A DNA stretch of 63,442 bases, counting the filler, from Welwitschia mirabilis (lineage: Eukaryota), in assembly GCA_051453625.1 (NCBI GenBank). It is 7 parts of one record of this genome, joined end to end, with 100 filler letters (N's around TTAATTAATTAA, not from the genome) between each part and the next. Parts side by side here need not be neighbours in the genome. Positions count along the whole stretch, not along the records: positions 28,904 to 47,028 come from JBOZIK010000001.1; 6 more parts are not named here. One strand, given 5' to 3'. Shown one piece after another: positions 1-63,442 of the stretch (positions are counted from its first letter, which is position 1; each line of letters starts with the position of its first letter). Under the pieces are notes generated by a model. It had not been told where the DNA came from. It was given only the letters and a program-made list of their open reading frames with translations, and made no database searches. The position numbers and the translations under genes are program-made.

Positions 1-513
1 TACCACACGATTCTCAGGAATCCTTTCACCCAAGCCCCACATGTTGTTTACAATGTTGCTTATTTTTGTTGTGAATTCAGCCACAGACTCCATTTCTTCC
101 ATCTTGATATTTTCAAACTTAGTAGCTAGCAATTGAAGTTTAGAATTTTTCACGATGTTTGTACCTTCATGCGCTACTTTCAGAGTGTCCCACATAACTT
201 TGGCACTGGTGCACTGGACTATTTCGTCGTATTCCTCAGTTGACAAGGCACATATTATTGCATTGATTGCTTTGGCATTATTCTGAACTATCCGTTTATC
301 ATCTTCATCTCATTCATCTCTGGCTTTCAAAGAAACCACCTCAGCTATAGTCTTGGTAAGAGGTTGATATCCATATTCTACCAAGTCCCAAATGTCTGGA
401 TGAAGGGATGTTAGGAAGATGCTCATTTTGGATTTCCAATGAGCATGATTGTTGCCATTAAAGAATGGTAGCCTTGAAATCGCATGACCTTCCGGATGAC
501 TTGAGGATGCCAT
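1..513 (-). pseudogene. gag: Ty1/copia gag N-terminus (UBN2-type), degenerate; runs off the window start
   Basis: MASSSHPEGHAISRLPFFNGNNHAHWKSKMSIFLTSLHPDIWDLVEYGY; after a frameshift or stop it continues AKVMWDTLKVAHEGTNIVKNSKLQLLATKFENIKMEE, typical of copia Gag. Confidence 0.9.
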
Positions 514-563
514 GAAGATTTTCTTGCAAAGACAAACAGAGGATGCTAATATAGAGCAACCAG

Positions 564-575
564 GCTCTAATACCA
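564..575 (-). promoter_or_regulatory. Primer-binding site (tRNA-iMet), copia
   Basis: Minus strand TGGTATTAGAGC, 2 nt from the LTR end ...TCCTAACA. Confidence 0.85.
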
Positions 576-577
576 AT

Positions 578-933
578 TGTTAGGATCGAAAAGCACCCTG
601 GGGGGGTGTGAACAGGGTAAAATTTAAAACTTTTGCTAAAGATAAATACAACCAGAAACTTCACATATGAAATGATACAAGAGAATAGCAATAAAAATAA
701 ACAAAAGACAATGCACCAAATTTATGGTGGTTCGACAATCCTTGCATTCTCCACTTATAGGGGGCAGCAATGTGCTTTCAGCCTCTTGGTTCCCTTATCC
801 AACACCCAATCACTTTGGACAATACTTTTCTTCAAAGGTTACATTCAATCTCTTTCCCTGGGATGCACGAGCTTGCTTCAACAAGCCTCTAAACAATATA
901 TGAATAGAAGGTTCTGATGGTATGGGTGCCTTT
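578..933 (-). mobile_element. Partial copia 5' LTR, cut by an N gap
   Basis: Starts TGTTAGGATCGAAA on + next to the PBS; aligns with 1194-1552. Confidence 0.8.
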
Positions 934-1033
934 NNNNNNNNNNNNNNNNNNNNNNNNNNNNNNNNNNNNNNNNNNNNNNNNNNNNNNNNNNNNNNNNNNN
1001 NNNNNNNNNNNNNNNNNNNNNNNNNNNNNNNNN

Positions 1034-1193
1034 GATGCTCATTTTGGATTTCCAATGAGTGTAATTGTTGCCATTAAAGAATGGTGGCCTTGAAACCGCA
1101 TGACCTTCTAGATGACTTGAGGATGCTATGAAGATTTTCCTGCAAAAACAAACAGAGGATGCTAATCTAGAGCAACCAGGCTCTGATACCAAT
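1034..1193 (-). mobile_element. Second copy of the gag start plus PBS (tRNA-iMet)
   Basis: Perfect TGGTATCAGAGC at 1180-1191 (minus); SSSHLEGHAVSRPPFFNGNNYTHWKSKMSI. Confidence 0.85.
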
Positions 1194-2407
1194 TGTTAGG
1201 ATCGAAAAGCACCCTGGGGGGGAAGGGGTGAATAGGGTAAAATTTAAAATTATTGCTAAAGATAAATACAATCAGGAACTTCACATATGAAATGATACAA
1301 GAGAATAGCAATGAAAATAAATAGCAGACAATGCACCAGATTTATAGTGGTTCGGCAATCCTTGCTTACACCACTCACAGGGGGCAACAACGTGCTTTCA
1401 GCTTCCTGGTTCCCTTATCCAACATCCAATCACTTTGGGCAATACCTTTATTCAAAGGTTGCATTCAGTCCCTTTTCCTGGGATGCACGAGCTTGCTTCA
1501 ACAAGCCTCTAAACAATATATGAATAGAAGGTTCTAATGGTATGGGTGCCTTTAGCACAATACATCAGCAATTAGGTATAGAAGGCTCTTTGCTCAAATG
1601 ATCACTTATTGAAGTATAAGAAGGATTTGTAGAATAGATTTTACAACAAGGTAGGAATGTTAACCATTACAAGAGTCCTTGAATGGTTTATATAGGCTAG
1701 GACAGAAAGATAGCTGTTGAATCCTTGAGATTGGATCCTTAACCGTTAAAAGTTCATCCCTAGTCGTTGGAACTGCTATCATAGCCGTTTGAACCGCTGC
1801 CCAGGATGTTTGCAAGTTAAACCGCGTCCTTCTGGCGGCTGCAACGTTCATATTTTCTCTTAACGTCATCGAGTCGAACGTCCCAACTTTTTGGACTGGA
1901 CATCCTGGTTGCAATGTTTGATTTCTGAGTTCAACTGGAAAGAATCTTAGACATCGCAGTTTTATGATCGGACGTCCCCATACTTGATCTCCGAGACTGA
2001 AATCGGACGTCCCTATGACAGGCCCGAGCATCCCCATATAATGCAACTGAGTTCAGGGTCAGACGTCCTTGGTAGCAGACCGGACGTCCCCATACATTAC
2101 ATCTGATTTCAAGGTCGGATGTCCTTGTACATTACATCCGATTTCAAGGTCGGACGTCCCAGATAGCAGGACGGACGTCCTCGTACGTTTCATCCGCGTT
2201 CAAGGTCGGACATCCCGGGTAACAGGGTCGGATGTCTTCATATATTTGGCCGTGTACAGGGTAGGACATCCTGAAAAAAATCTTGGACATCCCGAGAGGC
2301 ACAGCTTCTGATTTGCACATTGTTGAGGCACGCCACTGCCTAACTTTTGATCATCATTGAAATATAAAGTCTCTACATCGAAGGTAAAGTAACTTGGGGT
2401 TCCAACA
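1194..2407 (-). mobile_element. Copia (Sirevirus-like) 5' LTR, ~1.2 kb
   Basis: Termini TGTTAGGA...TTCCAACA; adjacent PBS; TATA-like TTTATATAGG near 1687; array of GGACGTCC palindromes at 1870-2295. Confidence 0.85.
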
Positions 2408-2755
2408 ACCCTTGGCCTTGTTTATAAAGGAGGGGACCAATGCATCATTCTTTATTGCCACATTTTGAACTTTTGCTTTGAGATTTTAATAGCTTTTTAC
2501 TTTTTTGCATTTTTGTTGCTAATGGGCAACTTGCCTAGCCATATCTCAATGAAGGTAGGATCCTTAAGTGGGGTTTCAAAGAGGACAACTGGGATGCCAT
2601 CTTGAGAAGTAAGGAGTGAGTCCTCTTCTCTTATGTGTTTCATTTTGAACATCTCTTTCCTTCTTTTCTTCCAAGTCTTTAAAATAGAAAGGAACTCTCT
2701 TGATGGAATTCTATTGTTTATTAGAATCAAGTAGGATGATACTCTCACCCACCTC

Positions 2756-3566
2756 ATGGAATGGGCCACATGTTGCCATCTAGAGAAGAGAGGAGATAGA
2801 AAACATAGGACTATAGATTACTCCTTTTTCTTTGAACACATTAGTAATGACTCTTCCTTAGACTTGAATCTTTGTCGAGCTGGCATTTACGAGTTGATTT
2901 ATTTTCCTATATTCCCAACAAATGTGTGCTTTCCATTTGTGGTTACAAGCATGCGGGTGTACTTCTCTCACAGATGAGGTAAGCCACCCAAGAACACCCA
3001 AGGCTTGGTTGTTCCCTTATGTGTATGAGGCAAAGTTTGCTCATCCCATTCACTTCAGGATTCCTATCTTCATAGACAACATAGGGATAATGTTTGACCT
3101 CCCCTCTAAGACAAGCAATAATAGTCAGCCTTTATGTTTGTCTTGCAGTAAAAACATCCTTTTCCTCTTGGAAGGGTTGAAGATAGTTGAGGTGTTAGCT
3201 GAAACCATGAAGAGTGACAAGGGTATCTTCGCCTACTTGCTAAGGAAGCAAGTAAGGTCCGTCTGTCTTTTTGCTTGCTTCATAATCATGTTGTTCGATA
3301 AGGGAAGCCATATCCCTCGAGTCACCTTTGAGTCCACGTACAATGTGATTAGAGGTGGACTGAGGCATCCTTTATATCCAAACTTTGCGGGTGTCATCTG
3401 CCAGCTGTTTGATAGAGATGATGTGTTGTTCTTTCTACTAGATGGGGAGGCCATCACAGTAAATTCCTTCCTTGGGCTTGGAATCCACACTAGGGGAGCT
3501 CGTCTTAAGAAGTTCTACCTCTTAAATGACACGAGGACATGGGGGGATGGACAAGGAAATAGCTAG
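2756..3566 (+). pseudogene. Gypsy accessory (env-like / plant transposon protein-like) ORF remnant 'X'
   Basis: TIDYSFFFEHISNDSSLDLNLCRAGIYELIYFPIF aligns with the 14907 ORF; IPRVTFESTYNVIR resembles LPCTLFELPTTYNKVMR at ~12070. Family assignment is inference. Confidence 0.5.
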
Positions 3567-4269
3567 CCATGTGCAAGTCTTCCTTGCTAAGGAAAAGGCA
3601 GAAGGGTCGATAAAGGCCTCCTCCTCTAAAGGGAAAGGGAATGCACTAGATGAAGAGGACTTAGAGTTAATTTAAGAACTTGTCAGGTAAGAACAATAAT
3701 CCTTTATCTTCTTTGTGTCTCTTCCCATCCCTTTCTTTCTCTAGTTGTTTGCTTCTTCTGTAGGAGGAGGAGGAGATGACATTACTCTCTTTCAACTAGG
3801 TAGTCTTTCTTTCCCATGGGAAAACTTAGCTTGGAATGTTCTTTCATTCCTTTCCTTTGCTTGTCTAGCTAACTCTATGATAGAAATGTCTTCCTTCTCT
3901 TGAGTGAAAAAGGAGAAGGTTGTCTTCTTGGGGAGAAAGAAGAAGATCAAGAAGTTTGTGACGTAATGCCTTCCCCTTGTAAGTGAAGACTTTGACTTTG
4001 CCTTCTCTTATGCTTGTCCAGGGAGAGAGAAAGAGACTCCTTTGACTTTGCATAGTAGTTCCCTTCAAATATGGCAAGATACATGACATTTGAGGTTTAA
4101 AGCCTAAGGCAACATTATGAGGAAGAGAAGAAGCAAAGCACTTGGGAATTCTAGGAATAACATGGTTGGCTTGCTAAAAGGAACAGGCATCATGAGAGAG
4201 TTGAAGCGCTGAAGAGAGAGGAAGAGGTTGCTAAAAATGAGATAGAGTCTTTGAGGAATGCTATGAAGA

Positions 4270-4390
4270 AGCACTCTTGCTTCTCCAAAAGAGTGGTTAG
4301 AGCAAAAATCATGAAGTTGAAGGAGGAGGGAAGCACTCTTGCTTCTCCAAAAGCAAGGTTAGCACAAAAGTCATGAACTTGAAGGAGGAG
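4270..4390 (+). repeat. ~61-bp direct tandem duplication
   Basis: GAAGCACTCTTGCTTCTCCAAAAG...CATGAA(G/C)TTGAAGGAGGAG occurs twice. Confidence 0.85.
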
Positions 4391-7299
4391 CTAGACAAGA
4401 CACAAAATGTGGCAAAGGGCCAGGTTGAGAAGGGTAACATCCCAAGCTACTTCAAGGGTGGGTTCCAACCACTTCCCTGAAGACATTTGGAGAATGATAT
4501 GTAGATAGCCCAGGATAGTCTCTCTCTTGTGGATCAGACCAAAGTCCTTCAGACTCTTTTTCTTTCTAATAAACCATCACAATGTGTTTTTCTTTTTTCT
4601 CTCTAGGAAAGCTAGATAATAGTGGAGATCAAGAATTTAGACTAGCAACTAGAGATGGCCTTCATGTTGATCAAAAACAACTGTAAGATATGTGTATCCA
4701 AAGGTAGTAGAAGATGTAGGGTGCTTGGTTGGTCCTTGATTGTAATAGAGGGGGTCCTCCTACTAAAATAGTAGCACCCCCCTAAGCGTCAGGCTGGTAC
4801 TCACCCCAGAATGTAGTGTCATGGGTAGGCTTGCTTGATTCTGACACATCCTACGTATTTGATGCAACATGGGGGTCTTATATATCCAATAGAAGATGAG
4901 TAGAGAATGCCCCTTAGATATAGGTAGGCTTGGCAAGACCTCCAATGGTGCCATGCTAGATCACTTGACTAGAATAGTGGTCACTAGCATGGGCATTCGG
5001 CTTGTATTTACACAGTGGTAATAATGTGCATTGCAAGGCCTCTAGATAGGCATTAGGGAAACACTAGGAGGTGAAAGGAGGGAAAGAGAAGGCAAAAGCT
5101 GAGCTAGATAGGAAAGGGGAAGGTCCTCCTCATGAGGATGGAGAAGAGAACAAAGTCAGCTCCACCATCTCAAAGTGTAGGAGAAGATCAGTCTCTTAGG
5201 GACACTGAATCCAATAGCAAAGGTTAAGAGCATGAGCCTGAGTAGGCAGTGTCAGAGAGGGCCTTGTTTGGAGGAGGGGTGCCTAGAAGGTATTTGAGGG
5301 CTAGGGGTAGGCTACTAGGTCGAGGGGGCATGGAAGAATGGGGGTGGGGTAGAGGTCGGGCTCCATGATTGTGGGTGGAAGACTTGAGAAGGAGAGAGCA
5401 GGTGGAGCGAAGAGCGTGAGAGGAGAGAAATAGAAGTGAGGGAAAGGTAAAGGGAAGAATAGAGGAAGAAAATTGAGGGAGGGTTCCTCCTTAGGACATA
5501 GGAGGGAGCTTCAACTTTGGAAAGGTGCCTCTATTGGAATGAAAGGTAGAGGAGAGGAGCACTTGATCCTTTGGAGTAATGGTCTATCATTAGAGTGTTT
5601 TTGGAGAGGATGTTTATCCTATGATGGAGTTGTGTGATGTTGGAAGAAGTCTATAAGGGCCCTTAGAGGACAAAAAGGGCAAGGGATGATAAGAGAGGGG
5701 CTGTTCTATGCCCTAGGCATGGAGATAGAGGAGAGAGACTCCTCCTTCCACTCCTAACACATGGAAGAGGGAAGGCAACTAGAGTGGGGAAGGTGAGGAA
5801 GAATGCCAGGGAGAGGGAAAATAGTTTAATGAAAGGGAAAAGATGGAGGAGAAATGATGAGACAAGGTTCTTTCAAAGGGACCTTCAACCTTGAAGGAGG
5901 GCCTTCACCTAGAAGAAAGAAGGAGGAAGGAGAAGTGTGATCTTTTGGGTTGATGATTTGCAATCAAGGAACTTTGGAGTGGAGGTTTTGCTGAAAATAA
6001 AATCCTATTAGATGTTGGAAGATGTTCTAAGGTGTCTTAGGGGATGAAAGAGGCTAGAGAGGCAACGAGGGAGATTCATTCCATGCATAAGGAGAAAGGT
6101 TGGAAAAAGGTTGGAGAGGAGGGCAAAGGGGCAGAGGAAGAGAAAGGGAAAGGAAGCTATAAAAAAAGTGTTGAGAGAGAGAGAGAGAGGGGTGGGGTTG
6201 GGGNNNNNNNNNNNNNNNNNNNNNNNNNNNNNNNNNNNNNNNNNNNNNNNNNNNNNNNNNNNNNNNNNNNNNNNNNNNNNNNNNNNNNNNNNNNNNNNNN
6301 NNNNNNNNNNNNNNNNNNNNNNNNNNNNNNNNNNNNNNNNNNNNNNNNNNNNNNNNNNNNNNNNNNNNNNNNNNNNNNNNNNNNNNNNNNNNNNNNNNNN
6401 NNNNNNNNNNNNNNNNNNNNNNNNNNNNNNNNNNNNNNNNNNNNNNNNNNNNNNNNNNNNNNNNNNNNNNNNNNNNNNNNNNNNNNNNNNNNNNNNNNNN
6501 NNNNNNNNNNNNNNNNNNNNNNNNNNNNNNNNNNNNNNNNNNNNNNNNNNNNNNNNNNNNNNNNNNNNNNNNNNNNNNNNNNNNNNNNNNNNNNNNNNNN
6601 NNNNNNNNNNNNNNNNNNNNNNNNNNNNNNNNNNNNNNNNNNNNNNNNNNNNNNNNNNNNNNNNNNNNNNNNNNNNNNNNNNNNNNNNNNNNNNNNNNNN
6701 NNNNNNNNNNNNNNNNNNNNNNNNNNNNNNNNNNNNNNNNNNNNNNNNNNNNNNNNNNNNNNNNNNNNNNNNNNNNNNNNNNNNNNNNNNNNNNNNNNNN
6801 NNNNNNNNNNNNNNNNNNNNNNNNNNNNNNNNNNNNNNNNNNNNNNNNNNNNNNNNNNNNNNNNNNNNNNNNNNNNNNNNNNNNNNNNNNNNNNNNNNNN
6901 NNNNNNNNNNNNNNNNNNNNNNNNNNNNNNNNNNNNNNNNNNNNNNNNNNNNNNNNNNNNNNNNNNNNNNNNNNNNNNNNNNNNNNNNNNNNNNNNNNNN
7001 NNNNNNNNNNNNNNNNNNNNNNNNNNNNNNNNNNAGAGAGAGAGAGATGGAATCCCCCAAATGATAGCGGTCGGTTAGGTACCAACAATTACTAATGATG
7101 TATGATTGTTGACAAGCATGTGAGGATACTTAGCAATTATACAGGCAACATTAAAGGGTGAAGTAACCATTGCTGATGTACTAAATTGTATGACACAAGG
7201 AATGACAACATTGCAGTCATCATTAGCATCATTGTTGAGGATGGTGCTATAATTCCTAAGTAGTAATGTTTAATGGCTTCTCCAATGGTGTTGGAACCT

Positions 7300-7800
7300 T
7301 GCATTTAAGCACATGTCTGCATTCGACGACAAGGTGCAAGCATCTTGGATCCATAGAGGGAACAAATGATTGACAATGTTTAAGGTACTTAAGTAGTACC
7401 TTGCAAGATGGGATGTTGGGGTGGTTTACTACCTTCTTTCTGAGATCTGTCACTTGCTAAGGAGAAAGGACGAGAGTCTACTTCTAGTAGTATGAATACA
7501 CAGGGCAATTGCTTATGAGATCGTAGGAAATCCAATATTTGAAGTAGAAGCCCAAAGAGCCATGTCACAAGGCTATGGGGAGATTCCAATAGTTGACTGT
7601 TTGTTGTTCTTCACATGGTTTTAGACCATAAGAGCGAGTTGGTTTCCTATAAGATGGGATGAATTCAAAGACCAAAAGTATTTATATATGATCATGTAGA
7701 ATCGAATTAATTAAAAAACAGCTTGCAAGTTATGGGAGTTGATGGAAGGTTTGGCTAAGGTGAAAAGATTGTGGAAAGCACATGACAACAAAGATGAGTT
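7300..7800 (+). pseudogene. gag: Athila-like gypsy gag remnant
   Basis: TLQDGMLGWFTTFFLRSVT and QYLK*KPKEPCHKAMGRFQ*LTVCCSSHGF resemble Retrotrans_gag motifs (WF..L..SI; Q...E....W.RF..L...CP.HGF). Confidence 0.55.
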
Positions 7801-8948
7801 CAATAGGGATCCTTCCATTAGGAAGAAGAAAGAGGCCGAGGAAATAGAGGCTACAAATAAGGAGATCCGATGTATGACCACTAGTCAACGAGATATCGAA
7901 GAGCTTAGAAGGTTGATAAGTTAATGGGAACATGGAGTTTAAGATTTCCACAAAACAGGCTGAGATTTAGAAGGCATCTACATCATTTAGTCAACTAACA
8001 ATGAGGTCATCAAGCAGAGATAGGGGATTCAAAGCCTTACATAGGCTCAAGGAGATTTGGTAAGGGAGGTGAAGAGTGTGCTTACTTTGTTTTCGAACAT
8101 ACTCCAAATGAATGCCCATTAGCTACTAAGTTTGTTGAGCAGTATGACCAAACTAGGGTTGATGCTTTTAACACTGGAATGTATAAAAGGCAAAGGGTCT
8201 TGAGAGTGTTTATCCTTGAGATTCTTATTAACTTTTAGGTCACAGATGCATGCTAACCAATGTTTATTAGCAATAGTGGAACCAACCTCCATTTCAGTGC
8301 CTTCCACTAGTGTATCCTCCATTGTATCCTATCATATGAAGATCTTTACATCTATGAAGCGGCTTATCAACAATATTATCTAGGCTTTTGAACATCGCTG
8401 CCATATTTACTTTTTAAACCCTTACTATCCTTAAGTGAAGCTAGTGCTAGCTTCTACCATGATTTAGCCTATCAATAATTAGGGCCAACCTTGTTCACCA
8501 CTGTTGCAATACCTTACAATCCAATTTCCCAGACTACTCAATAGGCTTTTTCACAAGGGAAATCAAGACCTCAAACTAAGGTTCTTGCATTACCTCATTA
8601 GTGAACATATCACTGGTTGAGCAGACTGGCTAGGAAAGCTCTTGCTCATATTGCTATAGTCGTTTTCATGCTAATGAATGTTGAGCTAGGATGAGCAATT
8701 TGAAGAGACCTTACTTCAAGGTAGGGAGGCAACAGAACCAAAAGATGTAGCACAAGGCTATTACTGCACCTTTTCCTGTAACCTTTGATTGAGAGATCTA
8801 GATGATCTTGCCTTGGGTCTACTCTCCTCAAAACTTTGTGAAGGTGTGTGTGATGTTATCTTGACCAATCTAATTGAAGTAAAATTGCCATTTAAACACA
8901 AGATTCTAGCACACCCATCAATGATGTGCACATTGGAGATAATCATTT

Positions 8949-10078
8949 TGTTAGGATCGAAATGCTCTAAAAGGGGGATGAATAGAGTATTTAAAAAATT
9001 TAAATAGTTTTATGATCACACTCTAAAAAGTAAATAAAAATGCTGAAGACAAGAAGACACTAGATTTTTATAGTGGTTCAGCAACACTGCCTACTCCACT
9101 CTTAGGGGGCAGCAACTGCTATCAGCCTTCTAGTTCTAATATCCAAATAGATCCAGTTAGTCACCTCCTTCTTCAGTATCTCTATACAAGAGGGAGGACA
9201 ATACAATAATGCTCAACCCAATGAGCAACTCTAAACAGAGAGTTTTTAAGAGAGAGAGAGAGAGAGAGTCTGATGGAGAAGTGCCTTCACAATGCACAGT
9301 GCATTAGCAGTAAAGAATGCAAGGAATGAGATAGCTTAGTTTGGCTTAGAGATCTTCTTTTCTCTTTTAAGCAAGATTATACAAAATAGTTACAGTGCTA
9401 CAAATTTGATTGAGTTTGCTCTATTTAAGCAAGTCAAAGAGAAATAGCTATTGTAGTTTGCCTAGAAAGAATAACCGCATTGGAAAACGTAGTGCATACT
9501 AGCAAAGACCCATTTCTTTATGCAAAAAATGCGTTGGGCGGCCAAACAGATCTGTAACGTTTATCTAGTCGGACGTCCCATACTTTTGACATAGAAATCT
9601 CAGACATCCCATTTTGAGATTGGGATGTCCCACGATATTTGACGTGAGATTTACCCGGATGTGCCAAATTAGAACTCAGACGTTCCCCGTTGAACTGGGT
9701 ACAGATGATGAATTCCATATCCGGACGTCCCGATCTATTGTGTCTGACGTCCCACTTTGCATGAGTCTTTGGTAGTAACTTTCTTGTTCAAACGTCTTGA
9801 TGTACTATGTTGAACGTCCCACTTTGCAGGTGCTTATATGCAATATCCATGAGGAGTCTCGGACATCCCATGGTGAGGGGTCGAACATCCCATTCCGAGA
9901 GTTCTTTTGTGAAAAATCCGTGAGGAGTCCTGGATGTCCCATGGTGAGGGGTCGGACGTCCCATCATGTATTAGTTGGAGATTTTGTTGTTTTTGTCTTG
10001 TTCTTTGAACTCTGAGTTTTCATTATTGAAACTTTTTGATATCTTTAATTTATCGTTAACACATATAAGCATTCCACA
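8949..10078 (-). mobile_element. Copia solo LTR related to the 1194-2407 LTR, inserted in a gypsy
   Basis: Starts TGTTAGGATCGAAA like 1194; GGACGTCC motif array at 9570-9960; ends TTCCACA; TSD not clean. Confidence 0.75.
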
Positions 10079-10559
10079 GTTTACCTAGAAGCAGTCCACT
10101 AGGCGCAGCAACCGAACAAGCTGTGGTGGATGCGGTTCACAAAGCCTATGTTGCAAGTCAACGCAACCTACGATTCTTGGGCTAGTGTTAGCGTCATGTC
10201 TTACACGTCCTCTAGATAACTTCAGTTGGGACTGCTTGTAGAATCAACCACTCATAGGGAAAAGGTTAATGATGTTGTCACTAGATGTAGTGGGGGTGAT
10301 GTTGGAGAAATTTCTAAGTGGTGGACATACTGGAATTAAAGGCAAAGCAAAGGCGTTGGTTGAGCATGGTAGATGGGAAATCAACATTTGGGGGCAATGT
10401 CTAAAATATCTTTAGAGTTGGATTATAGGAGAGTTGTCCACAAAGACATCTTATTTACTAAATTGCCATGCCCACATTGAAATGGGGAAGAGTTGTGAGC
10501 TTTATGAGATAGGAAGTTTTGGCAAGAGCATGCATTGCAAAGGGCTCAATGTGGTGAAG

Positions 10560-11620
10560 GTGTTACCAGGGTTACTAGTTTCAGAGAGGGGTGCTTATGA
10601 GGGAGCATGTGGAGACGCTTTATTGGGAGAAGGGGACTAAGTTCCTTTTAGCGGGATACTCCTAGACTATGTTGTTTAGGAATGCAAGAGATTACTTTCT
10701 TCTTTGTGACAAATGCTAGTGTGTAGGAGGAATGGGGAAAAGCTTGTAAGGACTCCAACAATGGATCGTATCATTGCAACCTATTGATGTTTTGGAATTG
10801 ACTTCATAAGATCAATCAGCCCAATTTCTAATGGGAATGTCTACATTCTGGTATGTGTAGCTATCATACTAAGTGGGCTGAAGCAACAGTGACAAAGGAT
10901 GCTATTGTAGCAACAACTGCTTTATTCTTCAAGCAATGCATCTTGAACTAGTTTGGTATTTTTAAGCTTCTTATCTTAGTTAAGGGGACACACTTCATGG
11001 GTAAGGCGTTCTATAAACTTCTTGTTTTGCAGTGTAAAGTAGAGCTGAACGTCACCATACTGTCCATAGCAAATGGTCAAGCTAAAGTCATGAATAGGGA
11101 GATTTGTAAAACCATTTAGATTAATTAGCAAAAATAAATGGAATGGACGCAATAAACTTCTTGAAGTTTTATGGTCCTATTTTACTTGATGGAAGAATCA
11201 CATGTGCTATGCTTTTTATGAACTTGTTTATAGGAAACTTCCCACACTGCTAATTGAGCTGGGATATTAAACCTTATCGATGATGGCTCAGCGAGACCCT
11301 GATCTCCAAATAGTGAAAAAGGAAAGATTAGTAATACTAAATATTTTGGATGGAAATGGAAGACATGCCTTAATGAAAAACGAAATACCAAAGAAAATGA
11401 CTAAAGAAAGCCATGATAAGAGGCGTAGTGAGTTTGAAGGACATAAGGTGCTAGTGTTCAACCCTCTAATCAATAGCTTATTGGGTTTTTCTTTTATATA
11501 TATTTGATAGGGAAGACTTGTTATAGATTCATTAAGCTTTTCCCTCTAGAGCTGCCAATCCAAGACATGAATGATCCTACAACCACAAAGATTATTAATG
11601 TCCAATACCTGAAAAAGTAT
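10560..11620 (+). pseudogene. int: Gypsy (Athila/Tat-type) integrase remnant
   Basis: Zinc-finger region AGYS*TMLFRNARDYFLLCDKC*CVG; core QPIDVFGIDFIRSISPISNGNVYILVCV..TKWAEA; SPY..ANGQAKVMNRE. Confidence 0.85.
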
Positions 11621-13076
11621 TTGTTGATGTAAATTTTTTTTTCTTAGACGTGGAAAGGACAACAACATCTGGTTTCAAGGGTGAGGTGGCCTAGACTCAT
11701 TTTAGTGGGCCACTAACCCTTAAGGTATAAAGTAATTAGGGAACAAGGTAGAATGTGGGCTAAGCCTAGTGGGTATGCATCATACTAAAAGGGGATTGAA
11801 ATAAGAGAAAAAGGTCAAGGGATGAGATAAAGGAGGACTTCCAAAGGAAGGAGGTATAATGTAGATTATTCCAAGGTGTTCGTCATGGGAAGGGATGGAA
11901 CAAGTGTTAAGGTGAGGAAATACAGGTTCTAATAGGGATCAACTCCCAAGGCTATCGTAAAGATATAGGCAAGTTCTCTAGAAAGGGTGAAAAAGAGTAC
12001 ACCAGAGGGGTGTTCTTCTACTAAGAAGAAAGATCTCTTTTTCTCACAAGAAGGAGGTTGCCTTGAGCAATGTCTTCCATGCACTCTCTTTGAATTGCCT
12101 ACAACTTATAACAAAGTAATGAGAAGAACAAAACTCTTTTATTATAGAACTTCTAACTGTAAAAATATTGATTTTCCCATTCAGGAGAAAGAGAGGGTAT
12201 ACGTAGATCTTCCTAACCATAGAGGGAGGGAGACTACTGAGATATGTGGACAAACTAAAACATTTAGATATTGATAAGCATGAGAAATATCTGTAGACAC
12301 AGAGAAGTACATAGATGAACTTGCTCAAAAGAAAGAAGGGTCTTCTGTTTTCTTCCTAAGTCTTCCTCATGATGGAGATCGTACCAGTAGCTAACCTTAA
12401 TCATGAAGAGAGATTTCCGTGTGCAGTTGAGATTGTTATCCAAGCATGAAAAGGGGAGCCTCGACTTTAAGTTATAAGTGTTGCAATACTAGAGGATGAT
12501 TGGACGGATTAAAAAGAGAGGGTCTCCGAAGCAAGAGAGAAAGGGAAAGACTACCTGTCTTGACTAAGAGCAGATAAGGAGGAGTGACATGGAAGAAAGG
12601 GAAGGGGATGTGACAATGGGCCTGGATAATATCTCTTTTTTGTCTTCAAATTAGCTATGTCCAACAATGTCATAGCTTTTTGGAGACTAAATGAAGCAAT
12701 GATGGAATATTTCGCTAGTCTCTAATGGTGCCAAAGAGGACCACTCCACCAAAATAGTAGTCACTTCCTTGGAGATTAGGTTGGTACTTGCCTAGTGATG
12801 TAATGTCACAGGCAAGCCTGCTTGATTTTGTCGTTGTCTTAGGACGTGATGCAACCATAGAACTCTTCTAGACCTGAAGTAATTGAACTCTGACAATCAT
12901 GCCCTTGGATAAGGAAGTTGGGCGAGAGGGGCCAAAGTACTTTGGAATGAGTTGGAGAACTGAATTTTACAGGAGAAGAGAGCTAGAGGAGGATTTGGAC
13001 TTAAAGGGGAACTGAGTTAGAGACTTGAAGCAGACTAAGGCAGACTGAGGCTGAGAGGTGGGATGGTGGGTTTTAC

Positions 13077-13245
13077 ATTCCACGCCCAGGGTGTGAAAGA
13101 GGTGTATTCCATGTCTAGGGCGTGAGAGAGGTGTATTCCATGTCTAGGGCGTGAAAGAGGTCTATTCCATGCCTATGAGATGAAAGCGATGTATTCCACA
13201 CCTAGGGCGTTGGAGTGCTCTGGATTCCATGCCTTAGATGTGGAA
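13077..13245 (+). repeat. ~30-bp tandem repeat, ~6 units, each a short imperfect palindrome
   Basis: ATTCCA(C/T)G(C/T)C(C/T)AGGG(C/T)GTGAAAGAGGTGT repeated. Confidence 0.85.
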
Positions 13246-13847
13246 CGGGGTTATGGTTGGAGTTGGATGGAGGGGAAGGATGAGAGAAAATGGAGAGAAG
13301 AAAAAAGGGAGAGAGAAGAAAAAGGAAAAGAAGGGATGAAGAAATGAAGGAGAGGTAAGAGGGGGAAGAACTTCTCGAGGCTAAAGGGGGTGCCTTTGTC
13401 TGAGATGAACCCTAAAGCTAGTCTGATGGTTGTAGAAGAAGGCTATTGGAGGTCTTGATCTTCTGTTCATTGCAAAGGGAGATCCGCATCTGAATTTGGT
13501 TCTTGTGAGCTACTATATGTTTTTGTCTTGTGAAAGATGGGGGATGGAGATGGGTTGCACGCCTCAGGCACGGAAGTGAGTGAGATACCATGCCCAAGGC
13601 ATGGAACATGGTGGAATCAGAGGACTAGTGGGAGAAAAGGGGAGGGAAGCAAGAGGAAGGGAGAGGAAAGGGAGAGAAGGGGGTAGAAAAGGATAATGAG
13701 TAGGAGAATGTGGTTGGATGGAGTAAATTTGGTGAAGTGAAATCTTTAGAATAGAGGATGATGGTTGGAGGAGTCTTCCTAATTCTGTGGAGTTAGAAGG
13801 CAAGAGACTAATTGAAAACAGGTCCCTAAGCAGAAGAAGTTGGATCC

Positions 13848-14045
13848 TCTAGCGTTGAGCTAAAGCAGAGGCCAGAGATCAAAGCAAGGAAGGTGGCCTA
13901 GAGGTCTCTCCCATGTTCAAGGTGTGGAATGGCTTGGATTCCACGCCTAGCGTTGAGCTAAAGCAGAGGCCAGAGGTCAAAGCGAGGAAGATGGCCGAGA
14001 GGTCTCTTCCATGTCAAAGGTGTGGAATGGTTTGGATTCCACTCC
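13848..14045 (+). repeat. ~99-bp tandem duplication
   Basis: CTAGCGTTGAGCTAAAGCAGAGGCCAGAG...GGTGTGGAATGG(C/T)TTGGATTCCAC occurs twice. Confidence 0.9.
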
Positions 14046-14906
14046 TAGGGCATGGAATGGGTGGATGGAAGAAGGTAAGGGAAACAAAGGAGGAGGGAAT
14101 GGGGAAGAGCAGATCAGCAGAAGAGAAATGGGGGAAGAAAAGAGGAGAATGGATGGAAAGGATAGAGCTTGAGGAAAAGACGAGGCAAGAAGAGAGAAAG
14201 AGGGGTCAGTTCCTAGAAGTCGGGTTAGGGTCCAACACTTGCCTCCAGCTAGTCATCCATGTGAGGGCATGAAGAAAAGGAGTTACTTCGACATCCATGA
14301 GGGATTAAGGATTAGGTGGTAGGGTCAAAAGATGGGGTTTATTCAACTAAGGATAAGTGGATGACATGACTTTTAAACGGAAGGAATGGATGAGGGGGAA
14401 GTACGCCTCATATGATAAACTAACTAATGTTATTTGTGATGGGTATAATCTCTTTATAGCTTTGTCAGTTTTTGTTAGTCTTTTTCAATCTTTGTCACCT
14501 TTTCATAGTTCCCAAGAAAAGGTACCTCGGAGTTTGTGAATACCCTAAAGCTGCATCTATAAAAAAGGGCCCATACTTCATTTGTTATTGTTCCACTTGA
14601 TGGAAACTTAAGTTTGAAACGAATTCGAGCATGCGTTTCCTTAGAACTTAGCAATGGCAAGTCTTCCAAGTTGGCTTTCCGCGAAAGGGGGATCTTCCTT
14701 AAAGACTACAAAAGTTATGGTAGCTTCCCTCCTCTTGCTATTGCTAAATTCTTAGTTCCCTTTCTTTGCTTTTGGTTGTAGCTCTCCTTTCTTTCTCATT
14801 TTATCTCTTCCTACATTAGAGTAGAGATCTTTTTAATGGAATCATGTTGTTCCTCAGTGCCGATTGACATAACACCCATATTGTTCACCTGTGTCATTGG
14901 GCCATA

Positions 14907-15212
14907 ATGAATTATGGTACAATTGACTACTACTCTCTTTTTGCCCCGATCAAAGATGATGCTGTGCTGGAACTCAACTACAAACAATCTAGTTTGTATG
15001 AGCTTATTTATTTTCCTGTCTTTAAGACCTTTCCTGACCAAATAGAAGCACCATCTTCAATTGGGACCCAATCCTTAGGAAAAGCTGGTTTCACTCTAAC
15101 CCAAAAGAACCTCCCTTCATTCATTTTCACATTCCTATATCTACTAATGATATCGGATAGATATTCAATCTCACATCTAGAGAACATGTCGACACTCGTT
15201 CCCTTTGTCTGA
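14907..15212 (+). pseudogene. Second N-terminal copy of accessory ORF 'X'
   Basis: MNYGTIDYYSLFAPIKDDAVLELNYKQSSLYELIYFPVF is homologous to the 2756 ORF. Confidence 0.5.
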
Positions 15213-15328
15213 TCGTAAACAAGAATCCTCGGTCTCTTCTAAAGAAGTGGAGGTTAATTGAGGTGGCTGTTGGGGCCCTCAAAANNNNNNNNNNNNNNNN
15301 NNNNNNNNNNNNNNNNNNNNNNNNNNNN

Positions 15329-15340
15329 TTAATTAATTAA
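15329..15340. other. Artificial scaffold linker TTAATTAATTAA (also 19059, 28848, 47073, 56863, 59371)
   Basis: Identical 12-mer, giving stops in all six frames, centred in N runs. Confidence 0.95.
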
Positions 15341-15384
15341 NNNNNNNNNNNNNNNNNNNNNNNNNNNNNNNNNNNNNNNNNNNN

Positions 15385-15457
<73 letters not shown>
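15385..15457. repeat. (CT)n microsatellite at a contig edge
   Basis: Direct observation. Confidence 0.98.
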
Positions 15458-15460
<3 letters not shown>

Positions 15461-16348
15461 AATAAAACAACATTTCAAATGACCAAACAGTCTAAAAGAC
15501 AAAGGTAAAAGTTGTAAGATTAAGATAGAAAAGAGCACTTTAAACAATTTAAAATATTTTCACCCTTGAAAAAAACATAAAAAATAAAACATCTTCCTTT
15601 AAATTGAAGTTCATGGACTTGTGAATGTCTTAATATTAGATGAATTTAATATTACCACTAAAATGCTAAAGTAAAAATTCTAATCATAGAAATAAATACA
15701 TAAATCATGTTTGAAAGATGATTAAGTAATGCCATAATAATCTTTTAAAGGAAAAAGCTAAGAGAAAATTTAGACATTGCCCTTGTAATTTTGAATTTTT
15801 CCCTTTGACTTTCTAAAATTCCTAAGTAGTCAAGTCATAAAACTCAATAGTGTTATGAGAATGTATTTTCTTAAAATAACAGAAAATAAAAATAAACATT
15901 TTATTTATTGTTGTTCTGCTTATCATTTAGATGACAAAGAGTATGACAAAATATAAAGAAATAGAAAAATATCATAAAGAATAGAATATTATAAAAATGC
16001 TAGAAATATTAACATAACTGATTATCGTCCATCTTTTCATGGGGATGATAGAGGAGATGACAGATTATTATTGTAGAAAACAGAAAATAAAAACTGTAAA
16101 TAGAAATATAACCTGAAAATAGAATATGAAAATAGAGATGATTAGAATAGAAAACAAAAAAAAAACTAACAAGGCAAGCAAATTTCATTCAATTCTTAAA
16201 TCTAAATCACACTTTTATTGAAAAGAAAAAACAAGGAAAAGTCAAGGATCTATTTAGTCTCAAGATTTTCAAACAAATAAGGTCCAAACCAAAAATTTAC
16301 TAATTGATAAGACATAAGAGATGTGTAATTATTTCCAAGTAAAATCAA

Positions 16349-19014
16349 TTAGATGAAGAGAGGAGTAATGGAGAGCAATCTATGATACCACATTAAAGCA
16401 TAAATTTTGGAAGTCAGAGGGGAGAGAAATGGTAAATCTGATAAAAGATTTTTATTGAATGCAAGGGTTTTATTTTGATCATCATGAAGAAAATGATATT
16501 TAAGTTCATTAAAATAATTTTTATCATCCAAACTTAAATTATGATTTTCAATTGGTTCATGTAATGGACAATCTCCCTCAAGATATAAATAAAAAAGTTG
16601 GACTTCTTTACACTCTAAAGGTTCTTTCTCATTCTCAAGATTACGTGTATCAATGGTTTATTCAATCTTAAGTTGGTTATCATAAAGCTCATGCTCATTT
16701 GATTTTGTATCTCTTTTTTCAAGTGGGTGATGTTATAAGAATAAAGTTGGTTTGATATTTCTTTCAATGTTTATTTCATAATCACCTAAATCTTTCTCAA
16801 CTATATTAAAGACTCTAATTTAAAATGTTCTATTTCTAAAGTAACATTTCATTGTTCCTGCTTTTGTATCAATGATGCAATGAACTATTGCATAAAAGGC
16901 TCTACTTAGAAGTAAAGGGTATCCTCTATTATGCTTAACTTCCATGATGATCACATCTATGGGGTAGCAAGCCTCTTCTATTTGAATTGCCAAATCTTTA
17001 ATGATGCCTAATGGTTTCTTAACTAATGTATCTACTAATTCTAAGACAACTAGAGTAGGTTCTATTCTATCCTTCAAACCAAATATCTTATGAATGTAAA
17101 GTGACATAATGTTAACACTCACTTCAATGTCTATTAAGCCTTTTCTAATCTTTTTCTTTTCCTCTAAAGTAACATTTACTATTGCTACTCCTGGATCTTT
17201 AAATTTGGGTGATTTTGTAAAACTAAGTTCATGAGGGATTGGGCTAGAAAGACTTTGCTAGGGATAACTTGTTTTTGTTTTTTCCTTATTAGGTCCTTTC
17301 ATGATTTTGAGGACCCTATGTTTTCTTGTAAAACTTTCTAGAAGGGTAATTTATGCTCACATTTTTTACCAAGGTTTTTAAATGATCATTGAAAGTTGAA
17401 TTATTGTTATGCATATCCATCTAAGGGGTGATTTGTTGAGAAGGATTTTCTTTTTTCTTTTTTCTAAGAGAATGGAAGTTGTAATATTCTAATATTTCAA
17501 TGTTCTTTTTCTCTTTTTCTTCATCATTTCTAAAGTTATTTTGAGATGTGGAAGGTTCATTTGGAGGAGGATTTGTTTCTTATCCACTTCTTAGCACAAC
17601 CATATAATCTTTTCTTAGTTCATTTAGGTTTATTAAAGGTTGTATTATCAAAGTTCCTTGAGGTCTTTGATTTTCTAGGATTATTTATTGAAAGATGTTC
17701 ACCATGTTTTCTATGTTGGCATTTGTTCTTCTAAGATCATCCATAAGGTTTATTAGTTGATCATTTGGATGTTAAAAGTTTTATGGTTCTAATAAGTAGT
17801 TTGTGTTTTTAAATCTATTTCTAAAAGGTTGAAAATTATTTTGAAAATGAGTGTTCAACCTTGGTTGTGCCTAATTTTGATTTCAGAAATTTTAAAATGA
17901 TTAGTTGAAAGCACAAACTTCTTTTCGAAATTCTTTCTTTATATGTTGGAAAAAGAAGATAGTTTTTAGTGACATGATAATTATTCTCACATAAATCATA
18001 GGTTTGCATAACATTTCTTTTTATTGCTGTTTTGGCATCTAAGATCATTTCTGCATACTTCTCCAAGGTTTTTATAAATTCTCTTATGGAATCTGTAGGA
18101 TTGGATTCTACATCTTTTTGTTGTTTAACCTCTTTTAAGTCTTTGATAAGTTGGCTTACAGTTGAATTTTCTTTAAGAGTTTACCAAGTTTAACTTACTT
18201 CCACAAGATTTTTTAATTTTATCAAGGCATCACCTAGTGTAAGGTTCATAAGGTTTCCTCCACAAGAAAAATGTACAAGTTGTTTTGTGTGTGGAATTAG
18301 TCCACTATAAAAGTAATCTATTAGTTCTATTGGTGAAAAAGCATCTAGTGGATTAGAATGGTAGGCTACAAAGAAACACTTATATGTAGAGGTATAATTT
18401 TCATTTGGTTTTTATTAAAAGTTTGTTACCTATTTTTTTTCTTTTTCTTATGGTTTCTTCACTCATGAATCTCTTTACAAAGGTTTCTTTGACTTGATTC
18501 CATGTTTTTAAGCTTTTGTGAGGTATGATTTTTAGCCAATTTTTTACTCTGTCCTTTAATATCATGTGAAAGATTACCATATATATTCTATTATTTTTTT
18601 TTTCATTTTCTGAGGTGATGATTAGTTGTTCAATGTCTGCAATGTGTTGAATGAGATCCTCAATATCTTCTTCACTAAAAGTTGGGTAGGAATGTAAATT
18701 TTTAATCTCAATATTATCTCTTAGGAATAGGTCAAAAGGGGTTGTAATTTATCCTTTTTTAGTAGCTAACAATTCTCTAAGAATGAGGTTTGCATTAGGG
18801 GTAGAAGATATTACAACTTGTTTTTACTTATGGGCAGCACTTGATATTGTAAATTAGTTCTCTCTTTTTATAAGGTTTTCGTTAAGAAAAGCTGACTCGA
18901 AAAAAAAAAAAACTTAGAAGGAGGTTTGAGTGCATCTAGAGACTACCTTTTTTTTTCATTTTTAATATTCACTAGTCCTTCTCTAATGTTCTTTTCTATT
19001 AGCGGCCTTTCTTT
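16349..19014 (-). pseudogene. gag-pro: Athila-like gypsy gag plus aspartic protease, degenerate; no RT follows
   Basis: Gag FYSGLIPHTKQLVHFSCGGNLMNLTLGDA (~18230-18310); protease KSPKFKDPG...LIDIEVSVNIMS...LELVDTLVKKPLGIIKDLAIQIEEACYPIDVIIM...PLLLSRAF (16820-17220). Confidence 0.85.
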
Positions 19015-19114
19015 NNNNNNNNNNNNNNNNNNNNNNNNNNNNNNNNNNNNNNNNNNNNTTAATTAATTAANNNNNNNNNNNNNNNNNNNNNNNNNNNNNN
19101 NNNNNNNNNNNNNN

Positions 19115-20860
19115 CATGATATAAAAGATTTGAAATGTAAATTGCATTTAAATCTTGGTATTGAACATAGGAGGTGTAAAAAGATATTAAAAGATCTATG
19201 AAAAACTTCTTAGGGTGAGAGATTAGGATAGGCTTTATGTACCTAAAAATATCTTTAACTTTTAGTTTCAAACATGGATTGGAATCAAGAAGATAGGATT
19301 TCCCCCTAAAATTTATGAAAAGAATGATTAAGAGAAGCACATGATAAAGTTATCTTTGCAAATGAGGAAAGGATATTACTTTTTTCATATGAACTTATCA
19401 AAGGAAGAGGTTGGAAGATTTTTAAACTCAAGCCCTTAATATGATGTGGTTCATTACTATCAAGGACAAGAATGTGATTTGAAGAGGTACTTGTTTGAAT
19501 ACTTTCTTCATTGATTATATCTCCCTCTTCTTGATCATTATTATTTTCCAAGTTGATGGATTCCTTAAAAATATCATTAGAAAACTCATAGAAAGAAAAG
19601 CTTTCATTATTTGATGAAAGATATTCTAATGTTTCTTAACTTGATTCCTCTTTCTCTCTAAATAACTCCATTAATTCTAAGCTGTATTTCTCATTTGACT
19701 TGAGTTAATCATTTTCTATTGATTCTATTTCAATTCTTATCTCCATTAGTTTCAAAAGTTATATCTCATATATTGGTGGAACTCCTTCATCCTTGTAAAA
19801 CATGTGAAAGTTTGGGATGTGATCTAAAATTTCAACTCCATCTTCTTCTTCTTCTTCTTCTTCTTCTTCACTATTCTCATTATCTTGTTGCATGTTGTTG
19901 CTTTCAGTAGAAGGGGAAATGTGATCATTATTTCTATCATATATTTGCTCATGAATGCACTCTTCATTTAATGAATGATTTTCAAATACATTAACATCAT
20001 CATCTAAATAGCTATCCTCATCTTTATTATTAAAAGATATAGTCAAGTTGTCATTCTATCTCTTTTGCTTATCTCTTAATGGGTAAAATGATGAGGTTTG
20101 ATTTAAAATTTTATTCTCAACTTGAAAGAAAGAATTATAATAATTCATTCCTAAATTATTTTCATTTTCCTCAAGGTAATATGAATCACGATAGTTTTGA
20201 GGATTTTTCATTTGAATAAAAGTAACCAAATTTTCTATAAGTTTATTGATATTTTCATGGTGCTTTTTTATTGTGTTTATCAATTCTCCTATTGGATCAT
20301 TTTTTACTTCATAGTAATTCATGGGAGATGGATGGGTTGGGTAAAAATTATTGGATGAGGTTGAATCCCTAAGATTTTCTTCATTAGTTCTATATAGATT
20401 TTGAAAAGAAAAGGGAGAATAATAAGGTGGTTGAAAAGAGGAATGGGTCCTATCCCTACTCTCAACATGTTTTTGTGATGGCCTCCCTTTTTATGTAAAA
20501 GGCTCTCTAATTGTTTTCTTACATCCTCTTTGGATTCTTTTCTTCTTTTCTCAGCAAGAAGTTCTCCAACTATTTTATTACTATTATCCTCAGGTTTGTT
20601 TTTATACTTTTCAATAAGACTTTTTATACAAGTGATTCTATCACTATTCATTTTTTAAAGGAATGGGAGAAAGAGAATCTTTAGTTTAAGATGAAGGTAC
20701 GTGCTTAAAGATGATTGAGTTTTAAAGTTTTATAAATAAAATGAGCTCAAAATAATATATACACCTAGATTTTGTATTTTTATCCTTCTTTAATACTTTC
20801 TTCTATCAGCAGCTCTTTTTTCCTCCTCTGATAAGCCTTTTTCTAGACTGACCACATCAT
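19115..20860 (-). pseudogene. Degenerate N/E/D-rich ORF in the gag position of an Athila-like non-autonomous element
   Basis: Chain of minus-strand ORF pieces (20319-20651, 20056-20322, 19759-20046, 19306-19551) downstream of an Asp PBS; the KSYLLDSNPCLKL segment is homologous to ~58760-58810. Confidence 0.5.
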
Positions 20861-21228
20861 AGTTCTTACAAGTAGAAAATAATAGAAAACAAATAAAAAA
20901 CAACATTATCATCCTATTTATTATGGAGATGATAGAGGTGATGACATCACAAAAAACTAGAAATAGAAACAGAACCAAAATGAAAAATAGAAAGCAAAAA
21001 AGTCAGAAATAGGACTGTCATCCTCCTGATCATCTGGACATCACAGGAGATGACAGAAACCAATTTATTTCAAGAAAATCGAAATCTAAAAATAAAACCA
21101 AAACTAAAAAACTGCACATAAAAAACCTATAGCTCCTAATAAAATACAATATCACATAGGAAAATAACCAAACAGAAGTTTGATATACTCACCCGAATGA
21201 CGACATCCCTTGTACTCCTTAATAGACT

Positions 21229-21246
21229 TCCCTGGAAATGGCACCA
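21229..21246 (-). promoter_or_regulatory. Primer-binding site, tRNA-Asp type (Athila)
   Basis: TGGTGCCATTTCCAGGGA vs Athila consensus TGGCGCCGTTGCCGGGGA, 3 nt from the LTR end. Confidence 0.75.
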
Positions 21247-21249
21247 AGA

Positions 21250-23130
21250 TGTTACAATGTGTACTTGTGCAAGTTTTTACATTTAAAGAGATCTTATCAT
21301 TTATAATCAAAATAGATATCTTACATAATACATCATACTAGTATAGTGGGAGTAGACTTGAAATGTCGTACCTCATTAAAGTCTATGAGATGAGACTCAG
21401 GTTACTTTGCAAATGAAACTAGGAACCAAAAATAAATGATAATGTAAGAAATAAAAATATAATGAAAAATTTAATATGCAATCTAAACTAACATGCAATG
21501 CTAAAATAACCCTAACTCTACTTGCTTTCAGTCTTAATAAACTCTACTCTTAATGATCTATGTCATCCAAGAAATTGTCACTAGATCAAGGGCAATCATA
21601 AACCATAACAGTAATGAAAAAACCTAAGATTTAAATATTAAAAGAAAATCAAGTTTTATATTAAAAGAGTAACAACAACTAGGTTACAAAATAGCTGGGT
21701 TTCAATGGAGGATACTTAGCACTCCACCAAATGCACATCTTTCTGCAACACATGCAGATGGATTTTCTGCCCTTTAACCTCCTATCACGAGGATTTCTAA
21801 TGCAATAAATATAAGAAGAAGAGTCAAAAGGGGGTTTTATTTATAACAACTCATAGTAAAAAATGACAAACAATAGGTGTGGTTAGGTGCGCTCATAAAT
21901 GAAATAGACAAAATGATCAAAGGTCGCTGTTAGAGTTAGTTACATGTTAGTGTTGTCCAGAGTATCATCTGAAGGACAAGAGGGATGATAGAACATTATA
22001 AAATATGACTTAGACTGATGAATCCTCAGTGATTCCACATCAGCAGTTATCATCCTGCCTGTCATGAGGACGAAGGAGGGGATAATAGTTTTCTTTAATT
22101 ATTTCCTTAAAAAGAACTTAGAATTTTTGTTAACAATCCTTCTTCAAAGCTCTGTGCATCAAAAAGTTTCTTTAATACATCAAATTTGGATAAAAATCAT
22201 ACTTTTCCAAGGTTTCCTCTTGTATCTTCAAAATCCTCAGAATTGCACCTAAACCTGTATAGAAGTCTTATAAAACAACTGATAATACCCTATCAAATAA
22301 CTATAAATTAGCAATACAACACTACCCTTTATAATCTTATCACCTATAAAATTGTCACCAGATCAAGGGCAATATAGAATATAAGGGTCATCAAAAAAAC
22401 TAACATGCAAATATGAAAACAAAATAAAACAAGATTTTTATATTAAAAAGTAACAAGCATCTTGGTTACAAAATAGTCAGGCCTCAATGGAGGATACACG
22501 GCCCTCCACCCAAGTGCACATCTTTCTACAATGCTAAAGATGGATCTCTCACCCTTAGATCTCCTATCATGAGAATCTTTAGTGTAACAAAGATGAGAAG
22601 GAGAGTCGAAGGGGGACTTATTTATAGGAAAATACAACAGAAAATGACAAATGGTAGGTGTGAAAAGGTACACTTATTTAAAACTTAAAAATATACAAAA
22701 CGATTATGGGTCATTGTCAGAGTTAGTTACATGTTAATGTCATCCAGACGAGGATGATAACACATTACAGAATATAACTCAGAATGATGACTTAGTAGTG
22801 ATTCAGCAGTTCACATCAGCAGTTGTTGTTTTGCCTGTCATGGGGATGACAGAAGAGATGACAGTCTTCTTTGATTATTTTCTTAAAGATAACTTAGAAT
22901 TTATGTCAATAATTCTTTTTTAAAGCTCTGTGCATAAAAAAGTTTCTTTAATACATCAAATTTGGATAAGAATTACACATTTTAAAGGTTTCTTCTTATA
23001 TCTCCAAAATCCTCAGAATTGCACCTAAATCTGTATCAAAATCCTATCAAACAACTCATAAAACCCCATCAAATAGCCAAAAATTAGTGGTGTAATAGTA
23101 CCTCATAGCTACTTCTTTTATAACATATCA
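21250..23130 (-). mobile_element. Athila-like 5' LTR (21250-22342) plus tandem partial duplicate (22348-23130)
   Basis: TGTTAC...CTTATCA; 21571-22342 realigns with 22348-23130 (AAATTGTCAC(T/C)AGATCAAGGGCAAT ... TATCA). Confidence 0.75.
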
Positions 23131-23227
23131 TATTGAATCTACTAATATATAAATACAAATTGTATAAAGTGCTAAAGAATTAGCACATGTGCAACTAATT
23201 AAGTTACTAGTCTTAATAAGACTTAGT

Positions 23228-24421
23228 TATTAAGTTATAATTTTGCCAAGTTGATGTCAAATTAACATTTTTTAGTATAGTAAAATATGTTATATTCCTT
23301 ATAGAAAATATTAATCCTTGCAAGTCAGAAGTAATAAACATTTTTCACTATCTATGTCTAAATCTAATGAGTTATAGACCTTCAAAGGGGTTAGCCGAAT
23401 TTATAAAGGGTCGATCAAACTTGTACTAAAAAGTGTTAAAATTAGATTACTGAGGGGTTAACTGGGTTCTTAAGGGACTGAAGAGACCTGAACAATGATT
23501 TATCAAATCTTTTTATTAAGGGATCAACCAAATGTTTTAGGGGTCGACTAGACCTAGGATAAAAAATGTGTTCAACTATTTTTCACATGGGATTGACTAG
23601 CTCAAAATGAAGAGGACCAGACCTAGAATTACATGATTAACCAGATCCCTGATGAAGTTAACTAGACTTGAAAACATGAAAAATTAAGTTAATCAAAAGA
23701 AGATGAAGTTAACCAACTTTAGTGACAACATTCAATGGAGTCAACTGGACATTTTAAGAGGTCAATTAGTTATGACAAAGACAGAATTTTTCTAGTCATT
23801 TCCTTTCTATTTTTATTTATTAGAGTATTAGATCTACTTGTAAAACCCTAAAATGTATCTCCTATATAAACCTAAGTTGTTAAAATTATGGGGATTCTTT
23901 CACATGACTAAAAATTAAAAAAGAATTTATTGATTATCAGTACTTTGGTTAATCCATTTGCACTATATGTACTTAGATTTTTAATATCATTTTTAAATAG
24001 TATAGTACTATCATTGTTGTGCTTTAGATCTGATAAATCCTATGCATCGTGACATACTATTAACATGAAAAAAGACTTTCTCTAAAGGCTGAGATTAAGA
24101 CTTTAAAAGTCCAATTTAAAAGGTTATAAGTGAACTTGAGATACCTATAAAGTAAGCAACAAGAATCCAAACCAGTCTCGCGTAGAAGATGATTATCAAG
24201 AATGGAGTAGGGAATTTCTTGAACTACTATAAATCATGTGTCTATCATTCTCCATTAGTATTTTTTGATTTCAGTTATTTATCTTTTAGATATTTTTGTT
24301 ATTTCATATGCATAAATATTTTTTAGTATTTAATACTTTATGGAGATAGCTTTTTCAATCTATTTTTTAAATCCTTTTCAACACCTCTCCCCACCAAATG
24401 TTTAGGGTTCTAGATCTAATA
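23228..24421 (+). mobile_element. Copia/Sirevirus-like solo LTR, related to 53102-54461
   Basis: 23240-23340 is the reverse complement of 54350-54445; GTCGAC/GTTAAC-type motifs; CCTATATAAA at 23860; degenerate TA...TA termini; no TSD. Confidence 0.7.
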
Positions 24422-26627
24422 CATTTGATTCTTTCATTTCATACTTGATAGCTAGAATGATATTTTCAAAAATTAAAAGGTCAATGAGTTAATAGTAGAA
24501 CTCCCAGATGGTAGTCAAAACAAAATAATTAAAGAAATACCTATGTATACATTACATGTTGAATGCTATCAATGTAATGCACAATTATGAGTATTATAGT
24601 TAGGCTATTTTGATATTATTTTAGGAATGATTAGTTTAAAAAAAGAAAGCTCAAATAGATTACTAATATAGAAAGGTTACAGTATTAGATTTAAAATGGG
24701 AAAACGTATGTTTGCTATTATATCAGGACCAATACCAGAAAAACTAATTAGGGTAAGAAAATAAAAAACAAAATTAGATATAGAAAAGTATTTACAATTA
24801 TTAAATTTTATTTCTCTCTTAAATATAAATCAAATATGTTAAATATTCTAATAGTGCAAGAATAGTTAGATGTCTTTTTGGATGAGTTACCAAGATATCC
24901 TCTAACAAGAGTAGAATATTTTGAAACAACTATTAAATAAGGAATCATGAAGGCACCATATAGAATACCTCCTGTGGAGTTGGTAGAACTAAAAACTCAG
25001 CTAATGATACTTTTATATAAAGGATTGATTAGGTCAAGTATTTCACTATGGAATGAACTAGTATTATTTGTCAAAAATAAGGATGAATAATTAAGGATAT
25101 GTGTGGATTATAGAATGCTAAATAGAGTAACAATTAAAAATAGTTATCCATTACCTAGACTAGATTATTTATTTAATCAACTAAAGTTTATCATTTTTTC
25201 TTAAAAATTAATCTTAAATTAGGATATTAACAACTTAGAATTAAAAAAGAATATATTTTCAAAGCAATACTTTGTACTAGGAATGAACATTATGAATATT
25301 GGGTAGTATTAGTTAGATTTACCAATACACTAGATATATTTTTGACAATGAATAAAATCTTTCAATCGTATCTAGATGAATTTGTAGTAGTATTTATTAA
25401 TGATGTTTTGATGTATTTATCAACTAAGGAGGATTATGAAGAACATCTAGGAATATTATTAAGATACTTTAAGAAGAAAACAATTTTATATTAGCCTTGA
25501 AAAGTGTGAATTTTGATTAATTAAGATCAATGTTTTAGGACATGTAATTTTGGAATAAGAAATTAATGTAGATAGTAATAAAGTATAGGTAGTGGTAAAT
25601 TAGTCTAATCTAAAATTAGTAACTAAGATAAGAAGTTTTCTTATATTAGATACACATTATTGAAGATTTATTCCAAACTTTTCAAAGATTGTAGTTTCCC
25701 TTACATCCTTGTTGAGAAAATATAATCTGTTTAATTGGATAACATGTTGTGATGAAGAACTTGAAAAATTAAAAGAGGCACTTGTATTTACACTTATTTT
25801 AAAAATGTTAGATCCTAGGGAAAGTATACAATCTATACTAATACTTTTGGAAAAGGATTAGGAGCAGTATTAATCTAGGAAGAAAGAGTTATTACTTATG
25901 CATCAAGATAACTAAATAATTGTGAAAGAAATTATTTAGTGCATGATTTTTTAACTAGTTGTTGTAACTCATGCACTTAAAATCTAAAAGCATTATTTAT
26001 ATGGAGAAAAGTTTGAAATTTTGATAGATCATAAAATTATAAAATACATTCACACTCATCCCAACTTGAATTTGAGGTAAATGAGATGGATGAAATTTTT
26101 ACAAGATTATAACTTAATAATAAACTATCATGAAGGAAGGATAAATGTAGCTACTAATGCACTAAGAAGAAGAAGGCATTTTATTAATTATTTAAGTACA
26201 TAAAAAGATTTATATAAATTGATTTTTGATTTATAACAAAATTATCAATTGTGAAAAAAGGTGAAAGAAGAATGAATATATGGATGTGTAGTATCTATTA
26301 ATGAATTTGTTACTTTTTAAGATAAAAATATAGTGCCTAATGAAGAATAGGTAAAGCAAATTATTTTTAAGGAATACCATAGTACACAATATGCTATCCA
26401 CTTAGGCATTTTTAAGATGTATAAAGACATCAAACAACATTTTTTATAGCTAGGAATAAAATCTAAAGTTACCAGATTTATGGGAAATTATATAACCTAT
26501 TAGCTAGTTAAAGCTAAACATCAACATCTAGCTAGAGTTTTGTATCTCATGACATTCCTTAATGGAAATGTAGAGTAGCCAATATGGATTTTATTATAGG
26601 TCTTCACAAGAGATAAAAAGGTTATGA
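24422..26627 (+). pseudogene. pol: Chromovirus-type gypsy pol (PR-RT-RH-INT start), degenerate
   Basis: [79 protein letters not shown]; collinear with 36850-39090. Confidence 0.92.
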
Positions 26628-26805
26628 GAATTAATTGAACTTATAGGAAAAGTTAAATGAGTTCCACTAATAGAATTTAAACCTATAATAAACTAGAAAT
26701 GTATAATAAAAATAACTTATCAAATATTATGGTTTTCTAATCTAGGTACATTCACACATAGAGGGTAGCTTTCACTCACACCTCTAGATATTCTTAACCT
26801 ATAAG

Positions 26806-27085
26806 AAATAGTGGTTTTCTAGTATACCATTAACCTTATAATAAATAAAAGTCTTCTCACAAGATAGCACTCTCTCCCCCTCAAGGAAATAGTGGTTCAC
26901 ATAGGTGCATCACAAATCTTTATAATAGTAAGAGTCTCCTCACAAGGTAACCTCTCATCCTCTCAAGGGAATATTGGTTTTCATAGGATCACCACAAACC
27001 TTTACAATAATGAGAGTCTTATCACAAAGTAATACTTTCTCCCTTACAAGAGAATAATGGTTTTTTGACTCACTAATAACCTTAC
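26806..27085 (+). repeat. ~82-bp tandem repeat (3.5-4 units) in an insertion that interrupts the gypsy pol
   Basis: GAA(A)TAGTGGTTTTC...AGTCT(T/C)CTCACAAG...TCAAGG recurs at ~26806, 26887, 26969 and 27051. Confidence 0.8.
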
Positions 27086-28211
27086 ATCAAATAAGTGCCT
27101 TAAAGCATAATATCAAATGCACACCCCTATAAGGGTTACCTTACAAGGTATTTGATGTTTAAAAATGGACTTTAGGATAATATTCAATAATAAGATATTT
27201 CATAATGTAAACCCAAAAAAGATATAACATAATAAAAAACCTAAATATATTACTTTGATGAGGATTTAAGCTCCTTGATGAAGTTATTTTCATGAGTATG
27301 AATGAAGAATGCAGTGATGAAAAACCAAAAGAGAATGATGTTGGTAATGCTAGCTCTTTGTAGTGATGTCTTGATTCTTTATAAAATACTCCTCTGACTC
27401 CTACAAGTTTTCTTTTAATTTTATCATTAAGAGCTAAAAATCCTTTGTATATATATATAATTGATCAATGAGGTGTTAAAAGATTCTTCCTTATTTCATG
27501 ATATTAACTCTTTATATGATTGAGAAAGATCTAACTATTTAAGCTTAAAATATAGCTATTTCATTTTGTAACCACTGCACAATGGATAAAAATGTTTAGA
27601 CATGAGATGCATAACTTTAATTTTAATCAATGTGAATATTAGTCAAATATGTATTCACTTTTATAGACATTTGCTAATAATTAGACATCTTTACCTTATA
27701 GATGTTGTTGCAATGCATATTTATGCTTCTAATTATAATATTTAAAAGATCGAATTTAACTTGCAACATCTGAAAAGCTAAATGTCTATTTGCACATAAT
27801 ACACAATTGTATAGTTGGATTAACCCAATTTTCATACACTTAGAGAAGACTATCAAAAGAGAATATGAAAAATTGCTTTCATTAAGAGAAGAATAAATAT
27901 TTTGAACTTTTACTTTAAAGGAAATAAATTTAAACAATTCAAAGATGAAGATGGAATGCAATGCAATGCAATAAAATAAAATGCAATGTAATGAGTGCAA
28001 TTCTAATGCAATGAATTTAATTAAACTTCCAATTTATTGTCACCTAGATTGGTCCTTATAACCTATTTCAATTACAAATTCATGTCACTTAAATTGCAAT
28101 TAAGATAAGCTNNNNNNNNNNNNNNNNNNNNNNNNNNNNNNNNNNNNNNNNNNNNNNNNNNNNNNNNNNNNNNNNNNNNNNNNNNNNNNNNNNNNNNNNN
28201 NNNNNNNNNNN

Positions 28212-28803
28212 TTCTTTTAATGGCCTCTCTATCAGGATACCACCCATCTTCAATGGGATCAACTATGCTTATTGGAATACTTGAATAAGAATCTTTCTTA
28301 GATTCTTAGATGTAGACATAGAGGAGGTTATATGTAATGGATATGTCAAGCCCACACTATCCAAAACTGATAGTAATGGAATCACCATAATGGTTGAGAA
28401 ATCACAAAACCAATAGACTCCTATCAACAAAGCCAAGGCTATCTTAGATGCTTATGATTTTAATGCTATTTTTTATGTAGTATGTATAAATGAATTCAAG
28501 AGGATTGTAAATTGGAAACATGCTAAGGAATCTTGGGATATACTTAAAATTGCACNNNNNNNNNNNTTCATCATAAAATAGGTAAAGCTACAGATGATTA
28601 TCTCTAAGTTTGAAGATATCCACATAGAAGAAGAAGAGACAATGCAAGTTCTTTACTAGACTGATAGACATATTAAAAGAAGAAGAGACTATGCAAGTTC
28701 TTTGCTAGATTGATAGACATATTAAACTCTATAACAAGTTTAGGGAAGAAAATAAATGGAGTATAAGTTATAAAAAAATTTTTAATATCTTTTCCAAAAT
28801 GCT
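28212..28803 (+). pseudogene. gag: Copia gag fragment between gaps
   Basis: GLSIRIPPIFNGINYAYWNT*IRIFLRFLD...KESWDILKIA...KLQMIISKFEDIHIEEEE; homologous to 52500-53030; 48-bp internal duplication at ~28628-28727. Confidence 0.88.
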
Positions 28804-28903
28804 NNNNNNNNNNNNNNNNNNNNNNNNNNNNNNNNNNNNNNNNNNNNTTAATTAATTAANNNNNNNNNNNNNNNNNNNNNNNNNNNNNNNNNNNNNNNNN
28901 NNN

Positions 28904-31900
28904 CATTTGACTTGTATCATAGATACCTAAACTATAAAAGGTTAGAAAAAAAGGAGAAAAGGCTACTTACTTCTAGTGATGTAATCGACTATACTAAGAA
29001 TGATCAAGCCATCGGCATGCTTAATATGATATATATATATAGTAATCCTACAAACAAGAAACATTAAAATTGCCTAAGAAAAGAAGATTTTAAAGTAGCT
29101 ATTGAGCAATTATATTTACACTTATAGCAGTGAGACTGAACTCACCCAAAACTATGGATCTGTGTGCTACCAGGACACAGAGAATTGCCATGAGAGATGA
29201 ATCTTAATTAAGCTCTACAATTCACAATCACTAGGATTCAATACCACAGTTAAAATGAAGAACATGAAATTATGAAAAATATGAGAATACATAAAATGCA
29301 ACTAGGAGACCAAAAAAATAAAATCCTAGTAATGTCTAGGTCTTTCTCTACTATCTAGAGGGGGAAGGAATAGAATGAAAGAGTTATAGTTTTTGTTATA
29401 TAGTATTTATAGATTACATTCAAAATCCAATATATGAAAGATCATTCATTCTCCTTCCTAAGAATAAAAAACTCATCAAGAACATCACTTAGTAGAATAT
29501 TCGCCTTGAGGCTTCACTACTTTAAAAACGTCTTCTTAGACTCTTACATAATACACTTGAACAAGTGGCACATAGTCCAATGAAGTGGGGTATTACATTC
29601 TCTCCCTCTTAAGAAGTTTTCATTTCCAAAATCTACTTAAGCCATTTATTACTATAATAGTAATCAATATTAGATTGATTAAGTAATGGATTCAAACCCA
29701 ATACATAATCCATACATTACTTTAATAAAATAATTAATAAGTTGATTAAGTAATGAATCCAAATCAAGCTTTGATACTAAGATCTCAAAAACCAANNNNN
29801 NNNNNNNNNNNNNNNNCATGAAATTTTTTCCTCTAAAAACTAAATTACATTACATTAATTGAACATTGCAGTGAATTGATTAGATTGTGACTTGGAGTCT
29901 TACCTCTTAGTTACTCATAGAATTTACATCAAGTGAATTATGTGATGATAGATCACTTGAGTAATATCATAATCAATATTTAGGTTAATTATAAATCTCA
30001 ATTAGGAGCACACATAAGAAGTGTGTAGGTTACAATTAAGTGGTTGGTTGCACTAATAGCTAAGTAACCATCCCTACATAATCCTTATCTAAAGGTGTTT
30101 AGACCATATGTAGTTCTATTTTGGACCTTGTTCTAATATCCACCAATATGCATGAGCATAATATAGATTAAATTGATATGTATTAGTGGCATATGACAAT
30201 TCTAGACATGAAATAATGTAAGAACTTAGTATTCAAACCAACATCTACAGATATTACACACATATAAATAGACATATGCGTAATAGCTATATGTAAAAGT
30301 ATAGGAGGCAGCCTATTAAGATCTCTTAAGGTTATAACATCCAATCCTATTAATAAATTCTAATGCATGAATGATGAAAATATACATGTATATTAATATA
30401 AATTAGATATATGGGTACCTAAACATATATCTATTTATGTATAGTAAACCCCCTGGTCACTTGGCCAAAATATCCATTAGTAACTTCCATCACCAAGTAC
30501 AAGAGACCCCTGTATCTCATTAGCATCTTGATAAGTCACAATGGGAGATAAGTATCATAATAGAATATCATTATAGTAAACTCATGCAAAAATATGATTA
30601 ACACACACACGTACATATATATGCATACACATACCATTTTAGTAGGGTACGTCATAACTATTTCTTTTATAAAATAACATACTAAATCTACTAATATATA
30701 AATATAAAATGTATAAAATGCCAAAATAATTAGCTCATCTGCCACTAATTAAGTCACTAATCTTGATAAGACTTAGTACAATAGAAGTTAAGGATAAAGG
30801 TTGCTATTTAAGTGCTTAATTATTTCAATGAGCATCATAGAATAATTACTAGTATCATATCATTTTATGTATAAGATAGCAAAACTACTTGAAATACTTA
30901 ACTTATATGCTTAAACATGTAAGAAATTATATTTAAGTATACATTTTTGAAAAGAGTTAAGAATACTAAAAGCACCCATGAACATTAAAGAATTAAATTC
31001 TTTGAGAGATGGAGTGAATGTCTATAACCTTTGGAATTTACTTGTAAAACATTAAAATCCTTGCAGACGTTAACACTAAATGGTAATAAAACACTTTTAT
31101 GGAATAAAAAAAACTTCTCCTAAAATGATTTCTTAACTAAAGAACTATAGGCGGCATAAAAAAAAGGTTGAAGGCTTTAAAGTACATTCACCAAGTACTT
31201 ATGCCTATAAATCAGATCTCCATAAGATTACTAATAAATAGAATTTTTTCTTTTCTCAATGAAAATTACATAATTAATGCCTTTTTTAATAATATCAAAA
31301 TGTCCACCCATCTAAGTTAAAACCATAATGAAAAGTGGAAGAAACACTAATCTTGTTTGACTTATGTCACAGATACCTAAAGTACATAAGATTAGAGAAG
31401 AAGAAAAAAAGGCTACTTAATCCCAATGATGTCATTGGTGATACAAAGGATAGTTAAGCCATTAGTGTACTTAATATGATAAATATAGTAACCCTACAAA
31501 TAAGAAACATTACAATCACCTAAGAAAGGAATATTTTCAAGTTGCTATTAATAAATCATGTTTGTATTTATGGAAGTGGCACTAAACTCAGCCCAGTGGA
31601 TTCACATACTACTAAGGTATAGAGAATTACCATGAGAAATGAATCTCCATCAAACTCTGTAATTCATAGTCACTAAGGTTCAATCCCATAATTAAAGCAA
31701 AGAATGCATAATTATGGAAAATATGAGAAGATAGAAAATGCAATCAAAAGATGAAGAAAAACAAAATTCCAATAATTTTTAGGTTTTTCTTTGCTATTTT
31801 AGAGGAGAAGGAACAGAATAAAAGAGTCATAGTTTTTGTTGTACAATATTCGCAGAGTACATTTAAAATATAATACATGAAATTCCTCCATTCTTCTTCC

Positions 31901-32038
31901 TAAAATGAAAAAACTCACTAAGAATAGTACTGAGCAGAGTATTCAACCTAAGAATCCACTACTTTCAAAAATTCTTCCTAGACTCTTACATCACATACCC
32001 AATGAGTAACACATAGTCTAACGAAGTGGAGTGCTGTA
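28904..32038 (-). mobile_element. Non-autonomous chromovirus-type element: 5' LTR 29783-32038, PBS 29768-29779, ~185-bp internal region, PPT 29598-29612, 3' LTR 28904-29597 (cut by gap)
   Basis: 28909-29597 aligns with ~31359-32038; minus-strand PPT TTAAGAGGGAGAGAA then TGTAATACCCC; PBS TAGTATCAAAGC. Confidence 0.75.
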
Positions 32039-32287
32039 AAATCCAATTATATCTTTAACCAAATTTCTCCTTAATAATCATAAAGTTATTTGTAACCATG
32101 ATAACCTTAATTCCTAATAGCTACAAAATTAATTATATCCAATAATTTTAAATCATGAGTAAAATCAATTATATCCTTAATAATACTAGATTCCAAGAAA
32201 ATCCTAACTTCTAAATAAGCATTAATTTCATCATATCTCCCAATAGTCATGAATTTAATTATATTCATAATTTTCCTACTCCTTAAA

Positions 32288-35200
32288 TATCACATCTAGA
32301 TTTTCAAGGTTCAAGACTCTAAATAACTCTTAATGTTGTAGAGTCTTAAGCTAGTTTAATTATTGCATGTATTTTTCTGATTCCTAGAGGTGTAATTATA
32401 TCATGAAAATTTTATGCTATAATTCCTCTCATTTTGTAATAGCCGTAATATAACCTTTTTGAAAATTCTTAGTGATTTAATTTTGATTCCTTAGTGCTTA
32501 AATTATTGTAACTATTGCACTTTTATCTATTTAAACTAGAAAATAGTTTTTATGTGATTTTTGGAAATTACTTCTTATGCAACTCATTTAAACTTTCTCA
32601 TTGTAATAATTGCATGATGAACATTATTATTTATTGTTATAATATTAGTACACCCATTGGCTTGGCAAGAAAATAAATAAGAGTTACAAAATCCCCACCT
32701 CTTACACCACCTTTACCACTCTCCTTTATAATGGTACCTCCTCATGTTCTTGTGTCATTTCACATTCCACATCCTTTAATATAAATAGGACCTTCTTCTC
32801 CTCTCATTTTGTACCTTAAAAAAGGTCGTGTTATTGAATCTTAGATCTTGGAAAAGCCTTAAAACCTTAGAGCCTTGGAATATTCAAGAGTTCTTGAGTC
32901 TTCATTTTAATTCAAGTATTGATTTTAGTTTTCACTTATTCTTTGCATGGTCCTTATCTGTTGCATTTTAGTTAGTATTTATTTTGAATGATTTCAATCT
33001 TATTTAATTTTTGTATTGTTTGTTCTTGCATATCATTGAAGTTTGTTTGTTTAGTTCATCTTACATACATCTCATGTTAGTGTTGTCTTACATCACAATC
33101 CTTAACCATCTTTTTTAATTCTTATGATGAGTTTTGTTATGTATTTTAACTTCTTTGCCTACCACTTGTGTGGACTTCAGGGAGTGATACTCTTTGAAGG
33201 GAGTCTTGAGGCTATGGGATCAAACTTTTAGGATGAATAGGGAGAATATATTTCTTTTTTATTTGAGAACCCCTAACATTTCATACCTTATCATAAACCA
33301 TACTGGGAATTGTGAAGGTTACAGCTCATGCCATGCTTTCTTGTACAAGAAATGTTTCAAGGAATGAGGTAAAGAGGAGTTAATGCTAGGTACCTTCTAT
33401 TTGATTTTACATTTTTGGAAGATCTATGTATTTTAAACTTTTATGTGATGTCTTTGTAATTCTTAAGGAATAAATGCTGAAACAATTTTTCCCTTATTTG
33501 TAAGCTATTAGAGAAATATACCTATTTTGATTGTGAATCAAGAATTTGTTATAGATAGTTTCATTTACAAGGAATCTTCTTTAGATATTATTGATTTCTA
33601 TTGATTATTAAATTTCTTTAATGATAGTTTATTTTTCTATTTGAGCATAAAAATATCAGGAATGTTTAAGAGGATTTCATGAGCACATAAATAATTTGGA
33701 GGCCTATATCTTATTGGATAATTAATAATAAGATAGTTTATTGAGAACTTACTTATAATTATAAGGATATGACTCCAGGTAGATACTTGATTTTATAATG
33801 CATGATAGAAAATCCATATGTTAAGAAAATAGCATAAGATAAGGGGAAGATCCACATCTGGGGTTGTTTGAATCTAGTTTATCAAAAGGGTGGATTATGG
33901 AATCAAAACATCAACCTTTCATTTAGCATCTACTCTTCTTATCATTACATCAAGGGAATAGTTGTTGGAAACCTCAGAATAAAGTTTCCACAGTCTATTT
34001 TTGTAACCAAATATTTATTCCACCTCACTTGGTTTTATGTATTTAATAGCATATCCTTTTTTTTAGCATTAATGAATTCTATTAAGTTGAGATTAGCAAA
34101 CACTTAATTCATTTTTTCAGCAGTAATGCCTTTTTCTAACTACAATCCTTTGGAAGGAACCGTATCATCTGAAGCTAAGCTTTATGATATGTTTCTCATC
34201 TATAGAGGAGAGGACACTAGAAGAATGATTGTTGATCATCTTCATGCTTTTTTTAAAAAGGTAAGGTTGAGAATAATTTTAGACAGCCTTAGTATAAATA
34301 AATGAAAGAATATTAGCTCCACCATATTGAAGGGAATTAAAAGTAGTGCCATCAATATATGGATATTTTCATAGAACTATGCAGAAACATGCTAGTACTT
34401 GGAAGAGTTAGCACATATGTGCAAGTTTGATGGCATCATGATTCCCCTATTCTTTTATTATGTTGAGTTGCTTCATGTTAGGTGTCCTAAAAATAGTCAA
34501 GAATTCAGTTATTTAGATTGTGATTATGTTAAAATGTAACTCCTATATGTTCATTTAGGATTAATATTCTAGTATAGGTTTAGTTTAGGTCATAGAAAGT
34601 TCTTAAGAGCATCCCATCTATATGCCATTACAACACATTATCACATCAACAATTTATTGATCATCCCTAATGCCTGTAATGTATTTCTCTTCTATTACAC
34701 CATTCTTTTCTATTAGAAGTGTTACTTTTTGAGACAATTGAAGCAAGCACGTATGTAGTATGTCTTAGAAGAATTCTTTTAATAATTGGCCTCTCTAACT
34801 CCAACATTGTTCCCTTCCCTCTACGCACCTAAATGGCCCTCTAAAGCATTACCTCCTACTAATAGTTTCCTCATCTATGCCTCTTAATGATTCCCAAATC
34901 ATTTAATTCATACCTCTAGAATTTATGATTAGGTATTTCCCATATGCTGGTATAGCCTTCATACCTCCTTTCATTCTTTGTAGCTACTAAATCATAGCTT
35001 GATAAAGTGACAGCTTGACAATGCCAACGCATTTTGAAGCTTAGGCTCCATCTGAACAGAAGTAAAGAAATGTTCAAATCAATAGTAGGATGTAGCATTG
35101 CAAAATTATAAGCCCTTCTTGTTACCATGATTGATCTTAATATTTGTATCAATTAATCCCTTTTATTATTTTGAAGAGCAACAAGGACCTTTGTGAATTA

Positions 35201-35721
35201 AAATTTAGTCCTTGCCTCACAGATCATCATTGTTTACATTTCAATCAAATTTTTAAAATAAGCAATAATGGTATGATCGATTATCACACACGCTCGTAGA
35301 TAGGGATGTCTTTAGTTTAAATCTCTACAAGGCTTCTTTCTTTTACTTTAAAAAAATAAAATTTTTCTTTCTTAAATATAGGACCAACTTAGAATGTTTA
35401 TTAGAAATCTTTAAAATTATATACCTTTGCCTATTTTCATGATAAGAAAAATTTAGAGAAAAATAGAATATAATATATTTTTTATTTTATTAATTACTAT
35501 CCCTCTCTTAGCTAGCCATTTTTCATTCATAATCTTAAGACATTACCTCATCATATTCAAAAACTCAAGGTAAACATGTGCATTATGTTCATATTCTATT
35601 TGAATCCATTAAATAATATTTTTATAGGCTAAGCCAAGATATTAGCTATTATTTCTTACAATGCGAATTTTATTATAGCCTTCACTTGTTGTTGGATGAT
35701 ATTTTTAATTGCGATGTTACA
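32288..35721 (+). repeat. 5' LTR (~3.43 kb)
   Basis: TATCACATCTAGA...GATGTTACA, collinear with 40119-43343. Confidence 0.92.
34126..34497 (+). pseudogene. TIR-domain exon (TIR-NLR/TIR-only type) captured in the 5' LTR
   Basis: Single frame MPFSNYNPLEGTVSSEAKLYDMFLIYRGEDTRRMIVDHLHAFFKKVRLRIILDSLSINK*KNISSTILKGIKSSAINIWIFS*NYAETC*YLEELAHMCKFDGIMIPLFFYYVELLHVRCP matches the plant TIR consensus YDVFLSFRGEDTR..F.DHL / FLD / IFS.NYA.S.WCL.EL / IP.FY.V.PS.VR. Confidence 0.92.
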
Positions 35722-35825
35722 TTTTTGATATTAAAGCACTAGGTTGGAATGTTGGATTTTATAATTGCCATAATTAATTATTTACAACTAAAAGCTTGAT
35801 AGGTTTAATAGATGGCTCCAAAATG

Positions 35826-38800
35826 AACAGTACCATCACCCCTCTATATGAGGTCTTTGGTGATTTTTGTAGATCATTTGGTAGATGGACTTTATAATAA
35901 GATCAATGAGGAAGATATAATTTAAAAATTCATGATGTGGTTTAGGCTTATAAATTCTTAACATTTGAAGGATCTGATAATGTGACTGAAGTGGGAGCTT
36001 GGCTTATTTCTATAAGTAAGGAACTAGAGATTTTTAATTTCACATTAGAACCAAAAATCATCTTAGTTATTCACTAGCTTAGGAAAAGTGCAGCTCTTTG
36101 ATGGGATACAGAAAATGCACAATCCACATTTTCTAATCATTTGTCTTGAGAGGACCTTGGTAAATAATATCGAGCTAGGTACATATTAGAATATTACCAA
36201 AATGCCAAGGCAGAGGAATTATGCAATCTTAAGTAAGGATCCTTGACAATAGTCCAGTATGAGAATAAGATTATGTAATTACTAAAATACATATCAAAAA
36301 TGTCTAGCTCTGAGGAAATGAAAATATGAAAACTAGTGGAAAGTCTTCATCCTATAATTTAAAAATAGGTTAAGCTATTCTAGCCAAGGTCCTTTGTGGA
36401 AGCCTTGAAGAAGATCAGACTTACCAAAGAATCATGGAGTAATAGTAGAAATTTCGAAAACAAATGAGATTATCCATAGGATAAAAAGGGAACTTAACCT
36501 AGAAAAATACCCTTCTTCAGGAGCATAAGAATATTTAGTGATAGGAATCAGCACAAAGTTACTATAGTAAATGAAATGGAGGTAAGACAACCCCATGAAA
36601 AAGGAAAGACATCCTTGGCACCATTAAAGACCATGCCTGTTGCAGGGATCAAAGTTAAAAATCCTAGATCTGTTAGATGTTATAACTATGGAAAATCCTA
36701 TATGATCAAAAATTATCATATAAAGATAAGAGAAAAATATGTACATGGCATGGTTAATATGAGGAAGTCGTATGCATTAATATATAAGGAGGACATTCAA
36801 CCATCAGTAATATTAGAGAATACAAGTACCTTATTTAATGCTTCTATCAAAATTTTATTAGATTTTACAGCGATAGATTCTTTTATATCCTTCTTATTAT
36901 CTCAAAAGTTGTTTACAAAAATTCACACTAAAAACAAAGTAGCTGTGAAAGTTCTTGATGGTAGCATGGTTAGGGCTCTTAGCAAAACTCCTATATGTGA
37001 TATTATTGGGGATTATAGTTTTTAGGTCTCATTTTTTATTTTAGATTTAGAATATTTTGATGTTATATTAGGCATGAACTATTTATAGGAAAATAAATCT
37101 CAAATAGATTACTTTTTAAGGTAGGTCACTATGTTTAGATCAAGCAGTGAGAAAGNNNNNNNNNNNNNNNNNNNNNNNNNNNNNNNNNNNNNNNNNNNNN
37201 NNNNNNNNNAAATGATGAAAGAAGTGAAGAGAATGAAAACCTTTGAAATACTTTTATTATTTCTTTTCTCCAATCCCAACCAGAAATTTTTGACATACTA
37301 GTAATGAAGGAATATGCATATTTATTTTCTAAAGAGCTACTAGGTTATCCACCAAGTAGAAACGAAGATTTTAAGATAACTCTTAAGCCTAGCACTGAAC
37401 CAATCTTGAGAACACCTTATAGAATGTTTCTCATTGAAATAGTAAAGCTAAAGACTGAAATAACTACTCTACTAGGTAAAGAATTAATTAAACTAAGTAT
37501 AACATCATGGGGTATACCATGTTTTTGTGTCGAAAAGAAGAATGATAGTTTAAGACTTTGTGTGGACTATAAGATGTTGAATAAAGTTACTATTAGAAAT
37601 AGATATTCCTTGCCCAGGATTTAGGATTTATTTAATCAACTTAAGAATGCAATATTTTTCTCCAAAATTGATCTTAAATCTGGATATGTCAGCTTAACAT
37701 CAAGGAAGAAGATGTTTATAAAACAGCCTTTAGAACTAAGTATGGGTATTATGAATTTAGAGCAGTTTTGTTTGGTCTTACTAATGCAATAGCAACATTC
37801 ATGGTAGTGATGACTAATATCTTCAGAAACTATCTAGATGATTTTAATATAGTTTTTATTAATGATGTATTAGTATATTATACAATAAAGGAGGCTTGTG
37901 AGAAATATTTGAGGATAGTTTTAGATACTTTATGGAGAAATCACTTCTATGCTAATCCTGATAAGTGTGAGTTCTAACTATCTAAAGCTTCTTAGGCCAT
38001 GTAATTTTATAAGGTAGGATCAATGTGGATAATGATAAGGTCCAAGGTATCATGAATTGGCCTAAACCTAAGTCAGTATTAGAAGTGAGGAGTTTTCTTG
38101 GCCTTGTAGGATACTATAGAAGGTTTATTAAAAATTTTTCTAAATTATCTTCTCTATTAACCATATTGCCAAAAAAGAATAAACAGTTTGATTGCTCAAA
38201 ATTATGTGATGAAGCTTTTTAGACATTAAAATCAAATCTTGTATCAGCACTAATTTTGAAAATGTTAGAACTAGGGAGGCCTTACATAGTTTACACAGAT
38301 GCCTTGGGAGAAGAATTAGGACTTTTAATGTAAGAAGGCTCAATGATAGCCTAGCATCTAGGCAGTTAAAAAATCACAAAAAGAATTATCCTCTTCATGA
38401 CTTAGAACTAGCAGCAGTATTTCATGAATTAAAAATTTCGTGGCATTATCTTTATGACAAATAGATAGAATTTTGGACAGATCAGAAGAGCCTAGAGTAT
38501 ATTCATAAATAATCTAATTTGAATCTTAGGTAAAGAAGATGGGTAAAATTTTTATGGAATTATGATTTAACAGTGAACTATCATGTAGAAAGGCTAACAT
38601 GGTTACAGATGCCTTAAGCTAAAGGAGGCATGAATTTTATAATCTGAGAGTAGATAGTAATTTATTATGCCTAATAAATGATTTATTAGGTACAATAGAA
38701 TTGTCACCTATGCAAGAGAGTTAGAGAAACTCAAATGGAAGGATTTATAGTTTCAAAAGACTAGTTAGTGGTTAGTATGCTATTTGAAGAAGATTGTGAT

Positions 38801-40085
38801 ACCTGATGTGGCAAGAATAAAACACATAATCTTTAAAGAATTTCATGCAACTAAATATGCTATCCACCCAGGAGTTAATAAGATGTACAAGAATATCAAG
38901 CAGTACTATTGGTTACTAAGAATGAAGTAAAAAATTGCAAATTACATAGACAAATGCATAACTTATTAATTAGCTAAGGCAAAACATAAACATTTTGTAG
39001 GATTTCTATATTCCCATAATGTTCTAGAAGGGAAATAGGAAATTATAGGTATGGATTTTATCATAGGTTTGCTTAGAACCAAGGAAGAATAGGATTCCAT
39101 CCTAGTTATAATAGATCTTCTAACTAAGAGCATATATTTTTCCTAGTGAAAACAACTAACATGGCTAAATGAATTATAAGAGGCTATGTCAAAAATATTT
39201 TTAAGCTTCATGGAGTACCTAAGATGGTAATCTTAGACTAAGATAATAAATTTACATCTAGGTTTTAGATAGCTGTTCATAAGGAGTTAGGCATGAAACT
39301 GAATTTAAGTAAAACCTTTTATCCTCAGACTGATGGGCAACTAAAAGAACAAATCAAATATTAGAAGATTTGTTACAATCAGTTCTATTGGATTTTGAAG
39401 GATCTTAGTCAGATCATTTGCCTCTTGTAGAATTTAGTTATAATTATAGTATTAAGATGCAATTGGATTTGCACTATTTAAAGTCTTATATGGAAGAATA
39501 GATAGAACTCTAGTTTCTTAATTCGATGTAGCAGATAAGAGGATACTGTGAGTTTTTTCTACTAAACACTTAAAGAGAATGTTGAAAAAATCAAAGAGAC
39601 TTCAAACAGTTAAGGATAGACAAATAAAATATGCAAATCAACACAAAAAAAATGTAGAATTCCAAGAAGGGGATCATGTATTTCTCAAGTGTTCCCCATT
39701 CAAGGAAGTTTTTAGATTTGGTAGGAAAGGTAAATTGACCCTCAAATTTATAAGACCATATCAGATCTCTAGAAGAATTGGACCCATGACATATAAATTA
39801 GCTTTACCATCATAGTTATCTATGTCACATAATGTCTTTGATGTGTCATTGTTGAGGAAATGTATTTTCAATGGGACCAAGATTATTCTAGTTTAAGATG
39901 TAATTATCCTTTTTTATTGTACCATAGAAACTCAACCACTTAACCTATTAGATCAAAAGGAAATAACACTTTGAGGGAAGACAATTAAATTATATAAGAT
40001 TAAATGGTTATGGTAGACAAAAGATAAAGTGACATGGGAAACTCAAAATGGCATCTTACAGTGGAAGCTTGAACTACTAATAAGT
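35826..40085 (+). pseudogene. gag-pol: gag-pol of the full-length chromovirus (many stops and frameshifts), with C-terminal chromodomain
   Basis: TFEGSDNVTEVGAWL (gag); ILLDFTAIDSFIS (PR); [24 protein letters not shown] and IVFINDVLVY (RT); EVRSFLGLVGYYRRFIKNFS; NYPLHDLELAAV (RH); FYPQTDGQ and GRKGKLTLKFIRPY (INT); LLDQKEITL*GKTIKLYKIKW..VTWE (chromo). Confidence 0.95.
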
Positions 40086-40118
40086 TTCCAGGAGGAAACC
40101 TCTTAAGGGATGGAGAAA

Positions 40119-43100
40119 TGTCACATTTAGACTTTCAAGGTCCAAGACTCTAAATAACTGCTAATGTTATAGAGCCTCAAGCTAGTTTAATCATTGCATG
40201 TATTTTTCTGATTCCCAGAGATTTAATTATATCGTGAAAATTTTTTGCTATAATTCCTCTAATTTTTGAATAGCCATAATATAACCTTTGTTGAAAATTC
40301 TTAGTGATTTAATTTTCATTCTTTAGTGGTTAAATTATTGTAACTACTGCACTTTTATCTATTTAAATTGAAAAATAGTTTTTATGTGGTTTTTGAAAAT
40401 TGCTTGTTATGTGACTCATGTAAAATTTGTCATTGTAATAATTGCATGATGAGCATTTTGATATATTATTATGATATTAATGTACTCATTGGCCTAACAA
40501 GGAAATGAATAAGGGTTATGGAATCCCTACCACTTCCACCACCTTTACCACTCTCTTGTATGACGATGCCTCCTCATGTTCTCATGTCCTTTCACATTTC
40601 ACATCCTCTACTATGAATAGGACCTTCTTCTCCTCTCATTTTGTACCTTAAGAAATCCCATGCTATTGAATCTTGGAGCTTGGAAAAGCCTTAAAACCTT
40701 GAAGCCTTGGAATCTTTAGGAGTTTTTGAGCCTTTATTTTAAGTTGGGTATGATTCTTGGTTTTTATTTATTCTCTACATGGTCCTTATCTCTTGCATCT
40801 TAATTAGTCTTTATTTTGAATGATTTCAATCTTTATTTAATTTTTGTATGGTTTTTTCTTACATATCATTGAAGTTTTCTTGTTTGGTTCATATTACATA
40901 CATCTCATATTAGTGTTATTTTACATTGCAACCTTTACCTATCTTGTTTAAGCCTTGTGATAAGTTGTGTTGTGGATTTTGACTTGTTTGGATATCAACC
41001 TTGGCTTGGATATCTATAAATAAGAGAATTGAAACTAGCCAAGGTAACCACTTGTTTAAACTTTATGGAGTGATACTCTTTGAAGGGATTCCCAAGGCCA
41101 TAGAACAATACTTCTAGGATGAATAGGGAAAATGTGACTCATTTACCATTTGTCCCTCCTCGATTGTGTGCAACTAGATTACTAAAATCTACTATGGAGT
41201 AATAGTAAAAGAAGATAAATTTAAAATGAAGCCTAGGTTCTATCTTGATTCTTCTTGTTATTCCTTCTTCATTTTGGAACCCTATACCATTCCATACCTT
41301 GTCATGGACCATACTGGGAACTATGAGGACTATAGTTCTCATGTTAGGCTTGCTTATGTAGGAAATGTCTCAAGGAATGAGGCAGAGAGGAGTTACTGCT
41401 AGGTGCCGCCTATGTGATTTCACATTTCTAGAAGTTCTATGTATTTTGAACTTTTTGGTAATGTCTTTGTAATTCTTGAGGAATAAATATTGAACTTGTA
41501 TAAACAAATTTTCCCTTTTTTGTAAGCTATTAGAGAAATATACCTATTTTGATTGTGAACTAAGAATTTTTTTATAGATACTTTAATTTATAAGGAATCT
41601 TCTTTAAAGAGTATTAATTTTTTTCTATTATTAAATTTGTTGAATGATAGTTTCTTTTACTATCTGAGCATAGAAATACCATGAATGTCTAAGAGGATTT
41701 TGTGAGCACATAAATAATTTGGGGGTCTATATTCTATCAGATAATCAATAATAAGCTAGTTTATTAAGAACTTAATTATACTTATGAGGATATAATTCCA
41801 AGCAGACACTTGATTTTATAATGCATGATAGGAAATCCATATGTTAAGGAAACAGCATAGGACAACGGGGAGACCCATGTTTGGGGCAGTTGGAATTTTG
41901 TTAAATATCTTTAACCTTATTAGTAAGGTATATTTACAGAAACGGTAGGTTATGGAATTGAAATTGGAATTTTGTTAAATATCTTTAACCTTATTAGTAA
42001 GGTATATTTATAGAAACGGTAGGTTATGGAATTGAAATACCAACCTTTTGTTTACCATCCGATGTTCTTACCATTACATCAAGGAAACAGTTGTCGCAAA
42101 TGTTAGCAAAAAGTTTTTGTACTCTTTGTAACCAAAGATTTATTTCACCTCATCTACTTTTGTGTATTTAATAGCATATCCTTTTCTATTTAGCATTGAT
42201 AGATTCTATTAAGTTGAGGTTAGCAAATGCTTAATTCACCTTTTTCTAACTACAATCCTTTGAAAGAAATCTTACATGTTTCTCAGCTTTAGAGGCGAGA
42301 ACACTAGAAAAACAATTGTTGATCACCAAAATGCAAGGCCGAGAATATTTTTAGACAGCCTTAGCATACACAAAGAAGAGAAGATTATCTCCACCATACT
42401 GAAGGGGATTGAAAGTAGTGCCATCTATGTACCAATATTTTCATGAAGCGCCTGTGCAGCACGTCTTAGGAGCGTTCTTTCAGCAATTGGCTCTGTAACT
42501 CCAACATTGTTTCCTCATCTGTGCCGCTTAACGCTTCCCAAATCCTTCAATTTATACCTCTGGAATTCATGATTAAGCATTTCCCTACGCCCGTTCAGCC
42601 TGCGTTCCTCCTTTCATTCTCTGCAGTCGTTGAACCGTAGCTTGATAGAGTGATAGCTTGACAACGCCAATGCATCTTAGAACGTTGGGCTTGAGAGGAC
42701 GTTCGAATCAATAGCCAGACACAACGTTGTGAAATTTTAAGCCCTCCTCATTACCATGATCAACCTTAATATTTGTATGAATCGACCCATTTTATTCTTT
42801 TGGAGAGTAACTAGGACTTTCGCAAATTAAACTTTAGTCCTCACCTTGCACATCATCCTCGTTAAACCAAAATTTTCAAATAAGCATTAATGGTATGATA
42901 GGTTATCACATGTGCCTATAGATAGGGAGGTCTTTAGTTTGAATCTCTTTAACGCCTTTTTTCTTTTATTTTTAAAAAATAAAATTTCTCTTCTTGAATC
43001 TGGGGCCAACCTAGAATGTTTATTAGAAATTTCTAAAATTATGTATTTTAGCCTATTTCCATGATAAGGTAAAATTTAGAGAAAAAATCAATATAATGTA

Positions 43101-43343
43101 TACTTTATTCCAACTAATTACTATCCCTTTCTTAGCTAGCCATTTTTCATTTCATAGTCCAAGACATTATCTCATCGTATTCAAACACTTGAGCTAAACA
43201 TGTGCATTATGTTTGTATTCTATTTGAATCCATTATATAATATTCTTGTAGGCTGAGCCCAAATATTAGCTATCATTTCTTATGATCGAATTTTATTTTA
43301 AGCTTCACTTGTTGTTGGATGATATTTTAATATGGTCGTTATG
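40119..43343 (+). repeat. 3' LTR (~3.22 kb), including a ~74-bp tandem duplication at 41890-42037
   Basis: TGTCACATTTAGA...GGTCGTTATG followed by TSD TTAAA. Confidence 0.92.
42276..42446 (+). pseudogene. TIR-domain fragment in the 3' LTR (second half deleted)
   Basis: MFLSFRGENTRKTIVDHQNARPRIFLDSLSIHKEEKIISTILKGIESSAIYVPIFS*. Confidence 0.9.
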
Positions 43344-44029
43344 TTAAATATATATTAAATCACATCCATATTAATCCTAATAATTATAAAGATTACATTG
43401 ATGATAAACCTAGCACCTTAATAATCTTATAAGTTGATTATATTTGGGATAGTTCTAAAGTATTCATAAGTTTAACTATAACCCCAACCCCTAGATGATC
43501 ATGATGCTAATCATATTTATGTAATTTTAAATCCATAAACAAACAAAGAGGGATGATGAATTCAAGTTATTAAAGACTCTATTACCTTATAGCTATAGAT
43601 GATACTCACTAAAAAGAATTACAATTATCTTAAGAATTTAGAACAAGACCCTTACATAATTCATTAAAGAGCTTAACCTTTTGCAAAAGTATAAATACAT
43701 AATATAATACCTTGTAATTAGATACCCTTAGAAATAATCAAATCTCTAACCAAGATAGCCATCCTAAATTATGTACTCGCATAACCTTAAAGTGAAAATC
43801 CATATTCATAACTTATAAACCTTATCTATTAAAAATAAAAAAAAGGGAATAAACTTGAAGTTATAAAAGAGGACCAATCACCTCATAATGATAGCGATCT
43901 TCTTCCTAAGATTATAAAAATATTTTTAAGCTTAAGATTTAATAAGATTTATCCTATTTCCAAAGGTAATCTCATAAAAAAAAATCTTTTTAAGTTTTTT
44001 TTCCATCATAGTCAATTAAACCTTGAGGC

Positions 44030-47028
44030 CATGTTAGTTGCACTAAGTAATCAATATCAACAGAATTCACAAGAGAGCCATCAATATAATGATGGAAATA
44101 AACCTTCATTCAACCTTAATCCAGAAGCATTGATGAATACATTCATGTAATTCCTATCATAAATAATAAACCAAGGTTAAAACCCATAAGTAAACAATGA
44201 TATCAATCAACCTAAGGAAGTGGGTGTGGAGAAATTAATTCAAACATGTATTAAGCTAAATCCACCAAAGTTTATAGGAGGTTGAGATCCTTCTAAAGAG
44301 GAAGCATGACTAAGTGATATTGGAAAGGTTATAGGTACCTTAGAATGCGATGAATACGAAAAGGATTCTTTAGCTATTTATATATTACCACGAGAAGCCA
44401 ACCTATGGTGGAAAATAGAAATGATTAAGTTAGAACAGCTAGTACTTTTATGGAGGGAATTAGAGCACCTCTTTAAGAAGAGGTATATCACTAATTTCTA
44501 TATTCACTAAAAGGTTACAGAATTCTACAATTTAAGATAAGCCCCTAACGTGACCATAGCATCTCAAAAATGAAAATTTATAGAGTTATTAAGATATGCA
44601 TCACATATGCATCTAGATGAAGAAGCTAAAGCAAATCTCTTTATTGATAGTCTTCTTTCTTTTATTGCTGCCAAAAGTATCCATGTTTCAACCTAAGGAT
44701 CTAATAGAGGCCATAGGAAAGTAGAACAAAAGTAGCAAAGACAATAAGAAAATAAGAACAAAATTCCTTCATAGAGACATCTCTTTAAGGAAAATTGACC
44801 ACAAATGTCTTATTAAAATAAGCATTAGCACCTCAATAAAAATAATGTTAGTAGTAGTTATAGGAAAAACATAAATTTTAATCAACCTATGTAGGCTTCA
44901 TTTAAAAGAAACTAGAATGTCCTAATTAAGACTATGCAAGTAATCAACCTCAAAGATCCAATTTTTAGAAAATTCCTACTTAGTATTAGTACTAAAATTA
45001 GTATAATAATGGAAATAGATGCTTTTAATATAAGGTAAATCATAAAGAGAAAGAATATTCATTACATAATGGAAACCCTCCTAGATAATATAACTAGAAA
45101 ATCCTCAAAGATTACAAAGCACTTCTCAATTAATAGGATGACTTCGGGCAATAATAGATAATTAAGGGGTGTAATTTCAAGGCTTTGTCATAAAAGGTAA
45201 GGCTTTGATTAATAATAAAGAAGTAATTATTTTATTTGATTAGAAAAAACTCATTTCTTGATATCTCCTAAGATTATTATAAAAGAAAAATTATGTTGTG
45301 CTCCAATTGAGGAACGCATAGAGCTAGCAAATGGGTCCATGCTTAAGATTAATTAGTAGGCCCAAAATTGTACTCTATCCATAAGCATGAAATATTTTCA
45401 GATATAATCAATTATTATCAACTTAGAAAAATATAACATTATTTTGGATATTAATTAATTAATGCAAAATAGAAAAGTTATAAATTGTAAAAAACATAAA
45501 GTAGAAATGATGAATCTGGGTCAAAGAATAATCTTTCAAGATCATTACAAATCAATAAGGGAGAGTAAAATTAATGCAAAGCATATAAAAAAAGAAATTA
45601 ATGGGGTATCACCAGTTTATATGCTATATCTAAAACCAATTAGCTTAAAAGAAGGAGAAAATCTAGTAAAGAATATACCAAGAGTCCAAGATTATCTTAA
45701 TGCATTTACAAGAAAATTACCAAGAATTTCACCACTATGGAAAGTTGAGTTTCTATTGAATTGATCCCAGGAACCTAACCAATTTTTAAGGTATCATATA
45801 TAAGGTCTCCTATAAAAATGAAAGAATTAAAAATTTAGCTTAAAGAACTCTTACAAAAAGTCTTTATTCATCCTCGTGTATCACCATGGGGATTACTTGT
45901 ATTATTTGTAAATAAGAAAGATGGAACACTAAGATTATGCATTGATTATAGGTAGCTAAATAAGGCTACCATCAAGAACAAGTATCTACTACTAAGAATA
46001 AATGACCTTTTTTATTAGCTCAAGGAAGCTAAGATATTCTCAAGGAAGATATTCATAAAACAACATTTAGAACTTGCTATGGGCATTATGAGTTCATTAT
46101 TATGCCTTTTGATTTAACTAATGCCCCTATAGTATTTATAAATCTTATGAATTACATCTTTTAGCCACATCTTAATTTCTTTGTAATATTATTTATTAAT
46201 AATATCCTCATTTATTCCAAGACTTATGAATTGCATGAGAAACACTTGAGAATAGTATTGCAAACTTTATAGAATCACCAATTATATGCTAACATGGAAA
46301 AGTACTCTTTTTGAAAGGAATTCATTCAATTTGTAGCACATGTAACATCCAAGAAAGGTATATTAGTGGATCAAGATAAAGTTAAAGCAATCATAAAATG
46401 GATAATACCTAAAAATATTATTGAGATTGAAAACTTTCTTGGTCTTACTGGTACTATCATCGATTCATCTTCAACTTCTCCGAGATAGCTTCTTCATTAA
46501 CAAGACTTTTAAATAAAAATAAAAACTTCCAATTAATAAAAAAATTTCAAGAGTTATTTGATTATCTTAAAGAATGCTTAACTAGTGCTCTAGTATTACT
46601 AATACTAGGTAATTCCAAGACCTTTTTAGTTTATACTGATGCATTTTAAAAAGGTTTTGAAGTAGTTCTTGAATAAGCTAAAGGAGTAATAGCTTATGGA
46701 TTAAGACAACTTAAAAGTCATAAGAGAAATTATTCCATTCATGATCTTGAATTAGCTATAATAATTTTTGCTTTAAAATTTTGGAAGCATTATCTTTAAG
46801 GTATAAAAATTTAAGTTTAGACAGATCATAAGAGTCTGAAATACATTTTTACCGAATTAAACTTAAACATTAGGCAAAGAAGACAGATGGAATTTCTATG
46901 TGATTTTGATCTAGAAATTTTATACCATAAAGGTAAGGGAAATAAGGTTGAAGATGCTTTTAGTAAACAAGGTTATCTCAAAGTAATCATAGAAGTTCAA
47001 AGTTAAATTTATACCATTATGTTAGAGG
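44030..47028 (+). pseudogene. gag-pol: Older chromovirus gag-pol (probable host of the 32288-43343 insertion), cut by a gap
   Basis: KLNPPKFIGG*DP...EANLWW (gag); [39 protein letters not shown] and FINNILIYS (RT); NYSIHDLELA and [10 protein letters not shown] (RH). Confidence 0.9.
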
Positions 47029-47128
47029 NNNNNNNNNNNNNNNNNNNNNNNNNNNNNNNNNNNNNNNNNNNNTTAATTAATTAANNNNNNNNNNNNNNNN
47101 NNNNNNNNNNNNNNNNNNNNNNNNNNNN

Positions 47129-47230
47129 TTCTATATGCAAGTTTTACTAGATGGGATTGATTGAGAATATTGTGTTGAATTTTTTTTAAAAACCTATTCA
47201 TCCCAACTCTAGGGTTCTTGATCCTATCAT
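47129..47230 (+). mobile_element. 3' end of a copia-type LTR
   Basis: AAAAACCTATTCATCCCAACTCTAGGGTTCTTGATCCTATCA resembles the LTR end at ~24370-24421 and the reverse complement of 1194-1240. Confidence 0.55.
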
Positions 47231-47259
47231 CTAGTGTGAGAGTTAATCTACCTTATGTA

Positions 47260-48116
47260 TGAAATAGTCTCTTCTGGTGAGGCTTACTTGGAAGAAGGAT
47301 ATTTAAAGGACTTCTTAGATTTGATAAAGATATGCATGTAAGATAATGTCCCATGTCCAAAATGGGTGACATTAATTAAAGGGCCTTAAGCTTCAAGTGA
47401 AAGGAGATTCTACAATGATGACAAAAATTTACAATCAACATAGAGTAGGAAAGACACCTAGTTCTGTGATACTCTAACTAAGAAATCATATTATTTAGTA
47501 TAATGATAGGGGCATTAATAGAGTGCCTAATCCCTATTAAGTACATCAAATAAACCCTAGAGTTGAAGACCTTATCTTAATAACCCACTAAAGGTAAGAA
47601 ATTATAGGTAAAAACTAAGTGAAGAAACCTGCACTTTGGGGTAAGCAAGGAAGTAGAAATAATATGCTTTCAATTGTGAAACTTATCATAAATATCCCTT
47701 GTAATCTCTACTTTGTTTTCCATGGAGTTAAAAAGAGGACAAAAGTCCTCATAGTTTCCTTTTATAAGATTAGTAATAGCCACAATGAAATCTGCATTCA
47801 CTTTCATCCTCTTCCACAAAACAAGGGTTTTAAGGGTTCTAGTGTTAGCATTATAAGAAGCATTACAATAACATATTCTTTTAAAAAAAGAATAAGCAAA
47901 ACCTAAAACATTAAGAAAATAAGATAGATCTAGATCTCACAAGAGTTAAATGACATTTTTAAGCTTCCTAAGTTCTAAAGTAGCAATAGATCTTTTCTGA
48001 GAAATTGACTTCTTTTCAAACTTTTTTAAATATTCATCAGACATGTCCTAGTAAAAGAAGTGAGGATCTTTGCTGGTAGCCTCTTTTATCCTTCTCCTAG
48101 AGGGTCTCTCACCCAT
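47260..48116 (-). pseudogene. Sirevirus env-like ORF, degenerate
   Basis: MGERPSRRR...KKFEKKSISQKRSI...CYCNASY..TLKTLV...LLTPKCRFLHLVFTYNFLPLVGY*DKV...YLMYLI...INAPIIILNNM...CLSYSMLI, lying downstream of RNase H as in SIRE-type elements. Confidence 0.7.
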
Positions 48117-48479
48117 TATAGCTACTTGATAGAAGCTTGAAGATAATAAATATCTGAGATAAACACTAGATCTAAAGGATACAAGTGGCTAGAAAATAAT
48201 GAAAAGGGCTTAGGCTTTACTTGCTTTTAAAGAGAAGATCAATTAGATTGATTTTGATAAAGAAATTAGATTCACTAATGAATCTTCCACACTGTAACCC
48301 TACAAATTTGATCAATCGATTTGAGTTTTGGTCAACCCATCAAGATGTGGATTTACACTACCATTAGGGTCTAGGCAATCGAGCTTTTAGGCTGGTTAGT
48401 TGACCATCTATGATTAACTAAATCATAGATCTAGTAAATCATCCTGCAATTAGCTAGAGGATGGTGAGATAATCTCCAA

Positions 48480-51400
48480 TTTATTTTAAAGACAAAGAAA
48501 ATTATCAAACTTTAGGGATTTAATAAAGATATTTGCAAGTTAACAATTTATACTAACAAAATTCATAGAAATGTTTCCTTTTTTAACTTGATCTCATAAA
48601 AAATGATGTTTTAGTTTAATGCGTCTAGTTATTGAGCACTGAACAAGATTTTTAGAAATATTTATTGCATTAGTATTATCATAAAAAATAGAAACCTATT
48701 CAAAACTCACACCAAAGTCCTTTAGCATTTCCTTCATCTAAAAGAGATGAGAATAACAACTCCCTACTATAATATACTCAGCTTTTGTTGTTAAAAGGGA
48801 GATTAAATTTTTCTTTTTACTTGTACATCCCAATAAGAATAATCCTAATAGGAAATAATTACCACTTGTACTCTTTCTATCATTCTTACATCTAGCCCAA
48901 TCTGCATCACTGAATCCTACAAGCTCAAAAGATGTCTCAGTTGGGTATCACAAACCATAATCACATGTGCCTTTACATCTCCATTTATTCTTTTTACTAC
49001 TTATAAGTGTAATTATTTTGGTTGAATTTAGTACCTTGCACATACGTCAATACTAAAAATGATATCTGGACTACTTATAGTTAAATATAATAAACTTCTA
49101 ATCATCCTCCTCTAAAGCTTCTGATCTATTGATTTTTCATATTCATCCAAACTAAGTTTACAAGATGTTGATATTGGAGTATCAGTAGTTTTAGCATTCT
49201 CTAATACAAGATGTTTGATTAAATCTTTTGCATATTTAGATTAGAAGATAAAAATTCCATTGTTTGTTTACTTAATTTGTAATCCAAGAAATATTTTTGC
49301 TTCATCAAGCATGCTCATCTCAAAATGTATTGTCATAATACTTTTTTAAGTTCTTAACAAATAAAGTCTTATCTATTATTTCATGAATATAACCATTATA
49401 ATTTAAGAATGTGGCTAAATTTTCATACCAAGCTCTTAGAACTTGCTTTAACCCATACAAATCTTTCTTAAGTCTATAAACATGATTATATTTATCATGA
49501 TCAATAAAACTTTGTGGTTTCTCTACATACACTTCTACATTGAGAGTTCCATTTAAGAAAACACTCTTTATATGCATTTGATAAAATTTGATATTCTTAA
49601 AGGCTACAAATGATAAAAATGTTCTAATGCTATCAAGTCATGTTATTGGAGCAAATGTGTCAACTACATCAATGCCTTGAATTTGGTTATAGCATTGTGC
49701 TGCTAATATTGCTTTGTTTTTTATGACATTATTTTCTTCATCATAGTTGTTCTTAAAGATCCACCTTATCTTAATGATATTTTTATCTTTTGGCTTTTCT
49801 ACAAGCTTTTAAATATCATTTGTTTTAAATTATTGTCATTCATCTTACATAGGCATTACCCTTATTTATGAGATTTAGCTTCTTGAAATTTGTTAGGTTC
49901 TATTTGAGAAACATAACAAAATTGGGCATAAAAATTCTTCATAAAGCTCCTTGTCTTTATCCTTGAAATAACTCCTTCAATAATAGATCCTAAAGAGTGG
50001 TCTTTTATCTTTTTAAACTTTTTAGCTGTGACTTCTTTTGTAGGAACCTCTTCTTTTTCAGTAGACACTACATTAGTTGTGAGGATGCTAGGAGATATAT
50101 CTTCCTTATCATTTTAACAAATAGGTCTTGTGCCAACATCATTAATTTATATTTATTAATTCTTATATAGTTAAACTTCTCTTGTTGAAAACATAATAAG
50201 CTCTACTTCTAGTTGAATATCCCAAAAATATAGCTTTATTAAATTTAGATTTAAATTTGCTTAAATGTTCTCTATATTTTAGCACATAATATTTGCTTCT
50301 GAAAACTTTAAAATAAGGAACATTTAGTTGTCTTTCTTTTCACAACTTATAAGGAGTTTTATCCATATCAAGTCTAATATAAAATATATTTATAATATAA
50401 CATGTAGTACTAATAGCTTCATCCCAAAAAGATTTTGGAACCTCCTTGTCATTTAATGTAGTTCTTGCCTTTTCTTGGAGGACTCTATTTTTTTTTCTTT
50501 TAGCAATACCATTTTATTGTGATGTTTTAGAGCCAAAAATTGGTGATCAATGCCCTATTTAATGCAATTCTTATTAAATAAATGATTTTCAAATTCATCA
50601 TCATAATCACTTCTTATTTTGTTTATGTTATACCTTTTATCATTTTGAACTTTATTGCATATTTCAACCCAATATTTGTAAGTTTCATATTTGTTTAAAA
50701 GAAATGAAACTCATGTACATCTAGAGAAATCATCAATCATAGTAAGAAAATAGTGTTTACCACCTAAACTTTGAGTTTGACCAGGACCTACCAAGTCCAT
50801 ATAAATGCGTTTTAAAGGTGTAGTGGTGGAAACTTGGTTTTTACTCTTGTTTGGTGTGTTCTTATTTATTTTCCCTTTTGGCACACATCACAAAGACCTT
50901 ATTTTTCAACATTTATTTTTAAAATAACTTCAACAATTTGTTTTTTAATAATAATTTTTAGATGATCATAATTAACTTAACCTAGTTGTTTATGTCAAAT
51001 GTCTTCTTAATTAACATTAGAAAAATAATAAGCAGAAAACAATTAATCTATGCTATAAACATTATCTATTCTATTTGCTTTGAGAATAATATTATTTATT
51101 TTGTTATGCCTAACTTCACATTTAAATGACCTAATAACCTTTATCACAAATTTGACTAATACTGAGTAAATTGTGCTTTAGACCATTAATATATAAAACC
51201 TCATTTATTTTAGGTAAGTTACCTCCACTAATACTTTCGATATCTTTGATTTTTACTCTTACATTATCCTTAAAAGTAATTTCTCCTCCATCAAAGTCAT
51301 TCAACTACTTGAATCTAGATTTATCTCCCATTGTATGTTGTAAGCACCCACTGTCCAAATACCAACTACTACCATTTGAAATCTTAAAAGATTTTTGAAT

Positions 51401-53030
51401 TAAAAGACTTTTTAAATCATTGGCTTTCACCCACTTAGTCCTTTTAGACTGATGTGATACACCTCCTTTTGGAATCAATTTAAATGTAAAGTAACTAACT
51501 AAATTTAAAAATAAGATTAATATTTAGCATTTCAAAATAGCTTTGAATAACCTAACTTACCATAAAAATGACAAGTAACTTTAGAAATAATACCATAAAA
51601 ATGACAAGTAACTTTAGAAATAAACTTATTTTATCAAGTTACCTAATTTTGCTAACTTTGTGGATTTTGGGGGATGAAGTCAATACCTGAGTTATCATAC
51701 ATCAATTTTTGAATTTCAAACATCTGCTTTAATTTATATAAACCACTAGAAAATTTATTAACAAAATGACATAAATATTTTAGCTATAAAATGAGATTGA
51801 AATTTTTAGTTTTGATCTTTTTATAATTCGATTTCATTTCCTCCTCTTCTTTCATAAGAGATTTTATAATCTTTTTCAAATCATTTATGTGCTTCACCAA
51901 CTTTTTACATTTCAACTATAGTTCCTAATAAGTATCTTTGAGTTCATTCTATTCTTCTTTAATTACATCGAAATCATCAAGTTCTGATGTGCTAGGCAAG
52001 TTTTATAATAGAGGCACAATTTCCATAAAAAAAGTCTTCTATCTCCAATTAAATCTTGACCTAAACTACTGTCATCATCCTTATCCACATTATTTCATGT
52101 TGTAACAAATGAAGATGTCTTTAATTTTCTTTATTCTATCTTATTATTTAGATACTCATTTTCCATGTGTCTAAAGCCATTTCATGTATAGCATTAAATC
52201 TCTTTTCCTTTGTATTAATCCTTTCGATACTTTAAGTATCCTCTTCTAGTACCTCTACTTGGCTTACCTTCCTTTTTTCTTCTATGTAAAAATTTCTTAA
52301 ATCTTATTGCTATCGGATTTCTTTGACCTATACTCCTGTGCTCTTCCTACACACACTTTAGATAATACCTTTCTTTTTATCTTTAGTAAATTTTAATTTA
52401 TATGTTTGCAAATTACCTTAAAGTTCTTCTAGAGCCATCCTGTTGGTATCCTTACTTTCTTTGATTATTGTAACTTTTGATTCAAATCTTTTTAGAAGGG
52501 ATCTTAGAACTTCTTAATTATTTTTTCCTCATCCAATCTTTTACCCAATTAGCCATGGAATTCACAATGTTATAAGCCTGGCAAATAATTCCTATAAAGT
52601 TTCCTCCTCATCCATGTGAATGTCTTCAAATTTTAAGATAAGCATTTGAAGTTTGACCTATTTAACAATGAATGTTTCTTCATGAGCAACTTTTAAAATA
52701 TTCCATGCCTTCTTTATATGTTTAAAATTTACAATACACTTGAATTAATTTATACAAACTATACAAAATATAGCATTAAGATTGTGGGCATCTATGATAG
52801 TTCTAGATTTATTGGTGGGAGTTCATTGTTCTCAAGTTTTTGGAACTAAAATGGTATTACTATTGACATCATTTTTTTAATAAAGTAGGCATAGTATATC
52901 CATTGTAAATAAACTCTTCAATTTTAACATTTAAGGATCTAAGGAAGATTCTCATTCAGACTTTTTAATAAGCATAGTTTGATCCATTAAACATAGGTGG
53001 ATAACTAGTGAAAAAACCATTAGATGGGTT
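48480..53030 (-). pseudogene. gag-pol: Copia (Sirevirus-like) gag-PR-INT-RT-RH, degenerate
   Basis: PPMFNGSNYAY (gag); WYLDSGCLQHTMGDK (PR); YMDLVGPGQTQSLGGKHYFLTMIDDFSR (INT); HIKSVFLNGTLNVEVYVEKPQSF..VYRLKKDLYGLKQ (RT); LVGFSDADWARCKNDRKSTSG and TTKAEYI (RH). Confidence 0.95.
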
Positions 53031-53087
53031 ACTTATTTTTGGGTTACAGAGTTAAATTTGTTAGGATCTTAACATGGACTCAATGTA

Positions 53088-54461
53088 GCTCTGATACAAA
53101 ATGTAGAATTGATAAACCTAAAGTGGGATCAATAGGTTTTAAAAATATTCAAATAACTTCACAATATTAACTTGTTTAAAATGAATCATTCAAAATTTGT
53201 ACAAGAAAACTGAAACTATTTTAAAAAATGAAATGATAGAAAGCATAAAAATACTAATCAAAAGCACATAAGATTTATAATGATTTTTAAAAACCTCCTA
53301 CTCCACTCTTGATAATTACCTTCTATCGAAGCCTAATCTAGATCTCTATTCATCTCTTCTAGGTACTATAAGTTTACTTGTAACCTTTATAAATGGACTT
53401 TTTTTGAAGGCTCAATCTAAACCTTTTATAAGAAATCATGGTAATGATCATAGTATGATCTTTAGTTCAATGAAAGTATTAAATTACTTTTCCTAAAGAT
53501 GATACAATCTAGAAATAAGAAGTGTTATAGATCTGACCACGTATGTAAAGATATCATAGTTCTTGGTTCATCTTTGATTAGGAATGCAATGCCAAATGAG
53601 TACACTGATAATTCCACAAGATTTGAAAGTTTAGTAAAAGATGTAATAGTGATTTGACTCTTGGCTATTTATAATGAAATACTTTTAGCGCTTTTACAAG
53701 TGAAAAATCTCTTCTAATGGCCATAAAATAGATAGATAATGGTTATAAAATTTATGTTTCTATCATAGCTAGTTAACCCTTTAAATATTTGATTAATCCC
53801 TATGGTGTTGTCACTTAAATAAATCACCCTTGTGTTCTTTCAGTTGACTTAGTTTCTTATGGCTTCATATCTGATCGATTCCTCAGGATTCAATAGATGG
53901 CTCACCTAATGGTCTGCATATTTATCTAGTCGTCTGCTTGGTTTAGATAAAATCCATCATAGTTTTTCTACTCTAGGTTCAGTTGAATTCTTGGTAATCT
54001 AGTCAACCCCTTGCTAATTGATTGTGAAGTATTAATGCTTAGTTCTCAAGTTCTATTAACTCCTCATGTGTTCAGTAGACCCCTTGATAATCAGCTAGGA
54101 AGTGCTGGGTGCACAGTGCTCTAGTCCAGTTAACTCCTCAGATGTTCAGTCAACCCCTTGATAATCGATTCAAAAGTACTAGTGCTCATATTTACAAGTC
54201 CAGTTAATCCCTCAAGTATCTAGTCGACCCCTCTAAAATCGGTTCATTTCTGAGTGTTGGATTCAGGTATGGTTAACACCTTAGAAGTCCAATTGATCCT
54301 TTAAGAGGGTAAAAAACTTAATAGGTTTTAGGATTAAAATGTAATAAACATTACTTCAGCTTCTGACTTGCAAGTGATTAATGTTTTCTACACAAGATAC
54401 AATAAATTTTTCTACACAGAAAACATTATTTTGACATCAATTAGTAAATAATAATTAAACA
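53088..54461 (-). mobile_element. PBS (53088-53099) and 5' LTR (53102-54461) of the Sirevirus-like element
   Basis: TTGTATCAGAGC on minus; LTR TGTAGAA...AATTAAACA on +; repeated (C/T)AGT(C/T)(G/A)ACCCC motifs at 53770-54290. Confidence 0.8.
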
Positions 54462-56918
54462 TTAACTTCTAGTATTTCATGGGCTCAATCTTCATTTTTG
54501 TTACATTATACTTAATCTTCACACCTAGTTTCATGAGTTGTTTTATCATTAATATTTCTTTAGCTATTATTTTTCAAGTATTATATTAACATATTTTTCT
54601 TGAAATGTTTTTACTAATTTGTCATTTCTTAATATTTAAAAGCCTTAAAAGTACTTAAAAGCTTTAAGGTCTTAAATTTAAAATTTTAACTAAGGACATT
54701 CTTTACTTCCTTAATCTCTATTTTATACTTCCCTGTTAATATTATGTGATCAACACCAAGTAATAATATTATAACTATCTTGTATTTGCCATGTTATTGT
54801 GCATAGAGGTTTATATCTATAAGATACTTATTAAAAAAAAGACTCTTGAATAATTCATAAAGCTTCTTAAACCATACTTTGAGAAAATGTTTTAGGTTAA
54901 ATAGAGGTTTCCTTAGTTACTTTTATTTCATGACCTTTGATTTTAATCCTTACAAGTTAAGTTATGTAGATTTCTTCTTGGAAGTCTTGATTTTGAATGT
55001 TGATTTGATAGAAAGATAGAATAGACTCTAGTTATATTAATTTACTAAGAAAAGAATGATTTATGTGGTATGAATCATTTTTTATGGATACCAGTTTTTT
55101 ACTATAATTAATTCCTTTTTTCTGGGCAAAACCTTTGATAATGAATCTAACCTTATTAATTATAACATGTTAGTTGTAACTAACATAGAACATGCATTTC
55201 AGATTAATTGGCTTTTTAATGGCTTTTCCATGTTTCTAAGTTTGATTTTTCATGAGCATATCAAACTTGTCTTGTATTTCTTTATTTCACTTTTAGATTC
55301 TCAAAAGTTTCTTTTACACTAACCTACTCAACATCACTTCTTTTTCTAGTAGTAGAAATAAAATTGTTTCCACTTCATATGACTTAATTTCAATTTTCTT
55401 CCACTAGACTTTTTTAATCCTCATGCACTAAATTATGAACTTGTCTTACATAACATGGAATTTGTATTTTATGATTGGAAAGAGGATTTTATTCACCATT
55501 GACATCTATAATAGGAATAATTTAGTCTTGACCATTAGTGTAATCATTTATTTCCATGATCAAAGAATTTTATATTGACATTTTAAGTCCTTTTCATTTA
55601 AGTTTTGATATTGTGTTATGAGTACTAGCCTTACCTACCCAATGCTATAAACAGTGACTTTCTATAGTCAATCACCCTACCCTTTTATATGTTTTGATGA
55701 TCACATTTATCTTATAACTAATTGCAATCCACCACTCCATAATTAATATATACTCTATTCTATAGTGAAGCTTAATATGTGGTTGCACACTTGGCACAGA
55801 AAGCCATCTAAGATTACCCCTTTCACTAGTAGTATATTTGTTTTGTAGCTTATTTTGTTGCTGAGAATGTGTATGTATTATAACCCATTTTGTAAATATT
55901 AATTAATGATTACAAGATATTCTAAACTATGTAATACATTTTGATATTAGTTTTAATGAAAATCGTTTTTTCCTCCTATAGATGATCTATGTGTAGCCCT
56001 CCAATCAATAATGTATTATATGTCAAACATTATAGATACTCACAAGGTTACTCAATTATTTAATCTTAGTTTTGGATAATTGTATTATTTTAAGTTATAA
56101 TAATAATTATAAGAATTTTAATACTAAATAAACCTATTTATGATTAAGCAAGTAATTTTCATAGTTAAATAGTTAAATAACAAAATCCATATGAAGATGT
56201 AAAATAATGTCTACAAAAAAATGGCATGTAATATATTTGTTTTAATCATTTATTCATGTGTCTTATTTAAGTTTTTAAAAGAAGCTAAAATTACTTAGTA
56301 AAAGAGAAAGAACAATAAGGAAGAGTACTATGTTCAACTATGACATTTTTTTACATTCAATTATGACATTTTATTACAATCCATTATGACATTTTTCTTA
56401 CATTTAATTATAGCATTTCATTCTTATTACTTCTGTTGTTGATATCATGGATCATGAAGAGTGTAAACATATGAATAAGGATATGCACACTTATCCATAA
56501 ATTAAAAAGGATAAATGAGTAGAATTTATTCTACCATGACTTTTATCATTATTTATATTTATGAAAGTAATTTATGAATAAAATATTATTTTTCTTATTG
56601 TGTCACATAATAATTTTGAAATTTATGCACTTCTTTTTCCAATGCATTTTAAATATATTTTGGATTAATTATGAGATTGTGAAGGATTAAGAAGGAACTA
56701 GCATGAGAAAATAATGCATGTAATTAATTTTATTAATTAAAGTAAGAAAATTACTCACCCAAATTAGGTGCATGAGTCATAAAAAGAATTTATTTTGTCA
56801 TTCATATATCACTTTCACNNNNNNNNNNNNNNNNNNNNNNNNNNNNNNNNNNNNNNNNNNNNTTAATTAATTAANNNNNNNNNNNNNNNNNNNNNNNNNN
56901 NNNNNNNNNNNNNNNNNN

Positions 56919-59326
56919 CTAATTAATAATGCATAACATAATGTAAAAAGTATTATAAATCACCACTCAAATAGACAGTCATTATGGTGATGCCCCTAAT
57001 TAATGATGCATAACATAATGTAAAGAGTATCATAAATCACCACTCAAATAAGCAGTGATTATGATGATGCCAAGTATATCAAATGTTTTCAAATAATAAA
57101 TGATAAGATTAAAAGTTGTATAGAAATAAACTCACCTTCTTACATCCCAAAACACACCTAAATTCTCAAAAGTCAAATAATCATGTGGCGGTACTAAATG
57201 CATTAAGAGTTTGTAAAATAAGCAATGCCTCTAATAATACTAAGAACACCACTAATTCCATAACCTCAAAGTGTTTACTATTATTTTATAATGAGAGAAG
57301 TGCAACCATAGTCAAATAAGTAAGAACCTATAAAGCATGGCCAACTGATCCTGTAGTGGACTTCCCATAGCTATCAATAGTACTAAAGATCCCTCTTAAG
57401 AAAATTTACCCTAGTGCGGTAGGACATCATGGTAACCATGTGTTTATCATGGTCATTATTCTTCTTTTCTCTTCTTTTTTCCCCCAAAATAAATCCCACA
57501 TGATCACAGACTCTTAAAGACAAAGATTAAGAAATAAAATGACAAATAAGAAAGAACACCCTCAAACAATTAAAAACTCATACATTGAGAGAAAATACTA
57601 AAAACCAAAGAATATTCCTTTAAAATGAATTTCATAAACATACAAATGTATTAAGATTGGATGAATCCAATCTTTATCACTTTGAAACGCCTAAGTGAAA
57701 AATCACTAATCATGATAACTTTATAAACTAAAACATAAGTTAAGTTAAATATGTTCAAGTGATAGCATAATATCCACCAAAGGAATTAGCTAAGAAAGAA
57801 TTCAGATAATGGCAAAAGGACTTCTAAAGCAAGTGCTTCTATTATGTTCAAAGTTTGATGACTCATGGATTTTTAGCATTTGTCCATTTTTTGAATCTTC
57901 CTAGGGTACAAATTAAAAATTTCAACCGAGCCATCAGAATATACTCTCTTTAAAAGATAAGGATCTAATCATCTAGAGGTTAACTTGTTGTGTAAAATAA
58001 AAATCAAGGACAGAAACATAACAACATAAAAAAAAAAAAGAAAATACCAAAGCAATCTAAAAATAAGTATTATTTAGATTCAATACCTTATTTAAAAGAA
58101 AGAAAAATAAATGTTTATTTTCCTGAGGATATAGTCTAGGGTGTACTTTCTTAGAAAAATAAGGACCAAATCAACTAGAAACTAATTAATAAAATGTAAA
58201 AGGTATAAAATCATTTTTTAGTAAAATCAATTAGAGGTAAAAATAGTAAAACAATAAAAATGTTGATAGTACAAATTTTAGAATTTAAATAAGAGATGAA
58301 GAAGTGATAAATTTCATTGAAAACTAATATCTTATTGAAATGATGTAAATCATGATTATAATTACATAATTCATGCAAGGAATTACTCAAAGAAAATATC
58401 CTAGAAGTTTTTGAAGGCTCTTTAGACTATCTAGTAAGATCAAGAAGCTTTCTATCATTCAACTTAAGATATGGATTTTCATCAAGGAGGTAAGGCTTTT
58501 TCCACTTAACATGAATAAATGGCACTTTATCTTTATAAGACTTATTAGTAACATAAGAGATAAAAAATTCATATAATTCATGGAAAATTACTCTCTTATC
58601 AAACTCATGATATAAGGAATTTCAAACATATGTTTCATTTAAAAATTGATATTGAGAATGGAAGATATTAATGGCACTATAAGGGATCTAAGGTTTTTGA
58701 GCAAAGTTCTTAGAATGACTAATTAAGGTAGGTTTATTATACTTAATAAGCTCCTTAATATTCAATTCTAAGCACGGATTTGAATCAAAAAGACAAGATT
58801 TACCTCAATTTAAAATTCCAAGATATTCCAAGTCATACTTTTGAAAAGAATAATCATTGAATTCATAAGTAAAGTTTACTTGGTAGAGGAAGGAAAGATA
58901 TTACTTTGAGTATTACATGGAGTTTTAAAAGGAAGATATTAAGAGATTTAGGATTAGACTCCTCAAGTTTATGTGTTTCATTAAAATCAAGGAGAGGTAT
59001 GTCATTTTGAGAATTACATGAATATTCTAATGGAAGAGATGAAGAAATGTTATCATTATTAAAATCATAAGATAATGTAGAATTATAAATAGAAGGAGGA
59101 ATGTGATTTATGGTTTTACATAGAAGTTGAAGTGGAAGTGATGGAGAAACATGTGTAAACTCTTTATATTGTATTTTTGCATTAGAAGGCATGAGTCTAT
59201 TCTCTATTGAGTTTGGTTAATTTTTTATATATTCTTCTTTATTTCTCTCTTCCTCATTATTGACTTTATCACTACTTAGTTGAATTCTTTCTTTACTTTC
59301 TTCATTATTATCTTTGATAATATCTC
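56919..59326 (-). mobile_element. Athila-like non-autonomous internal region, homologous to 19115-19600; 78-bp tandem duplication at 56919-57071
   Basis: AAGCACGGATTTGAATCAAAAAGACAAGATTTACC (58769) vs AAACATGGATTGGAATCAAGAAGATAGGATTTCCC (19270). Confidence 0.45.
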
Positions 59327-60109
59327 NNNNNNNNNNNNNNNNNNNNNNNNNNNNNNNNNNNNNNNNNNNNTTAATTAATTAANNNNNNNNNNNNNNNNNN
59401 NNNNNNNNNNNNNNNNNNNNNNNNNNTATAAAGGGTTCCAGTTTCCAACTAAGTCATGGCTTTTGGTGTGATGGTAAAGGGCCCAACAAAGATCCACAAG
59501 GGCCAAAAAATTTAGCAGGGAGAATCTATGTATACAGAAAGGCATTGTTCGGAGAAGAATGAGATGATGAGGTGTCTTATACGTACTTCAACCCCTTTCC
59601 GTGGTCTAAGAGTAGGGGCTATGCCTAGTTTACCAATTTGCCTTATAGAGAGCTTACCATTGAGAAGGATATACAGAACTAGATCCAAGTTGAGGGGGAT
59701 AAGTCCAAGTNNNNNNNNNNNNNNNNNNNNNNNNNNNNNNNNNNNNNNNNNNNNNNNNNNNNNNNNNNNNNNNNNNNNNNNNNNNNNNNNNNNNNNNNNN
59801 NNNNNNNNNNCAACTGGGAAATTATAAAGGGTTCCAGGTTCCAACTAAGTCATGGCTTTTGGTGTGATGGTAAAGGCCCCAACAAAGATCCACAAGGGCC
59901 AAAAAATTTAGCAGGGAGAATCTATGTACACAGAAAGGCATTGTTCGGAGAAGAATAAGATGATGAGGTGTCTTATACATACTTCAACCCCTTTCCATGG
60001 TCTAAGAGTAGGGGCTATGCCTGGTTTACCAATTTGCCTTATAGAAAGCTTACCATTGAGAAGGATATACAAAACTAAATCCAAGTCGAGGGGTATAAGC
60101 CTAAGTTTC

Positions 60110-62402
60110 TAGGAGGAGGACTGACGATTTACTAGCGCGTGGTAATGAAGAGTAATAATTACTATCTTGGTAAGAAGCATGGTCTCCGTTAACTGTTCCC
60201 TTTTTTATGTACTCAAATTCTCAAAGCATATAAGCATCATCTTTTGATGCATATTTTTTATAAACATTACCCATAGACAAAACCTTGTGAGTTAATGCAC
60301 ATGAGGTCTTCCTTTTTATTATTTGAAGAACAAGAGTTCATTCCAATGATCACATGTTGTATGTTTAGGAGAAATCTGAAAATGCTGCCTAATCTAAGGA
60401 TGAATCGGCCTTGTTCTTGAACGCTGACAACACAGACTCCCAACAATCACCTTTATACAAAGCAAAAGCAAAGTTCTGATGCATGAATGTTGAATAGGAC
60501 TTTCAATTTCCTCCCTTGAGTAATTTTATTTATTCATGCACTGCACCGTGATCCTCCAATGATTTAGATAAGTGATTAAAATTTTGGCCTTGAGCATAAT
60601 CAATAGCATTAGATATGTCCTCCTATAGGTTACCATTCTGCAGATGCCCTACCTCAGATGCTTGTAAACTCCAAAAAAGTTCCTCTAAAATTTCTACTTC
60701 CTTTAGTGACTTCAAATTCATATCTCTTGAGGAAATGAACTCCATTCCATAATAAATGTCTTGTCTCATATGGCTTACACAATTCCTGAAAAGAACCAAC
60801 CTTATAATCAAATGATGATTCATTCCATGGAGAAGGAGTATAATTTGCCTCCTTGTTACCATGCAATAATCTTAACCATTCTTTAGGAGAAAATAAGTCT
60901 TCCTGTATATTATTACCATTGGCTTCTTATGGCAATTTTCCTTTTGTTTAAAAGAATGCCTCAGTTTCAAGAGAGGAACTTTCCTTCAACTACATTCATC
61001 TGAGATGTCATCCTTCACCAAATACTTTACCACTATTTTCAATTGGATGAGCAATAGTAGCTTGTGTTTTTCTTTATGCCTATGAGACGTACATGATGAA
61101 TGATCTCAGATTTAGAAGTATAATTCTAGATACCTGGAAATGGGTATAATTGAGAGCACATCAGAGCATCTAGTAGCCTTATTTCTAAGTTCACTTGCTG
61201 TCTAAATGAACTATCTTTCCCACTACTGCTTTTATGCTCCTAATTGTATCTACCATTTTGGAAATGCTTCAAGAATTCATCCTCATTACTAAATCTTAGT
61301 AAGCCATTTTGCCTGCCATATTATTTCATTTTGACCTTATTTGTGCCTTGCTAAATCTCTTAACATGCTCTTTATGGATCATCCAAGATACCATACTAAA
61401 AAAAACACTTATTTTCTGCTTGGGTCCTTCTTAATTGCTAATGAGTCTACCACAAGTTTATAGACAACAATCCTTATAGCCATCGTAGTGTAAAGTGTAA
61501 ACAATCTCAGCAAAGAACCCAAAGAAAACCAAGGCTTCAAACATAGGTCTGCTAGGTGAGGTAACATTTCTATCATGAAAAGTCCATGTGAAATAAGTAG
61601 GCATTGTTCCATACCCTTCTTTATCAAGGTGATATCCAGTATGAAACTCAATACTAGGACTCAAAACATTAAAGAACTGAATTAGAAAAGCAAAGAAGCG
61701 AAACAACAAATGGATTTCTTATTCCTATTCTGAGGTCTTCCATCAAACTGCTTCCTAATTTCATTACCATGACTATGTGAATTACAGAGAAAAAAGATTG
61801 GTTCCATCAAATTAAAATTCATCATCAGATAAATCTTGCAAATTCTGTAGAACTCATTCCTAACTTCTTGTATACTAACTGACATCATGGAGTACCTCTC
61901 ATGTCAAAACCAATAAGAGGATTTTTGGTTTCAACATCAAAGTAGTCTTGGCATAACCAATAGCTTCTCCTGTAAGACCAGATAAGATTACCTTATGACC
62001 TCAAAACTGATGCTCTAAAGTCAGATCTTCATCGAATTATATAAACAGGATATTTACGTTATGCAAATTTTCATCAAATTTGGATAAGAAACTAGATAAA
62101 TAGTCCTTGATAACTGGAGTAAGATATGCACCATAATGGTGGTGAATCCCCTTGAAAGTGCTCGAATCCTTGGTATAAGGGTCAAGGAGAAATACTCTTG
62201 CTTGGATTCCAAAGTTTTTGCCAATTCATAAGTAGGGTAAATATAAGAATGAATAAAAAACCACAATCAAGCATTTTATGCCTTATTCAATAGACTTTCC
62301 AGCAAATGGCTTCAAAGCGTCCATATCTAGAGGCTTCACAACATTCACCAATTTACTAGAGATACCTTTAATGAAATTTTCAGCTTTAGCTTGCCCTTCC
62401 AT
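60110..62402 (-). pseudogene. Long (~2.3 kb) intronless degenerate ORF of unrecognised family
   Basis: ATG at 62402: MEGQAKAENFIKGISSKLVNVVKPLDMDALKPFAGKSIE*GIKCL...RVFLLDPYTKDSSTFKGIHHHYGAYLTPVIKDYLSSFLSKFDENL...; protein-like frames continue with a few frameshifts to ~60120. Confidence 0.6.
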
Positions 62403-62432
62403 TACAAGCTAAACCCTTTTATCTATCCTAAT

Positions 62433-62780
62433 TGTTGAAAATAAGAGAGCAAGAAGCTAAATAGAAATTTGATGCTCCAAAGGGAGTTCTGTGAAGGAAG
62501 TAATGCAAAGGGAGTCATATTTTATTTGATGCAACTAGAGAGACTTATATAGGCATACAAAGGAAATAACAGTTCTTCTTCTTTTTGTATCAGACCCACT
62601 AATGCATTTAACTTAATAACCATTTTCCTTCTTTTCAGTAACTGACCTACTAACTCTACTAATTCAATAACTATTTACTTTCTTTTCCTTAACTGATTCA
62701 CAAATCCTACTAACTTAATATCATTTGTATTTTAGTATCAACATTAAATTATTGGCATTACCCAAAAAAAAATTCTAATA
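62433..62780 (-). mobile_element. Copia 3' LTR (~350 bp) with PPT at 62781-62793
   Basis: Minus strand: PPT TAAGAGGGTGATT, then TATTAGAA...CCTATATAAG...TTTTCAACA. Confidence 0.65.
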
Positions 62781-62899
62781 AATCACCCTCTTAATGATAA
62801 CATTTTAATGACATCCCCTTGATGTTTGCACTATTCAATTTCATGTCACACATCATTTACAAATAAGTGAAAGTTTTCAAACATTTAGTTTAATAAGGC

Positions 62900-63442
62900 T
62901 TATTAAGTGCACAGATTATAAGTGGCTTTCTTAGCTTCTGAAACATAGGTAACTTCAATGGCTTGATCATTATGTTAGCAATCTAATTTTCACTTTTATA
63001 GTAGAAAATATCAATTATTCCATCCCTTGTGTGATTTCTTAGAAAATAAAACTTAACATTTATGTGCTTGTTTCTTCCATGTAAAACAGGATTTTTAAAG
63101 ATTNNNNNNNNNNNNNNNNNNNNNNNNNNNNNNNNNNNNNNNNNNNNNNNNNNNNNNNNNNNNNNNNNNNNNNNNNNNNNNNNNNNNNNNNNNNNNNNNN
63201 NNNCATTATGTTAGCAATTTAGTTTTCACTTTTGCAGTAGAAAATATCAATTATTCCATCCCTTGTGTGATTCCTTAGAAAATAAAACTTAACATTTATG
63301 TGCTTGTTTCTTCCATGTAGAATAGGGTTTTTAAAGATTTTAATGGCAAAACTATTGTTACAATAAATTGTAGTAGCTTCCTCTTGCTTGAAATGCAGCT
63401 CTTTAAGCATTTTTTTCTAGCTAAATTGCTTGACGGGCATAG
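62900..63442 (-). pseudogene. Copia RNase H C-terminus, partly duplicated across an N gap
   Basis: MLKELHFKQEEATTIYCNNSFAIKIFKNPILHGRNKHINVKFYFLR...ANIMIKPLKLPMFQKLR. Confidence 0.92.

Follow-up and report, generated by a model that had tools for sequence, protein, structure and literature searches.

The capture of gene fragments by transposable elements (TEs) and the presence of NLRs inside LTR retrotransposons are both already known (PMC13477047, PMC5664825). Passages of PMC13477047 describe gene-fragment capture by TEs as common in gymnosperms, with approximately 400,000 captured fragments per genome, 19.8% of which are transcribed, and an excerpt of PMC2774510 gives 425 maize elements that carry gene fragments. 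In the excerpted text of PMC5664825, retroduplicated NLRs are genes lying between LTRs that are often gene-like and have been amplified. As to mechanism, passages of PMC5131818 describe LTR-mediated retroposition by template switching, in which chimeras with partial mRNA are formed, and a section of a review (PMC13317346) reports for BARE-2 that foreign retroelement sequence entered the BARE-1 LTR. Here, we describe a locus of Welwitschia mirabilis, contained in a window of 63,442 nt (i.e., the whole stretch of DNA that was analysed, filler included), at which a degenerate Ty3/gypsy LTR retrotransposon (32288-43348) carries a TIR piece in both of its LTRs. We consider it likely that this piece stems from a single event in which the LTR of the element captured a TNL transcript's 5' end, and that it is a passive cargo, now dead.

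The two LTRs, located at 32288..35721 (3,434 bp) and 40119..43348 (3,230 bp) on the + strand, are in direct orientation and share 82.2% identity over 2,924 aligned columns (self-BLAST and MAFFT). The 5' LTR starts with TA where the 3' LTR has TG, and ends in ACA; the final 5 nt assigned to the 3' LTR may instead represent the target duplication. A decayed primer-binding site (PBS; 35726..35737, +) is situated 4 nt past the 5' LTR and agrees at 9 of 12 positions with what we take to be the PBS for initiator-Met tRNA, all three mismatches being transitions, and a polypurine-rich tract (PPT; 40091..40118, +) immediately precedes the 3' LTR. The internal region (35722..40118, +) is distributed among three frames, has numerous stops, and includes a 54-N gap (37156-37209). 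Pfam matches, all on the + strand, follow the domain order gag-PR-RT-RH-INT along 35949-39863, and comprise gag (Ty3 capsid/gag, 35949-36410), protease (RVP_2, 36798-37145), reverse transcriptase (RVT_1, 37693-37980), RNase H (38354-38563), the integrase zinc-binding domain (H2C2, 38823-38981), and the integrase SH3 domain (Tf2-1 SH3, 39669-39863). The integrase core had no Pfam match at E ≤10 and is, by eye, split across two frames. A chromo-like stretch (39981-40091, +) occupies the expected location, although the match is weak (PF00385, E 0.13, 12.7 bits versus a cut-off of 25.1), and the label of chromovirus given in the first-pass annotation is therefore putative. The longest stop-to-stop frame of the internal region encodes 175 aa, and intact coding capacity is therefore absent. 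The element is structurally complete but dead. The term "full-length", as used in the first-pass annotation, accordingly holds for the LTRs, PBS, PPT, and domain order, but not for coding capacity. A second gypsy internal region (43350-47000) was also considered as the partner of the 3' LTR and rejected; the part it has in common with the first amounts to only 201 bp at 68.7% identity.

The insertion site was examined using Logan contigs of two DNA runs (X1 and X2), which were aligned to positions 31500-36500 at ≥80% likeness. The 290 bp ahead of the element belong to a repeat with a summed depth of approximately 20,000 in these runs. In X2, 71 records match the locus up to 32290 and then continue with a consensus of their own, as uninterrupted copies of the flanking repeat (no uninterrupted copy is present within the window). 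By eye, this loose-end consensus is identical to 43349-43380 at 24 of 30 positions, with four transitions and two indels, indicating that the repeat broken off ahead of the 5' LTR resumes past the 3' LTR. From the window alone, the target duplication is ambiguous (TTAAA versus TATAT). The letters taken together with the loose-end consensus (compared by eye downstream) identify one copy of a 5-bp TTAAA duplication at 32283..32287, upstream of the element, and a likely second copy at 43344..43348. A 5-bp duplication of TTAAA requires that the 3' LTR ends at 43343, or that its last 5 nt were lost or never present. Segmental tandem duplication was rejected as a source of the 3.4-kb repeats, based on the PBS, the PPT, the single internal region, and the evidence from the insertion site.

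The TIR piece of the 5' LTR is a pseudo-exon (34126..34497, +) that begins 1,839 nt inside the LTR, is in sense orientation, and spans TNL residues 1 to ~122. It forms a single frame with no frameshifts and three stops (TGA at 34303, TAG at 34372, and TAG at 34393), just as the first-pass annotation had translated it. With X placed at the stops, this frame matches the Pfam TIR domain well above the cut-off (PF01582, E 2.7e-11, 44 bits versus 21.3) and TIR_2 slightly below it (27.8 versus 28 bits). A six-frame Pfam scan of the entire 5' LTR identified TIR as its sole domain (E 1.3e-9, with TIR_2 overlapping). The match covers HMM positions 2-83 of the 179 in PF01582, and the domain is hence incomplete. 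While word-indexed protein searches with the frame gave no match, a full HMMER search (phmmer) against 1.84 billion representatives returned 2,782 matches at E ≤1e-3, including 231 at E ≤1e-10. Among the ten matches that were looked up, Cryptomeria japonica accounted for six and Taxus chinensis for one; Coffea canephora and Punica granatum were also represented.

The top single-stretch phmmer match (P0012) is named as a TAO1-like disease-resistance protein (TNL) from Cryptomeria japonica. BLASTP aligned residues 1-121 of the frame with residues 1-120 of P0012 (57/121 identical, 47%), which places the start of the TIR piece at the TNL's own first residue; the start codon is retained in the 5' copy. 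In this alignment, the W and C of P0012 are paired with the TAG stop (34393) and the Tyr (34396), respectively, bearing out the earlier reading of TAG-TAC as a decayed WC, and the GAG at 34405-34407 is aligned with the Glu of the P0012 LDE, so the Glu of the WCLxEL motif is indeed kept at the catalytic position in the 5' copy. We take this Glu to be the catalytic residue of plant TIR NADases. The TIR domain of P0012 extends past residue ~122, where the captured piece stops. PF01582 and BLASTP both confirm the identity of the piece as TIR, while its extent, first described as most of the TIR consensus, is closer to the N-terminal two-thirds (up to TNL residue ~122). No NB-ARC or LRR was detected anywhere in the window by tblastn with 10 TNL queries, for which solely TNL residues 1 to ~125 matched.

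The 3' LTR holds a homologous TIR remnant (42264..42515, +; reading frame 42276-42446) at the matching place of the LTR. It reads as originally quoted and is significant by tblastn with TNL queries (best E 7e-12, at 42276-42443), but against PF01582 it stays under the cut-off that the 5' frame exceeds (17 bits, E 0.005). Two out-of-frame gaps of 17 and 23 bp are located upstream of the frame, plus one 15-bp gap in the same area. Furthermore, a 371-bp gap in the 3' LTR (equivalent to 34374-34744 of the 5' LTR) takes out the second half of the TIR piece, and the stretch with the catalytic Glu is missing from this copy. Neither copy thus has an open reading frame, given the three stops in the 5' copy and the out-of-frame gaps in the 3' copy, and these stops and gaps indicate neutral decay. 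The TIR piece is best read as incomplete from the outset and without present function.

Divergence between the LTRs was used to place the TIR piece in time relative to the insertion. The LTR pair differs by a K2P distance of 0.209 (365 transitions and 156 transversions). At the substitution rate applied in PMC5664825 (1.3e-8), this distance corresponds to about 8 My, and a slower conifer rate of about 2.2e-9 would put it at about 47 My. By segment, K2P is 0.178 for 32288-33837, 0.196 for the TIR segment (34101-34373), 0.261 for the entire low-copy block in which that segment lies (33838-35340), and 0.208 for 35341-35721, with a range of 0.156-0.291 over the non-TIR LTR segments. As the value for the TIR segment is close to that of the entire LTR, the TIR was already in the cDNA that integrated. 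Going by these distances, the TIR segment is no younger than the LTR pair, and was present when both LTRs were copied from one template. A Nei-Gojobori comparison of the TIR copies of both LTRs over 66 codons (Sd 9, Nd 23) yielded a dN/dS of 0.59, a value that rests on too few changes to weigh, comes from a method that ignores transition bias, and carries no significance test. The dN/dS proposed in the first-pass annotation could therefore be computed between the two LTR copies and is below 1, but is uninformative at this number of codons.

The same distances bear on a different sequence of events, in which a DNA-level insertion or repair event placed the piece in one LTR after integration, and intra-element gene conversion then transferred it to the other LTR. 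Intra-element gene conversion between LTRs is reported for large plant genomes, and such an origin would suit a block that is held by this element only in the DNA runs (described below). However, the comparison of segment K2P values gave no sign of later gene conversion between the LTRs. Compared with the 5' part of the LTR (0.178), neither the block (0.261) nor the TIR (0.196) is less diverged; conversion would need to be approximately as old as the insertion itself, and it must also have carried 1.5 kb of heterology. We consider gene conversion an unlikely source of the second copy.

Raw RNA reads from runs X14 and X17 (12.5 and 11.1 million records read, respectively) were aligned to positions 31500-36500 at ≥80% likeness. 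This recovered 22 and 6 reads, most of which aligned only in part to the region and then diverged. None of the 28 aligned reads from the two runs reached ≥95% likeness, and mRNA mapping hence provides no support for expression of the locus, although this is not proof of silence. Three X14 reads continue past 34492 with sequence unlike the window, and in frame they resemble, by eye, P0012 past residue 120. An expressed TNL relative, rather than the locus at 32288-43348, is the source of the X14 reads around the TIR. Their divergence past 34492 places the 3' end of the captured piece at ~34492, inside the TIR exon. A variant at 34102, upstream of the ATG, is likewise present in X14 reads, and the piece thus seems to include some 5' leader. 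Overall, the likeness of the TIR piece to the expressed TNL relative starts at or before 34102 and stops at ~34492, and what was captured resembles a TNL mRNA's 5' end, minus the last third of the domain.

The abundance of each part of the 5' LTR was assessed from the summed depth of the X1 and X2 contigs, which is not equivalent to copy number, as contigs drop rare variants, and copies that are below 80% likeness or were dropped by the assembler or filter are missed. Summed depth was 15-25 over the flank at 31500-32000, and approximately 18,000-23,000 over 32001-32334, then 2,260-6,700 over 32335-32835, 134-1,984 over 32836-33670, and 37-57 over 33671-33837. It was only 1.3-26 over the middle of the LTR containing the TIR piece (33838..35340, +), followed by 24-75 over 35341-35674, and 127-466 over 35675-36500 (i.e., the LTR end and internal region). 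Contig counts followed the same regions, with at least 108-127 contigs per place just upstream of the LTR (32100-32229) and 73-111 inside its 5' part (32327-32497). The 5' part of the LTR is 10-100 times deeper than the 3' end (28-169). The LTR is a mosaic: its 5' part is highly repeated and its 3' end moderately so, with private sequence between them. Only ~0.4-0.5 kb of the 1.5-kb low-copy block is recognisably TNL, which leaves ~1 kb of other sequence.

Contigs identical to the locus had a depth of 6-7. For example, one X2 contig (record 10) is the locus itself, extending over 33626-35427 (1,802 nt, depth of 6.11) with one mismatch. At 34102 and 34297, the X2 depth of 9.91 is made up of this locus contig and one other (3.8), and the second contig carries G and C at these positions, which are the letters of the 3' LTR. 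Within the limits of contig depth given above, the TIR block is present in the two DNA runs, at ≥80% likeness, only as the two LTRs of the 32288-43348 element. A small old subfamily, or a few more-diverged TIR-bearing copies, may exist below 80% likeness.

These results are difficult to reconcile with the proposal, made in the first-pass annotation, that the TIR was a standing part of the LTR in an amplifying family, whose insertions and solo LTRs each spread a promoter-linked cassette that either functioned as a TIR-only gene or supplied siRNAs against host TNLs. Some observations do accord with it. The TIR occurs in both LTRs and has thus undergone reverse transcription one or more times; the 5' copy preserves its start codon and the catalytic-position Glu; and RNA reads from an expressed TNL relative align at 80%-95%. 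In addition, passages of PMC13477047 link captured fragments with donor-gene methylation in gymnosperms. Nonetheless, the TIR block is single- to low-copy in both DNA runs and is represented by just two contigs in X2, which speaks against spread through every insertion and solo LTR. A functional cassette is likewise poorly compatible with a TIR domain that is without about a third of its length at the C-terminal end, with three stops in one copy and out-of-frame gaps in the other, and with 0 of 28 aligned RNA reads at ≥95% likeness. We regard an amplifying family as very improbable. What endures of the proposal is that the TIR was in both LTRs and, according to K2P, preceded integration, whereas the low-copy depth runs counter to a transposing family in which it was amplified.

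The depth profile is also relevant to whether the TIR arrived as the cargo of another mobile element (e.g., a Helitron or Pack-type DNA transposon) that had inserted into a progenitor's LTR, with that progenitor then retrotransposing once. Such elements often capture gene fragments, according to passages of PMC2774510 and PMC13317346, and the low-copy block (1.5 kb) exceeds its TNL-derived part, implying that other foreign DNA came along. Yet a search of both LTRs for terminal inverted repeats or direct repeats around the block found only short, chance-like pairs, and six-frame translation of the 5' LTR revealed no further Pfam domain. Moreover, an abundant carrier is at odds with the lack of repeated copies of the block in the DNA runs. 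A nested carrier therefore seems improbable as the vehicle of the TIR piece.

We instead favour a single capture during reverse transcription. In this scenario, the Ty3/gypsy element would have taken up the 5' end of a host TNL transcript, including some leader, the start codon, and ~122 codons, and placed it in sense orientation in the middle of its long LTR, probably in U3. During minus-strand synthesis through U3, reverse transcriptase may have jumped onto a co-packaged TNL mRNA at around codon 122, copied to or near the 5' end of that mRNA, and then switched back. Because U3 is copied once and then duplicated, one event puts the piece into both LTRs, and an amplifying family is unnecessary. 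The chimeric copy would then have inserted into a highly abundant repeat, duplicating TTAAA at the target site, would not have multiplied detectably, and would have decayed neutrally through transition-rich change, stops, and deletions. The sense orientation, the partial mRNA, and the boundary at a 5' end all fit template-switch retroposition as set out in passages of PMC5131818, and also fit the "abnormal template switching" into the BARE-1 LTR that is outlined in part of PMC13317346.

If a family-wide, promoter-linked TIR cassette were true, it would bear on the origin of TIR-only genes and of small RNAs that target TNLs. As found, the locus neatly illustrates how one accident during reverse transcription can leave a host gene fragment in both LTRs, and it cautions that presence in both LTRs does not equate to dissemination through a family. 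It contributes little that genome-wide surveys of captured fragments in gymnosperms do not already provide. It is conceivable, if very unlikely, that the new chimeric LTR, with its sense TNL leader, start codon, and TIR stub containing the catalytic Glu, gave rise to silencing small RNAs identical to the donor TNL clade. Should this be true, the locus would represent a concrete and datable epigenetic conflict between a TE and an immune receptor in a gymnosperm-like genome. Expression of a truncated TIR peptide from the LTR is a less likely variant of the same idea.

A search of the full text of main articles turned up no paper that describes TIR exons within LTRs as such, although the locus shares features with several described systems. 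Like the gymnosperm fragments in passages of PMC13477047, it comprises a host exon fragment in a TE, carried as a single, decayed, and untranslatable cargo, and the best TIR matches here are conifer TNLs; in the present case, the fragment is in the LTR and is hence doubled within one element. As in the excerpted account of Capsicum and other crops (PMC5664825), immune-receptor sequence was mobilised by an LTR retrotransposon via an RNA intermediate. Retroduplicated NLRs are defined in that excerpt by an NB-ARC, with or without an LRR, between the LTRs, whereas the present element has no NB-ARC or LRR and carries only the first ~122 TNL codons, inside the LTRs of one dead element.

The locus also resembles maize Bs1, a plant LTR retroelement reported to have transduced host gene fragments. 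Bs1 is named in passages of PMC5131818 and in the reference list of PMC2774510. Compared with Bs1, the cargo here is in the LTR and without an open frame. The Bs1 cargo is reportedly internal and forms a chimeric ORF. As with the chimeras in passages of PMC5131818 and with BARE-2 in the section of PMC13317346, partial mRNA or foreign RNA would have been joined into retroelement cDNA in sense orientation. Junction microhomology is a hallmark of the mechanism in the PMC5131818 passages. BARE-2, as presented in that section of the review (PMC13317346), shows that the LTR itself can take an insert, as is the case here, but BARE-2 became a family, while the copy at 32288-43348 did not.

Immediately past the 3' LTR (40119-43348) of the TIR-bearing element, a degenerate Ty3/gypsy retrotransposon (32288-43348) with a TIR piece in both LTRs, there begins a second Ty3/gypsy internal region (43349-47028) encoding gag, RVP_2, RVT_1 and RNase H, which is interrupted by a scaffold gap at 47029-47128. 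This region is distinct from the first internal region (35722-40118), with which it has in common only a 201 bp stretch at 68.7% identity. The second gypsy element was probably the host into which the TIR-bearing element inserted.

On the upstream side, the TIR-bearing element is adjoined by a short repeat of extremely high abundance (32001-32290), which reached a summed depth of ~18,000-23,000 among aligned DNA-run contigs (≥80% likeness), a figure that does not represent copy number. Contig alignment placed break points inside this repeat at 32039, 32064, 32140/32141 and 32198. The repeat is the insertion target of the TIR-bearing element, and may itself be part of the leader or LTR of the downstream gypsy remnant. 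Shortly upstream of the element, a pair of ~690 bp direct repeats (28906-29591 and 31356-32032; 74.6% identity, spacing 2,450 bp) may constitute a small unit, either LTR-like or arisen by tandem duplication. Within the element, a 74-bp unit is tandemly duplicated at 41890-42037 with 99% identity. This duplication is confined to the 3' LTR and is a young, local event in otherwise old surrounding LTR sequence.

The source assembly is a draft, and distances spanning gaps are consequently unreliable. The whole window contains 20 N runs, including a 54-N gap within the TIR-bearing element (37156-37209) and eight pairs of 44-N runs, the members of each pair being separated by 12 bases. In those pairs inspected, the spacer reads TTAATTAATTAA and resembles a linker introduced during scaffolding.

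Base composition deviated at 4001-6000 and 10001-14000, where G+C was raised (0.39-0.45 versus ~0.28 elsewhere) and the plus strand was strongly purine-skewed (GC skew 0.23-0.34); the tandem arrays detected there were all short. Elsewhere in the window, a third gypsy remnant with RT/RNase H (24943-26601) shares 65% identity across 1,700 bp with positions 37402-39068 of the TIR-bearing element, and a minus-strand open stretch of 105 aa (49320-49637) looks, by eye, like a putative Ty1/copia reverse transcriptase.
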